Shown: positions 1-58,194 of the stretch, in pieces
Layout of the letters: each line of letters starts with the position of its first letter
Position numbering within the stretch: the stretch's first letter is position 1
Source of the DNA: Candidatus Nomurabacteria bacterium
GTDB lineage: Bacteria > Patescibacteriota > Minisyncoccia > Phycocordibacterales > UBA9973
Assembly (NCBI GenBank): GCA_025361085.1
Contig: JANYAX010000001.1
Location: forward strand, 1 to 58,194
Length of the DNA stretch: 58,194 nt
Direction of reading: 5' to 3'
Translations under genes and position numbers: made by a program
Notes under the pieces: generated by a model
The model's input: the letters and a program-made list of their open reading frames with translations, nothing else
The model's database searches: none
What the model was told of the DNA's origin: nothing

Positions 1-90
1 TCCTCATTTTAGCCGGATATGCCGGTTGTTGATTTCTGTTTGCCATAGTTATGATTCTTATTAAATTAAGGTATTAAAAGCTAGTTAACC

Positions 91-124
91 TTTGTCACCC
101 CAATCTAACATATTTGTCACCCCA
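91..124. repeat. Direct repeat, 2 x TTTGTCACCCCA with a 22-bp period, bracketed by inverted GTTAACC (85-91) and GGTTAAC (128-134)
   Basis: Read directly from the sequence; copies at 91-102 and 113-124 are identical. Confidence 0.9.
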
Positions 125-208
125 TATGGTTAACTGAACACTCGGTAGATATTATTGCTGATTTTTGCTAAAATAGGTCCGAGCCTTGTTTAAAAGGTAC
201 TCCAAATT

Positions 209-1210
209 TTAAATGTAAAAATCTTTTAGTTCTTTTGTCACTTTTTCGTCTAGAAGATTTTTTTCGGCCATCCACTCATCACAAAAAGCATGCGTTAAAT
301 AACTTTCTCCACTGTCGCCGATAATCAAAACCATCTTTTTTATTTTTTCCGAGACTGGTTCGCTCTTAATAAATTTCATGGCGTAATAGAGCATCATTCC
401 ACTTGAGTCTCCGACGAGTAATCCTTTACTCTCGGCGAAAAATCTCATAGTGTTGAATGCCTCTTTGTCGGCAACATAATCGTGTTTATCAAATAGAGCA
501 GTGTCGATATTTTTTGGCAATATTGCTCCAGCCGGGTAACCAGGTCCTGAAATGAAATATCCGTGCCCATGTGGCGAGAAGTGGCTCGAGCCCTTTGGTT
601 CAAGCGCTATTATTTTGGTTTGCCCATGCTCTTTGATATATTGCCCTGATCCAGAAAGGGAACTGCCAGTTCCTATTGTCCCGACCAAGTAATCTGCATC
701 TGGAACTTGCTCAAAAATTTCTTTTCCCAAAGTATCATAGTAACCTTTAGGGTTTTCAGGGTTGTCGTATTGGTCGAGATTGATACCACCTCTTTCTTCT
801 GCTAATCGCTTGGCCGTTTTACGGCGGATATCTACCAAGTGCCCACCCTTCTTGTCCTCATCATCACTGCAAAAATGCAATTTCCCGCCGTAAGCTTTGA
901 TAGATCGTAGTTTGTCGGCTGGGGCATGTTCATCGACAATGGCGGTAAATTTGTACCCTCGAGCCGCCGAGAGCATAGCCAGAGCTTTGGCCGTGTTGCC
1001 AGAAGAAGATTCAAAAATTTCCATCCCTCTTTTTAATTTACCAGTTTTTTCAGCCCAATCCATCAGAGATCTAGCGGTTCGATCTTTAAAACTTCCAGCT
1101 GGGTTAAAATATTCTAATTTTAGATAAATCTTCCAATCGGGTCTTGCTGTTTTTATCTCTAGTATGGGTGTGTTGCCGATGAGTTCATCGAGTTTGGTAT
1201 TTATGGTCAT
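209..1210 (-). CDS. PLP-dependent cysteine synthase / cystathionine beta-synthase family enzyme
   Basis: 333-aa ORF with PLP-lysine motif NPAGSFKDR, SSGNTA and the GTIGTGSS glycine loop typical of the Trp-synthase-beta-like fold. Confidence 0.8.
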   Translation of the reverse strand: MTINTKLDELIGNTPILEIKTARPDWKIYLKLEYFNPAGSFKDRTARSLMDWAEKTGKLKRGMEIFESSSGNTAKALAMLSAARGYKFTAIVDEHAPADKLRSIKAYGGKLHFCSDDEDKKGGHLVDIRRKTAKRLAEERGGINLDQYDNPENPKGYYDTLGKEIFEQVPDADYLVGTIGTGSSLSGSGQYIKEHGQTKIIALEPKGSSHFSPHGHGYFISGPGYPAGAILPKNIDTALFDKHDYVADKEAFNTMRFFAESKGLLVGDSSGMMLYYAMKFIKSEPVSEKIKKMVLIIGDSGESYLTHAFCDEWMAEKNLLDEKVTKELKDFYI

Positions 1211-1277
1211 TTTTCTATTATATAGGGGTTTTATATTTTTGTTAATTGTGATATTTTTATTAGAGTGGAATTACATT

Positions 1278-1314
1278 CCCTCTACTTTATAAGGAGAGGG
1301 GCAGGGGGTGAGGT
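1278..1314 (+). repeat. G+C-rich repeat copy in the prfB leader (CCCTCTACTTTATAAGGAGAGGGGCAGGGGGTGAGGT)
   Basis: Matches 1680-1717 inside prfB with 3 substitutions and one 1-nt indel; its 3' end (GAGGTG, about 10 nt before ATG 1327) is the only Shine-Dalgarno-like sequence for prfB. Confidence 0.85.
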
Positions 1315-1326
1315 GGATTAATTAAT

Positions 1327-2280
1327 ATGGAAAACAATACCGAAGAATTAAAGAAAGAAATAGAAACTCTTGAAGGCCAGATGATGGAAGGGAATTTCTG
1401 GAATGATAAAACAAAAGCGCAAGCGACGATAAAGCGGATTGCTTTTTTGAAAGACGAAATACTTGGTGCGCAGAAATACGATAAGGGGAATGCTATCCTT
1501 TCGATTCTCTCTGGTGCTGGTGGTGATGATGCCGAAGACTTTTCGGCCATGCTTCTAAAGATGTACATGAAGTATATTGAGAAAATGAATTGGAAGTGGA
1601 GTGTGATTCATGAGAATAAAAATGACAATGGTGGTTATCGCAATGTATCAATCGAGGTCAAGGGGGTTGGTTCTAAACCCCCTCTCCTTACTAAGGAGAG
1701 GGGGCAGGGGGTGAGGTCTTTTGCGGGGGTGACTGGTCCTTACGGCACACTGAAAAATGAATCTGGTGTTCATCGTTTAGTCCGCATTTCTCCATTTAAT
1801 GCGAATGCCAAGCGTCACACTTCTTTTTCTTTAATTGAAGTCATTCCAGAATTTGAGAAAAGTGATAAAGTTATCGAGATTCCACAGAACGATCTCAAGA
1901 TCGAACTTTCTAAATCGGGGGGCCCTGGCGGGCAGAATGTGAACAAGCGCGAGACGGCTGTTCGAGTAGTTCATTTGCCGACAAACTTATCTGTCCATGT
2001 TACTTCTGAGCGTTCTCAAGAGCAAAATAAAGAAAAAGCACTTGAGATGCTCAAAGGTAAACTTTTCAAGAAAAGAGAAGAAGACAAAAAGCGCGAAAAA
2101 GACGGTTTATCTATTTCCAAGACGACAGACATCGAATGGGGGAACCAAATCCGCTCTTATGTGCTTCATCCTTATAAAATGGTCAAAGATCATCGCACGG
2201 GAGTTGAAGTTGGTAATGTTGACTCCGTCCTTTTAGATGGTGCGATTGATGAATTTATTGAAGCCGAACGTGATTTGTGA
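1327..2280 (+). CDS. prfB: Peptide chain release factor 2
   Basis: 317-aa ORF with SPF (RISPFNANAKRHTSF) and GGQ (SGGPGGQNVNKRETAVR) motifs; single uninterrupted ORF; carries an insert of about 20 aa encoded by the repeat at 1678-1717. Confidence 0.9.
   Translation: MENNTEELKKEIETLEGQMMEGNFWNDKTKAQATIKRIAFLKDEILGAQKYDKGNAILSILSGAGGDDAEDFSAMLLKMYMKYIEKMNWKWSVIHENKNDNGGYRNVSIEVKGVGSKPPLLTKERGQGVRSFAGVTGPYGTLKNESGVHRLVRISPFNANAKRHTSFSLIEVIPEFEKSDKVIEIPQNDLKIELSKSGGPGGQNVNKRETAVRVVHLPTNLSVHVTSERSQEQNKEKALEMLKGKLFKKREEDKKREKDGLSISKTTDIEWGNQIRSYVLHPYKMVKDHRTGVEVGNVDSVLLDGAIDEFIEAERDL
1678..1717 (+). repeat. In-frame G+C-rich palindromic element inside prfB
   Basis: CCCCCTCTCCTTA-C-TAAGGAGAGGGGG is a perfect 13-bp inverted repeat followed by CAGGGGGTGAGGT; it encodes KPPLLTKERGQGVRS between IEVKG and PYGTLKNESGVHRLVR; second copy at 1278-1314. 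Confidence 0.85.
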
Positions 2281-2296
2281 TATTCTTAATAAGGTA

Positions 2297-2974
2297 ATGA
2301 TTTATTTCAATAATGTTACAAAAAAATATCCTGGAACGGTATCATTGGAAGATATAAATATGACAATAACTCAGGGAGAATTTGTAGCTATTGTGGGCCA
2401 TTCTGGTGCTGGCAAGACGACTCTAACCAAATTAATTTTAGCTGAAGAGGCTCCCACCGACGGGACTGTTTTCTTTGAATCTACCGATATCCACAAACTT
2501 TCTTCAAAAGATTTGATGAATTTTCGTCGTAAGGTCGGTATTGTTTTCCAAGATTTTCGACTTTTGTCAAATAAAACCGCCTATGAGAATATCGCTTTTG
2601 CAATGGAAGCAATAGAAAAAGACGAAAACGATATCGCTCAAGATGTTCCTCATGTACTTGAACTCGTAGATCTTACCGCCAAGGCTTCTCATTTCCCTCA
2701 TCAACTTTCAGGTGGAGAGAAGCAACGCCTCGCTATTGCCCGTGCGATCATAACCCAACCCGATTTGATTATCGCCGACGAGCCAACAGGTAATCTTGAC
2801 CCTATCAATACTAGTGATGTAGTGAACCTTTTGAAAAAGATAAACGATCTTGGTACAACAGTTATCATAACTACTCACAATAGAAATGTTGTTGATCAAA
2901 TCAAGAAAAGAGTTATAACCCTAGAAAATGGCCGTATAATTAGGGATGATAAGGAAGGTAAATATATGTTATAA
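2297..2974 (+). CDS. ftsE: Cell-division ABC ATPase FtsE
   Basis: Walker [10 protein letters not shown], signature LSGGEKQR, Walker B LIIADEP; ATG 2297 follows the prfB stop; followed by ftsX. Confidence 0.9.
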
Positions 2975-2981
2975 TACGCCT

Positions 2982-3905
2982 ATGTTTTTTACTAAATTAA
3001 AAAGAATAATAGTTTCAGGTTATCGTAATTTCTCACGTAGTGGTTTCACTTCCGTAGCCAGCATTCTAGTCATGACGATAACTCTCTTTGTCGTAATCTC
3101 GCTTATTTTTACTCAAGCGGCACTCAATTCATCTCTCAATGATATAAAAGAAAAGGTTGATGTGACTGTTTATTTTGTTTCAGACGCACCAGAAGCTTCG
3201 ATAATGGATGTCAAAGAGGCTCTCAAGAAATTACCAGAAGTCAAAGAGATTACTTACACTTCTCAAGATGAAGCTCTGACAAAATTCAAAGAAAAACATT
3301 CCAACGATTATCTTACTCTTCAAGCTCTCGATGAATTAGGATCAAATCCACTTGGAGCATCTCTCAGTATTAAAGCAGAAGATCCCTCGCAATATGAAAG
3401 TATTTCAAAATATTTTGATAATGAATCCAATCTTTCAAGAGGTGATTTAACAATTATCGATAAAGTAGATTATAGTCAAAATAAAGTTGTCATTGACAAG
3501 CTTACCTCGATTATAAATGGTGCCAAAGAACTTGGTTTTGCCATTTCGCTTATACTAGTTATTATTTCAATATTAATTACATTCAATACGATTCGCCTTA
3601 TCATTTATATGTCACGTGAAGAAATAAGTGTCATGAAGTTAGTCGGAGCCGGTGGCCGATTCATCCGTGGACCATTCATCGTTTCAGGTGTATTGGTCGG
3701 AATTCTGGCCGCTCTTCTTACCACCGTATTGTTATTTCCCGTGTCTATCTGGCTTGGAAATAGGATGACAGATTTTGTTGGGATTAATCTTTACACATAT
3801 TATAAATCAAATTTCTTTCAGTTATTTATTATCATGCTAGGGTCTGGTGTAATAATTGGAAGTATATCCAGTATTTTTGCCATTCACCGTTATCTAAGAA
3901 AGTAA
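2982..3905 (+). CDS. ftsX: Cell-division permease-like protein FtsX
   Basis: N-terminal TM, extracytoplasmic domain, three C-terminal TMs; lies immediately after ftsE; ATG 2982. Confidence 0.85.
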   Translation: MFFTKLKRIIVSGYRNFSRSGFTSVASILVMTITLFVVISLIFTQAALNSSLNDIKEKVDVTVYFVSDAPEASIMDVKEALKKLPEVKEITYTSQDEALTKFKEKHSNDYLTLQALDELGSNPLGASLSIKAEDPSQYESISKYFDNESNLSRGDLTIIDKVDYSQNKVVIDKLTSIINGAKELGFAISLILVIISILITFNTIRLIIYMSREEISVMKLVGAGGRFIRGPFIVSGVLVGILAALLTTVLLFPVSIWLGNRMTDFVGINLYTYYKSNFFQLFIIMLGSGVIIGSISSIFAIHRYLRK

Positions 3906-4019
3906 TAAAGATACCTGTCCCGTATTAAATTTTTGATTACGTGATTTTATGATATATAATACGAGCATTGAAATATAGAAACATTATGATTAATTATAAA
4001 TTAAAATTTTAATATCGGG

Positions 4020-5681
4020 ATGAAGGACGAAAATGTAGAAAAAAATCTACCAAAATATATCTTCGTAGTTGGCGGAGTAATTTCTGGTGTGGGGAAAGGG
4101 GTAGCAGCATCATCAATCGGTCTCATCATGCAAGCACGAGGTTACAAAGTGACTTCTATAAAGATCGACCCATATATAAACGTAGACGCAGGAACGATGA
4201 ACCCTACAGAACACGGAGAAGTTTTTGTGCTTGACGATGGAGATGAGTGTGATCAAGACATGGGTAACTATGAACGTTTCTTGGGAGAAGATTTGGGTCG
4301 TTCGAATTACATGACGACTGGTCGTGTGTATCAAGAAGTTATTCGTAAAGAAAGAAATCTAGAATACAAAGGCAAGAACGTTGAAGTTGTGCCCGATGTA
4401 CCATTTGAAGTTATCAGAAGAATCAAAGAAGCTACAAAAAATACAAATTCAGACATTACAATTATCGAAATAGGTGGAACTGTCGGCGAATATCAGAACG
4501 TTCTTTTCCTAGAAGCTGCTCGTATCTTGAAAGCCAAGCACCCTACCGATGTCGCTTTCGTTCTCGTTTCTTATCTACCAGTACCTTCAAACCTTGGAGA
4601 AATGAAAACAAAGCCAACACAGTACGCTTCTCGAACACTCAATTCTGCTGGAGTTCAAGCTGACGTGATTATTGCTCGCGGGCCAATAGCTCTTGATAAA
4701 AAACGAAAAGAAAAGATTGCCCTATTTTGTAATGTGCCCGAGGAAAATGTCATATCGGCACCCGATGTGAAAAGTATCTATGATATTCCACTAAATTTTG
4801 AAAAAGATAAAATGGGTGAAACTCTTACAAGAGTTCTTCATTTACCAAAGAAAACTGCCAATCTTACAAAATGGAAAAATTTTGTTTCAAAAACAAAGAA
4901 TGGCGAAGAGAAAGTAAAAATCGCGGTAGTTGGAAAGTATTTTGATTCTGGTGATTTCGTTCTCTCCGATGTTTATATCTCAATACTTGAAGCTTTGAAA
5001 TTCTCATCATACGAATCGCACGTCGGCATCGAGATTGCTTGTGTAAATTCAAAAGATTTTGAATCAAAGAAAATTCCATTATCAATGCTCAAGAAATACG
5101 ATGGGGTTATCGTGCCGGGAGGTTTTGGAGAAAGTGGTATAGAGGGTATCATTTCTGCAATCGGTTATGCTCGCAAAGAAAAGATTCCATATTTTGGATT
5201 GTGTTATGGCATGCAACTTTTAGTTATCGAATTTGCTCGTAATGTACTTGGATTGAAAGATGCAAACACACGCGAGATTAATCCTAAATCAAAAAATCTT
5301 GTTATCGACGTGATGGAAGACCAGAAAGAAAAGATCAAGAATAATAATCTTGGTGGAAGCATGAGACTTGGGGCTTACCCTGCAACGCTTGTGAAGGGAA
5401 CAATAGCTAGAAATGCTTATGGTACTAGTACCATCTCGGAACGTCATCGTCACCGTTATGAAGTAAATAATGAATACAAAGAGAAATTAGAAAAGGCCGG
5501 GTTGATATTCTCTGGAATGTCTCCCGACGGAAAGCTTTGTGAAATCGCAGAATTATCTACGAAAGATCACCCTTTTTTCTTGGGAACGCAATTCCATCCA
5601 GAATTCAAAGCGCGTCCACTTTCGCCGCACCCACTCTTTTCTGCTTTCATAAAAGCTTGTATTAAGAATAAAAAGAAATAA
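4020..5681 (+). CDS. pyrG: CTP synthase
   Basis: 553 aa with an N-terminal synthetase domain (GGVISGVGKG) and a C-terminal glutamine amidotransferase (GLCYGMQ, HRHRYEVN). Confidence 0.95.
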   Translation: MKDENVEKNLPKYIFVVGGVISGVGKGVAASSIGLIMQARGYKVTSIKIDPYINVDAGTMNPTEHGEVFVLDDGDECDQDMGNYERFLGEDLGRSNYMTTGRVYQEVIRKERNLEYKGKNVEVVPDVPFEVIRRIKEATKNTNSDITIIEIGGTVGEYQNVLFLEAARILKAKHPTDVAFVLVSYLPVPSNLGEMKTKPTQYASRTLNSAGVQADVIIARGPIALDKKRKEKIALFCNVPEENVISAPDVKSIYDIPLNFEKDKMGETLTRVLHLPKKTANLTKWKNFVSKTKNGEEKVKIAVVGKYFDSGDFVLSDVYISILEALKFSSYESHVGIEIACVNSKDFESKKIPLSMLKKYDGVIVPGGFGESGIEGIISAIGYARKEKIPYFGLCYGMQLLVIEFARNVLGLKDANTREINPKSKNLVIDVMEDQKEKIKNNNLGGSMRLGAYPATLVKGTIARNAYGTSTISERHRHRYEVNNEYKEKLEKAGLIFSGMSPDGKLCEIAELSTKDHPFFLGTQFHPEFKARPLSPHPLFSAFIKACIKNKKK

Positions 5682-5683
5682 AT

Positions 5684-5718
5684 AAAAGAAAAACCCAAAT
5701 AATTTGGGTTTTTCTTTT
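5684..5718. terminator. Bidirectional intrinsic terminator between pyrG and the LOG-family gene
   Basis: AAAAGAAAAACCCAAA-TAA-TTTGGGTTTTTCTTTT hairpin with A/T runs on both sides. Confidence 0.8.
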
Positions 5719-5720
5719 AT

Positions 5721-6395
5721 TTATTTTAATGAATCTTCTCCGTTTCGTATTTTACTATTTTTTATGATTTCAAGAATTTCATCTTCGTCATCTTTTATAA
5801 CATACAAACTCACGTCATTTTCATTTACAGTTTGATATTTTTCTAGTAAATTTTCTCTTATAACTTTCTCTATTGGTTGCCAGAATTCAGAACCAAAGAG
5901 GATTACTGGGATTTTCCCGATTTTCATTGTCTGCTGTAGGGTTAAAATTTCAAAAAGTTCATTTAGTGTGCCAAAACCTCCAGGACCAAAGATACAGACC
6001 TCTGTAGAGTATGACATTGTTGATTGTCTGGTGAAAAAATAGTGAAATGGAATTTCATCTGTTAGGTAAGGGTTAGCTATTTGTTCGTTCGGTAGCTTAA
6101 TTGTAAGACCGACAGACTTGCCTCCAGCTTCAAATCCTCCTCTATTTGCGGCTTCCATTATTCCAGGGCCTCCTCCAGAGAGAATTGCGTACCCCAATTC
6201 TTTTGATATTCGATAAGTTAAATTTCTTACCTTTTCATAATAAGGGTGACCTTCTCTTACTCGTGTTGATCCATAAAAAGTAACTGATGGATTAAATTGG
6301 CCGACCGTCTCGAGCCCTTGATGGAACTCTTCTTGAATCATTTTTAATTTTATATCTACTACATTTTTATCATTATTATCTTGCATGTGGGTCAT
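5721..6395 (-). CDS. LOG-family (TIGR00730-type) nucleotide phosphoribohydrolase
   Basis: SGGGPGIMEAANRG and PGGFGTLNELFE motifs. Confidence 0.85.
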   Translation of the reverse strand: MTHMQDNNDKNVVDIKLKMIQEEFHQGLETVGQFNPSVTFYGSTRVREGHPYYEKVRNLTYRISKELGYAILSGGGPGIMEAANRGGFEAGGKSVGLTIKLPNEQIANPYLTDEIPFHYFFTRQSTMSYSTEVCIFGPGGFGTLNELFEILTLQQTMKIGKIPVILFGSEFWQPIEKVIRENLLEKYQTVNENDVSLYVIKDDEDEILEIIKNSKIRNGEDSLK

Positions 6396-6468
6396 TGTAC
6401 TATAATTTTAAACGTTTTTCAACCCGTATCGAAATTGTTTTTTCACAATTTTGTGGTACTATGATGGG

Positions 6469-6474
6469 TATAAT
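6469..6474 (+). promoter_or_regulatory. Putative -10 box (TATAAT) for tRNA-Gln
   Basis: TATAAT ends 7 nt before tRNA position 1; no convincing -35 box. Confidence 0.35.
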
Positions 6475-6481
6475 TATAAAT

Positions 6482-6555
6482 TACGGGATCGTCTAACGGT
6501 AGGACGTCGCTCTCTGAAAGCGAAAATTTTGGTTCGATTCCAAGTCCCGTAGCCA
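6482..6555 (+). tRNA. tRNA-Gln (anticodon CUG), CCA encoded
   Basis: Manual cloverleaf with acceptor TACGGGA/TCCCGTA, D stem GTCT/GGAC, anticodon stem TCGCT/AGCGA with loop CTCTGAA, T arm TTTGG-TTCGATT-CCAAG; U1-A72 and G73 as in bacterial tRNA-Gln. Confidence 0.9.
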
Positions 6556-6556
6556 A

Positions 6557-7129
6557 ATGGAAAATTTAAATAAAAAAATTATATATGATGAACAAGGGTT
6601 GAAACCAGGTTCAGATTATGAAAAGGGCCAGTGGAAAAATATTGCCGTTCATAATGATAAAGAGGTCAGAGGTTTCTTCGGAGAATATCGTTTTTTGAAC
6701 AATTTTTGGCCAGCTAGAGTTATATTAGAAGATGATGAATACCATGCGACAGAAAATGCTTATCAAGCTTCAAAATATAAAAAAGAGATGAGAGAATATT
6801 TTAAAACTTGCACCCCTAAAGAGGCTGTAGCTTTCGTTCGAGATAACCCCATGGGTATATATACAAGAGAAGAATGGGATAAAGTTAAATTAGAAATAAT
6901 GAGAAAATTGTTAGAGCAAAAATTTGATAAAAATTTAAATCCTGAAAACTATAAAAAATTAATAGAAACCGGAGATAAATATCTTGAGGAGACAAATTAT
7001 TGGGAAGACAAATATTGGGGCGTAAGCAAAATTGACGCTAGTGAAAATGGAATCGGCGAAAATAATCTCGGCAAATTATTAATGGAAATCAGAAGTGAGT
7101 ATCATGAGGCAAGACCTCACGATATATAA
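6557..7129 (+). CDS. NADAR (YbiA/DUF1768)-family protein
   Basis: 190 aa; FFGEYRFLNNFWP, ENAYQASKY and YWG motifs recalled from the family; ATG lies 1 nt after the tRNA CCA end. Confidence 0.75.
   Translation: MENLNKKIIYDEQGLKPGSDYEKGQWKNIAVHNDKEVRGFFGEYRFLNNFWPARVILEDDEYHATENAYQASKYKKEMREYFKTCTPKEAVAFVRDNPMGIYTREEWDKVKLEIMRKLLEQKFDKNLNPENYKKLIETGDKYLEETNYWEDKYWGVSKIDASENGIGENNLGKLLMEIRSEYHEARPHDI
7034..7099 (+). repeat. Left copy of a 66-bp direct repeat (3' part of the NADAR gene)
   Basis: 65 of 66 nt identical to 9218-9283. Confidence 0.95.
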
Positions 7130-7164
7130 AACCTAGTACAATATAGATTTTGTAATTAAAAGAA

Positions 7165-7190
7165 AACAGCCCATGTTTAGTGGGCTGTTT
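7165..7190 (+). terminator. Intrinsic terminator after the NADAR gene
   Basis: AACAGCCCA-TGTTTAG-TGGGCTGTT followed by T. Confidence 0.7.
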
Positions 7191-7371
7191 CGTCCAGTGC
7201 TATCTGCCAGATAGGTTCCATGTCTATAGGGGTTTTAATTTCAACCCCAGACCGTCTTGTGGCAGCGTCTGCGGTTATTAGATGAAAACAATAACTTAAT
7301 TATTATATTACATACATCGTAATAAAAATCAACTTTTATCGTGGAATAAAAAATAATGATATAATAAATTT

Positions 7372-7623
7372 ATGGAAAATAATAAAAAATTATGGTTTAG
7401 AAGAAAATTGTATGGTTGGGGGTGGACACCATCAACTTGGGAAGGGTGGGTGGTTTTGCTAGTTTGGGCGGTAATTTTTGTTTCTATTGTAAGTAAAGTT
7501 AATGATCATGAAGGGATCAACAATATTGTTTTTGTATTTATCTCAGTGCTGGTTTTGCTCTTTGTTTGCTACAAAAAAGGTGAAAAGCCACGCTGGCAAT
7601 GGGGAAAAAGAAAAGAAGATTAA
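7372..7623 (+). CDS. Small membrane protein (hypothetical)
   Basis: 83 aa; WGWTPSTWEGW followed by two hydrophobic helices and a basic tail. Confidence 0.5.
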   Translation: MENNKKLWFRRKLYGWGWTPSTWEGWVVLLVWAVIFVSIVSKVNDHEGINNIVFVFISVLVLLFVCYKKGEKPRWQWGKRKED

Positions 7624-7653
7624 AAGAATTAATAAATAAGTATAATATATATT

Positions 7654-7839
7654 ATGAAAAACGATATTTGTAAAAGTAGTTCATCTTGTGCGATTTATTT
7701 TATAGGTTTTATTGGTGGAGCAATATATTTTATCTCCCATGCGACAACTTTTTGGATGGGTGTTTTGGGAATCTTGAAAGCAATAGCATGGCCAGCGTAT
7801 TTGGTTTATCATTCACTCGGTTTCTTTGGCCTAAAATAG
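7654..7839 (+). CDS. Small membrane protein (hypothetical)
   Basis: 61 aa with two predicted TM helices; no family recognised. Confidence 0.4.
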   Translation: MKNDICKSSSSCAIYFIGFIGGAIYFISHATTFWMGVLGILKAIAWPAYLVYHSLGFFGLK

Positions 7840-7918
7840 CTTTACATAATATTGTCGTGAGGCAAGACTTAATGAACCACACGTCGATTATTATAATAAA
7901 GTGATATAATCAAAATAT

Positions 7919-8317
7919 ATGATAGAAAATATTTATCCAGAAGATTGGCAACAAACAAGAGGTTTTTATTCACCAGCAAAAAAGATTGATATGGGTGATT
8001 TTTATATGATATATGTATCTGGACAACAGGTCGGCAAGAATAAAAATAATGAAGCTATTACAAACGGCATAGAAGAACAAACAGAACTTGTATTCCATGC
8101 GATTGAAAATATATTAAAATCAGCTGGTGCCTCAATGAAAGATGTTGTAAAAGCTCAAATATTTTTAACTGATATAAATGATTTTCCAAAAGTTTCTGCT
8201 ATTCGAGATAACTGGTTTGCTGAAAGCAAACCAGTTAGTACATTACTTGAAGTAAATGCCATGACTCGCAAAGGAGCAAAAATTGAGATCGAAGTGACTG
8301 CCTTTATTAAAAAATAA
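7919..8317 (+). CDS. RidA/YjgF/UK114-family protein
   Basis: 132 aa; family-typical length and a C-terminal KIEIEVTA segment. Confidence 0.8.
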   Translation: MIENIYPEDWQQTRGFYSPAKKIDMGDFYMIYVSGQQVGKNKNNEAITNGIEEQTELVFHAIENILKSAGASMKDVVKAQIFLTDINDFPKVSAIRDNWFAESKPVSTLLEVNAMTRKGAKIEIEVTAFIKK

Positions 8318-8528
8318 TTATAATAAATTTTGATAAAAAATATGAGAATAATAGTGGATAGTGAAGATAATATTTTAGGTCTCGGTGATGATAATAAAAT
8401 GTATATATGAAATGAGCATTCAGCTACATGGGACTTGCTTCGAGTAAAATAAAGTTAGTCAACGCTCGAGATGCGTTATTGATGTATACTAAAAGTAGTA
8501 AAATAGTGTTGCGAGGCTATGAAATAAA

Positions 8529-9167
8529 ATGGAAAATAATATAAAACTTGTTTGTTTTGATTTAGATCAAACTTTAATTGAGCAAAATAGTTGGTACAAG
8601 CTTAATCTTGGGCTTGGTGTTACTGCGGATGAAGATAAGGGTCTTTTTGAAAAATATATAAAAGATAAATTTTCTTACAAGGAATGGAATCAAGAACTAC
8701 TAAAACTTTTTAAAGAAAGGAATAAAGCCAATAAAACAAACATCACAAATATTCTCTCTGAATACACTTTAAAAGATGGAGCGCGAGAAATAATTGAATA
8801 CTTGAAACAAAAAGGATATATTGTTGCGATAATATCTGGTTCAATTGATATTCTGGTAGATATTGTTGCTAAAGATCTAGGAGTTAAATACAGAAGAGCA
8901 TGTAATAAATTTGTATTTGATGACCAGGATATGTTAGAAAGCATTATTACGGATGAAAAAGATTCAATCCACAAAGTAGTTATTCTTCAATCAATTTGTG
9001 AAGAATCAGATATTAGAATGAATGAATGTGTATGTATTGGTGATGGGTCTAATGATCTCCCTCTTTTTGTGGAAACGGGTCATGGTATAACTTTTAAATC
9101 TTCGGTTATAGAGGCAGATGCTTGGAAAATAATTAATAATTTATTGGAGGTTAAAGAAATTTTATAA
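8529..9167 (+). CDS. HAD-superfamily hydrolase, phosphoserine-phosphatase-like
   Basis: Motif I CFDLDQTL (DxDxT) and motif IV GDGSNDLP. Confidence 0.8.
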   Translation: MENNIKLVCFDLDQTLIEQNSWYKLNLGLGVTADEDKGLFEKYIKDKFSYKEWNQELLKLFKERNKANKTNITNILSEYTLKDGAREIIEYLKQKGYIVAIISGSIDILVDIVAKDLGVKYRRACNKFVFDDQDMLESIITDEKDSIHKVVILQSICEESDIRMNECVCIGDGSNDLPLFVETGHGITFKSSVIEADAWKIINNLLEVKEIL

Positions 9168-9211
9168 TCTCTCTATGTTGGGTGTATATAGTAAGGACCG
9201 CCCTTGCTACT

Positions 9212-9313
9212 AAAACCGACGCCAGTGAAAATGGAATCGGCGAAAATAATCTCGGCAAATTATTAATGGAAATCAGAAGTGAGATCAAAAATGGCCAACA
9301 ACTTGTTGTATAA
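9212..9313 (+). pseudogene. Displaced 3' fragment of a NADAR gene (contains the right copy of the 66-bp repeat, 9218-9283)
   Basis: Reads KTDASENGIGENNLGKLLMEIRSEIKNGQQLVV-stop in the same frame as the intact gene but has no upstream coding body. Confidence 0.8.
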
Positions 9314-9433
9314 TATTATATATGAATAATCAAATAACACTTCAATGTTGAATGTACCCTTTTGTGAGATTTGACTTATTTATCAATCTGTCTTAATGTA
9401 TATTTAAATATTCACATTTTAATAATTACGTTT

Positions 9434-10381
9434 ATGACAGAAATTAGATTTTATCCTGGACAAACGAAACCGCCTTATCAAGGTAAAGTTCGTACTGTAT
9501 CAGATGTCGGAGAATTTTTGGTGGCGGAAACTACCAACAGAATTTCGGCATTTGATGTCGTGTTACCACCTGAGATTCCCTACAAAGGGGCCGTTCTCAA
9601 CCTTATGGCCTATTATTTCATGAAAGCCACAGAGGACATCATTCCTAATTGCATTCTGGATGTTCCTCATCCGAGAGTTGCAATTTGGAAAAAGACGACC
9701 CCGTTTAAGTTCAAGGTTATAGTCAGAGCCTTCAATACCGGCTCTCTCTACAAAAACTATACTTCAAAAGGGAAAGCAAATCCTTGGGGGTATGAGTTGC
9801 CCGAGCTTAAAAAGAATGAGAGATCGCCATTCCTCATGGTCACACCCACCACAAAAGCAGACCATGGCCACGATGAAGATATTTCGTGGGAAGAGATTGT
9901 TGAGCGCAATATTGCTACCCAGAAGGAATGGGGTTACATCTGTGGCATTGCTCTTGAACTTTTCCGTTGCGGTGCTGTGATGGCTGATATCTTTGGTCTC
10001 ATACTCGTAGACACCAAATACGAATTTGGGAAAGATGACGAAGGCAACATATACCTTATTGACGAAGTTCATACACCGGACTCAAGTCGCTACTGGTATA
10101 AAGATACCTACATGTTTTCTTTTATGAGAAAGGAAGAACCGAAGGCGCTCTCGAAAGAGTTCGTGCGTAAGTGGCTTGTTGATCATGGGTTTCAATGTAA
10201 CGAAGGTGATGTGATGCCAGAGTTCCCCCCTCTTTTCGTCAGAGAAATTTCCGACCGTTATCTGGAGCTTTACCAGATGATGAATTTGCTACTTGAAGAG
10301 GTGACGGGAGAAGAAGGTGGCTCTGAAGACCTCTACAACAGAGTTTGTCAGTCGCTCGAAAAATTGAGGCAGAAGAAATGA
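9434..10381 (+). CDS. purC: SAICAR synthetase
   Basis: RISAFDVV, LILVDTKYEFG and DEVHTPDSSRYW motifs; ATG 9434 chosen over the TTG at 9371. Confidence 0.85.
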   Translation: MTEIRFYPGQTKPPYQGKVRTVSDVGEFLVAETTNRISAFDVVLPPEIPYKGAVLNLMAYYFMKATEDIIPNCILDVPHPRVAIWKKTTPFKFKVIVRAFNTGSLYKNYTSKGKANPWGYELPELKKNERSPFLMVTPTTKADHGHDEDISWEEIVERNIATQKEWGYICGIALELFRCGAVMADIFGLILVDTKYEFGKDDEGNIYLIDEVHTPDSSRYWYKDTYMFSFMRKEEPKALSKEFVRKWLVDHGFQCNEGDVMPEFPPLFVREISDRYLELYQMMNLLLEEVTGEEGGSEDLYNRVCQSLEKLRQKK

Positions 10382-10405
10382 CATAAACCCGGTGATTTTA
10401 CTTGG

Positions 10406-10438
10406 AGTCAGACATTGTTAAAAATGTCTGACTTTTTT
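10406..10438 (+). terminator. Intrinsic terminator after purC
   Basis: AGTCAGACATT-loop-AATGTCTGACT followed by TTTTT. Confidence 0.85.
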
Positions 10439-10445
10439 GTTTTAT

Positions 10446-10469
10446 ACTGCGAGGCAAGGCCTCGCGGTA
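10446..10469. terminator. GC hairpin ACTGCGAGGC-AA-GCCTCGCGGT (probable terminator of the convergent glycosyltransferase gene)
   Basis: Inverted repeat read directly; related to the hairpin at 7105-7119. Confidence 0.5.
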
Positions 10470-10489
10470 TTTCATGGTGAAGTAAGTTT

Positions 10490-11605
10490 TTATTTTTTAA
10501 TTATCTCGAGACACTTTTGCCAAATATCGTCGAAGACTTTTTCCCATGTATAATTTTTAATAAAGTTTGCTCCGTTAGTTAGCATTTCATTTTGCAGGAC
10601 AGGATTGTCTAATATCATGTTTATCTTTTCATAAAAATCTTTTGAATTTTTTGGTTCACAAAGTAGTCCAATATTTTTATTTTCTATCAATACTTTTATC
10701 CCACCGATATTTGCCAAGACAGGGATTATTCCAGAAGACATGGCCTCAAGTGGCACATTTGCGAAGTTCTCAGTACTTGATGCCGAGAAGAATAGATCAG
10801 ACGATGCATATGCTTCCGATAAATCCTTTCCACCAATATGCCCGAGGAATATCGCTTCTGGCATCGCATCTTCGAGCTCTTTTTTTATTGGGCCATCACC
10901 GGCGATGACGACTACAAAATCGTCGCGTTTCTTTTTTAGTAAATTATATGTTTCAATAAAAGTTCTAAAATCTTTATACCAAATCAATCTTCCGACATAT
11001 AATATTATTTTTTTATTTTCACCTTTCAGAATTTTATTTCGCCATTCATTTGAATAAAATGATTTATTAAATCTTGTTGGTTCTACTCCCCAAGGAATTG
11101 TATATGTCTTTTTTATGCCAAGGTTTATAAGTTCTTGGCTCACGGTATGAGATGGGGAAGTCACGAAATCCATTTTTTTATAAAGTTTTCTCAACATCTC
11201 CCACACAAGTGGTTCGAGTGCTGAAAGATAATAGTAGCTAAGATATTGGCAGAAGTTTGTATGATAAGTTGCGACGATTGGGATCTTATTCTTTTTTGCA
11301 TATTTGAGAGCTGCCCAAGCGATCGTATCTGGACTATGAACGTGGATAATATCGGGCTTAAATTCACCCAAGGCTTTTTCGAAGCCACGCATTCCTGGCA
11401 GTGGCAATTTGTAATCTTTATATAATGGGAATGGTACCGATGATACCTCGATGACTTTTGATGTTGTTATCGATGGGTCTTCAGCCCAGCCTGTAACAAT
11501 CATTGTCTCTATTCCTCTCTTTTGTGCTTCACGTACTAAAGATAAGATAACGCTGGTTACTCCGTCTTCTACTTTAAATGTACCAAGAAAATAAGCTATT
11601 TTCAT
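10490..11605 (-). CDS. GT-B fold glycosyltransferase (family 4-like)
   Basis: 371 aa; C-terminal ENFANVPLEAMSSGIIPV segment typical of GT4 enzymes. Confidence 0.85.
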   Translation of the reverse strand: MKIAYFLGTFKVEDGVTSVILSLVREAQKRGIETMIVTGWAEDPSITTSKVIEVSSVPFPLYKDYKLPLPGMRGFEKALGEFKPDIIHVHSPDTIAWAALKYAKKNKIPIVATYHTNFCQYLSYYYLSALEPLVWEMLRKLYKKMDFVTSPSHTVSQELINLGIKKTYTIPWGVEPTRFNKSFYSNEWRNKILKGENKKIILYVGRLIWYKDFRTFIETYNLLKKKRDDFVVVIAGDGPIKKELEDAMPEAIFLGHIGGKDLSEAYASSDLFFSASSTENFANVPLEAMSSGIIPVLANIGGIKVLIENKNIGLLCEPKNSKDFYEKINMILDNPVLQNEMLTNGANFIKNYTWEKVFDDIWQKCLEIIKK

Positions 11606-11609
11606 ATGT

Positions 11610-12014
11610 TTAATTTTTTAAAGAATCAGAGATTCTTTTTCTTAAGTTACTTGAAGAATAATTGTGATCACGAGTATTATAAATTATTTTAATTGGCAGA
11701 TCATCACCGGTGAATGGTTTGCCACGGTGATCTTCTCCCAAAAATCTAACATCGGGGTTTAATTTTTCTAGTAATTCATACAAATCAGTTTCTGTCTCAT
11801 AAAGAATTATATGATCAATATACTTACAACCTTCAAGTTTTACTTTTCTTTCCTCGATTGTTTCAATAGGTTTATTCTTTTCTGGTCTATCAATGCTTGG
11901 GTCTGTCTGGAGACCAACAATAAGAAAATCACATTGATTACGAATTTCTTTAAACATCATAATGTGTCCTGCATGCAATAAATCAAAAGCTCCGCAAGTA
12001 AATCCTTTTATCAT
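11610..12014 (-). CDS. Cytidylyltransferase-like protein (TagD / RfaE domain II-like)
   Basis: 134 aa; nucleotidyltransferase HxGH motif in CGAFDLLHAGH. Confidence 0.8.
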   Translation of the reverse strand: MIKGFTCGAFDLLHAGHIMMFKEIRNQCDFLIVGLQTDPSIDRPEKNKPIETIEERKVKLEGCKYIDHIILYETETDLYELLEKLNPDVRFLGEDHRGKPFTGDDLPIKIIYNTRDHNYSSSNLRKRISDSLKN

Positions 12015-12170
12015 AAATGTGATTTTTTTTAATGTATATATATTGTATCATATTACCCGCATTTGCGGGAATATGAATTCACGGTTGCGTTTTGAGTCTA
12101 AAAAGGATAGACTTCACTTTATAATAATAACAACCTGTCTAGTGTATAGACGGTTATCAATATAATATAT

Positions 12171-12737
12171 ATGGGAAATTTTCAAGGAGGAGGTAATAGA
12201 GGCGGTGGAGGTTTTAGAGGGGGCAGTAGAGGAGGGAATCATGGTGGAGGGTATCATGGTAGCAATGGTGGTGATAGAGCTGAAACGACAATGCATAAGG
12301 CTGTTTGTGATGAATGTCACAAGAGTTGTGAAGTTCCTTTCCGTCCATCAAGTGATAAACCAGTTTATTGTAATGATTGTTTCTCTAGTAAAAGAAAAGA
12401 CGATGATCGTGGTGGAAGAAAAGATTTCGGAGATCGTGGACCAAAAAGAGATTTCAACGACCGTGGGTCACAATCATTTGCAAAACCAGCACCTGTTCAA
12501 GGCGATATGTCAAAACAGTTGAGTGACATAAATACAAAACTCGATAAGTTAATCAATGCGATCGGGAATCTTTCTGGCCAAAAAGTAGAATCAAAACCAG
12601 AAACAAAAACATCTACTATCGCAGTAAAAACTGAAGTCAAAAAAATACCAGTTGCTAATGCAAAAGTAAAAAAGGTTGTAGTAAAAGTTCCAGCTAAAAT
12701 AGTAGCGAAGAAAGTAGTTACAAAAAAGAAGAAATAA
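12171..12737 (+). CDS. CxxC-x17-CxxC domain protein with an RGG-rich N-terminus and a Lys-rich tail
   Basis: CDECHKSCEVPFRPSSDKPVYCNDCF; N-terminus GGGNRGGGGFRGGSRGG; C-terminus KKVVVKVPAKIVAKKVVTKKKK. Confidence 0.7.
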   Translation: MGNFQGGGNRGGGGFRGGSRGGNHGGGYHGSNGGDRAETTMHKAVCDECHKSCEVPFRPSSDKPVYCNDCFSSKRKDDDRGGRKDFGDRGPKRDFNDRGSQSFAKPAPVQGDMSKQLSDINTKLDKLINAIGNLSGQKVESKPETKTSTIAVKTEVKKIPVANAKVKKVVVKVPAKIVAKKVVTKKKK

Positions 12738-12745
12738 AAAGTGAA

Positions 12746-12777
12746 CAACAAAAGTCCTCGAAAGAGGGCTTTTGTTG
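12746..12777 (+). terminator. Intrinsic terminator
   Basis: CAACAAAAGTCCTC-GAAA-GAGGGCTTTTGTTG. Confidence 0.8.
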
Positions 12778-12794
12778 TGTTAATATAAAATTAT

Positions 12795-13196
12795 ATGAGT
12801 AGAGTATTTAAAATATATTTCAGATTGAGAAGAAAACCAATAAAAAGAACAAGAAGGGTCAGTAGAGAATATCTGGAAAATAAAGAAAAAGCATTATTTT
12901 TAGCCAAAGAAAGATTAAACTACTTCAATGACTTTTATCATTTTAAATGGAATAATGTAACAATAAAAAATCAAAAGACGAGATGGGGGAGTTGTTCGCG
13001 AAAAGGGAATATCAATTTTAATTATCGGATCGCCACAATCCCACAAAAATATTCTGACTATATTATTGTCCACGAATTATGTCATCTTGAAGAGTTTAAC
13101 CACTCCGATAAGTTTTGGAATCTAGTCTCTAAAACCATCCCTGGTTGGAAAGAAATACGAAAAAATTTAAGAAAGAATAGTCTCAGTGTTAATTAG
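12795..13196 (+). CDS. YgjP/DUF45-like zinc metallohydrolase (short form)
   Basis: WGSCS followed by HELCHLEEFNH (HExxH). Confidence 0.7.
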   Translation: MSRVFKIYFRLRRKPIKRTRRVSREYLENKEKALFLAKERLNYFNDFYHFKWNNVTIKNQKTRWGSCSRKGNINFNYRIATIPQKYSDYIIVHELCHLEEFNHSDKFWNLVSKTIPGWKEIRKNLRKNSLSVN

Positions 13197-13239
13197 AAAC
13201 TTTCAATTTTGTCAAAAATGTTGTAAAGTAAGCACTTAT

Positions 13240-14712
13240 ATGGCCAATAATGAAATCGTAATACGATTCGAAAAAGTTTCATTTGAATATGGGTACAATA
13301 AACCGATATTGGACGCGGTTGATTTTTCTGTTCGTCGAGGGATGAAAGTTACAATCATGGGTCAAAACGGGGCTGGGAAAAGTACAATTTTTTCATTAAT
13401 CACGGGAATTCAACATCCTGAGGATGGAGTAATAAATATTACACAGAGAAATACAATCGCACTTGGAAGACAAGTAATCTCTCGTGATGAGCTTGACCTG
13501 ACAGTTAGAGAATTTTTTGCAAAATGCTTCAAAGAGAAAATATACGACATCGATCCGAGGATTGATGATGTTCTAGAAGTTGTAAATTTGAAAGGTCACG
13601 AAAAGGTTCACGAAAGAATTGTGAGATCTTTTTCTGGTGGTCAGCAAGCGCGTTTGCTTCTTGCTTCGGCACTCATTCAAGAGCCAGATATTTTACTTCT
13701 AGATGAACCCACCAATAATCTTGATAAAGCAGGTATTGCACATTTAACAGACTTTTTAGTTAAATACAAAAAAACTGTTATTGTTATTTCTCACGACGCA
13801 GACTTTTTAAATAGATTTACTGATGCCGTTCTTTATCTCGATGTTTACACAAAAAAGATTGAACAATATGTTGGTAACTATACAGATGTACGAGATCAGA
13901 TCACAACCCGAATGGAGCGAGAGAATCGCAAAAATGCGTTACTATCAAAAGAAATTATTGCCAAGAAAGAACAAGCAAATGCTTTTGCGATGAAAGGTGG
14001 TAACTTGCGTTTAGTAGCGAAGCGAATGCGCGAACTCGCTGAAGAACTCGAAGAAGAAAAAGTTGATGTTCGTAAGGAAGACAAAACCATTAGGCCTTTT
14101 GTCATACCGATCCAAGAAGATATAAATGGAGATATTGTTGTTCTGTCTTCGATTTCTATTTATAAAAATCACAAAGTCAAAAAAATAAAAGTAAATTTAA
14201 AACTTCGTAAAAATAAACATTTGCTTCTTTCTGGTCCAAATGGAATAGGGAAGAGTACATTACTTGAATTAATTTCAAGCAGAAAAGAAGAAGGAGTTGT
14301 CATCTCACCCGATGTGCGGATCGGGTATTACCGTCAAGATTTTTCGACTCTTGATTTTAATGACACGGTCTATGAATCATTAGCTGATACTTCGAGAAAA
14401 GTGATCGGGAAAGTAAATGAAGAAGCGATTCGTTCTACTGTCGCAGGATTTCTAATTACTGGAGATATGGTTTACACAAAAATTGGCAGTTTATCAGAAG
14501 GGCAAAAAGGGCTTGTGGCTTTTGCCAAGCTGGTACTGACTCGCCCGGGGTTACTGATACTCGATGAGCCAACCAACCATATCAATTTCCGTCACTTGCC
14601 TGTTATTGCAAAAGCGCTTAGTGATTACAAGGGGGCGATGATCCTCGTCTCACACACTCCCGAATTTGTGGAGCAAATCCGTATCGATGAAATTCTTGAC
14701 TTAGATAAATAG
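13240..14712 (+). CDS. ABC-F family ATPase (translation-associated type)
   Basis: Two ABC cassettes (GQNGAGKST/LLLDEP and GPNGIGKST/LILDEP) joined by a charged linker; no TM domain. Confidence 0.9.
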   Translation: MANNEIVIRFEKVSFEYGYNKPILDAVDFSVRRGMKVTIMGQNGAGKSTIFSLITGIQHPEDGVINITQRNTIALGRQVISRDELDLTVREFFAKCFKEKIYDIDPRIDDVLEVVNLKGHEKVHERIVRSFSGGQQARLLLASALIQEPDILLLDEPTNNLDKAGIAHLTDFLVKYKKTVIVISHDADFLNRFTDAVLYLDVYTKKIEQYVGNYTDVRDQITTRMERENRKNALLSKEIIAKKEQANAFAMKGGNLRLVAKRMRELAEELEEEKVDVRKEDKTIRPFVIPIQEDINGDIVVLSSISIYKNHKVKKIKVNLKLRKNKHLLLSGPNGIGKSTLLELISSRKEEGVVISPDVRIGYYRQDFSTLDFNDTVYESLADTSRKVIGKVNEEAIRSTVAGFLITGDMVYTKIGSLSEGQKGLVAFAKLVLTRPGLLILDEPTNHINFRHLPVIAKALSDYKGAMILVSHTPEFVEQIRIDEILDLDK

Positions 14713-14784
14713 TCGTCTAATTAATAGAGATAAAATTAATTAATCATGGTATAATATAGATACTTATTATTAATATATAATTAT

Positions 14785-15489
14785 ATGCAATTTACTTTCA
14801 AAATTGGTTCAAAAATAAAAGAAGCATGGGTTATCTACAAAGAAAATCTCAGTATTTTTTTATTGTTGGCGCTCATGACTTTTATAATAAAAGCATTGGG
14901 GTCAAAAGATAACAGTTTGTTGACAGTTATAACATTTTTTGTCGGTTTGGTTCTATCTTACATCTGGATACGTTTTGGTTTGGATTTGGTTGATAAAAAA
15001 GCATCAGATCCATTCTCTCAAAAAGCGTTACCTACACTTAAGCAGTATTGGAATTTTCTAAAAACAACCGTTCTTGTTTTCCTTTGTATTTTAGCGGGAT
15101 TTATTTTACTCATTGTTCCTGGTTTATATGTTTCTGGCCGTTTGGTTTTTGCGCTCTATATTTCTGTTGAGAAAAATCAAGGTGCGAGAGTTACAGTAAA
15201 AGAAGCTTGGGAAATGACAGATGGTTATGGGTGGAAATTATTCTGGAAGAGTGTTGTGATTGGGCTATTTATGATTGTTGGTTTCATCGCCTTCTTTATC
15301 GGTGGGTTCGTTACATACCCAGTAGGGTTCATCGTCTTTATCATTATGTATCGTGAATTTTTGAAAATGAAATCTATGGTATCTTCTACGACATCTTCTG
15401 TTACACCTGTCTCCGAGATAAAACAAGAAGAAAAAGTTGAACCAAAAGAAGAGGTGAAAGAAGAAGCCCCGCAAGCTGTTAATCACTAA
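14785..15489 (+). CDS. Integral membrane protein with a Glu/Lys-rich tail (hypothetical)
   Basis: 234 aa; several hydrophobic helices; no motif recognised. Confidence 0.55.
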   Translation: MQFTFKIGSKIKEAWVIYKENLSIFLLLALMTFIIKALGSKDNSLLTVITFFVGLVLSYIWIRFGLDLVDKKASDPFSQKALPTLKQYWNFLKTTVLVFLCILAGFILLIVPGLYVSGRLVFALYISVEKNQGARVTVKEAWEMTDGYGWKLFWKSVVIGLFMIVGFIAFFIGGFVTYPVGFIVFIIMYREFLKMKSMVSSTTSSVTPVSEIKQEEKVEPKEEVKEEAPQAVNH

Positions 15490-15500
15490 TTTGTTTTTTG

Positions 15501-15534
15501 AAAAAGCTGATAATTGTTATGTTATCAGCTTTTT
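15501..15534 (+). terminator. Intrinsic terminator
   Basis: AAAAAGCTGATAA-loop-TTATCAGCTTTTT. Confidence 0.85.
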
Positions 15535-15584
15535 CTTTTGTCAACGCGACAAAATGGTCGAATTATGCGTATAATATATGAGTA

Positions 15585-16166
15585 ATGACAAATCATGAAG
15601 ACTGTCCAAACAAAACGGATGACGAACTGGTCAAATTATCGCTTGGTAATTCGGATCATTTTTTGTGTTTAACAAGAAGATATGAGGGTAAATTACTTCA
15701 TTACATTATGAGAGTTACAAAATTTAGCCGTGATGATGCCGGAGATATTCTTCAAGATGTATTTGTCAAAACATATTATAATTTAAATGATTTCAATGAA
15801 GAGCTAAAGTTTTCTTCTTGGATATATCGCATAGCGCACAATCAAGCTGTAAGTGAAATAAGAAAAAAATCAGTTCGTCCAACCATCTCTCTCGAGAAGG
15901 AAGATATTGAAAGGTTTGAGGATAGTTTCGACGTTGTTAAAGATGTAGATAATTCTTTCGATAGGGAATTGATAAACGAAGTATTGTCACATTTAGACGA
16001 AAAATATCGTGAAGTTTTAATTCTCAGATTTTTAGATGAAAAAGATTATGTTGAGATTGCCGATATTTTGAAGAAGCCAGTTAGTACTGTCGGTAATCTG
16101 ATCGCAAGGGGCAAGAAACTTTTTAAAGAAGAGTATGACAAATTAGTAAATAAAGTCGGTAAATAA
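15585..16166 (+). CDS. ECF-type sigma-70 family sigma factor
   Basis: Region 2 (FSSWIYRIAHNQA) and region 4 HTH (YVEIADILKKPVSTVGNLIARGKK). Confidence 0.85.
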   Translation: MTNHEDCPNKTDDELVKLSLGNSDHFLCLTRRYEGKLLHYIMRVTKFSRDDAGDILQDVFVKTYYNLNDFNEELKFSSWIYRIAHNQAVSEIRKKSVRPTISLEKEDIERFEDSFDVVKDVDNSFDRELINEVLSHLDEKYREVLILRFLDEKDYVEIADILKKPVSTVGNLIARGKKLFKEEYDKLVNKVGK

Positions 16167-16178
16167 TTTTTTATTATT

Positions 16179-16898
16179 ATGGAAGAAAATAAAGATATAA
16201 GCCAAATAGCATTAGAAAGAATTAAGGAAAGTGGAATCAAACCAATTTCTAAAAAAGTCTTTAATCTAAAGAGGGTTCTCTTCTGGTCCCTTGTTGGGTT
16301 TGCTGTACTTGTCGGATCTGTATCATTTTCTATAACGGTTTCAATCTTGTTTAATAACGACTGGTATTTGTATAATAAATTTGGTTTCGGTTACATTTTG
16401 AAATCACTGCCATACTTTTGGCTTGTATGTTTGATTCTCTTCTCACTACTGGGCGAATTCTATTATCGCAAAACATTTTTGGGCTATCGTCATCGAATGG
16501 TCACTATCGTTGGGATCTATATAATACTAACTGTGGTGTTTGGAGTTATTTTACAATTGTTCGGCCTCGGGGAAACGATAGAGAAAACAGTCTCTCAAAA
16601 TATTCCTATTTATCATGTGGTAGTTTTTGATCTAGATGAGTTTTGGTTACAACCTAAAGTTGGGCTTCTTTCTGGCAAAATTGTATCTATAGAAAATGGA
16701 GATATAAAAATAATTGATTCGGGTAATATTATTTGGACAATAAAAACTGAAAATGCCTCTGTCGGGAATGCTACAAAAATACAAATAGGAGAATCTATAA
16801 AAATAGTTGGAGGTCAAGATGACGATGGTGTATTTAGAGCAGATCAGATCTACCCGATCAATAATAGCTTTAGTCAAAGTTGTTGTTCGGTGAGATAA
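16179..16898 (+). CDS. Membrane protein, probable cognate anti-sigma factor
   Basis: Directly follows the sigma gene; multi-TM core; C-terminal beta-rich module related to the ORFs at 21008 and 25314. Confidence 0.5.
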   Translation: MEENKDISQIALERIKESGIKPISKKVFNLKRVLFWSLVGFAVLVGSVSFSITVSILFNNDWYLYNKFGFGYILKSLPYFWLVCLILFSLLGEFYYRKTFLGYRHRMVTIVGIYIILTVVFGVILQLFGLGETIEKTVSQNIPIYHVVVFDLDEFWLQPKVGLLSGKIVSIENGDIKIIDSGNIIWTIKTENASVGNATKIQIGESIKIVGGQDDDGVFRADQIYPINNSFSQSCCSVR

Positions 16899-17004
16899 AA
16901 TCGGACGTGCTCGCGTATTATAAGTGTAAGTGAGTTATGAACACTTACACTTATAAACATTTAACTAAAACTTTGCGAGATGTAAACAAAGTAAAACAAA
17001 ATAT

Positions 17005-17334
17005 ATGAGAAATAAATTAATTATGAGCAGTTTGATGACTTTAGCGCTTGGTTTAGGAGTCTCAGGAACAGCTTTAGCAGATCAAGGAGATTTTTCCAGA
17101 AATGGCCCTAATTACACCTCGGATTTTGAGGCACAAATTACAGACGTAATGACAAATGGGGATTATTATGGATGGAAAGATTTAATTGAAAAAAGGGTTG
17201 GAGATGGTGTTACAGCAGACGTTATTACTAAAGATAATTTTGATAAATTTGTTGAAGCATGGAAGCTTGCAAATGAAGGTAAGATTAAAGAAGCAAATAT
17301 GATCAAGAGAGAGTTAGAGCATCCAACGGTATAG
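17005..17334 (+). CDS. Small secreted protein (hypothetical)
   Basis: Signal-peptide-like N-terminus MSSLMTLALGLGVSGTALA. Confidence 0.5.
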   Translation: MRNKLIMSSLMTLALGLGVSGTALADQGDFSRNGPNYTSDFEAQITDVMTNGDYYGWKDLIEKRVGDGVTADVITKDNFDKFVEAWKLANEGKIKEANMIKRELEHPTV

Positions 17335-17411
17335 TTGTCAGTGATGAAAAGACTTAAATGTTATATAAGCAAAATATGGGACAAGATATTTCAACATTTC
17401 GTCGCATAGCA

Positions 17412-17445
17412 AAAAAGCTCACAAGTTAATCGTGTGGGCTTTTTG
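17412..17445 (+). terminator. Intrinsic terminator
   Basis: AAAAAGCTCACA-loop-TGTGGGCTTTTT. Confidence 0.7.
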
Positions 17446-17540
17446 TTATATGATATTTTGTGTTGAATATAGTCAATCTATATGGATTAATGTTATAATG
17501 GTTAAGTTATCAATTAACTCGCTTATAGCGAAATAATAGT

Positions 17541-17936
17541 ATGAAAAAAGGATATAAAGATAATATTGAAGAATTAACTTTAGAAAATGATAATTTTCGT
17601 AAAGTTTTGTATACAGGTGAACATAGCCAACTTGTTCTCATGAGTTTACTGCCAAATGAAGAAATAGGAATGGAAATACACGAAGGGAATGATCAATTTT
17701 TCCGTTTTGAAAAAGGGAAAGGGAAGGTTATTATTGATGGAACAGAATATGATGTGAAGGATGGGGACGCTGTTATTGTTCCAAGTGGATCAAGACACAA
17801 CGTGATAGCAGGATTTGATGGGTTAAAACTTTACACGATATATTCTCCAGCACATCACAAAGATGGAATAGTCCGTGCGACTGCCGATGAAGCAGAAAGT
17901 GATGCCCCAGAGTTTGATGGTGTTACAACAGAATAA
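17541..17936 (+). CDS. Cupin-domain protein
   Basis: GMEIHEGNDQFF ... GDAVIVPSGSRHNV two-motif cupin pattern. Confidence 0.75.
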   Translation: MKKGYKDNIEELTLENDNFRKVLYTGEHSQLVLMSLLPNEEIGMEIHEGNDQFFRFEKGKGKVIIDGTEYDVKDGDAVIVPSGSRHNVIAGFDGLKLYTIYSPAHHKDGIVRATADEAESDAPEFDGVTTE

Positions 17937-17939
17937 TAA

Positions 17940-19049
17940 ATGATTCGTTTAATTTATAAAAAAATAATAAAACCGATTCTTTTCCTCTTCCCGGCTGATG
18001 ATGTTCATACTTATTTCTTAAAGAAGGGTAGTTTGTTAGGCAGGTTTAATTTTTCTAAATCTTTAGTTAAAAAATTTTTCCTTCATAAAAATGAGTCATT
18101 AGAAGAAAATGTAGTTGGTATTGATTTTACAAATCCGATCGGTCTTGCTGCTGGTTTTGATTATGACGCTGACCTGATTGATATTTTACCATCAGTTGGT
18201 TTTGGTTTTCATACCATTGGGACTGTTACTTATTTACCATATGCGGGGAATCCAAAACCAATGCTTGGCCGACTCCCACAGTCGAAATCTTTGCTCGTAA
18301 ATAAAGGTTTCAAAAGCATGGGGCTTCTGTCTGTTTTGAAGAAGATAAATAAAAGAAGGAAAGAAATACCTCTCGGGCTAAGTATAGGTTCTACGAATCA
18401 GCCGTATAAAAAGATTGAAGAAATGATAGATGATATCTGTGCTTCTTTTCAAATGGCACTCCGAGAAGATTACTTTGATTATTTTGAATTAAATATCAGT
18501 TGTCCAAATTTAATAAATGTTGAGAATCTTAAAGACAAATTTGATGAGCCCATTGGTCTTGGAATGCTACTAAACAAATTGTCATATCTTGGTATAAACA
18601 GACCTTTGTTTATAAAAATGTATTTGGAAAAAAGCGAAGAGAGCACCCTAAAACTTTGTGAAGTTGCCAATACTTATAAATTTGTAAGTGGTTTTATTTT
18701 TTCGAATCTTGTGAAAGATCGTTCAAATCCGGCTTTTGATAAAGAAGAAATAGAAAACGCGGGGCGAGGAAATTTTAGCGGTAAGCCGACCGAGAAAATT
18801 ACAAACAATTTAATCAGCGCTGTTTATAAAAAATATAAAGATAGATTTGTGATTATCGGTTGTGGAGGAGTTTTCACAGGAGCTGATGCTTATGAGAAAA
18901 TAAAAAGGGGGGCAACGCTCATCCAGATGATTACAGGGATGATTTATGAAGGGCCAAGTCAGATTGGCAATATAAATAAAGAGCTTGCTACACTGCTCAA
19001 AAAAGACGGATACAAAAATATAAAAGAAGCAGTGGGGAGTTATAAATAA
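17940..19049 (+). CDS. pyrD: Dihydroorotate dehydrogenase, class 2-like
   Basis: GLAAGFD, ELNISCPN and IGCGGVFTGADAYEKIKRGATLIQ motifs; hydrophobic N-terminal extension. Confidence 0.85.
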   Translation: MIRLIYKKIIKPILFLFPADDVHTYFLKKGSLLGRFNFSKSLVKKFFLHKNESLEENVVGIDFTNPIGLAAGFDYDADLIDILPSVGFGFHTIGTVTYLPYAGNPKPMLGRLPQSKSLLVNKGFKSMGLLSVLKKINKRRKEIPLGLSIGSTNQPYKKIEEMIDDICASFQMALREDYFDYFELNISCPNLINVENLKDKFDEPIGLGMLLNKLSYLGINRPLFIKMYLEKSEESTLKLCEVANTYKFVSGFIFSNLVKDRSNPAFDKEEIENAGRGNFSGKPTEKITNNLISAVYKKYKDRFVIIGCGGVFTGADAYEKIKRGATLIQMITGMIYEGPSQIGNINKELATLLKKDGYKNIKEAVGSYK

Positions 19050-19054
19050 ATAGA

Positions 19055-19077
19055 GGGAGGTGATGTGATCACCTCCC
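19055..19077. terminator. GC hairpin shared by convergent transcripts
   Basis: GGGAGGTGAT-GTG-ATCACCTCCC. Confidence 0.6.
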
Positions 19078-19093
19078 GAATCTTGTAAACTTT

Positions 19094-19225
19094 TTAAGCT
19101 CTTCTGCGGGTTCGATACCGATTCTCTTGCCGCATTTTTCTCTCTGTTACTTTTATCTCTCTCGCCTCTTTTTTAGCCTGTTTAGCCTCAGGTGTGTTGC
19201 AGTTTTTTTTACGTCCGTGACACAT
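19094..19225 (-). CDS. Possible 43-aa highly basic protein (below the ORF-track cutoff)
   Basis: Hand translation MCHGRKKNCNTPEAKQAKKEAREIKVTERKMRQENRYRTRRRA; no clear RBS. Confidence 0.2.
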   Translation of the reverse strand: MCHGRKKNCNTPEAKQAKKEAREIKVTERKMRQENRYRTRRRA

Positions 19226-19351
19226 ACAAATTAGTTTAAGGTTCGACAAAATAGTTTAGTTCTTTATTACTATATTCTTTCCATAAAATTAGTCAACGTT
19301 TATAAACAATTCATTTTTTTATTTAATTTTAAACCGTGATATACTTTCAAA

Positions 19352-19957
19352 ATGAAGAAGAAAAGCCATCTAAAAAAAGACAAAAACATGCTATATACTG
19401 GCCTTGGTGACAAGGGGACTACGACGCTTTTTGATTGCAAGCAAGGGCGCATTTCGAAAAGTTCTATCTTGGTTGAAGCGCTTGGCTCTGTCGATGAACT
19501 CAATGCATATTTAGGAGTTGTGAAAGTATATTCTGACATCGATAAGGTCTCATTGGAAGTTGGTAATAAGAAAATTCCTTATTCAAAAATAATCGAAGAT
19601 ATTCAACAGACACTTTTTGTTATCCAAGCCGAGCTCGGTGGTTCGAAAATGCATGTTGGTAAAAAAGAATTGAATAATATAGAAAAAATAATTGAGAAAA
19701 TTGCTGAGACTATCCCACCCATCACATCTTTTACTATTTCAGGTGGGAGCCTCATAAGTTCTGGTCTTGATTTTGCCCGAACTCTTGCTCGTAAAGCAGA
19801 ACGTAGAGTTATTTCAGTTTCTGATGAGGGAAATAGAAAAATCGGAGTAGGAACTATCTCGTATATGAATAGATTATCTAGTGTTTTATTTGCATTATCT
19901 AGATATGCGAACTATTTTTTTTCTATTGCCGAGAATCATCCAAGCTACAATAAATAA
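19352..19957 (+). CDS. PduO-type ATP:cob(I)alamin adenosyltransferase family protein
   Basis: YTGLGDKGTTTL and ALGSVDELNAYLG motifs; the true start may be ATG 19388. Confidence 0.8.
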   Translation: MKKKSHLKKDKNMLYTGLGDKGTTTLFDCKQGRISKSSILVEALGSVDELNAYLGVVKVYSDIDKVSLEVGNKKIPYSKIIEDIQQTLFVIQAELGGSKMHVGKKELNNIEKIIEKIAETIPPITSFTISGGSLISSGLDFARTLARKAERRVISVSDEGNRKIGVGTISYMNRLSSVLFALSRYANYFFSIAENHPSYNK

Positions 19958-19993
19958 TAATTTATTTCACAATTTTTGTTTTAGGAGTATATT

Positions 19994-20560
19994 GTGGTAA
20001 TGCACGAAACAGATGAAAACCTGATAGAGGGTTATATAAAAGGAAATCAAAATTTTTTAAAGATACTCATAGATAGATACACTCCATCTATTTATAACTT
20101 TTCGGTACGTTTTGTAGGTGTCTCATATGCAGAAGATATAGTTCAAGATGTATTCATCAAAGCTTGGAAAAATATAAAGAAATTTGATATAAAAAAGTCG
20201 AGTTTTAAGACGTGGCTTTTTACCATCACACGCAATACAATAACTGATTATTTAAGAAAAAAGAAAATGATTTCATTTTCGAAGTTAAACAAAGACGAAG
20301 AAGAGCCATATGAAGCAACTATTGAAGATGAAGTTATTTTACCTAGTGAAGCATTAATGAAACTCGAGGATAAAGAATTTTTAAATAATATTTTAGATAA
20401 ACTCCCAATTAATTATAAAGAAGTGCTAGTTCTTTATTATCAAGAAGAAATGACTTTTAAAGAAATAGGGGAACTTTTAAATAAACCTCTAAATACTGTA
20501 AAAAGCTATCATCACCGAGCCCTTATTAAAATGAAAGAAATGGTTGCACCAAGAGTGTAA
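19994..20560 (+). CDS. ECF-type sigma-70 family sigma factor (second copy)
   Basis: Region 2 FKTWLFTITRNTITDY and region 4 MTFKEIGELLNKPLNTVKSYHHRA; AGGAG lies 6 nt before GTG 19994 (alternative ATG 20000). Confidence 0.85.
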   Translation: MVMHETDENLIEGYIKGNQNFLKILIDRYTPSIYNFSVRFVGVSYAEDIVQDVFIKAWKNIKKFDIKKSSFKTWLFTITRNTITDYLRKKKMISFSKLNKDEEEPYEATIEDEVILPSEALMKLEDKEFLNNILDKLPINYKEVLVLYYQEEMTFKEIGELLNKPLNTVKSYHHRALIKMKEMVAPRV

Positions 20561-20573
20561 TTCATACGTATAT

Positions 20574-20978
20574 ATGAGTGTGGAACAAAATCTACAAAAA
20601 TCATTCAAAAATGCAAAATATGAGCCAGATGGTCGACTATCTGGTGATATTTTATGTGTTATTGAATCTAAAAATTTTCAAATAATCAAATTAAAAAAAT
20701 TCGGTTATTTGGGGTTGAGTATATTATCACTATCTGGAAGTATATTCTCTATCAAGATTCTTATCGAACAATCTACAAGGTTAGGTTTTTTCAGATATTT
20801 ATCATTAGCATTTTCAGATGGTGGTATTATCGCACAATATTGGAAAGAATATTTACTTTCTCTGACAGATTCTTTGCCAGTTGTAAGTATTGTTCTTTCT
20901 TTTTTCTTATTGTTCATTTTATTTATTTCAATACGAAAAATGTCTTATCAATTTAAAAACAAATTATTAACAGCATAA
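20574..20978 (+). CDS. Membrane protein, probable anti-sigma factor
   Basis: Follows the sigma gene; two or three TM helices; ATG 20574. Confidence 0.5.
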   Translation: MSVEQNLQKSFKNAKYEPDGRLSGDILCVIESKNFQIIKLKKFGYLGLSILSLSGSIFSIKILIEQSTRLGFFRYLSLAFSDGGIIAQYWKEYLLSLTDSLPVVSIVLSFFLLFILFISIRKMSYQFKNKLLTA

Positions 20979-21007
20979 TTTAGATTTATTAAAAATTAGT
21001 GAACAGT

Positions 21008-21514
21008 ATGAAAAACGAAACAAAGACAAAGATAAAAAATATTTTAGAATCGAAAAGTTTTCGAGCAGTAATCTATACATTGGGAGCATTGGTTCTAGCT
21101 TTTATGATATTCCAAGCCGGGTCTGTATCTGGGTTTAGAAAAGCATCATTTGGTAGAGATTGGGGGAAAAATTATGATATGAATTTTGGTTCTCCTCATC
21201 GTGGTCCTGGAATGATGGGTGGAGAGTTTGGTGATTTTGGAAATTTGCCAAATGCTCATGGTGCAATAGGAAAAATTATTAAAATAGAATTACCAAATAT
21301 AATAGTTCAAGACGAGAAAGATAATACAGAGAAAGTTATTGTTATAAACAAAGATACACAGATTCGTAAAGTCCGCGATCAAATTGCGGAAGATGGATTG
21401 AAAGTAGATGATTCCGTAGTTATCATCGGAGCTCCAAATTCAAGTGGGCAAATTGAAGCAAGATTAATACGAATTTTACCAGCCCCGTTCGATATGCCAA
21501 TTAAAACACAATAA
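21008..21514 (+). CDS. Membrane-anchored protein with a Gly-rich linker and a beta-rich C-terminal module (DUF5666-like, from memory)
   Basis: N-terminal TM; paralogous to the ORF at 25314 and to the C-terminus of the ORF at 16179. Confidence 0.6.
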   Translation: MKNETKTKIKNILESKSFRAVIYTLGALVLAFMIFQAGSVSGFRKASFGRDWGKNYDMNFGSPHRGPGMMGGEFGDFGNLPNAHGAIGKIIKIELPNIIVQDEKDNTEKVIVINKDTQIRKVRDQIAEDGLKVDDSVVIIGAPNSSGQIEARLIRILPAPFDMPIKTQ

Positions 21515-21531
21515 TTAAAGTAATTAAAATT

Positions 21532-23166
21532 ATGATACAAAAAATAAAAATATTTGTCTTAACTCATAGAATTATGGTTGGAGCTGTAGTCGTTGTCGTC
21601 GCTGTTGGTTGTTATCTCTTATTTAAGAAAACTGCTGTCGGTGTTACTCGTTATGTTACGAGTACAGTTGAGAAGGGTAGTATAACAACGATAGTGACAG
21701 GCACAGGACAAGTAGAAGCATCAAATACGATAGACTTAAAACCGAAAGCCACTGGTGATATCGTCTATGTGGGAGTTCTAGCGGGTCAGACAGTGAGAAA
21801 GGGAACGCTCATTGCTAGTGTAGATTCTCGTGATGCAAAAGCGGCGCTCGAAAGTGCAAAAATTTCTTTAGCAAAATTAACTAGACAACCAGATACTCTC
21901 ACATTACTTCAAAAAGAAAATTCTCTCACGAAATCATACAACGATGGGTGGAACACGGTATCTTCATATCTCAATGATACGACTTTGATGTTATCCAATT
22001 TGGAAGATATTTATAGTACTGGATATTTGAGGAATAATAATATTTCAGGTTCAACTCAAACGGGGAGAAATAAAGTTTCGCTAGGAGAAAAAAGTTATTA
22101 TGATGCAAAAAGTAGTATTGATAAAGTAAATAAATTGTACAAGACATTATCTAGATCGAGTAAGCTTGAAGATATTAATATATTAATAAACCAAGCGTAC
22201 GATTCTTCTCTCGTCATGTCTACGGCAGTTAAAAATACTGAATCCGCATTTAATTATATCGTCACTGATCTAAGTTATGAAAATAGTCCAGACACAACAA
22301 CGACGAGATCAAATATTTCTTCATGGCTTTCAGATTCAAATAATTTCGTAGATAATTTATTGTTATCAATAAATTCTATAAAAGAAGGAACTATCTCTTT
22401 GTCAGATACGATTACTGGCTCAGATGAACTTGATATTCGCTCTGCACAACTATCTGTCCAGTTGAAACAAGATGCTGTGAATGATTGCTACGTCTATGCA
22501 CCTTTTGACGGAATTATTGCCACACTTACAGCGAAGGTTGGTCAGTCTTCAGGAACAAGTGTGGGGACTTTAATTACCAAACAAAAAATTGCAACTATTT
22601 CTCTCAATGAAGTCGATATTGCAAAAGTAGAGTTGGGGCAGAAGGCCACGCTTACTTTCGATGCTGTAGATGGGCTTACTATTACTGGTGAAGTCGCAGA
22701 AATCGATTCTGTCGGCACAGTTTCTCAAGGAGTTGTCACATACACAGTAAAAATTAGTTTTGATACTGGAGACAATCTTGTGAAGCCAGGAATGAGTGTT
22801 TCTGCGACAATCATTACCGACATGAAGCAAGATGTGCTTGTCGTTCCAAGTAGTGCAATCAAAACTCAGAATGGAATAAGTTATGTTTCTACATTTGCTT
22901 CACCACTTGCAGCAAGCGAAACTGGAATGCAAGGATCGATATCTCTAACTCAACCAGAACAAGTTGAAGTTGGCGTCGGACTTGTCGGTGACACATCTAC
23001 AGAAATAATTTCAGGATTAAAAGAAGGAAACATAATTGTTACAAAAACTATCACAAGCACTACTACAACTAAAACAGGCACACAGGCACCAAGTATTTTG
23101 AATTCTGTCGGAGGCAATCGTGCTGGTGCTAGTGCTGGGGCAATGAGAGCAACTTTCCATGATTAA
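21532..23166 (+). CDS. Efflux periplasmic adaptor (HlyD/MacA-like)
   Basis: N-terminal TM, long helical region, barrel segment EVDIAKVELGQKATLTFDA; precedes the ABC ATPase and permease. Confidence 0.8.
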   Translation: MIQKIKIFVLTHRIMVGAVVVVVAVGCYLLFKKTAVGVTRYVTSTVEKGSITTIVTGTGQVEASNTIDLKPKATGDIVYVGVLAGQTVRKGTLIASVDSRDAKAALESAKISLAKLTRQPDTLTLLQKENSLTKSYNDGWNTVSSYLNDTTLMLSNLEDIYSTGYLRNNNISGSTQTGRNKVSLGEKSYYDAKSSIDKVNKLYKTLSRSSKLEDINILINQAYDSSLVMSTAVKNTESAFNYIVTDLSYENSPDTTTTRSNISSWLSDSNNFVDNLLLSINSIKEGTISLSDTITGSDELDIRSAQLSVQLKQDAVNDCYVYAPFDGIIATLTAKVGQSSGTSVGTLITKQKIATISLNEVDIAKVELGQKATLTFDAVDGLTITGEVAEIDSVGTVSQGVVTYTVKISFDTGDNLVKPGMSVSATIITDMKQDVLVVPSSAIKTQNGISYVSTFASPLAASETGMQGSISLTQPEQVEVGVGLVGDTSTEIISGLKEGNIIVTKTITSTTTTKTGTQAPSILNSVGGNRAGASAGAMRATFHD

Positions 23167-23866
23167 AGTAACAAACATTATAAAAACATATCAAACTGGT
23201 GATGAATCCTTCAATGCGCTTTCTGGAGTTAGTTTTGAAATTAACGATGGTGAATTCGTGGCGATAATGGGTCCGTCTGGCTCCGGTAAATCCACTTTAA
23301 TGCATATTCTTGGTGCTCTTGATAACCCGACAAGTGGTTCATATATTCTCGATGGCCGTGATGTGTCGACAATGACCGATGATGAACTTGCTGACATTAG
23401 GAAAGATAAAATCGGTTTCGTTTTTCAGGCCTTCAATCTGCTTCCTCGCACGACAGTTCTTCGAAATGTGATCTTGCCCCTTGTCTATGATGGAGTCGAA
23501 GAAAAAGAAAGGATCAAGCGTGCGCGCGAATCACTTTTTGCAAGCGGACTAGATGAAGCTCACTTTTCACATCTTTCCAATCAGCTTTCCGGTGGGCAGA
23601 TTCAGCGTGTCGCGATTGCTCGTGCGCTTGTGAATAATCCGACGCTTATTCTTGCTGATGAACCGACAGGTAATCTAGATACAAAAACTGGTGAAATTGT
23701 TTTGGGGACATTCCAAAAATTAAATAAAGAACAAGGTAGAACAATTATTTTAATTACACATGAACCCGATGTAGCCGAACACGCGGATAGAATTATTACT
23801 ATCCGTGATGGTCTCATTGTTAGCGACAACAAATTACACAGTAAAAGGATTATCAAAGATAATTAA
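23159..23866 (+). CDS. ABC transporter ATPase, MacB/LolD-type
   Basis: GPSGSGKST, LSGGQIQR and [12 protein letters not shown] motifs. Confidence 0.9.
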   Translation: MIKVTNIIKTYQTGDESFNALSGVSFEINDGEFVAIMGPSGSGKSTLMHILGALDNPTSGSYILDGRDVSTMTDDELADIRKDKIGFVFQAFNLLPRTTVLRNVILPLVYDGVEEKERIKRARESLFASGLDEAHFSHLSNQLSGGQIQRVAIARALVNNPTLILADEPTGNLDTKTGEIVLGTFQKLNKEQGRTIILITHEPDVAEHADRIITIRDGLIVSDNKLHSKRIIKDN

Positions 23867-23990
23867 TACTTGTCCCGTACAAAGTCATGCGTGTTATACG
23901 GGATATTGGAATTTTATTAAAAAGATAGTTATATTTTGATTTTATAAATTAATTTATGTTGGTCTTGTAATCAAGACAACTTTGTATGGG

Positions 23991-25211
23991 ATGAAAACTA
24001 AAGATATTTTACAAGAAACATTCATGGCTCTCAAAGGGAATAAAGTTCGTTCAGGCTTAACTATGCTTGGTATTGTTATTGGTATCGCTTCGGTAATCGC
24101 TATGACAGCTATCGGGGCGGGTGCTCAAAGTTCTATATCAGCATCGATTCAATCAATTGGGGCGAACCTCATAATTGTCTCACCTGGGGCACCACGAGGC
24201 GTAGGGCAACAAGTCAATCAAGGACGTGGCTCTGCCAAGACTTTGACGATGGAAGATGCCAATGCTCTTACTGCACTCTCTGGAGTCAAAGCTGTCACGG
24301 CCGAAGTCACAGGACGTTATCAAGTAACTGCCAAAGGAACAAACACAAACACAAGCGTTGATGGGGTAACCTCAACCTATACAGAAGTACGTAATCTACA
24401 AATTGACCAAGGAGATTTCATTAGTGATTCACAAAATCAAAGTGGAGCAAAAGTGGCAGTTATTGGCCCCACCGTACAAACCGATCTTTTTGGTGAAGGA
24501 ACAGATGTTATTGATAAAACTATTAGAATTAAAGGAACACAATTCAAAATAATTGGATTAACAAAAGCAAAAGGAGGTTCCGGTTTTCAAAATGCTGATG
24601 ATATGATTTACATTCCTCTTATTACTGCTCAAAGATATTTTTCAGGAGATCAATATGTAAGTTCGATTAGTGTTGCAGCCGAAAGCGCAGATGTGACAAC
24701 GGCCGTCCAAGAAAATATTACTTCAGTACTTTTAGCTCGTCACAATATTGCTGATGCTACCTCTGCTGATTTTTCTACAATGAATCAAGCCGATATTATT
24801 GCTACTGCATCATCGGTGACAGGAACATTTACAATTCTTCTTGCTGCGGTTGCTGGTATTTCTCTTATTGTCGGCGGAATCGGTATTATGAATATGATGC
24901 TAACAACAGTGACAGAAAGAACTCGTGAGATCGGTTTGCGTAAAGCAATAGGAGCAAAACGCAAAGATATTAATCGCCAGTTCTTAATAGAAGCAGTGAT
25001 GTTAACGTTTATCGGGGGAGTGGTCGGTGTTTTATTAGGGTGGGGTGTTTCGATGGGAGTGACGGCGCTCGGAGTGTTGCAGACAAAAGTTTCAATATCT
25101 TCAGTGTTGCTTGCTTTTGGGGTTTCTGCTTTTATTGGGATTGTGTTTGGTTATTATCCAGCACAACGTGCTTCGAAGTTGAACCCGATAGAGGCATTAA
25201 GGTACGAATAG
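23991..25211 (+). CDS. ABC transporter permease, MacB/FtsX-type
   Basis: TM1, large extracytoplasmic domain, three C-terminal TMs with the REIGLRKAIGA motif. Confidence 0.85.
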   Translation: MKTKDILQETFMALKGNKVRSGLTMLGIVIGIASVIAMTAIGAGAQSSISASIQSIGANLIIVSPGAPRGVGQQVNQGRGSAKTLTMEDANALTALSGVKAVTAEVTGRYQVTAKGTNTNTSVDGVTSTYTEVRNLQIDQGDFISDSQNQSGAKVAVIGPTVQTDLFGEGTDVIDKTIRIKGTQFKIIGLTKAKGGSGFQNADDMIYIPLITAQRYFSGDQYVSSISVAAESADVTTAVQENITSVLLARHNIADATSADFSTMNQADIIATASSVTGTFTILLAAVAGISLIVGGIGIMNMMLTTVTERTREIGLRKAIGAKRKDINRQFLIEAVMLTFIGGVVGVLLGWGVSMGVTALGVLQTKVSISSVLLAFGVSAFIGIVFGYYPAQRASKLNPIEALRYE

Positions 25212-25313
25212 TATTATTAATAATTACAAAAGACGTGAATTATATTTTGGAAAACTAGTTGAAAATAGATGATAGAAATTTTTTATAAAATAATTTACTG
25301 TGTTTTAAAAAAT

Positions 25314-25781
25314 ATGCAAAAAAATAAAAAAATTATTGTGAGTGTTGTAGTTTGTCTAGTTATTGCAATATTAAGTTTTAGTGGTGGGATGATTTATGCC
25401 GGTAAAAATATAAAAGATGCTAATGCGAGTCGCATGAATCAATTCACTCAAAGAGGATTCAACCAAGGTGATGGACAAAGATTTGGTGGTCAAGGTTTAG
25501 CAAGAGGAGGAATGGGCGGAGGTTTTGTTTCTGGTGAAGTTCTATTTATCGATAACAAGAGTATGACAGTTAAAACCCAAAATGGCGGTTCAAAAATCGT
25601 TTTCTTTTCACCAACAACGAAAGTTGAGAAAACCGTTGATGGCACAACAGCAGATGTTATCGTTGGTAAACAAGTTATGATAACTGGTGTCGCAAACACC
25701 GACGGAAGTGTAAATGCGACATCTGTCGAATTACGCACAATCCCATTGGTTGCCCCCTCTAATCTTCCTATTAAACAATAA
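25314..25781 (+). CDS. Membrane-anchored protein with a Gly-rich linker and a beta-rich module (paralog of the ORF at 21008)
   Basis: Same architecture and C-terminal pattern as 21008-21514. Confidence 0.6.
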   Translation: MQKNKKIIVSVVVCLVIAILSFSGGMIYAGKNIKDANASRMNQFTQRGFNQGDGQRFGGQGLARGGMGGGFVSGEVLFIDNKSMTVKTQNGGSKIVFFSPTTKVEKTVDGTTADVIVGKQVMITGVANTDGSVNATSVELRTIPLVAPSNLPIKQ

Positions 25782-25850
25782 TTTATATCAATTTTAAAAC
25801 CGCTCTACTTCTTCTTTGAATTAGAGTGGTTTTTATATATAATATAGAAT

Positions 25851-26465
25851 ATGGATGATATTAAAAAAGAGAGAGAAATTGTCTGGGTTCAGATTTTATA
25901 TTTATTTTTAATTCCGACGCTTCTTTTATATTTCAAAGTTATACCTGGTGATTTGAGAGCCGTTTTGTTGTTTAGTGTCGCTATTCTTCTCCTTGGAATT
26001 GTTAAACACGCTAAATGGACATATGAAGATATGGGTATCCACAAGGAGTATATGCAAGATATAATTCCTTATTCTATTTTCACAGTTGCTGGAGTTTTGT
26101 TTCTCATTTGGCTTGCACAGGTTGTTCCACATGAGCCGTTTTTGAATTGGTGGAAGAATATTAAATTCTTACTTTTATTTATTCCGCTGAGTGTTATCCA
26201 AGAAATTGTTTTTCGTGGGGTTCTAATGAAAATGTTGCAGAAAGTTTTTTCTAACCCTCTTTTTGTTATTGTATTGAATTCTTTAGTTTTCGCTTTTATG
26301 CATGTGATATACCTAAATTCTATGTTTGTTCTCCCCATGACTTTTATCGCAGGACTCGGTTTCGCGTGGATGTATTACAAATATAAAAATTTGATATTAA
26401 TTTCTGCTTCTCACACAGTCCTAAATTTTGTGGCTATGATACTTGGTTTCTTTATCATTCGATAA
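25851..26465 (+). CDS. CPBP-family intramembrane metalloprotease
   Basis: QEIVFRG (ExxxR), FAFMH (FxxxH) and HTVLN (HxxxN) motifs in TM helices. Confidence 0.75.
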   Translation: MDDIKKEREIVWVQILYLFLIPTLLLYFKVIPGDLRAVLLFSVAILLLGIVKHAKWTYEDMGIHKEYMQDIIPYSIFTVAGVLFLIWLAQVVPHEPFLNWWKNIKFLLLFIPLSVIQEIVFRGVLMKMLQKVFSNPLFVIVLNSLVFAFMHVIYLNSMFVLPMTFIAGLGFAWMYYKYKNLILISASHTVLNFVAMILGFFIIR

Positions 26466-26504
26466 ACAAGAGTGTTGGATTATTTTTATTAGATTAGGTA
26501 TTAT

Positions 26505-27038
26505 ATGAATATGAAAAAAGAAACTAAAAAAACTACAAAAAAAGAGACAGAAGTGAAATACAAAAGACCATCTTGGGATGAATATTTTATGGATATTGTT
26601 CACGCTGTAGGTGCTCGAGCTACTTGTGACAGGGGGCGTACAGGGGCGGTTCTAGTCAAAGACAAGCACCTTATATCGACTGGCTACGTTGGGGCTCCAG
26701 CAGGGTGCAAAAGTTGTGATGATATAGGGCACGAAATGCATACCGTCACTCATGAGGATGGAACTATATCTAGGCACTGTATACGAACAAGTCACAATGA
26801 AGAGAATGCCATTGCTCAAGCAGCTAGAATGGGTATAAGCACAGAAGGGGCAACTTTATATTGTATGATGACTCCATGTTATACTTGTGCCAAGCTTTTA
26901 ATAAATGCTGGGATCAAAAGAGTCGTCGCCGAGAAGGACTACCACGCGGGAGCTCGTAGTAAAGAAATTTTTAAAGAAGCTAAAGTCAAATACGAATTAT
27001 TAAATAAAGATATGGTGACATATAAAGATATGAAATAA
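26505..27038 (+). CDS. dCMP deaminase (ComEB-like)
   Basis: HNEENAI (HxE) and PCYTCAKLL (PCxxC) zinc motifs. Confidence 0.85.
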   Translation: MNMKKETKKTTKKETEVKYKRPSWDEYFMDIVHAVGARATCDRGRTGAVLVKDKHLISTGYVGAPAGCKSCDDIGHEMHTVTHEDGTISRHCIRTSHNEENAIAQAARMGISTEGATLYCMMTPCYTCAKLLINAGIKRVVAEKDYHAGARSKEIFKEAKVKYELLNKDMVTYKDMK

Positions 27039-27042
27039 TCTT

Positions 27043-27594
27043 ATGAATAAAATAATCATCGGGCTCGTGGGAACTTTAGCCAGTGGAAAAGAAACAATAA
27101 AAAAATACTTAGTTGAAAAATATGAAGCGAAGGACTGTAAATTCTCGTCGAGTTTACGTGATGTTCTAGACAGATTGTCTTTGTCGGTAAGTCGTGGAAA
27201 TCTGCAGAAAATTTCAACAGTTTTGCGTGAGGCCTTTGGGGAGAATTTGTTGGCAAAAACTATTGCTTCAGATGCTTCCAAGTTAGATTCTAAGATTGTT
27301 GTTATCGATGGGGTTAGAAGGTTTACTGATCTAGAAAATTTGAATCAATTACCAAACTTTATATTGGTTAAAGTTGATGCAGATCCAAAGATCAGATATG
27401 AGAGAATGAAAATACGTAATGAAAACGAAGGAGATGATCAAAAAACATATGAAGAATTTTTGGCTGATCATGAGAAAGAAGCAGACAGACAAATACATGA
27501 TGTAATGAAGTCCGCTAAATATGAAATAGAAAATTCTGGGAACCTAGAAAATTTATATAAGCAAATAGATGAGATATTGGTTAAATTAAATTAA
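27043..27594 (+). CDS. P-loop nucleotide/nucleoside kinase-like protein
   Basis: Walker A GLVGTLASGKET; size and context suggest a (d)NMP kinase or CoaE-like fold. Confidence 0.55.
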   Translation: MNKIIIGLVGTLASGKETIKKYLVEKYEAKDCKFSSSLRDVLDRLSLSVSRGNLQKISTVLREAFGENLLAKTIASDASKLDSKIVVIDGVRRFTDLENLNQLPNFILVKVDADPKIRYERMKIRNENEGDDQKTYEEFLADHEKEADRQIHDVMKSAKYEIENSGNLENLYKQIDEILVKLN

Positions 27595-27646
27595 CAAAAA
27601 ATCCCCAATTTGATCCGTACCCTATAAAGTAGACTCAAAATAAAAG

Positions 27647-28189
27647 TCACTTTTGGGAGGCTAAAAGATGATTTCTGTATTCTACAAACGACATCCCGTA
27701 CATATTTTTCTCGTCTGATTCGTGTTTTTCTTCAGAGATTTTTTGCCATTTAGTCATATCAATAGTAGGGAAGAAAGTGTCAGCGTCTGGGACTTCTACA
27801 TCAACGTGTGTGATATAAAGCTTGTCGGCTAGATCAATAAATAATTTGTATATTTGCCCGCCACCAATCACGAAACATTCGCTATCTTCTTTTTCTGTTT
27901 GTTTCAATAAGTTTATTAATTCATCGACAGAATAGACAATTTCTATGCCTTCTCTTTTAAAAGTTTCATCTTTAGTTAAAACTATATTTCTACGGTTTGG
28001 AAGTGGTCGGCCGGGTTCACCATTTGGCCCAGTTCCTAACGATTCAAACGTTTTTTGCCCCATTATTACCGTGTGACCGCTTGTTGTTTTGCGGAAGTGT
28101 TGCATATCAAGTGGCAAATCCCAAAGAAGCGCATTCTTCCTTCCAATTTCATTATTTTTCCCAATGGCCGATATTATTGATAGAATCAT
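27647..28189 (-). CDS. folA: Dihydrofolate reductase
   Basis: IGRKNALLWDLPLDMQHFRKTTSGHTVIMGQKTFESLG is the typical DHFR N-terminus. Confidence 0.85.
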   Translation of the reverse strand: MILSIISAIGKNNEIGRKNALLWDLPLDMQHFRKTTSGHTVIMGQKTFESLGTGPNGEPGRPLPNRRNIVLTKDETFKREGIEIVYSVDELINLLKQTEKEDSECFVIGGGQIYKLFIDLADKLYITHVDVEVPDADTFFPTIDMTKWQKISEEKHESDEKNMYGMSFVEYRNHLLASQK

Positions 28190-28206
28190 AGTTTTTTATA
28201 AATGAA

Positions 28207-28278
28207 GCAGGATTGTTAAAATTTTTATCCGTGTCGGAGCCCTTTAGGGTAAAGCGGGAAAAATTTTAATAATTCTGC
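28207..28278 (-). ncRNA. Long-stem hairpin element, copy 1 (between thyA and folA)
   Basis: Stem of about 20 bp (18 of 20 paired) around the core CCCGCUUUACCC-UAAA-GGGCUCCGACACGG in the sense of the flanking genes; related to 47904-47979 and 33559-33596. Confidence 0.6.
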
Positions 28279-28287
28279 GAAATTTAT

Positions 28288-29160
28288 CTATATAGCTATC
28301 TCAAAAGGAATTTTGTCATAGCTTTGATAATTTAATAATTTTGTATCTTCAGACTTCCAATCGAAAATTGATTTCCATTCAGATGTCTCAATAGCAGGGA
28401 GAGGGAATTTGTTTGGGTCTCGAGTTAGTTGCTCACGTGCACCATCTACATGATTTTCATATATGTGAACATCTGCCAAAAATCCAACAAGTTTTCCTTC
28501 TTTTAATCCCGATTCTTTGGCGAGCAAGTGAAGAAGAATTGCATAACTTGCAATGTTGAATGGGAGGCCGAGCATCGTATCGACAGAGCGCTGGTTCCAC
28601 AACAAATTTAATTTATTATCTATGACAGTAATCTGAAAAGAATAGTGGCAAGGAGGCAATGCCATTTCACTGAACTGTTGCGGGTTCCAGGCGCTGACGA
28701 TCATTCTTCTGTCTCTTGGGTTTGTTTTAAGTGTCTCAACTAATTTTTTTATTTGATCAATTCCAAGTCCATTATAATCAGTATTAAAATCTTTATAAGG
28801 AGCGTTGAAGTGACGCCATTGAAAACCATAAATCGGTCCGAGATCTCTTTCTTCCAGCATTTTCTTTTTCGACTCTTCGTCGTGACCATATGGGGCGAGT
28901 TGTGGTTTGGCCCATTCATCCCAGATGTGATTGTTTTTATCCTGCAACCATTTCTTGTCAGTAATTCCTTTTATAAAAAATTCTAATTCAGACGCGACTA
29001 ATTTGAATGGCGTTTTCTTTGTTGTCAAAAGCGGAAATCCTTTCGACATATCATGTTCAAACATTGCCCCAGCTATTGTGTAAGCTTTCACACCCGTTCT
29101 TGTATTAACCAATTTACCTTCTTCTAATATTTTTTTAACTATATCTAAATATGCTCTCAT
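28288..29160 (-). CDS. thyA: Thymidylate synthase (ThyA type)
   Basis: RRMIVSAWNP and active-site LPPCHYSFQ motifs; ATG 29160 (MRAYLDIVKK) chosen. Confidence 0.9.
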   Translation of the reverse strand: MRAYLDIVKKILEEGKLVNTRTGVKAYTIAGAMFEHDMSKGFPLLTTKKTPFKLVASELEFFIKGITDKKWLQDKNNHIWDEWAKPQLAPYGHDEESKKKMLEERDLGPIYGFQWRHFNAPYKDFNTDYNGLGIDQIKKLVETLKTNPRDRRMIVSAWNPQQFSEMALPPCHYSFQITVIDNKLNLLWNQRSVDTMLGLPFNIASYAILLHLLAKESGLKEGKLVGFLADVHIYENHVDGAREQLTRDPNKFPLPAIETSEWKSIFDWKSEDTKLLNYQSYDKIPFEIAI

Positions 29161-29281
29161 ACTCTCTATTATACCCAGAAGTAAAGTTATTTCAAAACTT
29201 ACTACTGGATATGCTCTTTTTTGATTTTTTTCCAAACGTGGTAAAATCAACCTATTACAAACTAAAAACCACTAAATTAAC

Positions 29282-30520
29282 ATGCAAGACAAACAAGTAG
29301 AAAAGCTCATAAAGGCCGAAGAAAAAAGACAAAAAAGTGTTATAAACCTTATCGCTTCTGAGAACTATGTTTCAAACGATGTTTTAAAGGCTCTTGGTTC
29401 AAAACTAACCAATAAATACGCTGAAGGTTATCCAGGTCGCCGATATTATGGTGGAAATGAAATTATAGATAAGGTAGAAACTCTTGCGATGGCTCGTGCT
29501 CTAAAACTTTTCAAACTCAAAGGAGATGGCCCATTCGCTTCGAAAGCTCATGACCAAATATCTAAAGATATTTGGCATGTAAATGTTCAGCTTCTCTCGG
29601 GTTCGCCAGCCAATTTTGCTCTATATTCAGCTCTTGTGCCGATTGGCGGAAAAATTATGGGTATGAAGCTTACTGCTGGTGGTCACTTGACTCACGGGCA
29701 CCCTCTCTCAATGACAGGTAAACTTTGGAAACCATTACAATTCGAACTTGATCCTAAAACTGAAATGATAGATTACGATGCTCTCAAAAAATTAGCAATT
29801 GCAGAAAAGCCAGATATTATAGTTTGTGGATTCACAGCTTACCCAAGAGTTGTTGATTTTAAAAAGTTTAGAGAAATCGCCGATGCGGTAGTTTACCCTG
29901 ATGGAAGAAAAGGCGCAATTCTTCATGTCGACATGTCTCACTTTGCGGGGCTTGTTGCTGGTGGGGCATACCCATCTCCATTTCCATTTGCTGATTCTGT
30001 TATGAGCACAACTCACAAATCTCTCCGTGGTCCAAGACAAGCGATCCTTTGGGTAAAGAAAGATGAAAGAGGTTTTGATAAAAAATTAGATAAGATGGTA
30101 ATACCTGGGTTATTCGGTGGGCCACACGAGAACAACATCGCTGGAGTTGCGATTGCTCTAAAAGAAGCGATGAAGCCAGAGTTCAAAAAATGGGCTAAAC
30201 AAGTTGTGAAGAATGCAAAAACTTTAGCCAAAGAATTACAAAAACTCGGTTGGCATATTATTTCTGGTGGTACAGATTCTCATTTGATATTGATGGATAC
30301 ATGGATGGATGGAAAGGGAATATCTGGCAAAGAGGCAAGTATAAAACTAGAGAAAGCCGGAATCATTGTAAATATGAATACAATCCCTGGCGACACTCGC
30401 TCAGTCATGGACCCATCCGGAATTCGCCTCGGCACTTGTGCCGAAACCACTCGAGGTAAAAAAGAAAAAGATATGATAGTTATTGCCAAGAAGATGGATA
30501 AAGCCCTAAGAGGAAAATAA
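29282..30520 (+). CDS. glyA: Serine hydroxymethyltransferase
   Basis: NVQLLSGSPAN and PLP-lysine TTHKSLRGPR motifs. Confidence 0.9.
   Translation: MQDKQVEKLIKAEEKRQKSVINLIASENYVSNDVLKALGSKLTNKYAEGYPGRRYYGGNEIIDKVETLAMARALKLFKLKGDGPFASKAHDQISKDIWHVNVQLLSGSPANFALYSALVPIGGKIMGMKLTAGGHLTHGHPLSMTGKLWKPLQFELDPKTEMIDYDALKKLAIAEKPDIIVCGFTAYPRVVDFKKFREIADAVVYPDGRKGAILHVDMSHFAGLVAGGAYPSPFPFADSVMSTTHKSLRGPRQAILWVKKDERGFDKKLDKMVIPGLFGGPHENNIAGVAIALKEAMKPEFKKWAKQVVKNAKTLAKELQKLGWHIISGGTDSHLILMDTWMDGKGISGKEASIKLEKAGIIVNMNTIPGDTRSVMDPSGIRLGTCAETTRGKKEKDMIVIAKKMDKALRGK
29528..29555 (+). repeat. In-frame G+C-rich patch in glyA related to the metG element at 46115-46152
   Basis: GGCCCATTCGCTTCGAAAGCTCATGACC versus GGCCCTTCGCTGATGCTCAGGACC; encodes GPFASKAHD. 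Confidence 0.6.
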
Positions 30521-30521
30521 A

Positions 30522-31241
30522 ATGACAAAGAATAAAAAAGAAAAATGCAAAGGAAAACTTATTGTGATTGATGGGACAGATGGTAGTGGGAAAGCCACAC
30601 AAGTCGAGCTTTTAGCGAAGACCCTGAGGAACGAAGGGTTGAAGGTAAAAGTTGTAGATTTCCCAGAGTATTATAAGAATTTCTTTGGGCAATTTATTGG
30701 GCACTGCCTTTCTGAGCAATATTATAATTGGCTCAATATTCATCCAAAGATTGCTTCAGTTATGTATGCTGCTGATAGGTGGGAGTCGAGTGAAGAGATG
30801 AGAAAATGGTTGGATGAGGGTTATATTGTTATTGCAAATCGTTATGTGTCAGCTAATCAAATCCATCAAGGGGGTAAGATTATGAGTGCCAAGAAGAGGA
30901 ACGATTTTTTGAAATGGCTAAACCAAATGGAATATGAGGTTTTTAAAATTCCAAGACCCGATCTGACTTTGTATTTGAGTTTACCTATCGATTTAGTCCT
31001 CAAACTTTTGAAAGATCGAGATAGTAAAATGAAAAGAGAATATTTAAAAAAGAAAAAGGATGTTCACGAAGCGGACGTGAATCATTTAATAAATTCTCGC
31101 AAAAGTGCACTCAAGCTTGTTAAAGAGATCCAGAATTTTATAAAAATTGAATGCTCAGAAAAAGGTGCAATGCTGTCACGTGAAGATATTCACAAAAAGG
31201 TGTATAAAGAAGTTAAAAAAATTATTAAGAAAATAATTTAA
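30522..31241 (+). CDS. tmk: Thymidylate kinase
   Basis: P-loop VIDGTDGSGKATQ. Confidence 0.85.
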   Translation: MTKNKKEKCKGKLIVIDGTDGSGKATQVELLAKTLRNEGLKVKVVDFPEYYKNFFGQFIGHCLSEQYYNWLNIHPKIASVMYAADRWESSEEMRKWLDEGYIVIANRYVSANQIHQGGKIMSAKKRNDFLKWLNQMEYEVFKIPRPDLTLYLSLPIDLVLKLLKDRDSKMKREYLKKKKDVHEADVNHLINSRKSALKLVKEIQNFIKIECSEKGAMLSREDIHKKVYKEVKKIIKKII

Positions 31242-31250
31242 TATTTTATT

Positions 31251-31676
31251 ATGAAAGTAGAGATCAAAAGGATAGATAAATCATTGTCATTACCCGAATA
31301 CCATACGTCTGGAGCTGTAGCTTTTGACTTATATTCAAGGTTTGATGGTATCGTTGCTCCCAAAGCATTAGAAAGATTTCCAACAAATATAATTGTTAAA
31401 ATTCCTGATGGTTATATGCTTGAGATTAAGGATCGTTCCAGTACACTAAAACGAAAAGGGCTTTTGGTAAGTACTGGCTATATAGATAATGATTTTCATG
31501 GAGAGAATGATGAAATTTTGCTCCAGGTATATAATTTGACTGATAATGATGTTAAAATAGAAAAAGGGGAACGTTTAGGCCAAGGTGTTTTTATTAAGGT
31601 AGAAAAGGCAGAATGGGAAGAAGTAGAAAAAATGAAAGAAGTATTTCGTAGTGGTTTTGGTTCAACAGGATATTAA
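31251..31676 (+). CDS. dut: dUTP diphosphatase
   Basis: GYIDNDFHGE and C-terminal RSGFGSTGY motifs. Confidence 0.85.
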   Translation: MKVEIKRIDKSLSLPEYHTSGAVAFDLYSRFDGIVAPKALERFPTNIIVKIPDGYMLEIKDRSSTLKRKGLLVSTGYIDNDFHGENDEILLQVYNLTDNDVKIEKGERLGQGVFIKVEKAEWEEVEKMKEVFRSGFGSTGY

Positions 31677-31677
31677 T

Positions 31678-33522
31678 ATGAAAGAACAAATAGAAAATTT
31701 AATAAAAGAAACTTTAAAAAATCTTGGGATTCCTGCCTGCGCAGGCAGGGAAGATTGTGATTTTTCTGTTGAACATCCTGATGATTTTAATAATGGTGAT
31801 TATTCGACGAATGTGGCGATGGTGAGTGCCAAAAGTTTAAAAACAAATCCAAAAGAATTAGCGGAAAAGATTGTTATAACCCTTCGGCAAGCTCAGGGTG
31901 AATTTCCTGGAATACAGGAAATTCAGATTGCGGGGCCTGGGTTTATAAATTTTTATTTATCTCGAAATTTTTTTACAGAAAGTATAAATAAAATTTTGAA
32001 GGAAGGAGAAAATTGGGGGAAAAATAATTCATCTCTTGGTAAAAAAATAATGGTTGAGTATACCGACCCGAACCCTTTTAAGCCATTTCACATCGGGCAC
32101 TTAATGACGAATGCAATAGGAGAATCGATTTCTCGTATTGTTGAATTCTCTGGAGCTAAAACTGTCAGGGCAAATTATCAGGGCGATATTGGGCCACATG
32201 TAGCTAAAGCGATATATGGTCTTATGAAATTTGGCATGCCTGATGAATTAAAATTAACCGCGGAAAAAGCAGAATATATTGGTGAATGTTATTCGAAAGG
32301 AAGTAATTTATATGATACTGATGAGAATGTTAAAAAAGAAATTGATGAGATAAATAAGAAGATTTATGATAAATCAGATGTTGAGATAAACAAAATTTAT
32401 GATTGGGGGCGAAAAGTAACTCTCGATGCTTTTGAAGAAATATACAAAATTCTTGGAACGAAATTCAATCATTATTTTTTTGAAAGCGAGATGGCGCCTA
32501 TTGGAGAGGAGATTGTTCGCGCAAATGTTATGGCCGAAGGTCCCGAGAGTAACCGAGGGATATTTGAAGATTCAAATGGCGCAATAATTTTCCATGGTGA
32601 GAATTATGACAAGAAACTTCACACACGAGTGTTTATCAATTCACAAGGCCTTCCAACATATGAGACAAAAGAAATTGGTCTCACAATGACTAAATTTGAA
32701 AAAGAAAATCCCGATCTTTCTATTGTTATCACTGCCACAGAGCAAGCCGAATATATGAAAGTAGTTCAGAAAGCTATTTCGTTACTTCACCCAGATTTAG
32801 AGAGTAGAATGAAGCATATTACTCACGGTATGATGCGCTTCGCTTCTGGTAAAATGTCGTCTAGAAAAGGGAATGTAGTCACAGGTGAATCACTTTTGCG
32901 TGATTCGATGGATGTAGTTTATGAAAAAGTTAAAGATCGTGATTTAGAAAATGGAGAAAAAAAGAAAATTGCCGAAGTAGTTGGAGTATCTGCTCTCAAA
33001 TATTCAATTCTAAGGTCGTCTATTGGTAGTGATATTATTTACGATTTTGAAAAATCTATTTCTTTTGATGGTGATTCTGGTCCATATTTACAATACACTG
33101 CAGTCCGAGCAAATTCGATACTCGATAAAGCAAAAGATTTTAAAACCCCCTCGGCTGTTGGCCACTCCTTACAGGAGCAGTACACTTCTCACGTTTTGAA
33201 TACAAAACATTCAAAGTCTTGCGCTTCGGATCCCATCCCGAAGCTCACCCCCTTATCAGGGGGAGAAGTAAATTCTCTTGAAAAATTAATTTATCAATTC
33301 GAAGAAATTGTTGAGTACTCATATGAGAGGCTAGAACCGCATCATATAGCGGTTTATCTTACCGAACTCGCAAGTAGTTTCAATACTTTTTATGGTAATA
33401 CAAAAATTCTTGATGATGGAAACAAAAATATAGCTTATCACTTAGATCTAGTAAAAGCATTTTACCAAACAATGAAAAACGGCCTCTGGCTCTTGGGTAT
33501 TGAAGTTCCAGAGAAAATGTAA
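31678..33522 (+). CDS. argS: Arginine--tRNA ligase
   Basis: PNPFKPFHIGHLMTNAIGE (HIGH) and C-terminal YLTELASSFNTFY; ATG 31678 is adjacent to the dut stop. Confidence 0.9.
   Translation: MKEQIENLIKETLKNLGIPACAGREDCDFSVEHPDDFNNGDYSTNVAMVSAKSLKTNPKELAEKIVITLRQAQGEFPGIQEIQIAGPGFINFYLSRNFFTESINKILKEGENWGKNNSSLGKKIMVEYTDPNPFKPFHIGHLMTNAIGESISRIVEFSGAKTVRANYQGDIGPHVAKAIYGLMKFGMPDELKLTAEKAEYIGECYSKGSNLYDTDENVKKEIDEINKKIYDKSDVEINKIYDWGRKVTLDAFEEIYKILGTKFNHYFFESEMAPIGEEIVRANVMAEGPESNRGIFEDSNGAIIFHGENYDKKLHTRVFINSQGLPTYETKEIGLTMTKFEKENPDLSIVITATEQAEYMKVVQKAISLLHPDLESRMKHITHGMMRFASGKMSSRKGNVVTGESLLRDSMDVVYEKVKDRDLENGEKKKIAEVVGVSALKYSILRSSIGSDIIYDFEKSISFDGDSGPYLQYTAVRANSILDKAKDFKTPSAVGHSLQEQYTSHVLNTKHSKSCASDPIPKLTPLSGGEVNSLEKLIYQFEEIVEYSYERLEPHHIAVYLTELASSFNTFYGNTKILDDGNKNIAYHLDLVKAFYQTMKNGLWLLGIEVPEKM
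31732..31749. repeat. Perfect 18-nt palindrome CCTGCCTGCGCAGGCAGG inside argS
   Basis: Self-complementary; read as PACAGR; near-identical copies at 34891-34908 and 47553-47570. Confidence 0.9.
33145..33267 (+). repeat. Composite G+C-rich insertion of about 120 nt in the argS C-terminal region
   Basis: Four successive hairpins (CTCCT-TAC-AGGAG, GTTTTG-AATA-CAAAAC, CTTCGG-N8-CCGAAG, CCCCC-TTATCA-GGGGG); its ends match the metG element at 46537-46576. Confidence 0.8.
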
Positions 33523-33558
33523 AATAATCAAAAGGCAGTTTATAAAAATATAAGATAC

Positions 33559-33596
33559 AATCAACAGCTTTCTGCTATCGCCGACAAGTGTTGATT
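33559..33596 (+). ncRNA. Short variant of the long-stem hairpin element (after argS)
   Basis: AATCAACA-GCTTTCTGCTATCGCCGACAAG-TGTTGATT; shares GCUUUC and CCGACA core blocks with 28207-28278 and 47904-47979. Confidence 0.4.
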
Positions 33597-33617
33597 ACAA
33601 TAAAAAGGTCTACACGC

Positions 33618-33645
33618 TTGCGATTTTAGGATATTTAAGTATAAT
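33618..33645 (+). promoter_or_regulatory. Sigma-70-type promoter for the ileS leader
   Basis: TTGCGA-N16-TATAAT. Confidence 0.55.
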
Positions 33646-33651
33646 TTGTTT

Positions 33652-33830
33652 ATACGCGTTGAAGAGGTTATCACCTCTGAGTGTGGGGAAGAAAGCCTTA
33701 AATGGTAAGTAGAACCCTATAAATGAGAAGCCCCGCGCAAATCTGGCGGGTAAAAAGTAAGGTGGTACCACGAGAGAAACTCGTCCTTATATAGCAATTA
33801 TTTTAATTGTTATATGTGGACGAGTTTTTT
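33652..33830 (+). promoter_or_regulatory. T-box leader (transcription attenuation) controlling ileS
   Basis: T-box sequence AAGGUGGUACCACG (33759-33772) overlaps the 5' side of the terminator AAACTCGTCC...GGACGAGTTTTTT (33777-33830); Stem I is short. Confidence 0.75.
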
Positions 33831-33937
33831 ATTTAAAAATTAATAATAAAAACTTCGCAAATTATATTCTGAAAAAACTGTACGAGGGAAAGGTCAGACA
33901 TTTTTTCATAAAATAATTTGCTTCGTTTCTTAAATAT

Positions 33938-36900
33938 ATGGAAGAAAACAAAAAATCACAATCTGCGCTTCGAGAAGAATCAGTTTTACAGTTCTGGAAA
34001 GAAAATGATACTTTCAAGAAAAGTCTCGAGAAAGAATCACCAAAGGGTGAGTATGTTTTCTATGAAGGTCCACCAACTGCCAACGGCAAACCAGGCATTC
34101 ACCATCTAGAGGCACGAGCATTCAAAGATGCAATTCCAAGATATAAAACAATGCGAGGGTATCATGTTCGCCGAAAAGGGGGTTGGGATACGCACGGTCT
34201 TCCTGTGGAATTGCAAGTTGAGAAAAAATTGGGTCTTGCTTCGAAGAAAGCAATTGAAGAATATGGAATTGCAAAATTCAATCAAGAATGCAAAGAAAGC
34301 GTTTGGGAATACACCGATCTCTGGGAGAAATTTACTGACCGCATCGGTTACTGGGTAGACCAGAAGAATGCATATGTAACTTATCACAACGATTATATTG
34401 AATCTGTTTGGAATGTTATCAAAGAAGCCGACAAACAGAAATTACTTTATAAAGATTATAAAGTTGTTCCATGGTGCCCACGTTGTGGGACCGGGCTTTC
34501 TTCGCACGAGCTAGCGCAGGGGTATGTGGATGTGAAAGATTTGTCGGTGTATGCAAAATTTCGACTTGTGCAACAAGTCGTCCCGAGCGAAGTCGAGGGA
34601 AAAAGTCTTTCAATAGGTTATGATACATATATTCTTGCTTGGACAACAACCCCTTGGACACTCCCTGGTAATGTGGCTTTGGCTGTTGGTGAAGATATTG
34701 ATTATGTAAAAATAGAAATTTCATCAGACCTCACCCTTGCTAAGGGGGAGGAGAAGATGGGGGTATTTTTAATTCTTGCAAAATCTCGTCTTTCTGTAAT
34801 AGAAGGCGAGTATAAGACTGTTGAAGAATTTAAAGGTAAAGATTTAATCGGTTTAGAATACGAACCTCTTTACCCTTATCTCTCAAATATCCTGGCTGCG
34901 CAGGCAGGAATTTCTGATCTTGAAAAACAAAAACTCGATAAAGCGTTCAAGGTTTACGGCGCAGATTTTGTGACGACCGAAGATGGTACTGGTGTTGTGC
35001 ACACTGCGGTGATGTATGGAGTAGATGACTTTGTGTTGGGAAATAAAATTGGTTTGCCAAAACATCACATGGTTGGGCTTGATGGAAAGTTCCTAGAAGG
35101 GACCGATTTCTTAGAAGGGAGATTTGTTCGTGACGAAGATGTGGCGGTAGATATAATAAAAGATTTAGCACATCGTGGCCTTCTGTTTAAAAAAGAAAAA
35201 TACGAACACTCATACCCACATTGTTGGCGCTGTAAAACAGCTCTCATTTATTATGCTCGCGATTCTTGGTATATCAGGATGTCGTCTCTTCGCGATAAAA
35301 TGGTAGAAGAAAATGAAAGTATAAATTGGGAACCATCATATATCAAAGACGGGCGTTTTGGTGAATGGCTCAAAGACATAAAAGATTGGGCAATTTCTCG
35401 TGAACGTTACTGGGGTACACCTCTTCCTGTTTGGAGTTGTAATGAATGTAAAAAATATGAAGTTATTGGAAGTTTGGAAGATATAAAATCAAAAACCAAA
35501 AAATCTGGAAATAAATATTTCATAATGCGTCATGGAGTATCGGAAGCTAATATTTGTGATAAGGTGAGTTGCAATGTTAATGATGTTGACCATCTTACCG
35601 AAGAAGGGAAAAAACAAGTTCTAAATTCCATAGAAGATTTAAAAAATAAAAAAATTAATTTAATAATTTCGTCTGATTTTATAAGAACGAAAGAAACAGC
35701 AGAAATTATTAAAGATACGTTAAACATTAAAGAAGAAGATTATATTTTTGAGAAAAGAATAAGAGAATTAAATGTTGGAGTTTTTGATGGGAAAACATGG
35801 AGTGAATATTATGGTTCTCGCGAAGAAAAAGATTGGTACTCTTATAAACCGCAAAGTGGTGAATCATGCAAGGAAGTCAAATTTAGAATGACTAGCTTTT
35901 TGTATGAATTAGAACAAAAATATAAAGATAAAAATATTCTAATCGTTACCCACGAAGGACCAGCTAGAATGTTATTAGCGGGAATACTTGGATTAGATGA
36001 CAAAGAGACAGAAGAACAACTAGAAAATAAAATTCCGCACTTAGAAAATGCTAGTGTAACAGAACTTGATTTTATCCCTCTACCTCACAACGAAAATTAC
36101 GAACTTGATTTTCATAAACCATATATCGATGAGGTTGAATTAAATTGTCAGTGTGGTGGAAAGTTAGAAAGAACAAAAGAAGTGATGGATGTCTGGCTTG
36201 ATTCAGGGACGATGCCGTTTTCGCAAGATCATTATCCTTTCGATTTCCTTCCACAAAAGTCAGGACAAGTCGCGGAGGGCAGGCCATTCGAAAACAAACA
36301 ATTACCTTATCCCGCAGATTTTATCTGTGAAGCGATGGACCAGACTCGTGGATGGTTCTATACCTTGCACGCCGTTGGAATGATAATGGGTAAGGGCAAA
36401 GCCTACAAAAACGTGATTTGTCTGGGTCTTCTTCTTGATGCCCAAGGAAAGAAAATGTCTAAGTCGCTTGGTAATATCGTCGACCCTTGGGAGATGATGC
36501 ACAAATATGGAGCCGATACTATTCGTCTGTGGATGTATTCGGTCAATCAGCCCGGTGACCCAAAGAGTTTCGATGAGAAAGTTGTTTCTGAATTACACAA
36601 TAAAGTTTTCAATTTGCTTTATAACGTTCTCGCTTTCTATGAACTCTATCGTGACCCTTCATTAGAAACTAAAACATATAAATTAGAATCTGATTCGAAT
36701 ATATTAGATCAGTGGATAATTGCACGTCTCTCTGAACTTACAGAAAATATGACCAAGCAACTTGACGGCTACAAACTTCTCGAACCTATCCGCGCGATTC
36801 GAGATTTCATTGATGATCTTTCGACTTGGTATTTGAGACGATCAAGAGATCGTATAAAAAATAATGATCAAGAAGCAAAAATCACAATGTACTATGTTTT

Positions 36901-37579
36901 GAAAACACTAGTCAAACTCATGGCTCCATTTGCGCCTTTCGCAGCCGAAGATATTTGGCAGAGATTAAAAAATAATCGTGTTTCAACAGACGAGACACGA
37001 CATGATTTCGCTAAATCAGAGGTAGAAAGTGTGCATTTAGCAGATTGGCCTGAGTTACCTCTATTGGGTCTCCTTCATACAAAGGGCGAAGGGAAATATA
37101 AGGTTTTGGAAGAAATGCAACAAGTTAGAAAAATTGTTACTCTTGGGTTGCAAGCAAGACAAAAAGCTGGAATTCCAGTAAGACAACCGCTTTCGGATTT
37201 GAGTCTAAAAAATTATGAATTAGATAAAGAATATACAAAAATAATTAAAGAAGAATTAAATATTAAGATTGTCATGACAAATAGTGCAATGACAGATGAG
37301 GTAGTTATAAACACCAACATAGATCCGAAATTAAAACGTGAAGGGCAGTATCGAGAACTCGTGAGAGCAATACAAGATATTCGTAAAAAGAACGGGCTTA
37401 ATCCAAGTGACATAGTTACTATTGTTGCTGATACAAATTCAAAAGGGCAAGAATTGGTAAATGAATTCAAAACCGAGCTCATGAAAGCAGTTAGTGCCAA
37501 AGATATACAGATGAAAGAAAACAGTGGAGAAGAAATGAAAATCGGAGAATTTTCATTTAAAATTTTAATCGAAAAATAA
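33938..37579 (+). CDS. ileS: Isoleucine--tRNA ligase with a nested histidine-phosphatase domain
   Basis: PPTANGKPGIHH (HIGH), WTTTPWTLPGN (editing domain), KMSKSLGN; 1213 aa. Confidence 0.95.
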   Translation: MEENKKSQSALREESVLQFWKENDTFKKSLEKESPKGEYVFYEGPPTANGKPGIHHLEARAFKDAIPRYKTMRGYHVRRKGGWDTHGLPVELQVEKKLGLASKKAIEEYGIAKFNQECKESVWEYTDLWEKFTDRIGYWVDQKNAYVTYHNDYIESVWNVIKEADKQKLLYKDYKVVPWCPRCGTGLSSHELAQGYVDVKDLSVYAKFRLVQQVVPSEVEGKSLSIGYDTYILAWTTTPWTLPGNVALAVGEDIDYVKIEISSDLTLAKGEEKMGVFLILAKSRLSVIEGEYKTVEEFKGKDLIGLEYEPLYPYLSNILAAQAGISDLEKQKLDKAFKVYGADFVTTEDGTGVVHTAVMYGVDDFVLGNKIGLPKHHMVGLDGKFLEGTDFLEGRFVRDEDVAVDIIKDLAHRGLLFKKEKYEHSYPHCWRCKTALIYYARDSWYIRMSSLRDKMVEENESINWEPSYIKDGRFGEWLKDIKDWAISRERYWGTPLPVWSCNECKKYEVIGSLEDIKSKTKKSGNKYFIMRHGVSEANICDKVSCNVNDVDHLTEEGKKQVLNSIEDLKNKKINLIISSDFIRTKETAEIIKDTLNIKEEDYIFEKRIRELNVGVFDGKTWSEYYGSREEKDWYSYKPQSGESCKEVKFRMTSFLYELEQKYKDKNILIVTHEGPARMLLAGILGLDDKETEEQLENKIPHLENASVTELDFIPLPHNENYELDFHKPYIDEVELNCQCGGKLERTKEVMDVWLDSGTMPFSQDHYPFDFLPQKSGQVAEGRPFENKQLPYPADFICEAMDQTRGWFYTLHAVGMIMGKGKAYKNVICLGLLLDAQGKKMSKSLGNIVDPWEMMHKYGADTIRLWMYSVNQPGDPKSFDEKVVSELHNKVFNLLYNVLAFYELYRDPSLETKTYKLESDSNILDQWIIARLSELTENMTKQLDGYKLLEPIRAIRDFIDDLSTWYLRRSRDRIKNNDQEAKITMYYVLKTLVKLMAPFAPFAAEDIWQRLKNNRVSTDETRHDFAKSEVESVHLADWPELPLLGLLHTKGEGKYKVLEEMQQVRKIVTLGLQARQKAGIPVRQPLSDLSLKNYELDKEYTKIIKEELNIKIVMTNSAMTDEVVINTNIDPKLKREGQYRELVRAIQDIRKKNGLNPSDIVTIVADTNSKGQELVNEFKTELMKAVSAKDIQMKENSGEEMKIGEFSFKILIEK
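34730..34750 (+). repeat. In-frame C/G-run hairpin in ileS
   Basis: CTCACCCTT-GCT-AAGGGGGAG, same type as 46557-46576 and 33244-33265; encodes LTLAKGE. Confidence 0.6.
34891..34908. repeat. 18-nt palindrome copy (CCTGGCTGCGCAGGCAGG) inside ileS
   Basis: 17 of 18 nt identical to 31732-31749; read in a different frame (LAAQAG). Confidence 0.85.
35500..36073 (+). other. Histidine phosphatase (PGAM-like) domain nested in IleRS
   Basis: FIMRHGVSEAN (RHG at 35528-35536), SSDFIRTKETA, RELNVGVFDGKTW and IVTHEGPARML, in the canonical order and spacing. Confidence 0.8.
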
Positions 37580-37580
37580 A

Positions 37581-38117
37581 ATGGAAACAAGATTTGAAAA
37601 AGAATTAGAATCATTTAAAAAACTTGGATTCTTAAATCATCTTAATCTCTCAGAAGAAGAGGGTTTATTACGACCCGTGACTTACAATGCCCGAGCGGTT
37701 GTATTGTTAAAAAATAATAAAATAATTCTAATAAAAGCAGAAAATGGGGGATATCATTCTATTGTTGGGGGAGGAATAGAAGAGAATGAGACGATTGAGG
37801 AAGCTTTGATTAGAGAAGTTAAAGAAGAATCCGGGTATGATATTTCTATTCTTTGTAAAATTGGATATTTGGAATATTGGACTAAAAAATATAGAAAATT
37901 TGATTTTTGTTTTTTAGTCCAAGCTATCGGAGAAGCTTCTCCTCTTAGCTTAACCGAACAAGAACTTAATTTTGGGCATGAAATCCTTGAGTTAGATATT
38001 AACGATGCCTTAAAGGTATTAAAAAACGATGCAAAAGATCAAAGCAAAGTAGTCTCTATCAGATCTCTTATCCAACTAGGAGAAGCTCAAAAATGTTTAG
38101 AGAATATGGTAAAATAA
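37581..38117 (+). CDS. NUDIX hydrolase
   Basis: Nudix box GGGIEENETIEEALIREVKEESGY. Confidence 0.8.
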   Translation: METRFEKELESFKKLGFLNHLNLSEEEGLLRPVTYNARAVVLLKNNKIILIKAENGGYHSIVGGGIEENETIEEALIREVKEESGYDISILCKIGYLEYWTKKYRKFDFCFLVQAIGEASPLSLTEQELNFGHEILELDINDALKVLKNDAKDQSKVVSIRSLIQLGEAQKCLENMVK

Positions 38118-38121
38118 GAGT

Positions 38122-38517
38122 ATGAAAACAATTTTAATTGATGCAGCGGATTGCTTTATTATTGAACAAGAGGGTGGTTTTGTGGTTTTTAAAGACATGT
38201 ATAATTTATTAGAAACATATCCTAACAGAAAAATTATATTAACTGGTGCTAATGATGAGCAAGCTATTAAATTTGGGTTAGATAAAGTGCCTTATGAAGT
38301 TTTTACCCTTAAGCATAATCCAGAAAAAACGGATCCAAGATACTATGAAATACTTTTAGAAAAGTTTGGATTGAAAAAAGATGAAGTTGTCTATTCTGAA
38401 CATAATATAAATGCAGTCAAGAGTGCACAATCTGTTGGAATTAATACTTACTATTATGATAATGACAAAAAAGACATAGATTCATTAAAAAATTTTTTAG
38501 ATGAGAATTTAAATTAG
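38122..38517 (+). CDS. HAD-like fold protein with degenerate catalytic motifs
   Basis: ILIDAADC replaces DxDxT and SEHN replaces the DD motif; otherwise the HAD-IA layout. Confidence 0.5.
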   Translation: MKTILIDAADCFIIEQEGGFVVFKDMYNLLETYPNRKIILTGANDEQAIKFGLDKVPYEVFTLKHNPEKTDPRYYEILLEKFGLKKDEVVYSEHNINAVKSAQSVGINTYYYDNDKKDIDSLKNFLDENLN

Positions 38518-38549
38518 TCATTATTAATTGGTAATTAGTAATTATTCTA

Positions 38550-39134
38550 ATGCATCACATTTATCACACTCATGGATTTATACTTTCGTCGCGCAATATG
38601 GGCGAGGCGAATAAGATGCTCGCGATTTATACGCGAGAGATGGGTTTGGTGTGGGCGGCGGCACAAGGGGTGAGACTTCACAAATCAAAACTTCGTTTCA
38701 CTTTGCAAGATTTTTCTTATGTAAATGTTGATCTGGTTCGCGGTAAAGAATTGTGGCGCGTAACTTCAGCTCGACATGTTTCATCTTTTCCATTTGCAAG
38801 AAGTAATGCGAGCTCATTACTTATGATCACCAGAGTTAGTAAATTACTCGAACGACTTTGCCGTGGTGAAAGTCCCAGTGAAAGTATCTTCGATGATTAT
38901 ATTCAGGCACTTTATTTACTAGATGATGATAATATTTCTCCCGAATCTAAAGAAGCGCTTGAACTCCATTTAGTTCTTCGAATAATGAATAACTTGGGGT
39001 ATATAGGAGATTCTGATATTCTCTCGAAATATTTATGTTTCTCATTTGATTATAGTAAGACAGAATCACTGCTCAAAGAACGTCAATCTATAATTGCTCA
39101 TATAAATAAAGCCCTGAATGAAAGCCAATTATAA
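38550..39134 (+). CDS. recO: DNA repair protein RecO (short form)
   Basis: N-terminal OB-fold pattern GFILSSRNMGEANKMLAIYTREMGLVWAAAQGVR; no C-terminal zinc finger seen. Confidence 0.6.
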   Translation: MHHIYHTHGFILSSRNMGEANKMLAIYTREMGLVWAAAQGVRLHKSKLRFTLQDFSYVNVDLVRGKELWRVTSARHVSSFPFARSNASSLLMITRVSKLLERLCRGESPSESIFDDYIQALYLLDDDNISPESKEALELHLVLRIMNNLGYIGDSDILSKYLCFSFDYSKTESLLKERQSIIAHINKALNESQL

Positions 39135-39214
39135 AACTTTTGTGACCCTAAAGGACTGCGATTCTTTAAGTTTTCTTTGAAAACAAGTAAATCGGGAGTA
39201 TAATAACAAGATAT

Positions 39215-41101
39215 ATGGCAGATGATAATAAAAACAAAATTGAAGACATAAAAATGAATCTTTACGATCCAAACGACAAATCGATGACTCACCAAAGAGA
39301 GGGATTATTGCATCAGATTAATCATAAAGTAGATATTGATTGGAAACCAGAAGATATTCCAAAACAAGAAAGTAATATGAAAAATAAATTTAAAAAACCA
39401 CCAATGTCAGGATTCAAGAAATTTTTTATCGTTTCCATCGTTTTTTTTATAGTTGCGCTTGGGTTTGCATATTACAAATTTACTCAAAATGATGTCTCTG
39501 TTTCGAGTGATAAGATCAATATAAACGTCATTGGTAATGCGTTCACTAAAGGAGGTGAGAAACTTCCTCTTCAAATAGAAGTTACCAACAGCAATAATGC
39601 CAATCTTGAACTTGCTAATTTGATCGTAGAATACCCCAAAGGAGCCGATGATAATGCTACCGATGTTGTTCGTCTACCTCGAGATACTATAGGTAAAATC
39701 AAACCCGGGGAGACGATTATTAGAAACATAGAAGTCAAACTTTTTGGCGAAGAAAATTCAATTCGTAATATCAAAGCGAGCTTAGAATATCATCCAGCTG
39801 GGTCAAATGCCATTTTTGCAAAAGATAAAATTTATCCTGTGACCATTAGTTTGGCTCCGCTGTCTCTAATCATGGAGGCTCCCGCCAATACATCTTCTGA
39901 TCAACCTATTTCACTTAAGGTTACAGCAACTCTCAATACAGTTTTGCCAAGTGAGAATACAATGCTTCAAGTTACATACCCCAATAACTTTATTTTTGAG
40001 AGTGCAACGATTCCTCCTGCACTTGGGAACTCGACATGGGATCTGTCATCTCTCACAACAGAAACTCCTATAACGATTGAGATCAAAGGGCGTCTATCAG
40101 GGCAAGATGGAGATGAACAAGTATTTCATGCATACGCTGGGACAACAAATCAGACGGATCGGCTGACTATAAATGTAATTTATAGTTCTGTTCTGCAAAA
40201 AGTTACAATATCAAAACCTTTCTTAGAGGCTAAAATTCTTGTGAATGGTCAAGATCAAACAGGGTATTCTGTCTCTGGTGGGAGTACTGTTAATGCAGGA
40301 GTTGCTTGGGCTAACAATTTATCAACACGCATAACCGATGCACAGATTATTGTTAGTCTCTCTGGTAACGCTTACGATAAGACTACAGTTGACGCGGGGA
40401 ATGGATTCTTTGATTCGGCCAATAATCAAATTATCTGGGATAGAAATTCTATCTCAAATTTGTCTGAAATAAATCCTGGAGAGAATGGGTCAGTATCATT
40501 TAGTTTCAAGCCCGTTTCTCTTATTGGTTTAACAAACATGATCAAGAGTCCAGAGGTTTCGATAAAAGTAAGTATAAAAGGGAGAGAGCCACAACTTGGT
40601 TCTACTTATACAGATGTAAATAATTTTTCAGAAAAAATAGTAAAACTTTTGTCAGATTTTCAAATTGCATCTTCGGTATCGTATCTTTCTGGAAGTTTAC
40701 CTCCTAAGGCAGAGACCACTACGAATTACACTGTAACTTGGACACTTTCAAATTCTGCCAACAGTATATCGGGAGGTCAGGCTCACGCACTTATCCCTAT
40801 ATATGTAAATTGGGTAGGTGTTTCGACTGGGGAAAATGAAAATGTGACATACAACGAAGTTACTCGCGAAGTAACTTGGAATACTGGTTCTGTAAGTCCA
40901 AATACTGGGATTGATTCGAACAGAGAAGCATCGTTCATCATTTCGATTAAACCGTCTTTGTCGCAATTCGGTAGTATTCCTCAGTTGATGAAAGAAATTT
41001 ATCTCTCTGGAACAGATTCATTTACGAATACTGTGATTAAAAGTACACGTGGGTCAGTAACGACAGGATCAGCAGGAGGTGATGGTCGCGTAATTCAATA
41101 A
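39215..41101 (+). CDS. Membrane-anchored protein with a large beta-rich extracytoplasmic region (hypothetical)
   Basis: 628 aa; single TM (FFIVSIVFFIVALGFAYYKF) followed by Ig-like repetitive beta segments. Confidence 0.6.
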   Translation: MADDNKNKIEDIKMNLYDPNDKSMTHQREGLLHQINHKVDIDWKPEDIPKQESNMKNKFKKPPMSGFKKFFIVSIVFFIVALGFAYYKFTQNDVSVSSDKININVIGNAFTKGGEKLPLQIEVTNSNNANLELANLIVEYPKGADDNATDVVRLPRDTIGKIKPGETIIRNIEVKLFGEENSIRNIKASLEYHPAGSNAIFAKDKIYPVTISLAPLSLIMEAPANTSSDQPISLKVTATLNTVLPSENTMLQVTYPNNFIFESATIPPALGNSTWDLSSLTTETPITIEIKGRLSGQDGDEQVFHAYAGTTNQTDRLTINVIYSSVLQKVTISKPFLEAKILVNGQDQTGYSVSGGSTVNAGVAWANNLSTRITDAQIIVSLSGNAYDKTTVDAGNGFFDSANNQIIWDRNSISNLSEINPGENGSVSFSFKPVSLIGLTNMIKSPEVSIKVSIKGREPQLGSTYTDVNNFSEKIVKLLSDFQIASSVSYLSGSLPPKAETTTNYTVTWTLSNSANSISGGQAHALIPIYVNWVGVSTGENENVTYNEVTREVTWNTGSVSPNTGIDSNREASFIISIKPSLSQFGSIPQLMKEIYLSGTDSFTNTVIKSTRGSVTTGSAGGDGRVIQ

Positions 41102-41124
41102 TTAATAATCATTATTTTTTTAAA

Positions 41125-42423
41125 ATGGAAAAAGAACAAAACAACTTGATGGAAACGATTATCTCACTTGCGAAAAGAAGAGGGTTTGTTTATCAGGGGT
41201 CTGAGGTATATGGTGGGCTTGCTGGAACTTGGGATTATGGTCCGCTCGGAGTTGCCCTCAAAAATAATATTAAAAATCTTTGGTGGAAAAAGTTTGTAGA
41301 TTCTCGCGAAGATATGTATGGTATCGATGCTGCAATTTTAATGAATTCGGCTGTCTGGAAGGCGAGTGGTCACGTCGATACTTTTTCTGACCCGCTTGTT
41401 GAGTGTACGAAATGCCATCATCGTTTTCGCGCCGATCAATTAGAAAAGGCTGGTATTTGCAATGATTGCGGAGGGAAGACTGGAGAATCGAGACAATTCA
41501 ATATGATGTTCAAAACACAAATTGGTGCTGTCGAAGATTCTTCAGCAACTGTTTACCTTCGCCCTGAAACTGCGCAAGGAATGTTTGTGAATTTTAAAAA
41601 TGTTGTTGATTCTTTCCACCCAAAACTTCCTTTTGGTTTAGCTCAGATAGGTAAAGCGTTTCGTAATGAGATAACACCTCGCGATTTTATCTTTCGTGTT
41701 CGAGAATTTGAACAAATGGAAATGGAATTCTTTTTGCGCTCTGAAGATTGGGAAAAGTATTTTGAGTATTGGCGTAATGAAATGCTTTCATGGATCGAAA
41801 TGATCGGAATAGATATGGACAAAGTTCATGAACTAGAAGTCGAAGGAGCTGATCTAGCCCACTATTCAAAACGAACAATCGATTTCGAATTTGATTTTCC
41901 ATTCGGCAGAAGTGAACTTTACGGTTTAGCATATAGAACAGATTTTGATTTAAATAATCATAAGTTGTTTTACCAAGATGAAGGAACAAACACAAAGATT
42001 GTTCCGCATGTTATTGAACCTTCGTTTGGAGTGGATAGAACTTTGCTTGCTTTACTTTTGAGCGCATATAAAGAAGATGGAAGCGGGGAAGAGGCAAGAC
42101 CATACCTCGCATTTAACCCGAGCGTTGCTCCTGTGATTTGCGCAGTGTCGCCACTTTTGAAAAATAAACCAGAGCTTCGTGATTATGCTCATCTTATATA
42201 CAGACAATTAAAAGACGAATTTGGTCGTGTGATGTGGGATGATAATGGTAATATCGGCAAACGTTATCGTCGACAAGATGAGATCGGTACGCCTTGGTGT
42301 ATAGTAATAGATTTCGATACTCTCACCGACAACTCTGTTACAATCCGTGATCGTGATACGGCTAAACAAGAAAGAGTCAAAAAAGAAGATATCGTTGATT
42401 ACATAAAAGATAAAATGAATTAA
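41125..42423 (+). CDS. glyQS: Glycine--tRNA ligase (dimeric class II type)
   Basis: RPETAQGMF, GLAQIGKAFRNEI and FRVREFEQME motifs. Confidence 0.9.
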   Translation: MEKEQNNLMETIISLAKRRGFVYQGSEVYGGLAGTWDYGPLGVALKNNIKNLWWKKFVDSREDMYGIDAAILMNSAVWKASGHVDTFSDPLVECTKCHHRFRADQLEKAGICNDCGGKTGESRQFNMMFKTQIGAVEDSSATVYLRPETAQGMFVNFKNVVDSFHPKLPFGLAQIGKAFRNEITPRDFIFRVREFEQMEMEFFLRSEDWEKYFEYWRNEMLSWIEMIGIDMDKVHELEVEGADLAHYSKRTIDFEFDFPFGRSELYGLAYRTDFDLNNHKLFYQDEGTNTKIVPHVIEPSFGVDRTLLALLLSAYKEDGSGEEARPYLAFNPSVAPVICAVSPLLKNKPELRDYAHLIYRQLKDEFGRVMWDDNGNIGKRYRRQDEIGTPWCIVIDFDTLTDNSVTIRDRDTAKQERVKKEDIVDYIKDKMN

Positions 42424-42426
42424 AAA

Positions 42427-42449
42427 AACCCCCGACAAAATCGGGGGTT
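42427..42449. terminator. Bidirectional intrinsic terminator
   Basis: AACCCCCGA-CAAAA-TCGGGGGTT flanked by A and T runs. Confidence 0.85.
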
Positions 42450-42454
42450 GCTTG

Positions 42455-42931
42455 TTAAGGGGTCATGTTTCGTGTAGATCTTTCGATCTTTTTTCTCAGA
42501 CCTTTAAGTTCAGGGACAGGAGGGTTCTCTGAATCCTTCCATTCACCTTCCGGCAAAATTGGTTTTTTGAATCCCTCTGCTACTCGAAGCTCATGCTCGA
42601 TCCTTGTTCTGATATTCTGTAGATTGTTGACATCATCGAAGTTCAACAGTGCGCAAACAATGTTCAAGGCGCAGGTTCTAGCATCCTTGATGCGTTTGAT
42701 CTCTGTCTCCGAAAGATCTTTGGGAATACCTTCTAAAGATTTTTCAAATTGGAGATAGGGTTTATCCATACTGTTTTCGTTTATGAACCGAATGATTTCA
42801 TCTTTATGCTCTGGATAATAATCCAAGAGTTCTAATCTCTTCTTTAATGACAAATCTTTTAAAAATTCATCACTTACTCTGTTTTTTTTGTGTGTCATCT
42901 GTCTTTTTTTTTGAGCGTTTATTTCATTCAT
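42455..42931 (-). CDS. Hypothetical protein
   Basis: 158-aa ORF with no recognisable motif; the only minus-strand gene in this stretch. Confidence 0.45.
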   Translation of the reverse strand: MNEINAQKKRQMTHKKNRVSDEFLKDLSLKKRLELLDYYPEHKDEIIRFINENSMDKPYLQFEKSLEGIPKDLSETEIKRIKDARTCALNIVCALLNFDDVNNLQNIRTRIEHELRVAEGFKKPILPEGEWKDSENPPVPELKGLRKKIERSTRNMTP

Positions 42932-43009
42932 AAATTATCATTAATGAAGATATAAGTCAAATAAAACTATAGTATTTTTAATAAACCAAAAATATGGTAA
43001 TATCACCTT

Positions 43010-44281
43010 ATGCAAAAAGCTATAAAAAAGACATATAAAAATGGTTTAAGGGTTATAACTGTGCCAATGAAAGATAATCCCACTGTTACGGTTCTTGTTC
43101 TTGTCGGCACGGGGAGTGACTATGAACCTAAAGAAATTAATGGTATTTCTCATTTTTTAGAGCACATGTGTTTTAAGGGCACAGTTAAGAGGCCAACATC
43201 TCAAGTTATTTCTCACGAGCTCGATTCTCTTGGTTGCCAGTACAATGCTTTCACTGGCCATGAAATGACTGGGTATTATGCAAAAGGTGACGCCAAAAAT
43301 TTCAAGCAAATTTTCGATATTGTGTCAGATATTTATTTGAATTCTACTTTTCCCGAAAAAGAAATGGAGAAAGAAAAAGGAGTGATAATCGAAGAAATAA
43401 ATATGTACGAAGATATGCCTCAACAACACGTGCAAGACTTATTCAGCCAAGTACTTTATGGTGACCAACCAGCGGGGTGGAATATCGCTGGTCCGAAAGA
43501 GAATATTAAAAAAATGGTGCGTGACAATTTCGTAAAGTATAAAGGGAGTCACTATGTAGCATCGAACACTCTCATAGTGGTATCAGGGAATATAACAAAT
43601 GATGATGTCTACAAAGAAGTAAACAAATATTTTAAAGATATAAAATCAACTGGGAAAATTAAAAAAGTAAAAACAAAAGTATCACAAACAAATCCAAATA
43701 TTTTGGTAAAATATAAAGAGACAGATCAGACGCATTTTGTATTGGGCGTTCATACTTTCTCATTGTTTGATAAAAGAAATATGGCAATCTCACTTCTAGG
43801 TGGTGTACTAGGAGCAGGGATGAGTTCGCGCTTGTTCAATAAACTTCGTGAAGAAATGGGTGTGGCATATTATGTCAGGGCTTACAATGACACCTCACTT
43901 GATCATGGAGAATTTCAGATATCTGCAGGGGTGAACAATGCTCGGACTGAAGAAGTAATCAAAGAAATTTTAAAAGAATGCAACCTATTAATGATTGAGA
44001 AAGTAAGTGAGAAAGAATTAAATAAGGTAAAGTCATTTTTAATTGGTAATATGAAAATGTCTCTTGAAGCTACCGATGATATTACCAATTTCTATGGGGG
44101 TCAGGAACTTATGAAAGGTGAGATAAAAACTCTAGAAGAAAAGATAAAAGAAATAAATAAAGTTACAGCCCTCGATATTCAAAAGATGGCAAAAGTAATA
44201 TTCAAAAGTAAAAATCTTAATCTAGCCCTTATCGGGCCATTCAAAGATAATGCTAAATTCAAAGATATATTAACGTTCTAA
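43010..44281 (+). CDS. M16-family (pitrilysin-like) zinc peptidase
   Basis: Inverted zinc motif HFLEHMCFKGT. Confidence 0.85.
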   Translation: MQKAIKKTYKNGLRVITVPMKDNPTVTVLVLVGTGSDYEPKEINGISHFLEHMCFKGTVKRPTSQVISHELDSLGCQYNAFTGHEMTGYYAKGDAKNFKQIFDIVSDIYLNSTFPEKEMEKEKGVIIEEINMYEDMPQQHVQDLFSQVLYGDQPAGWNIAGPKENIKKMVRDNFVKYKGSHYVASNTLIVVSGNITNDDVYKEVNKYFKDIKSTGKIKKVKTKVSQTNPNILVKYKETDQTHFVLGVHTFSLFDKRNMAISLLGGVLGAGMSSRLFNKLREEMGVAYYVRAYNDTSLDHGEFQISAGVNNARTEEVIKEILKECNLLMIEKVSEKELNKVKSFLIGNMKMSLEATDDITNFYGGQELMKGEIKTLEEKIKEINKVTALDIQKMAKVIFKSKNLNLALIGPFKDNAKFKDILTF

Positions 44282-44321
44282 ATTATTGGCAAAATTTACG
44301 ACGCGGTGTTATTATAGAAAG

Positions 44322-45389
44322 ATGGAGGAAAAACCAAGGAACATGCATATAAGCATCTCAACAAATACTCTCATAAAGATAATTCTTCTGGGGGTTTTGG
44401 TCTTTGCAGTAATTAAATTAATAAATGTGGTTCTTATTATCCTCGTTGCGATAGTGCTCGCTTCATTTGTAGAATCAGGTGTAAAAAAGCTTAAGAAATA
44501 TATAAAGAATAGGTCTGTTGCCGTTTTCCTTATTTATATAGTTGCTCTCATAATAATCGTTACTTTATCATCTATCTTTATGCCAGTGTTCATAGAGGAG
44601 GTGTCTGCACTTGTGACTTCTCTTTCCCAATATATTCCACATGGTAGTATTTTAAATACCTTCCAGCCCGATACGATTTCTGGGGCAAAAGATGTTGTTA
44701 CTAGCTTATCTCACAACGCCTCTCTCGGTGATGTCATCAAAAGTGTTCAATCTTTGATATCAAGTCTTTCTGGTGGTTTCTTGGACATTTTTAATGGAGC
44801 ATTTGGTGGTGTTCTTAACTTTATATTGATTGTAATTATTTCATTTTATCTATCGGTTACTGAAAAGGGGATCGAAAATTTCTTGCGTGTTATTACTCCA
44901 AGAAAAAGTGAAGAATACATAATAGGTCTATGGCAAAGAACAGAACATAAAATCGGTCTGTGGATTCAAGGACAGATGCTTTTGGGTCTTATAATCGGAG
45001 TGTTGGCATACCTTGGGCTTACGATAATCGGAGTTAAATATTCACTGGTCTTGGCAATCATAACTGCTTTCTGTGAACTTGTTCCTTTTGGGATATATCT
45101 TGCCATTATTCCCGTTGTGATATTTAGCTTTCTTGATGGTGGTGTTACAATGGCGGCACTTTCATTTGGTTTGTATTTTATTCTTCATCAATTCGAAAAT
45201 TATTTGATTTATCCTTTGATAATCAAAAAAGTTATAGGCATATCTCCACTTGTTGTCGTACTTTCTATTATTATAGGGATAGAGTTGGCTGGATTTTTTG
45301 GTGTGATTCTTGCGATACCGACAGCTGTCTGTTTATTAGAATTTTTAGATGATCTTGAGAAGAAGAAAGTTCTTGCTCGAGAAACATAA
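44322..45389 (+). CDS. AI-2E (PerM/UPF0118) family transporter
   Basis: Multi-TM protein with the family-typical C-terminal half; start uncertain (TTG 44286 or ATG 44322). Confidence 0.75.
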   Translation: MEEKPRNMHISISTNTLIKIILLGVLVFAVIKLINVVLIILVAIVLASFVESGVKKLKKYIKNRSVAVFLIYIVALIIIVTLSSIFMPVFIEEVSALVTSLSQYIPHGSILNTFQPDTISGAKDVVTSLSHNASLGDVIKSVQSLISSLSGGFLDIFNGAFGGVLNFILIVIISFYLSVTEKGIENFLRVITPRKSEEYIIGLWQRTEHKIGLWIQGQMLLGLIIGVLAYLGLTIIGVKYSLVLAIITAFCELVPFGIYLAIIPVVIFSFLDGGVTMAALSFGLYFILHQFENYLIYPLIIKKVIGISPLVVVLSIIIGIELAGFFGVILAIPTAVCLLEFLDDLEKKKVLARET

Positions 45390-45390
45390 T

Positions 45391-46875
45391 ATGCAAAAAA
45401 CATTTTTCTTAACCACAACGCTACCTTACGTAAATGCGCCACTTCACATGGGGCATGCTCTTGAATTTGTGCGAGCCGATACGATAGCTCGCTACAAGAA
45501 ACTTTCTGGTTTTGATGTCTATTTTAATACGGGGACAGATGAACACGGTTTAAAAATATTTGAAAAAGCTAAAGAAAAAGGTTTAACTGCTCAAGAATTT
45601 GTCGACCAAGGGTTTGAAGTTTTTAAAGAACAATTGAAAATGTTTGGGGTAAGTGATGATATTCACTTTATTCGTACAACCGACAAGAGCCATGAAAAAG
45701 CCGCGCAAGAATTCTGGGTTAGGGTGAATGACAATGGTTATATCTATAAAAAGAATTATGAAGCTAAATATTGTGTAGGATGTGAAAGTGGAAAGACTGA
45801 TAGTGAGCTTGTAGATGAGAGATGCTCGCTCCACCCAGATGTTGAATTGAAAATAATTAAAGAAGAAAATTATTTTTTTAAATATTCAGAATTTGGAGAA
45901 AAGCTCCTAGCTTTTTACGAAAAGAACCCTAATTTTGTTGTCCCAGATTTTCGTTTTCATGAGATAAAAAACTTTGTTAAAAATGGTTTGCAAGATTTTT
46001 CTATTTCACGTTTGAAAGAAAAAATGCCGTGGGGGATAGAGGTACCAGGAGATAATACTCAAGTAATGTATGTTTGGTTTGACGCGCTTGTAAATTATAT
46101 CTCGACACTTGGTTGGCCCTTCGCTGATGCTCAGGACCTTCGGCCCTTCGAACAAAATAATTTTGAAAAATACTGGGTGAATGGGAATCCAACGCAATAT
46201 TGTGGAAAAGATAATACTCGTTTTCAGGCGGCTATGTGGCAAGCAATGCTTATGGCTGCGGGTGTTCCAAATTCACATCAAATAATCGTAAATGGGTTTA
46301 TCACAGGAGAAGGGGGAATTCGTATGTCTAAATCACTTGGTAATGGTGTAGACCCACGCGATATTGTGGGTGAATATGGCACAGATGCGCTCCGATATTT
46401 CTTGCTTCGCGAAGTCGGAAGTTTTGAAGATAGCCCATTTACGGTTGAACGATTCAAAGATGCTTACAATTCAGGATTAGCAAACGGGTTGGGAAATTTG
46501 ACGTCGAGGATTTTGACTTTATCGGAAAAATATTTGACCCCCTCTGCCTCCGGCATCTCCCCCTTAGCAGGGGGAGAAAAATACGTTTTTCATACAGAGT
46601 TTACTAATCACTTAGAAAATTTTGATATTCAAAAAGCAACAGAATTTATTTGGCAGAAAATAGGAGATCTAGATAAGAGAATTCAAGAAACAGAACCGTT
46701 CAAGGTTGTGAAAGTAGATATTGAGAAAGGGAAAGAATTGATAAAAGAAAATATCGAGAGACTTTATGAAATATCCGAATTATTAATTCCCATGCTTCCA
46801 GAAACTTCACAAAAAATTCAAGAACTCATAAAACAAAACAAAAAACCAGAAGCCCCATTGTTTTTTAGAAAATAA
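45391..46875 (+). CDS. metG: Methionine--tRNA ligase
   Basis: PYVNAPLHMGHA (HIGH) and RMSKSLGN (KMSKS); ATG 45391 follows the previous stop. Confidence 0.9.
   Translation: MQKTFFLTTTLPYVNAPLHMGHALEFVRADTIARYKKLSGFDVYFNTGTDEHGLKIFEKAKEKGLTAQEFVDQGFEVFKEQLKMFGVSDDIHFIRTTDKSHEKAAQEFWVRVNDNGYIYKKNYEAKYCVGCESGKTDSELVDERCSLHPDVELKIIKEENYFFKYSEFGEKLLAFYEKNPNFVVPDFRFHEIKNFVKNGLQDFSISRLKEKMPWGIEVPGDNTQVMYVWFDALVNYISTLGWPFADAQDLRPFEQNNFEKYWVNGNPTQYCGKDNTRFQAAMWQAMLMAAGVPNSHQIIVNGFITGEGGIRMSKSLGNGVDPRDIVGEYGTDALRYFLLREVGSFEDSPFTVERFKDAYNSGLANGLGNLTSRILTLSEKYLTPSASGISPLAGGEKYVFHTEFTNHLENFDIQKATEFIWQKIGDLDKRIQETEPFKVVKVDIEKGKELIKENIERLYEISELLIPMLPETSQKIQELIKQNKKPEAPLFFRK
46115..46152 (+). repeat. In-frame 38-nt G+C-rich element in metG
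   Basis: GGCCCTTCGCTGATGCTCAGGACCTTCGGCCCTTCGAA; the 16-nt core GCTCAGGACCTTCGGC is identical to the inverted intergenic copy at 48104-48141; the 5' half matches glyA 29528-29555. Confidence 0.85.
46537..46576 (+). repeat. In-frame C/G-run hairpin element in metG
   Basis: ACCCCCTCTGCCTCCGGCAT-CTCCCCC-TTAGCA-GGGGGAG; encodes TPSASGISPLAGGE; the ends match the argS insertion (TPSAVG...TPLSGGE). Confidence 0.85.
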
Positions 46876-46879
46876 AATA

Positions 46880-46912
46880 CCCTCACCTGGCCTCCCCCTA
46901 CATAGGGGGAAG
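46880..46912. repeat. Intergenic C/G-run hairpin element between metG and the TatD gene
   Basis: TCCCCCTA-CA-TAGGGGGA (46893-46910), perfect 8-bp arms. Confidence 0.8.
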
Positions 46913-46956
46913 TGCTCCAACTTTGTTGGAGTGGTGGTGGATATTTAAATAATACC

Positions 46957-47895
46957 ATGCCCAAATACATTGATATACATTGCCATACGAATTTTAAGAT
47001 TTTCGAGAATGATCGAGATGAGGTTATTCGACGTGCGCTCGATAATGACACCTGGCTTATAAATATTGGTACACAATATGATACTTCGAAAAAAGCAGTC
47101 GAAATGACAAGAGAATATCCTGACGGAGTTTTTGCAACTATTGGCCTCCACCCGATTCATACAGACAAGTCATATCATGATGAGAGTGAGATTGGCGAGG
47201 GTGGTCAAGAATTTTCTTCTCGTGGAGAAATTTTTGATAAAGAAAAATATAAAGAATTAGCTAAACAAGGGAAAGTTGTAGGAATAGGTGAGTGTGGACT
47301 CGATTATTATCACATTGGTTCGACAAGCTCACCACAAAGGGAACTAGAATTTATTGAAAAACAAAAAACGGCATTTATTGCACAGATTGAACTTGCAAAT
47401 GAACTTGATTTACCACTTATGCTTCACGTGCGCAATGGTTCACTTCGTCGGGCTCAGTGTAAACTCAGCTCACCACAGGCAACCGAAAAGAACGCGTATT
47501 TTGATGTTTATGAATTATTAAAAAAGTATTCAAAAAGGATTAATGAAAAAGGCCTGCCTGCGCAGACAGGAGTCTCGCATTTTTTTGCTGGTAGTGTAGA
47601 AGATATGAAAAGATTTATCGAGATAGGAGTATATATTTCTTTTGCTGGTCCAATAACTTATAAACCAAAGCCAGAAATTTGTGACTATATAGGAGTGATA
47701 AAAGAAACCTCGCTAGATATGATTCTTGCCGATACAGACAGTCCATATGTGGCCCCGGTGCCCCATAGGGGGGAAAGGAATGAACCAGTGAATGTATCTG
47801 ATATAGTGGCCAAAATAGCCGAAATTAAGGGGATTAGCGAGGCTGAAGCATCTAAATCGATACTTTCAAACGCCCAAAAACTCTTTAATATATAA
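46957..47895 (+). CDS. TatD-family metal-dependent hydrolase
   Basis: IDIHCH, GECGLDYY, SHFFAG and DTDSPYVAPVPHRGERNEP motifs; about 55 aa longer than typical because of three G+C-rich patches. Confidence 0.85.
   Translation: MPKYIDIHCHTNFKIFENDRDEVIRRALDNDTWLINIGTQYDTSKKAVEMTREYPDGVFATIGLHPIHTDKSYHDESEIGEGGQEFSSRGEIFDKEKYKELAKQGKVVGIGECGLDYYHIGSTSSPQRELEFIEKQKTAFIAQIELANELDLPLMLHVRNGSLRRAQCKLSSPQATEKNAYFDVYELLKKYSKRINEKGLPAQTGVSHFFAGSVEDMKRFIEIGVYISFAGPITYKPKPEICDYIGVIKETSLDMILADTDSPYVAPVPHRGERNEPVNVSDIVAKIAEIKGISEAEASKSILSNAQKLFNI
47317..47340 (+). repeat. In-frame G+C-rich patch 1 in the TatD gene
   Basis: GGTTCGACAAGCTCACCACAAAGG (GSTSSPQR); shares TTCG-CAAGCTCA with argS 31880-31902 and AGCTCACCACA with 47437-47482. 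Confidence 0.6.
47437..47482 (+). repeat. In-frame G+C-rich patch 2 in the TatD gene
   Basis: GGTTCACTTCGTCGGGCTCAGTGTAAACTCAGCTCACCACAGGCAA (GSLRRAQCKLSSPQA). Confidence 0.6.
47553..47570. repeat. 18-nt palindrome copy (CCTGCCTGCGCAGACAGG) in the TatD gene
   Basis: 17 of 18 nt identical to 31732-31749; read as LPAQTG. Confidence 0.85.
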
Positions 47896-47903
47896 ATTAC
47901 TTC

Positions 47904-47979
47904 ACAAGATTACTAAAATTATTCGCGCTTTCCCCAGAGTACTGGGCTCCGACACGACTCATAATTCTAGTAATCTTGT
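47904..47979 (+). ncRNA. Long-stem hairpin element, copy 2 (between the TatD gene and rpsF)
   Basis: 19-bp stem (18 paired) around the core CGCGCUUUCCCCAG-AGUA-CUGGGCUCCGACACGA; same orientation relative to the flanking genes as copy 1. Confidence 0.6.
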
Positions 47980-48103
47980 TTCGTTTTATGACTGGACATT
48001 TGGGCTTTGTTCTGTTAATATAAGCCTTATCTCGTTTGTCCCGACCCTGAAGTCGGTACACATAGGTCCGTAGCGAGATTCCGTATGCATTGAGAAGTTA
48101 GTC

Positions 48104-48141
48104 TTCGAATGCGCCGAAGGTCCTGAGCCGAAAGGCGAAGG
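48104..48141 (-). repeat. Intergenic inverted copy of the metG 46115-46152 element
   Basis: The reverse complement reads CCTTCGCCTTTCGGCTCAGGACCTTCGGCGCATTCGAA. Confidence 0.85.
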
Positions 48142-48184
48142 AATTAAAAATTAAAAATTAAAGCGTATTTTACGCTAAATCATA

Positions 48185-48688
48185 ATGGCTAAAGTAAAGA
48201 AAGTCGTTGAAGAAGGAAATTCTTCTGAAGAAGTAGAATTTCGTGTGAGTGTTTATGAAGTGGGTTACCACATGGTTCCTACAATAGCAGAGGAGAATTT
48301 GGGCGAAGAGGTTACAGTATTTAAAGATATGTTCCTAGAAAACGGAGCAGTATTTATTTCTGATGAATATCCTAAATTAATGGAATTAGCATATGAAATG
48401 TCTCGTTCTATTAACAACAAGAAACAAAAGTTTTCTTATGGATATTTCGGTTGGGTAAAGTTTGAATGTACGACTACCCAGGCTAAGGTTATAAAAGATA
48501 TTTTGGATAAGAATGAAAAGCTTGTTCGTTACCTCATGATCAAGACTGTTCGCGAAAATACAATGTCAGTTAAACGTGCTTATGGAAAACAAGATGGCCC
48601 ACGTCGTCGCATTGCTCCAAAGGCAGAAGAGACCGCTCCAATTAATGAAGAAACAATAGACAAGGAAATTGACGCTTTGGTGGTATAA
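48185..48688 (+). CDS. rpsF: 30S ribosomal protein S6 (with N- and C-terminal extensions)
   Basis: S6-like core YEVGYHMVP...LMELAYEM...VRYLMIK; gene order rpsF-ssb-rpsR. Confidence 0.8.
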   Translation: MAKVKKVVEEGNSSEEVEFRVSVYEVGYHMVPTIAEENLGEEVTVFKDMFLENGAVFISDEYPKLMELAYEMSRSINNKKQKFSYGYFGWVKFECTTTQAKVIKDILDKNEKLVRYLMIKTVRENTMSVKRAYGKQDGPRRRIAPKAEETAPINEETIDKEIDALVV

Positions 48689-48718
48689 TATAACTATTAA
48701 TAATTTAACTATTTATAT

Positions 48719-49183
48719 ATGTATTTAAATAAAGTATTCATTATAGGTAATCTTACTCGCGACCCAGAATTGAAAGCAATTCCGTCAGGTATCAAAGTTT
48801 GTAGTTTTTCAGTTGCAACTAATCGTGTCTGGAAAGATAAAAATGGCGCAAGGCAAGAGGCTGCAGATTATCACAATGTTGTTGTATTTGGTCGCCAAGC
48901 TGAAACTGTGGCTCAGTATATGAAGAAGGGCAGTCAGGTTATGGTTGAAGGAAGAATGCAGACTAGATCATGGGATGATGCTGCAACAAATTCAAAAAAA
49001 TATCGTACTGAAGTTATTGCAGACAGAGTTCAATTTGGATCAAATACTGGTGGCGCCAAGAGTAGTGGAAGTTTTGATCAATCTTCACCAAAGGCCTCAC
49101 AACAAGAAGACAAAGATGAAGGCGGATTAGATACTATTGAATATCCCGAAGAACAAATTAACGCAGAAGACATCCCGTTCTAA
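48719..49183 (+). CDS. ssb: Single-stranded DNA-binding protein
   Basis: OB-fold N-terminus MYLNKVFIIGNLTRDPEL and an acidic tail ending DIPF. Confidence 0.9.
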   Translation: MYLNKVFIIGNLTRDPELKAIPSGIKVCSFSVATNRVWKDKNGARQEAADYHNVVVFGRQAETVAQYMKKGSQVMVEGRMQTRSWDDAATNSKKYRTEVIADRVQFGSNTGGAKSSGSFDQSSPKASQQEDKDEGGLDTIEYPEEQINAEDIPF

Positions 49184-49215
49184 ATTAACAAGAATTAAAA
49201 ATTAAGAATTAAACA

Positions 49216-49416
49216 ATGAAACAAGATTATTTTTCATCAAACAATATAAAACATATTGATTACAAAGACACAGAGCTTCTTCGAAGATTTCTAACTCCTT
49301 CAGCTCGTATGCAGTCACGCCGACGTACAGATGTTACTGCTAAGAATCAACGGAAGCTTTCAGAAGCCATCAAACGAGCTCGTTTTATGGGGTTGTTGCC
49401 TTATATCGCAAAATAG
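49216..49416 (+). CDS. rpsR: 30S ribosomal protein S18
   Basis: IDYKDTELLRRFLT and KNQRKLSEAIKRARFMGLLPY. Confidence 0.9.
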   Translation: MKQDYFSSNNIKHIDYKDTELLRRFLTPSARMQSRRRTDVTAKNQRKLSEAIKRARFMGLLPYIAK

Positions 49417-49462
49417 CGATCAGGTGACCATTAGGTTTAACTAAATAAAGTCAAATTTACAT

Positions 49463-49494
49463 AAAACCCCCACAAACTAGTTTGTGGGGGTTTT
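49463..49494 (+). terminator. Intrinsic terminator after rpsR
   Basis: AAAACCCCCACAAAC-TAG-TTTGTGGGGGTTTT. Confidence 0.9.
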
Positions 49495-49544
49495 ATGCTT
49501 GATTTATGATATACTTAATTTATTATCAATTATATTATTACAAT

Positions 49545-51191
49545 ATGAAAAAAATATTATTTGGGTTGTTTGTTTTAGGGTTTATGATGGTTAGTTCACA
49601 CGTTCATGCAGCAGATGAAGTGGCACCAATGCCTCCTGATCTTATAGTCCAAGATTTCTCTTGGTACCCACTAACTCCGGTTGCTACATATACTCCAGAT
49701 GTCACTACCTCAGAGGGATATATTCATGGGAATGTGACAATAAAAAATATAGGCAATTCCTCGATCACTTTACCAGAGGGGATGGGCGTTTACTTATACA
49801 AGAGTGATGAGAGTAATATTGTAGGAGGTTTTTCTTTGGGGAAAGAGATTACTACACTATTTCCAGGTGGAATAAAAACATACACGTTTACATCTACTGC
49901 GGGTCCAAATATCACTGAAAATCCTGGAACTTTTGATCTAAAAATGGTTGTCGATGATCCAAGAGTTAGCACAAATTCTTATGGTCTTGTTTATGAATCA
50001 AATGAAGATAATAATACACTCACTAAACAAATAACAATTAAGGAGGGAGAAGTATCAAGACCTTCAATTACAATTTTATCTCCAAATGGAGGAGAAACAT
50101 ATGTTAAAGGTGAGCCAATAAAAATTCTTTTGTCAGGAGGTCCGTATTTAGCGAAAGTTGGAATTGTTTCTCCAGATTTTGATCCTAATAAAATAGAAAG
50201 TGATAGTAATGATGTAAACTGGCTTCCTGTATCAACCGAGAGAGGAGTGTTGCAATACCTTTCTTGGGATGGTTCTTCAATAACAGATTTTAATGGAAAT
50301 AAAAATTATTGGATACCAGGAGTCGGTAAACATAAAATTGTAGCAATTAATTACGAAAATTCTTGTTTCAAAGAAGGAATAAGTAAAATAAGTGATTGTG
50401 TTTATGATATAAGTGATAATTATTTCACAATTACTTCTTCTACTGATAGTAATCATGTAAATATTTCTGGGGTTAGTGGCCCACAAACACTTGATGTTGG
50501 GAAAGAAGGAACTTGGAAGGTTACAGCTTCAAGTGGAAATGGGGGGAATTTAGCATATTCTGTAAAATGGGGAGATGAAGTTTACCCTATATATAGAAGT
50601 GAGACAAGCTCAACTGTAACTACTCAACAATCTGCAACATTTACTCACACATATAAAAGTGCTGGTAAATATGAACCAAAGTTTACTGTCATAAGTGAAA
50701 TTGCGGTTGGATGTATTACTACTCCTTGCTATTCTAATCCAGAAAAAGAAATAGTAAGTATTAATGTTAAGGTTGTTGGAACATCATCAGATACTGTAAT
50801 TGATGATTGTCAACCAGGATTTAAATATAGCCCTAAGACTGGTCAGCTTTGTTCAGGAGAAGAAGTAGTTATTGATTGCCAACCAGGGTACAAATATAGT
50901 CCAACAACGGGTCAAGCATGTACAGCTTGGGGTAAGACTTGTTCTTCTTCATCCGCATATGGTTGTAGCGGGAAATTAGACACTACTACACATCCCATCA
51001 AGAAAACTCTTAAAAAAGGAGAGAAGGGTGATGAAGTTAAAATAATTCAAGCCTTACTCAATTTAATTCAAGATGGAGTTTTTGGCTCAGAGACTCAAAA
51101 GAAAGTTATGGAGTGGCAGGCTCAAAATGGTCTTACTCCCGATGGAGTCTTTGGCCATCAGAGTCGAACCAAGGCAGGATTTGCTGATTAG
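49545..51191 (+). CDS. Secreted multidomain cell-surface protein with a PKD-like domain, two Cys-loop mini-repeats and a C-terminal peptidoglycan-binding domain
   Basis: Signal peptide MKKILFGLFVLGFMMVSSHVHA; WGDE...FTHTYKSAGKYEPKFTV (PKD-like); CQPGFKYSPKTGQLC and CQPGYKYSPTTGQAC; PG_binding_1-like GDEVKIIQALL...DGVFG. Confidence 0.75.
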   Translation: MKKILFGLFVLGFMMVSSHVHAADEVAPMPPDLIVQDFSWYPLTPVATYTPDVTTSEGYIHGNVTIKNIGNSSITLPEGMGVYLYKSDESNIVGGFSLGKEITTLFPGGIKTYTFTSTAGPNITENPGTFDLKMVVDDPRVSTNSYGLVYESNEDNNTLTKQITIKEGEVSRPSITILSPNGGETYVKGEPIKILLSGGPYLAKVGIVSPDFDPNKIESDSNDVNWLPVSTERGVLQYLSWDGSSITDFNGNKNYWIPGVGKHKIVAINYENSCFKEGISKISDCVYDISDNYFTITSSTDSNHVNISGVSGPQTLDVGKEGTWKVTASSGNGGNLAYSVKWGDEVYPIYRSETSSTVTTQQSATFTHTYKSAGKYEPKFTVISEIAVGCITTPCYSNPEKEIVSINVKVVGTSSDTVIDDCQPGFKYSPKTGQLCSGEEVVIDCQPGYKYSPTTGQACTAWGKTCSSSSAYGCSGKLDTTTHPIKKTLKKGEKGDEVKIIQALLNLIQDGVFGSETQKKVMEWQAQNGLTPDGVFGHQSRTKAGFAD

Positions 51192-51307
51192 AAAATTTAA
51201 AGATTGTTGCCAAACAGTCCGCAATTTTTGGTTGGGGACTGTTTGTCGTATTTATTTTTAGTATTTAATGATATAATATGAATATTATAAAAATAATTTA
51301 TTGCAAT

Positions 51308-51958
51308 ATGAAAAAAATATTATTTGGGTTGTTTCTGTTCTGCCTTTTCGCATTTGGTTCTCAGGCTCATGCATCGGTTCTAAGTGATGCACTTGCTCAA
51401 ATTAAAAATTTAGAAAATGAAATTGCTCAATTAAAAGCCAATCTCACTGCTTGGGGGTATGTTCCTAGGACTACCACTACCACTACTGCAAACACAAACA
51501 CAAATCTAAAAACGAGTACTGTGATTACTCAATGTAGTGATGGTGTTGATAATGATGGGGATGGTTTAGTAGATGCCAGAGATCCTGGTTGTCATACAGA
51601 TGAAATAGCAAGCAATGTCGCTAGTTATAATCCTAAAATTAATAATGAGGGAACAGTCACGATATCACTACTACCTCAATGTAGTGATGGTGTTGATAAT
51701 GATGGGGATGGTTTAGTAGATGCCAGAGATCCTGGTTGTCATACAGATGAAATAGCAAGCAATGTCACTAGTTATAATCCTAAGTGGACTTTTGAATCAA
51801 CAATTCCAAATGGATGCACAACGACAACAAAATATAGTGTAACCACTGGTCAATTGTGTACTGGAGTAACATACCCTCCGGGTTGTACTTCAATTTATGG
51901 TTACAGTGTTACAACAGGGCAATCGTGTTCTCCTATTGCTATTGCTGCTGCTGATTAG
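51308..51958 (+). CDS. Secreted protein with duplicated DNDGDG calcium-binding-like modules and two Cys-loop mini-repeats
   Basis: Signal peptide MKKILFGLFLFCLFAFGSQAHA; QCSDGVDNDGDGLVDARDPGCH twice; CTTTTKYSVTTGQLC and CTSIYGYSVTTGQSC. Confidence 0.7.
   Translation: MKKILFGLFLFCLFAFGSQAHASVLSDALAQIKNLENEIAQLKANLTAWGYVPRTTTTTTANTNTNLKTSTVITQCSDGVDNDGDGLVDARDPGCHTDEIASNVASYNPKINNEGTVTISLLPQCSDGVDNDGDGLVDARDPGCHTDEIASNVTSYNPKWTFESTIPNGCTTTTKYSVTTGQLCTGVTYPPGCTSIYGYSVTTGQSCSPIAIAAAD
51528..51783 (+). repeat. Near-perfect 109-bp direct duplication with a 147-bp period inside the CDS
   Basis: 51528-51636 versus 51675-51783; single mismatch (51620 g versus 51767 a). Confidence 0.95.
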
Positions 51959-51972
51959 AAAATTTAAAGTCA

Positions 51973-52015
51973 AAACTAAAAGCACCGCAGGCGAAGCCTG
52001 CGGTGCTTTTAGTTT
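51973..52015. terminator. Bidirectional intrinsic terminator
   Basis: AAACTAAAAGCACCGCAGG-CGAAG-CCTGCGGTGCTTTTAGTTT. Confidence 0.9.
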
Positions 52016-52017
52016 GG

Positions 52018-52752
52018 TTATATTAAATTTAATGATTTTAAAAATTCATCGAGTTCTTTACCTTTGATTTCCCTGAATTCTCCTAAACCAAGTTTACCAA
52101 GTTCTACGTTCATTATGCGTATTCGTTTTAGGTCTATAACTTCGTGGTGTAGAGCTTCACACATTCGTCTTATTTGGCGCTTTTTGCCTTCTGTAAGTAT
52201 TATATGGAAAGTATCTTTTGGTTTCGGTTTGCGCCCGCCTTGACTCGGCGAGGCAGGCCAAACTTTACATTTTTTACTTATGAATCCATCAAAGTGAACG
52301 CCACTCCCCATGAGAGTTATGAAAGTATCTGAGAAAGGTTTATCGACTCGAACGACGTATTCTTTTTCGTGTACAAAGCGTGGAGATAGGAGACGGTCAG
52401 TCACACGACCATCATTTGTCATAATTATAAGTCCATGAGAATCTTTATCGAGTCGGCCGACAGGAAAGACTTTCACTGGGAATTTTGTTACATGTAAAAT
52501 ATCTTTACTTGTCGTATCAGGATTCGTGGAGACATTTATGTCTTTATTGTAGGCGTAATATACATATTCTTTTTTATCACCCTTCATTTTTACAATTACT
52601 TCATCGCCATCATTTACTTTATCTCCGAGAACTGCTTTCCGGCCATTGATAAAAACGAGACCTTTTTTGATAAGTTCATCTCCACCGACACGGGTAGAAT
52701 AATTCTTCAGAGCTAAATATTTATTTATTCGGACAGGGTAAATTATTATCAT
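52018..52752 (-). CDS. Pseudouridine synthase, RsuA/RluB family
   Basis: N-terminal S4-like RINKYLA and catalytic PVGRLDKDSHGLIIMTNDG; G+C-rich patch at 52231-52260 encodes ASPSQGGRKP. Confidence 0.85.
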   Translation of the reverse strand: MIIIYPVRINKYLALKNYSTRVGGDELIKKGLVFINGRKAVLGDKVNDGDEVIVKMKGDKKEYVYYAYNKDINVSTNPDTTSKDILHVTKFPVKVFPVGRLDKDSHGLIIMTNDGRVTDRLLSPRFVHEKEYVVRVDKPFSDTFITLMGSGVHFDGFISKKCKVWPASPSQGGRKPKPKDTFHIILTEGKKRQIRRMCEALHHEVIDLKRIRIMNVELGKLGLGEFREIKGKELDEFLKSLNLI

Positions 52753-53902
52753 TGTTGTGTTTTAATTGTGGAATATAATATAATCCAGACAATAATATTA
52801 TGCTTAATATAATAAAGAGAAACTTGAATGGTAAAAATATAAATATGATAGTACTGATGATTGGAGCAATAATATATGCAACTGGCATCATATCTCGAAA
52901 TACACTAAGTAGGTATGCTTCTTCTTCTTTAATATGTGAAAAGAAATAAATTTCTGAAGTTGTCTCGATTATACTTGCTCCGACACGAGTCATGAACAAG
53001 ACAACTCCCCAGACTAGAATATTTTTCGTTGTGATTCCTGATATTATAAATGTGAATATACTTATAATCAGGAATCCAAAATAAAGAAGTGTTCTTTTTT
53101 TGACATGATATTTATCAATAAGTATTCCGATCGGTAAACCAAGTATTACAAATGGTGCGAGCATTATTGTAAATATAATTCCAATCTGAGCCCAACCTAA
53201 ACCGATATGTTCATATAAATATATAGGTGTATAAACAACCATCCAAGCGTAAAAGAATTGCAAAATAAAATTTATTATTGTAATTGCCAGCATATGGTGA
53301 TTTGTTTTGAGGAATCTATATGTTTCTAAAAATGGTGTTTTTTTATAAGTCTTATCTTTGAAAGTTTTTACTGAGAAAACCAAGCCGATAGCCATTATCG
53401 CAACTGTTATAAATGCGAGTGTATAAATAGCTTTGTATCCGCCTTCTTTTGTTATTAAAAATGATGCTAAAAGGGGAGACATCATCCATGCGATATTTAT
53501 TATTGTTAGATAGAGTCCACGATTTTTGCCAACAGTTTTTTTATTACCAAAATGCTCGATAAATATATCAATACAGAAGAGTATCTGAGTGTTTGTCGAA
53601 ACGAAGGCAACAAATGAAGCCCCAACGATATAAGAGTTTGTCGACGTGATCATTCCCACGAGAGATAACATGTTTAATACTAGCAGTGTCAATGTTAACC
53701 GTTTGTTTCCAAAATATTTCAAGATATTTGCACTTTTAGACAGCAAAATTAGTGTAGTCAGAGAAGCCAAAGTAAAGAGTATACCTACATATTTTTCGGA
53801 TATTATGCCAGTTAGAAATGTCGAGTTTATATATGCCGATAAGGCGATATGAAGAGAAAAAAGAAACGACAATATGTACATTCGATTAATTTTTTTTGAC
53901 AT
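52721..53902 (-). CDS. MFS transporter
   Basis: 393 aa; about 12 hydrophobic helices in two halves. Confidence 0.75.
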   Translation of the reverse strand: MSKKINRMYILSFLFSLHIALSAYINSTFLTGIISEKYVGILFTLASLTTLILLSKSANILKYFGNKRLTLTLLVLNMLSLVGMITSTNSYIVGASFVAFVSTNTQILFCIDIFIEHFGNKKTVGKNRGLYLTIINIAWMMSPLLASFLITKEGGYKAIYTLAFITVAIMAIGLVFSVKTFKDKTYKKTPFLETYRFLKTNHHMLAITIINFILQFFYAWMVVYTPIYLYEHIGLGWAQIGIIFTIMLAPFVILGLPIGILIDKYHVKKRTLLYFGFLIISIFTFIISGITTKNILVWGVVLFMTRVGASIIETTSEIYFFSHIKEEEAYLLSVFRDMMPVAYIIAPIISTIIFIFLPFKFLFIILSIILLSGLYYIPQLKHNNDNNLPCPNK

Positions 53903-53912
53903 GATGTAATTA

Positions 53913-55919
53913 TTAAATACTTAATAATACCGGTATAACAATTGGTCGTTTTGCAGTTTTTTGGAAAAGAAACTTTGAAATATTATCTCCAAGAGAAGTT
54001 TTAATAGAATCGAAGTTTAGAGGGTTCATTCCTTTGATTTCATCTTCAACTGTTTTCTTAATGATCAAGCGGACTTGGTGAAGAAGTTCTTGATTCTCTT
54101 TGAGATAGATAAATCCACGAGAAATAATATCTGGTGATTTTCTTAGCCTGCCGGTTGTTGAATCGATCGTTGCGATTAAGACAAACATTCCGTCTTGCGC
54201 AAGCATCACTCTGTCGCGGATCACAACGTCTTGTTCGTCACCGATAGAGAATCCATCCACCATCATTGGACCCGACGGAGCTTTTTCTTTTCGAAGTATC
54301 ATTTTTTCTCCATTATTGACTATCTCTATTATTGATCCATTATCAGGAACGATAATATTTTCTTCAGACATGCCGAGTGACATAGCAACTTCTTTGTGTT
54401 TGACTAGCATCGAGTGCCAACCGTGAATTGGAATAAAGAATTTCGGATGAGTTTTTCTGTGAAGCCATTTAATATCTTCTTGGTTGCCGTGTCCTGTGGC
54501 GTGAATATATTCTTCGCTTGTTCTATAACTAATGATGCGAACGCCATGGCGAGATAAATTGTCTTTCAAATGTTGAACGGCGATTTCATTCCCAGGAACG
54601 ATTGAAGAAGAAAGGATGATCGTGTCTCCTCTACGAATCGTAAACTTTTTGTGTGTTTTATTTGCAGCACGTCCAAGTGCAGCAAACTCTTCACCTTGGG
54701 CTCCAGTCATCATGACAAGAACTTTATTTGGTGGGTATTTATCTACATCTTCAACTGGAATTATCGTTCCTTTTTTTGGCTTGAAAATCCCAGCTTGTTC
54801 ACAAATCTCCATATTGCTTTTTAGTGACCTCCCGTCAAGTACAACCTTTTTCCCTAGAGATTCAGCAATTTCTACTATTTTCATTAAACGGGTAATAGAA
54901 GAAGCAAAAGCAGAAATAATAATACGCCCTGTTCCTTGCCTTATGACTTTATCTAAACCTTCATGAACGCGTACTTCAGGTAATGAAAAACCCTCGTTTT
55001 CAATGTTTGTGGAATCAGTCATAAGAAGAAGAACTTTTTCTTTATCAAAAAAGGCGTATTCTTTTTCTTCTTCATCACTGACAACTCCGTCGATTTGATC
55101 AAGCTTGAAATCGCCAGGTGTTACGATTGACCCATATGGAGTCTCTATAACTATACCCATAGAATCGGGCATGGTGTGAGTAACTCCGAAGAATCGTATG
55201 CGAAGATTCCCAGCGTAGACAACTGAATTTGTTTCAATGATATGTGCATCAAGAGGAGGAAGATGAGGGAATTCTTCTTGACGCTTTTTCATCACAAGAA
55301 CAGAAAGATTTCTAGAATATAGTGGTGGATTGCCGATGCGACTCATGACAAGTGGAATACCACCTACGTGATCCAAGTGGCCGTGAGTTACAAGCATTGC
55401 TCGTATTTTGTCTTTTCTTTCTTCGAGATAGGTTGTATTTGGAATGATATAATCAATCCCCGGAGTATCTTCTGTTTTAAATTGCATTCCAGCATCGACG
55501 ATGATAATGTCGTTGTCGATTTCAATAGCCGTCATGTTCTTTCCTATTTCTTCTGCTCCACCGAGAGGAATTATCCTGATAACTCCTTTTTCTGGTGGGG
55601 GAATGGGGTTTGTTTTATTTTTTTGGATGGTTATTTTGTTTTGGATTCCTTGTGTTTCAGATCTTGTCCGGCTTCCTCCTCTTTTTATATTGCTATATTG
55701 ATAACTTCCGCGGCTTATTTTTTTATTTTGATTGGTTATTTGTGGTTTATCACTGGTGTAAGCAGCACTTTTAACAATCGGGGCTGTACCCGAAACCGAT
55801 TTTGTATTAGTTGGTAATTGTGTTTTGTGTAAAACACGGATATTGCCATGTTTACGGTAGCTAAATCTTTGACTGCTTTTTATTTTAGGGTTTTGGGTTT
55901 TTTTAGGTAATTCGTTCAT
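53913..55919 (-). CDS. rnj: Ribonuclease J with a basic N-terminal extension of about 110 aa
   Basis: Metallo-beta-lactamase motif VTHGHLDHVGG plus beta-CASP and C-terminal domains. Confidence 0.9.
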   Translation of the reverse strand: MNELPKKTQNPKIKSSQRFSYRKHGNIRVLHKTQLPTNTKSVSGTAPIVKSAAYTSDKPQITNQNKKISRGSYQYSNIKRGGSRTRSETQGIQNKITIQKNKTNPIPPPEKGVIRIIPLGGAEEIGKNMTAIEIDNDIIIVDAGMQFKTEDTPGIDYIIPNTTYLEERKDKIRAMLVTHGHLDHVGGIPLVMSRIGNPPLYSRNLSVLVMKKRQEEFPHLPPLDAHIIETNSVVYAGNLRIRFFGVTHTMPDSMGIVIETPYGSIVTPGDFKLDQIDGVVSDEEEKEYAFFDKEKVLLLMTDSTNIENEGFSLPEVRVHEGLDKVIRQGTGRIIISAFASSITRLMKIVEIAESLGKKVVLDGRSLKSNMEICEQAGIFKPKKGTIIPVEDVDKYPPNKVLVMMTGAQGEEFAALGRAANKTHKKFTIRRGDTIILSSSIVPGNEIAVQHLKDNLSRHGVRIISYRTSEEYIHATGHGNQEDIKWLHRKTHPKFFIPIHGWHSMLVKHKEVAMSLGMSEENIIVPDNGSIIEIVNNGEKMILRKEKAPSGPMMVDGFSIGDEQDVVIRDRVMLAQDGMFVLIATIDSTTGRLRKSPDIISRGFIYLKENQELLHQVRLIIKKTVEDEIKGMNPLNFDSIKTSLGDNISKFLFQKTAKRPIVIPVLLSI

Positions 55920-55922
55920 TTT

Positions 55923-57746
55923 TTATTTTTTATTATTGGTAAAAATTTTCCACACTTTATCTGTATCCGCAGACCATTTATATACAGTTCCAAATCGATC
56001 ACTAGGCACAGTTATATTTTCAATTGAAAAATTATTTAATCGTGGAGATGTTACATATAGATATAGAGGAGAATATATTAACAAAGCTGGAATATTGAGA
56101 TTGAATTCTTTTTCTAGCTCCTCATATTTACTTATACGGTCTTCTAATTTTAACATTTTTTGTATTGATTCTAATAGAGAATCTACTTTTTTGTCACTGT
56201 AAAGTCCGATATTTAATCCCGGATCAGTTCTTTGTGAAGAATGCCAGTATGAATATAGATCTGATTCATGGTTTATAACTTGTCCGAAGAAGAGAGCTTC
56301 GTATTCGCGAGTTCTTATTAATTGATTCAATTGGCCAGTTTCATAAACTTTACTTATATTTACTTCTGCCCCAATCTTTGCCAATTGTTCTTTTATGAGT
56401 TCAGTTGTTTGTTTTAATTCTGGTGTATCTCCAGTTATCAGTGAAAATGAAAGTCGGATAGAAGGAGTTGAACTTTTTTCTGTTTGCGTAACAGTCTTCT
56501 TCCCAACTTTTTTCGTTATCGTCTTTGAAGTTGTCCCTCCTTTTGTTCTAATTCCATCAGCTCCGAGTACCCAGCCAGCTTTATCAAGTATTTCATTGGC
56601 CTCAGCTATTGTGGAACTAGTAAATTTTTTGATGTCTTTGTCAGGAATTATTTTTTCAGGAATTGGATTTGAAACGATTGAACCATAACCTCCGAGAACT
56701 TGGTCGACGATTTCTTGCCTGTTAATAGCTTTATCAAAAGCTTCGACTACACTTTGGTCAGTGAAGATTTTGTTTTTACTGCTATTGAAAAAGATTCCGA
56801 AAATTCTTGGCAATGTTGATGTATTGATCGATAAATTGCTTTTCTTGATATTGGTCATATTTTCTGAACTAATACCACCAGCCTGATCAATCGTATGGTT
56901 GAGTAACGCTTTGACCAAATCTTTTTCATTTGAATAAGATATAATATTGAAATTTGAAATGCGTGGTTTACCAAGAGCAAAATTATTGAAACGCCCTAGC
57001 TTGTATTCTTCTGTTATTCCATCTTTGTTTTTTACAACTCTACTTATTTTATAAGGTCCTGAACCAACCGCTTTTGTATTAAGTGCAGATATATTGAATT
57101 CGTTTGAATTAACATTTTTCCATAAATTAGATGGAAGAATCCCAATGGTTGTGTTATCTAAGAAAGAAATATATGGTTGAACCAAAGTGAAAATAACAGT
57201 TTGGTCATCTTTCTTATTGACAGTTACTCCATCCCAACTTATTTTTCTTGGACTTTTTATAATTGGGTCTTTTATTTTTTCTATTGTGAAGACAACATCA
57301 TCGGCTGTAACTTTTGTTCCATTTTGGAATTTGGCATTTCTTTTTAAAATGAAAGTATATACAGTTCCGTCAGGAGATACAGAGTATGATTCTGCTAAGT
57401 CAGGAATGAAATCTCCTTCAGGAGTTTTTCTCATGAGACCAGAATAGACCATAGAAGTTAGATCTTTATCTGCGTCAGAAAGAGCAATGACAGGGTTTAT
57501 GAGTGTTGGTATACCGATTATCCCTTCTGTTACTGTACCTCCATTAAGGGGGACTTCAACTAAAAACATGGAGTTGATTTTCCCAAGGATAATAATCATT
57601 GAAACAAAAGCTACTAATACAATGCCAGTAAAAATCCAAAGCTGTTTCTTTGAAAAAGATGCTACTGCATCTAATAATTCTTTTTTATTATAAATATGAA
57701 ATTCTTTAATGAAGAGAATAAATTTATGCATAAAAGCACGCATCAA
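55923..57746 (-). CDS. Family-5 (Opp/Dpp-type) solute-binding protein, membrane anchored
   Basis: N-terminal TM, then LMRKTPEGDFIPDLAESYSVSPDGTVYTFILKRNAKFQNG, typical of SBP_bac_5; no adjacent permease or ATPase. Confidence 0.8.
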   Translation of the reverse strand: MMRAFMHKFILFIKEFHIYNKKELLDAVASFSKKQLWIFTGIVLVAFVSMIIILGKINSMFLVEVPLNGGTVTEGIIGIPTLINPVIALSDADKDLTSMVYSGLMRKTPEGDFIPDLAESYSVSPDGTVYTFILKRNAKFQNGTKVTADDVVFTIEKIKDPIIKSPRKISWDGVTVNKKDDQTVIFTLVQPYISFLDNTTIGILPSNLWKNVNSNEFNISALNTKAVGSGPYKISRVVKNKDGITEEYKLGRFNNFALGKPRISNFNIISYSNEKDLVKALLNHTIDQAGGISSENMTNIKKSNLSINTSTLPRIFGIFFNSSKNKIFTDQSVVEAFDKAINRQEIVDQVLGGYGSIVSNPIPEKIIPDKDIKKFTSSTIAEANEILDKAGWVLGADGIRTKGGTTSKTITKKVGKKTVTQTEKSSTPSIRLSFSLITGDTPELKQTTELIKEQLAKIGAEVNISKVYETGQLNQLIRTREYEALFFGQVINHESDLYSYWHSSQRTDPGLNIGLYSDKKVDSLLESIQKMLKLEDRISKYEELEKEFNLNIPALLIYSPLYLYVTSPRLNNFSIENITVPSDRFGTVYKWSADTDKVWKIFTNNKK

Positions 57747-57780
57747 ATATGGTTAGCCGAAAAGGCACTAAATACTGTAA

Positions 57781-58014
57781 TTATTTGATGAATATTGCTA
57801 CAAACGATGATATAGCGAATAAAATACTAACTACTATCGTTAGGATAAAAAGGAATTTCTCAAAACCACGGCGTGTATTATAAAGCCCACCTCCGTCGCC
57901 TCCGCCTAGAGCACCCCCGACACCAGCACTTGATTGCTGAAGCAAGATAGCACCTATTAAGATAATTGATAGAATAATCTGTATGTACGGTAGTATATTA
58001 GCAATAATCGTCAT
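57781..58014 (-). CDS. secG: Preprotein translocase subunit SecG
   Basis: 77 aa; two TMs separated by the Gly-rich loop LLQQSSAGVGGALGGGDGGG. Confidence 0.8.
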   Translation of the reverse strand: MTIIANILPYIQIILSIILIGAILLQQSSAGVGGALGGGDGGGLYNTRRGFEKFLFILTIVVSILFAISSFVAIFIK

Positions 58015-58194
58015 ATAATCTAGTATACTCTATTTGGGGTTGATATGCAACTACGAGTCTTGTCCAACGCACATTTACACCCAAATGAAAATGGATTCCA
58101 ACGTAAAAGGAGCCCAAAAGGGCTCCTAAAACAATGAATCAATGTATCATATCAATATATGACTATGGACATAATAGATGATCATTTAACAAGT

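Follow-up and report, generated by a model that had tools for sequence, protein, structure and literature searches.

A histidine phosphatase domain nested in, or encoded beside, the isoleucyl-tRNA synthetase of Parcubacteria

Results

The ileS locus and its synthetase

The window analysed here, a stretch of 58,194 nucleotides from a Candidatus Nomurabacteria genome, carries an ileS gene at positions 33938–37579 of the plus strand, on which all the features described below also lie. Its open reading frame of 1213 residues, the length given in a preliminary description of this DNA, encodes a type-2 isoleucyl-tRNA synthetase (IleRS) with a nested phosphatase, as identified from the frame itself and from TIGR00392, Pfam and PDB matches. 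Two conserved neighbours flank it: argS upstream (31651–33522, assigned by Pfam ArgRS domains and synteny) and recO downstream (38550–39134, Pfam RecO_N and RecO_C), the latter occupying this place in 57 of 80 loci. The TIGR00392 ileS model scored 844.8 bits, above its cutoff of 621.4, its match being divided into two stretches by the insert. Pfam found tRNA-synt_1 in two pieces (residues 16–523 and then the rest), together with His_Phos_1, Anticodon_1 and DUF5915.

The first part of the synthetase (33938–35503, residues 1–522, aligning with Thermus residues 13–482) comprises the first Rossmann half, the CP1 editing domain (for the CP nomenclature, see PMC11685878) and, as far as the first cysteine pair, the beginning of the second Rossmann half. 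The second part (36134–37579, aligning with Thermus residues 488–821) holds the remaining catalytic domain with WLDSG, DQTRGWF and KMSKS, the anticodon-binding domain and the type-2 C-terminal domain. Both lysines of KMSKS (36452–36466, residues 839–843) are invariant in all 62 insert-bearing relatives. The editing motifs WTTTPWTLPGN (residues 235–245) and GTGVVH (350–355) are present and invariant among close relatives (alignment A3), and the Thr-rich editing motif was found in 132 of 132 relatives. With editing motifs this intact, the idea that the phosphatase compensates for lost editing was rejected.

The preliminary description had listed the HIGH, editing and KMSKS motifs as all present. 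This is right for the last two, but the class I signature, read from the sequence and from alignment column counts, is not HxGH; it occurs only as a non-canonical G-I-H-H (34094–34105, residues 53–56). Such a GXHH variant is functional in IleRS2 and gives mupirocin hyper-resistance (PMC10485003). The models for the acquired mupirocin-resistance enzymes MupA and MupB (NF000257 and NF000258) stayed below their cutoffs, at 703 and 717 versus 1900, as did that for GNAT-bearing IleRS (NF040702; 317 versus 1999), and no GNAT domain was found in the window. The best PDB matches were the Thermus enzyme 1ILE (E-value 1e-222) and P. megaterium IleRS2 (8C8U/8C8W), with type-1 enzymes scoring far lower; Foldseek gave TM-scores of 0.72–0.83 against type-2 IleRS structures. 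The likeness to these type-2 enzymes covers domain order, class I motifs, CP1, the zinc knuckle between the Rossmann halves and the C-terminal domains, which in the window IleRS are Anticodon_1 and DUF5915 without a C-terminal zinc-binding domain. The window enzyme differs from them in its GXHH variant of the HIGH motif and in having exchanged a 5-residue linker for a second enzyme domain of 191 residues. It is an ordinary chromosomal type-2 IleRS without a GNAT domain and, judged by its sequence, it lacks none of its own parts for catalysis, editing or anticodon binding.

The nested phosphatase

The second enzyme domain is a branch-1 histidine phosphatase (HP) of 191 residues (35504–36076, residues 523–713), recognized by Pfam His_Phos_1 and by its predicted structure. 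His_Phos_1 (PF00300) matches residues 528–712 with an E-value of 1.2e-32 and 113.6 bits (cutoff 21.7), over positions 2–181 of the 194 in the profile. The HP segment is confidently modelled inside the full-length protein (pLDDT ∼87–96), and the excised domain gave a model with a pLDDT of 84 and a pTM of 0.85. The preliminary description, which had put forward both this profile search and the structure prediction as checks, had reported the full catalytic signature of the superfamily in canonical order; all the motifs that it quoted are where it placed them, with MRHG at residue 530, FIRTKETA at 581, IRELNVG at 608 and IVTHEG at 669, in the order RHG, Arg, Glu, His.

Conservation of the catalytic residues was counted in 132 relatives, comprising nested and free-standing forms of the domain. 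The phosphate-binding Arg and the nucleophilic His, assigned by motif within R531-H532-G533 (35528–35536), are invariant (132/132). The second phosphate-binding Arg, R583 in FIRTKETA (35684–35686), is conserved in 131 of the 132; the position of the general acid/base, E610 in IRELNVG (35765–35767), holds Glu or Asp in every one; and the second catalytic His, H672 in IVTHEG (35951–35953), is conserved throughout (132/132). This conservation of R531, H532, H672, R583 and E610 points to purifying selection on catalysis.

The closest folds of the excised model were PspA, Rv2419c, PhoE, a riboflavin-pathway HFP and CobC, with TM-scores of 0.73–0.80; PspA, PhoE and Rv2419c lay at 0.78–0.80. The HP domain shares fold, size (∼190–210 residues) and the catalytic set and its order with PspA (4IJ5), PhoE/YhfR (1H2E), the glucosyl-3-phosphoglycerate phosphatase (GpgP) Rv2419c and CobC. 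It differs from them in being only 22–28% identical, in belonging to a separate ileS-linked clade and in being nested. Equivalog cutoffs of NCBIfam were not reached for CobC (TIGR03162; 89.1 versus 162.9) or PspA (NF045917; 59.5 versus 350), nor were those for dPGM enzymes (archaeal dPGM, 80.8 versus 225; GpmB, 62.8 versus 261; pgm_1, 19 versus 81.7), and human BPGM aligned with the excised model at a TMt of only ∼0.53 with an rmsd above 8 Å. The domain is PGAM-like in fold only and is not a dPGM in the strict sense.

A role in dephosphorylating IleRS or a partner protein, for instance by reversing inhibition by a HipA-like toxin kinase, is very improbable. The histidine phosphatase superfamily does contain the protein phosphatases SixA, PGAM5 and Sts-1, HipA-like kinase toxins do target synthetases (GluRS and TrpRS), and the frequent replacement of ileS described below, together with the GXHH signature, suggests that this clade's IleRS is a target of attack. 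However, the SixA model (TIGR00249) gave 33.2 bits, far under its cutoff of 74.5, no protein phosphatase is among the best folds, and no conserved kinase lies nearby.

The insertion site

When aligned with T. thermophilus IleRS (1ILE), residues 12–522 of the window enzyme correspond to Thermus 13–482 and residues 723–1079 to Thermus 488–821, so that ∼200 residues take the place of 5 in the Thermus enzyme, between its C461xxC464 and C502xC504. The matching cysteines of the window enzyme are the proximal pair C501-x2-C504 (CNEC, 35438–35449), which aligns with C461/C464, and the distal pair C737-x-C739 (CQC, 36146–36154), which aligns with C502/C504. The spacing that the preliminary description had given for Thermus-type enzymes therefore agrees with 1ILE; it had also placed a segment of ∼190 residues between WSCNEC and NCQCGG, motifs that begin at residues 499 and 736 as it said, and our boundaries for the insert (35504–36076) are within 4 nucleotides of its own. 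Profile search, alignment with 1ILE, structure prediction and the survey of relatives all agree with its view of a phosphatase looped out of a zinc knuckle. A whole phosphatase of ∼190 residues is nested, with no linker, in the zinc-knuckle hairpin of the second half of the Rossmann fold, and the point of insertion is where the first and last β-strands of the phosphatase meet.

The distal junction PLPHNENYELDFHKPYIDE (36077–36133, residues 714–732) is conserved among nested forms, with P, H, L, D, H, P, I and D invariant (alignment A2). The zinc ligands are less constant: the proximal cysteines are retained in 39 of 62 insert-bearing relatives and the two of the distal pair in 39/62 and 36/62, so that about one-third have lost them.

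A 12-nucleotide direct repeat had been taken to mark the distal junction. It is real and exact: the window contains two copies of GAACTTGATTTT and no more, at 36062 and 36101, where 0.04 would be expected. The first copy (36062–36073) encodes the ELDF of the last phosphatase β-strand (residues 707–710 in the model), and the second (36101–36112) encodes the ELDF of the native IleRS motif ELDFHKPYIDE, which aligns with FDPHRPYVD of Thermus. Free-standing HP homologues, for their part, terminate in ...ELRELN*. Among 82 junctions the exact repeat is found in this window alone and is absent from the other 81. As it is unique to the window and its halves have separate origins at the protein level, a target-site duplication or recombination scar was rejected; the repeat is a by-product of two ELDF peptides and not the mark of an insertion.

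Distribution of the nested form

A survey of related IleRS genes, proposed in the preliminary description, showed the insert to be common. The best 120 full-length database homologues (63–72% identity, from many independent assemblies) all combine the IleRS domains with PF00300 (120/120), and GTDB genomes of Parcubacteria contain at least 90 distinct uninterrupted nested genes (≥1000 residues), the scan having yielded at least 385 confirmed junction matches. The median length in the GTDB genomes is 1181 residues for nested genes versus 968 for their insert-less neighbours, and the alignment columns of the HP segment are occupied in nested genes only. The insert is a clade-wide feature of Parcubacteria, not a peculiarity of this genome, and its presence in so many homologues argues against an assembly artefact or a one-off event.

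These data also bear on the possibility that a misassembly or frameshift has joined separate genes, or that the insert is an intein-like mobile element without host function. There is a superficial likeness to homing, in that copies are both free-standing and nested, can stand in tandem, favour one site of a gene that is essential and occur on several backbones. Against this, the gene is one uninterrupted frame in more than 200 independent assemblies, Pfam detected no Hint, intein or endonuclease domain in the ileS reading frame, and the HP fold accounts for the entire insert, whose catalytic residues are under strict purifying selection. Moreover, the residue that follows the conserved PHN is Glu, Gln, Lys or Asp (Glu in the window), not Cys, Ser or Thr. 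An intein or misassembly was rejected on these grounds and is essentially refuted.

The GC3 of the HP segment is below that of the IleRS part in 71 of 91 nested genes; since the pattern is shared so widely, a recent foreign origin of the insert, as its low GC3 might suggest, was rejected. The segment is also less conserved than the synthetase.

Free-standing phosphatases and their partnership with ileS

The same HP subfamily also occurs as a free-standing gene of 190 residues. In this split form the gene order is argS–HP–ileS–recO, and the ileS is insert-less. The nearest free-standing HPs lie directly upstream of an insert-less ileS at 43 loci in Parcubacteria and 0.6–2.1 kb away at 5 more. 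Nested and free-standing forms never occur together at one locus (0/162). This free-standing HP beside an insert-less ileS, exclusive of the nested form, is new in this analysis.

In bootstrapped trees the ileS-linked HPs form one clade, separate from other HPs, in 58 of 60 replicates. Both architectures are represented in each of five IleRS backbone clusters, one of them only 40% identical to the rest, and HP genes that are 75–78% identical adjoin IleRS genes that are only 41–42% identical. A single insertion event that divides nested from split lineages is not supported, as neither form is monophyletic in the IleRS or HP trees (0/60 bootstraps), these being neighbour-joining trees only, with short internal branches. 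In Parcubacteria the HPs of this dedicated subfamily are without exception associated with ileS, either nested within it or abutting its start but never both, and the partnership has outlasted replacement of ileS by very divergent versions.

Further partners were sought in the neighbourhood. The Nudix and HAD-like genes downstream were rejected, each being present in 1 of 80 related loci, that of the window. The genes between HP and ileS at the five split loci were likewise rejected as a third partner, since they are unrelated (Fic, a PLP enzyme, a RelE-like pair, HAD and CYTH). We also dropped an argument from charge, by which the basic free-standing HP would bind tRNA: nested HPs of the same subclade are as basic as the free-standing ones, and a high pI tracks phylogeny, not architecture.

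The partnership could in principle be incidental. On that account the HP would be a housekeeping enzyme with a metabolic job outside translation (a phosphoserine, sugar-phosphate or nucleotide phosphatase, or a small phosphoglycerate mutase) that shares an operon with ileS, and nesting would be a neutral fusion at the only tolerant loop. All of its neighbours by fold and profile are enzymes of metabolism, the genomes of Parcubacteria are compact and their operons tight, the HP segment is lower than the synthetase in both GC3 and conservation, and the zinc ligands around it are dispensable. Yet moving a neighbouring gene into an internal loop is not a simple read-through fusion, and the nested form sits at the same site on at least three very different backbones. 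Adjacency that persists when ileS itself is replaced, strict exclusivity of the two forms, and a monophyletic, ileS-linked subfamily with extra copies on IleRS and a ValRS-like enzyme but not elsewhere also speak against a mere passenger, which we regard as unlikely.

Multi-copy variants and known systems

In rare variants the IleRS contains two HPs, with motifs intact and at more than one site, the second site lying beside the anticodon-binding domain. One ValRS-like fragment has four copies; a search of GTDB genomes for a ValRS with an HP insert found only ordinary ValRS. A GNAT-bearing relative (P0327) has an HP as well, at the same site as the window IleRS. The two-copy IleRS and the four-copy fragment resemble what selection for phosphatase capacity, not for one exact geometry, would produce.

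To our knowledge, catalytic modules nested in synthetase cores are almost unheard of apart from editing domains. CP1 itself is an extra catalytic domain looped out of the synthetase core, as the HP is, but CP1 is found universally and acts on a known substrate. The family NF040702 ('isoleucine--tRNA ligase, N-acetyltransferase domain-containing') similarly has an extra catalytic domain looped out of the core, a GNAT that the window enzyme lacks. In the bifunctional RNase H/acid phosphatase of the Rv2228c type (NF005567) a branch-1 HP is fused to a nucleic-acid enzyme, and the HP part matches with an E-value of 6e-21; there, however, the fusion is end to end and the partner enzyme is another one, and the window protein scores 75 versus a cutoff of 326. 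No account of a phosphatase nested in a synthetase came up in full-text literature searches, nor is one mentioned in the text or supplement of a 2026 survey that covers 96,219 IleRS architectures, in keeping with the preliminary description, whose author knew of none.

Discussion

Synthetases are among the best-studied enzymes, and here a large uncultured lineage ties a phosphatase with an intact active site to IleRS, either physically or genetically. The tie has outlasted replacement of the gene as well as shifts between the two architectures, which argues that hydrolysis of phosphate esters and synthesis of Ile-tRNA are functionally connected, a connection not foreseen by what is known today. 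Together, the split and nested forms also offer a natural experiment on the conversion of a gene next door into an internal domain.

We predict, with somewhat more confidence than doubt, that the gene product is a working type-2 IleRS that doubles as a phosphatase. H532 would accept the phosphate, held by R531, N538 and R583, with E610 as acid/base and H672 as the second catalytic His. The HP would hydrolyse a phosphomonoester while tethered to IleRS, or while made one-to-one with it; the nested and split forms would be functionally equivalent, and the pairing itself would be what selection maintains. Several observations weigh against this explanation. Conserved adjacency could be mere inherited operon structure, and insertion at one loop could mean that no other site is permissive. 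The rest of the bacteria get by with IleRS on its own. The HP stays under every NCBIfam equivalog cutoff, and the neighbourhood indicates no pathway, with Nudix and HAD-like genes confined to the window and miscellaneous genes between HP and ileS. Finally, the closest partial relative (P0001) has Tyr at the position of H672.

As substrate for such a bifunctional enzyme we favour a small phosphorylated metabolite or nucleotide over a protein, with confidence and doubt evenly balanced. The preference derives from the closest folds, all of which are metabolite phosphatases of ∼200 residues. This argument from fold neighbours is weak, because superfamily members that act on proteins share the same core.

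Closer coupling to aminoacylation can also be imagined. The HP might remove a 2'/3'-phosphate or a 3'-pyrophosphate that blocks charging from the 3' end of tRNA-Ile, thereby joining repair to charging; this end already moves back and forth between the sites of synthesis and editing. Besides the HP, the IleRS Rossmann fold contains CP1 as a nested enzymatic domain, and CP1 works in this way. Insertion into one and the same loop of widely differing IleRS backbones, the conserved distal junction motif and the similar domain nested in a ValRS-like enzyme fit such a role. We know, on the other hand, of no histidine phosphatase superfamily member that acts on RNA ends, and the closest folds act on metabolites. 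In favour of repair, there are toxins that pyrophosphorylate tRNA CCA ends, and these can be tRNA-specific, FaRel2 picking tRNA-Gly and tRNA-Thr (10.1101/2021.04.30.441581; PMC11559606). Yet an activity on tRNA-Ile only would leave general tRNA damage unrescued, and the two-copy IleRS, the four-copy ValRS-like fragment and the site beside the anticodon-binding domain misfit one precise geometry. On balance, repair of the tRNA end is unlikely.

A broader form of this proposal, in which the HP is a third catalytic centre that acts either on the tRNA-Ile 3' end (a blocking phosphate or pyrophosphate) or on a product or intermediate of the reaction, is tentative and itself doubtful. If it were true, aminoacylation in Parcubacteria would include a built-in step of repair or clearance known nowhere else. 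More broadly, class Ia synthetases of these organisms would be platforms for nested modules, with one, two or four HPs at up to three sites plus a GNAT acetyltransferase.

Nested proteins have been in public databases since 2015 under the plain name 'isoleucine-tRNA ligase'. This name and 'class I tRNA ligase family protein' conceal the predicted second activity, and the free-standing HP may enter metabolic reconstructions of these genomes as 'phosphoglycerate mutase'.

A histidine phosphatase inside IleRS

The ileS gene of the window (33938-37579, plus strand) encodes a protein of 1213 aa that scores 844.8 bits against the NCBIfam ileS equivalog (cutoff 621.4). Pfam resolves it into a class I synthetase catalytic domain in two pieces, Anticodon_1, DUF5915 and a His_Phos_1 match at aa 528-712 (E 1.2e-32). 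A histidine phosphatase (HP) at this place had been proposed in the preliminary description from a set of motifs, each of which lies in the ORF where it was reported. Alignment with Thermus thermophilus IleRS (1ILE) pairs residues 12-522 with 13-482 and residues 723-1079 with 488-821. Counted along this alignment, the Thermus cysteines are 461, 464, 502 and 504, which we take to bind one zinc. About 200 residues therefore lie between the two cysteine pairs where Thermus has a linker of five, as expected if the phosphatase is looped out there. If 'PLP' (714-716) is matched to Thermus 483-PLPEP, the insert covers aa 523-713 (35504-36076, plus strand). The insertion loop would correspond to 'CP3' of the class Ia nomenclature (PMC11685878). 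The insert is absent from two other synthetases of the window, MetRS (45349-46875) and a class II enzyme (41125-42423).

The class I signature, previously described as HIGH, is present but reads G-I-H-H (aa 53-56, 34094-34105) instead of HxGH. The GXHH variant is functional in type-2 IleRS and confers mupirocin hyper-resistance (Brkic et al., PMC10485003); among relatives it follows one IleRS backbone cluster, the window's own.

A 12-nt direct repeat had been taken to mark the distal junction. It is exact and occurs twice in the window (0.04 expected), but fails as a junction mark: among 82 nested junctions it is found in the window only, the longest exact repeat at the others being 0-10 nt. 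The C-terminal sequence of free-standing HPs, ELRELN, identifies the first ELDF as the final strand of the phosphatase itself, and the second is part of a native IleRS motif (Thermus FDPHRPYVD). Two similar tetrapeptides encoded in an AT-rich genome account for the repeat. The insert has a GC of 0.297 and a GC3 of 0.194, with a GC3 of 0.32 in the rest of the gene; the HP segment is lower in GC3 in 71 of 91 nested genes, so this is a general property, and recent import was rejected as its explanation.

Predicted structure of both domains

An AlphaFold2 model of IleRS residues 1-1200, built with 117 homologues (mean pLDDT 80, pTM 0.66), is consistent with the two folds being compatible, both domains matching known structures. 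Against P. megaterium IleRS2 and Thermus IleRS, TM-scores normalised to target length were 0.72-0.83, and the HP segment is the most confident part of the model (pLDDT ~87-96). The insert starts with a predicted strand at 526-531 and ends with one at 707-710, so that its two ends would meet at the insertion point.

Modelled alone (pLDDT 84, pTM 0.85), the excised insert matched PspA, Rv2419c, PhoE, a riboflavin-pathway phosphatase, Entamoeba PSP and CobC, metabolite phosphatases of about 200 aa, with TM 0.73-0.80. By contrast, true phosphoglycerate and bisphosphoglycerate mutases fitted poorly (TMt ~0.53, rmsd >8 Å); the earlier term 'PGAM-like' thus suits the fold and goes too far beyond it. 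No curated NCBIfam equivalog cutoff for a phosphatase was reached, and the insert represents a new subfamily of histidine phosphatases. Beside these fold neighbours, a role as protein phosphatase appears highly improbable.

Conservation of catalytic residues

In the window and 61 full-length GTDB relatives, R531, H532, G533, N538, R583, E610 and H672 are invariant (62/62), as are both KMSKS lysines. Across nested and free-standing homologues, R531, H532 and H672 are kept in 132 of 132, R583 in 131, and position 610 is Glu or Asp in all 132, which bears out the claim of a full catalytic signature. H532 would form the phosphohistidine, with R531, N538 and R583 binding phosphate and E610 serving as acid/base. 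At the level of sequence, one chain holds two intact catalytic machineries. All four zinc cysteines are kept in only ~36-39 of the 62 proteins, hence the insert is independent of the zinc site. The editing motif WTTTPWT is present in the IleRS part at 132/132 loci; the phosphatase is therefore no stand-in for lost editing, and this candidate was discarded.

The closest partial relative of the insert (P0001, a 223-aa fragment, 69% identical) reads IVTYEG, with Tyr for the second catalytic His. Tyr occurs there in none of the 132 GTDB genes, and the fragment may have lost activity or contain a sequencing error.

Distribution of the nested gene

A full-length search of NCBI, JGI, ENA and Logan assemblies listed 120 homologues (63-72% identity, 1138-1317 aa), one of them from a 2015 Nomurabacteria genome. 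PF00300 and IleRS domains are combined in all 120 listed, which bear only the source names 'isoleucyl-tRNA synthetase' or 'class I tRNA ligase family protein'. GTDB was scanned, at one genome per species, with a query made of the insert's final 67 residues continued across the junction; at least 385 matches were confirmed, and the best 80 of these, inspected in detail, all came from Parcubacteria-group MAGs. Two GTDB scans pooled yielded at least 90 distinct uninterrupted nested genes, each of at least 1000 aa, and median lengths were 1181 aa for nested genes versus 968 aa for insert-less neighbours. The insert thus recurs in related IleRS genes. So many independent nested genes exclude misassembly or frameshift as a general explanation, and an artefact or a selfish element is a barely credible account.

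In two genomes (L009 27-550 and L058 3570-4141) the HP region of the nested gene is divided into two adjacent frames, either by frameshift or in a pseudogene. L064, L149, P0150 and many 'Candidatus Saccharibacteria' TPA records carry the Parcubacteria-type gene under other taxon labels (Spirochaetia, Binatia, Burkholderiales, Saccharibacteria), likely through mis-binning or default naming.

A split-operon counterpart

Among free-standing proteins, those most similar to the insert share ~40% identity with it and have 186-200 aa (MKLNNKYYILRHGEA...ELRELN, then the stop codon). Their genes are not dispersed at random positions: on two metagenomic contigs such a gene sits between argS and an insert-less ileS. 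Together with a GTDB scan using free-standing HP proteins, these contigs gave 82 loci. The HP gene immediately precedes an insert-less ileS in 43 (argS-HP-ileS-recO), is separated from it by 0.6-2.1 kb of unrelated genes in 5, and is nested in ileS in 31; the remaining 3 have no ileS within the stretch surveyed. The window, argS-ileS(HP)-recO, matches the split form in synteny. Upstream and nested copies never occur together in the 162 loci, and ileS-linked HPs of both forms group as a single clade in 58 of 60 bootstraps, rooted on 11 other histidine phosphatases. The pairing is conserved and mutually exclusive, HP being nested or adjacent, and selection would act on the pairing itself.

Evolutionary history

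IleRS cores, compared over 868 aligned columns, form five clusters at ~50% identity, one being only 40% identical to the rest; nested and split architectures occur in all five. The histories of HP and IleRS are discordant. In the locus pairs L081/L083 and L103/L109 the HP genes are 75-78% identical and the IleRS genes 41-42% identical. The HP genes of L114 and L116 are also within 75-78% identity, and the ileS beside HP is 41-52% identical across such pairs. One HP subclade, marked by a junction motif of its own, occurs nested in backbones of three different types, and in neighbour-joining trees, whose internal branches are short, neither architecture was monophyletic in any bootstrap replicate.

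These comparisons indicate that ileS was replaced repeatedly while its HP partner stayed, seemingly by in-place swaps for very divergent versions within Parcubacteria, and that the nested state has arisen or been transferred more than once, each time at the same loop. That HP is a housekeeping enzyme purely hitch-hiking with ileS seems quite unlikely beside this persistence.

Multi-copy and other variants

When 1.84 billion cluster representatives were searched with a profile, 286 proteins matched at E <= 1e-30, most of ~190 aa, ~1150-1200 aa, or fragments. Three IleRS (P0310, P0257, P0349) have two tandem HPs at the zinc-knuckle site; two others, P0231 (L167 1932-6191) and P0308 (1419 aa), have one there and one between the catalytic and anticodon-binding domains. 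P0213 (gene 366-3851 on contigs L165/L166) is ValRS-like (PPPNVTGNLHLGHA, DWCISRQIWWGHRIPVWY) and has four copies, one ahead of DWCISRQ and three in tandem past RIPVWY. Three are complete with all catalytic motifs; the fourth has RHG and the second Arg and ends before the second His. These low-coverage 3.9-kb contigs come from two ENA assemblies and may derive from one sample; no ValRS with an HP insert was found in GTDB genomes. Copies in multi-copy variants are 30-36% identical to each other and, the fourth of P0213 excepted, keep RH[G/A], Arg and His.

An IleRS of 1066 aa, P0327, has HP at the usual site, an IS200-like Y1 transposase domain within the region of the editing domain and a GNAT acetyltransferase nested in the loop after 'HFPFEN'; it may be truncated, since it ends at the GNAT. 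In the window the same loop (aa 763-801, 36224-36340; DFLPQKSGQVAEGRPF...) holds an extra segment, which separates HYPF from YPADF, exceeds the close-relative consensus by ~16 aa and is modelled with pLDDT <50. Given the nested GNAT, this loop may be a second insertion hot spot. P0184 (1317 aa), a nested-HP IleRS 66% identical to that of the window, continues at its C-terminus into an HD-domain phosphohydrolase (PF01966), either through genuine fusion or because a stop codon was missed.

Candidate function and novelty

The reading we favour, with middling confidence, is that HP acts on a small phosphorylated metabolite or nucleotide, because its fold neighbours are all of that kind and because the spread of additional copies over several positions suggests selection for capacity rather than geometry. 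Action on the tRNA 3' end would be analogous to CP1, the editing domain nested in the class Ia core, and would fit the one preferred loop with its conserved junction; tRNA-specific toxins that pyrophosphorylate CCA ends also exist (10.1101/2021.04.30.441581, PMC11559606). We nevertheless regard it as unlikely.

Full-text searching found no description of a phosphatase in IleRS, and neither the text nor one supplementary file of a 2026 preprint on 96,219 IleRS domain architectures mentions one, in keeping with the earlier statement that no such synthetase had been described. Both component families are well known and, as the sequences and Pfam hits are already public, the data are not new. As far as we can tell, it had not been recognised before that IleRS holds a nested enzyme, that this enzyme has a split-operon counterpart, that HP and ileS stay paired, or that multi-copy variants exist.

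Neighbouring genes

Between the free-standing HP gene and ileS, single genomes have a Fic-domain gene (L085 5334-6464) or a RelE/antitoxin-like pair (L108 5178-5661); the argS-ileS-recO region seems to take up small accessory genes. In the window, a Nudix hydrolase gene begins 2 nt past the ileS stop and is followed by a small HAD-like gene (37581-38517), both ahead of recO. Each occurs in only 1 of 80 related loci, so they form a variable islet and were set aside as parts of an HP-IleRS system. Just upstream of argS (26505-31676) lies a compact pyrimidine and one-carbon cluster encoding dCMP deaminase, DHFR and ThyA (minus strand), SHMT, thymidylate kinase and dUTPase.
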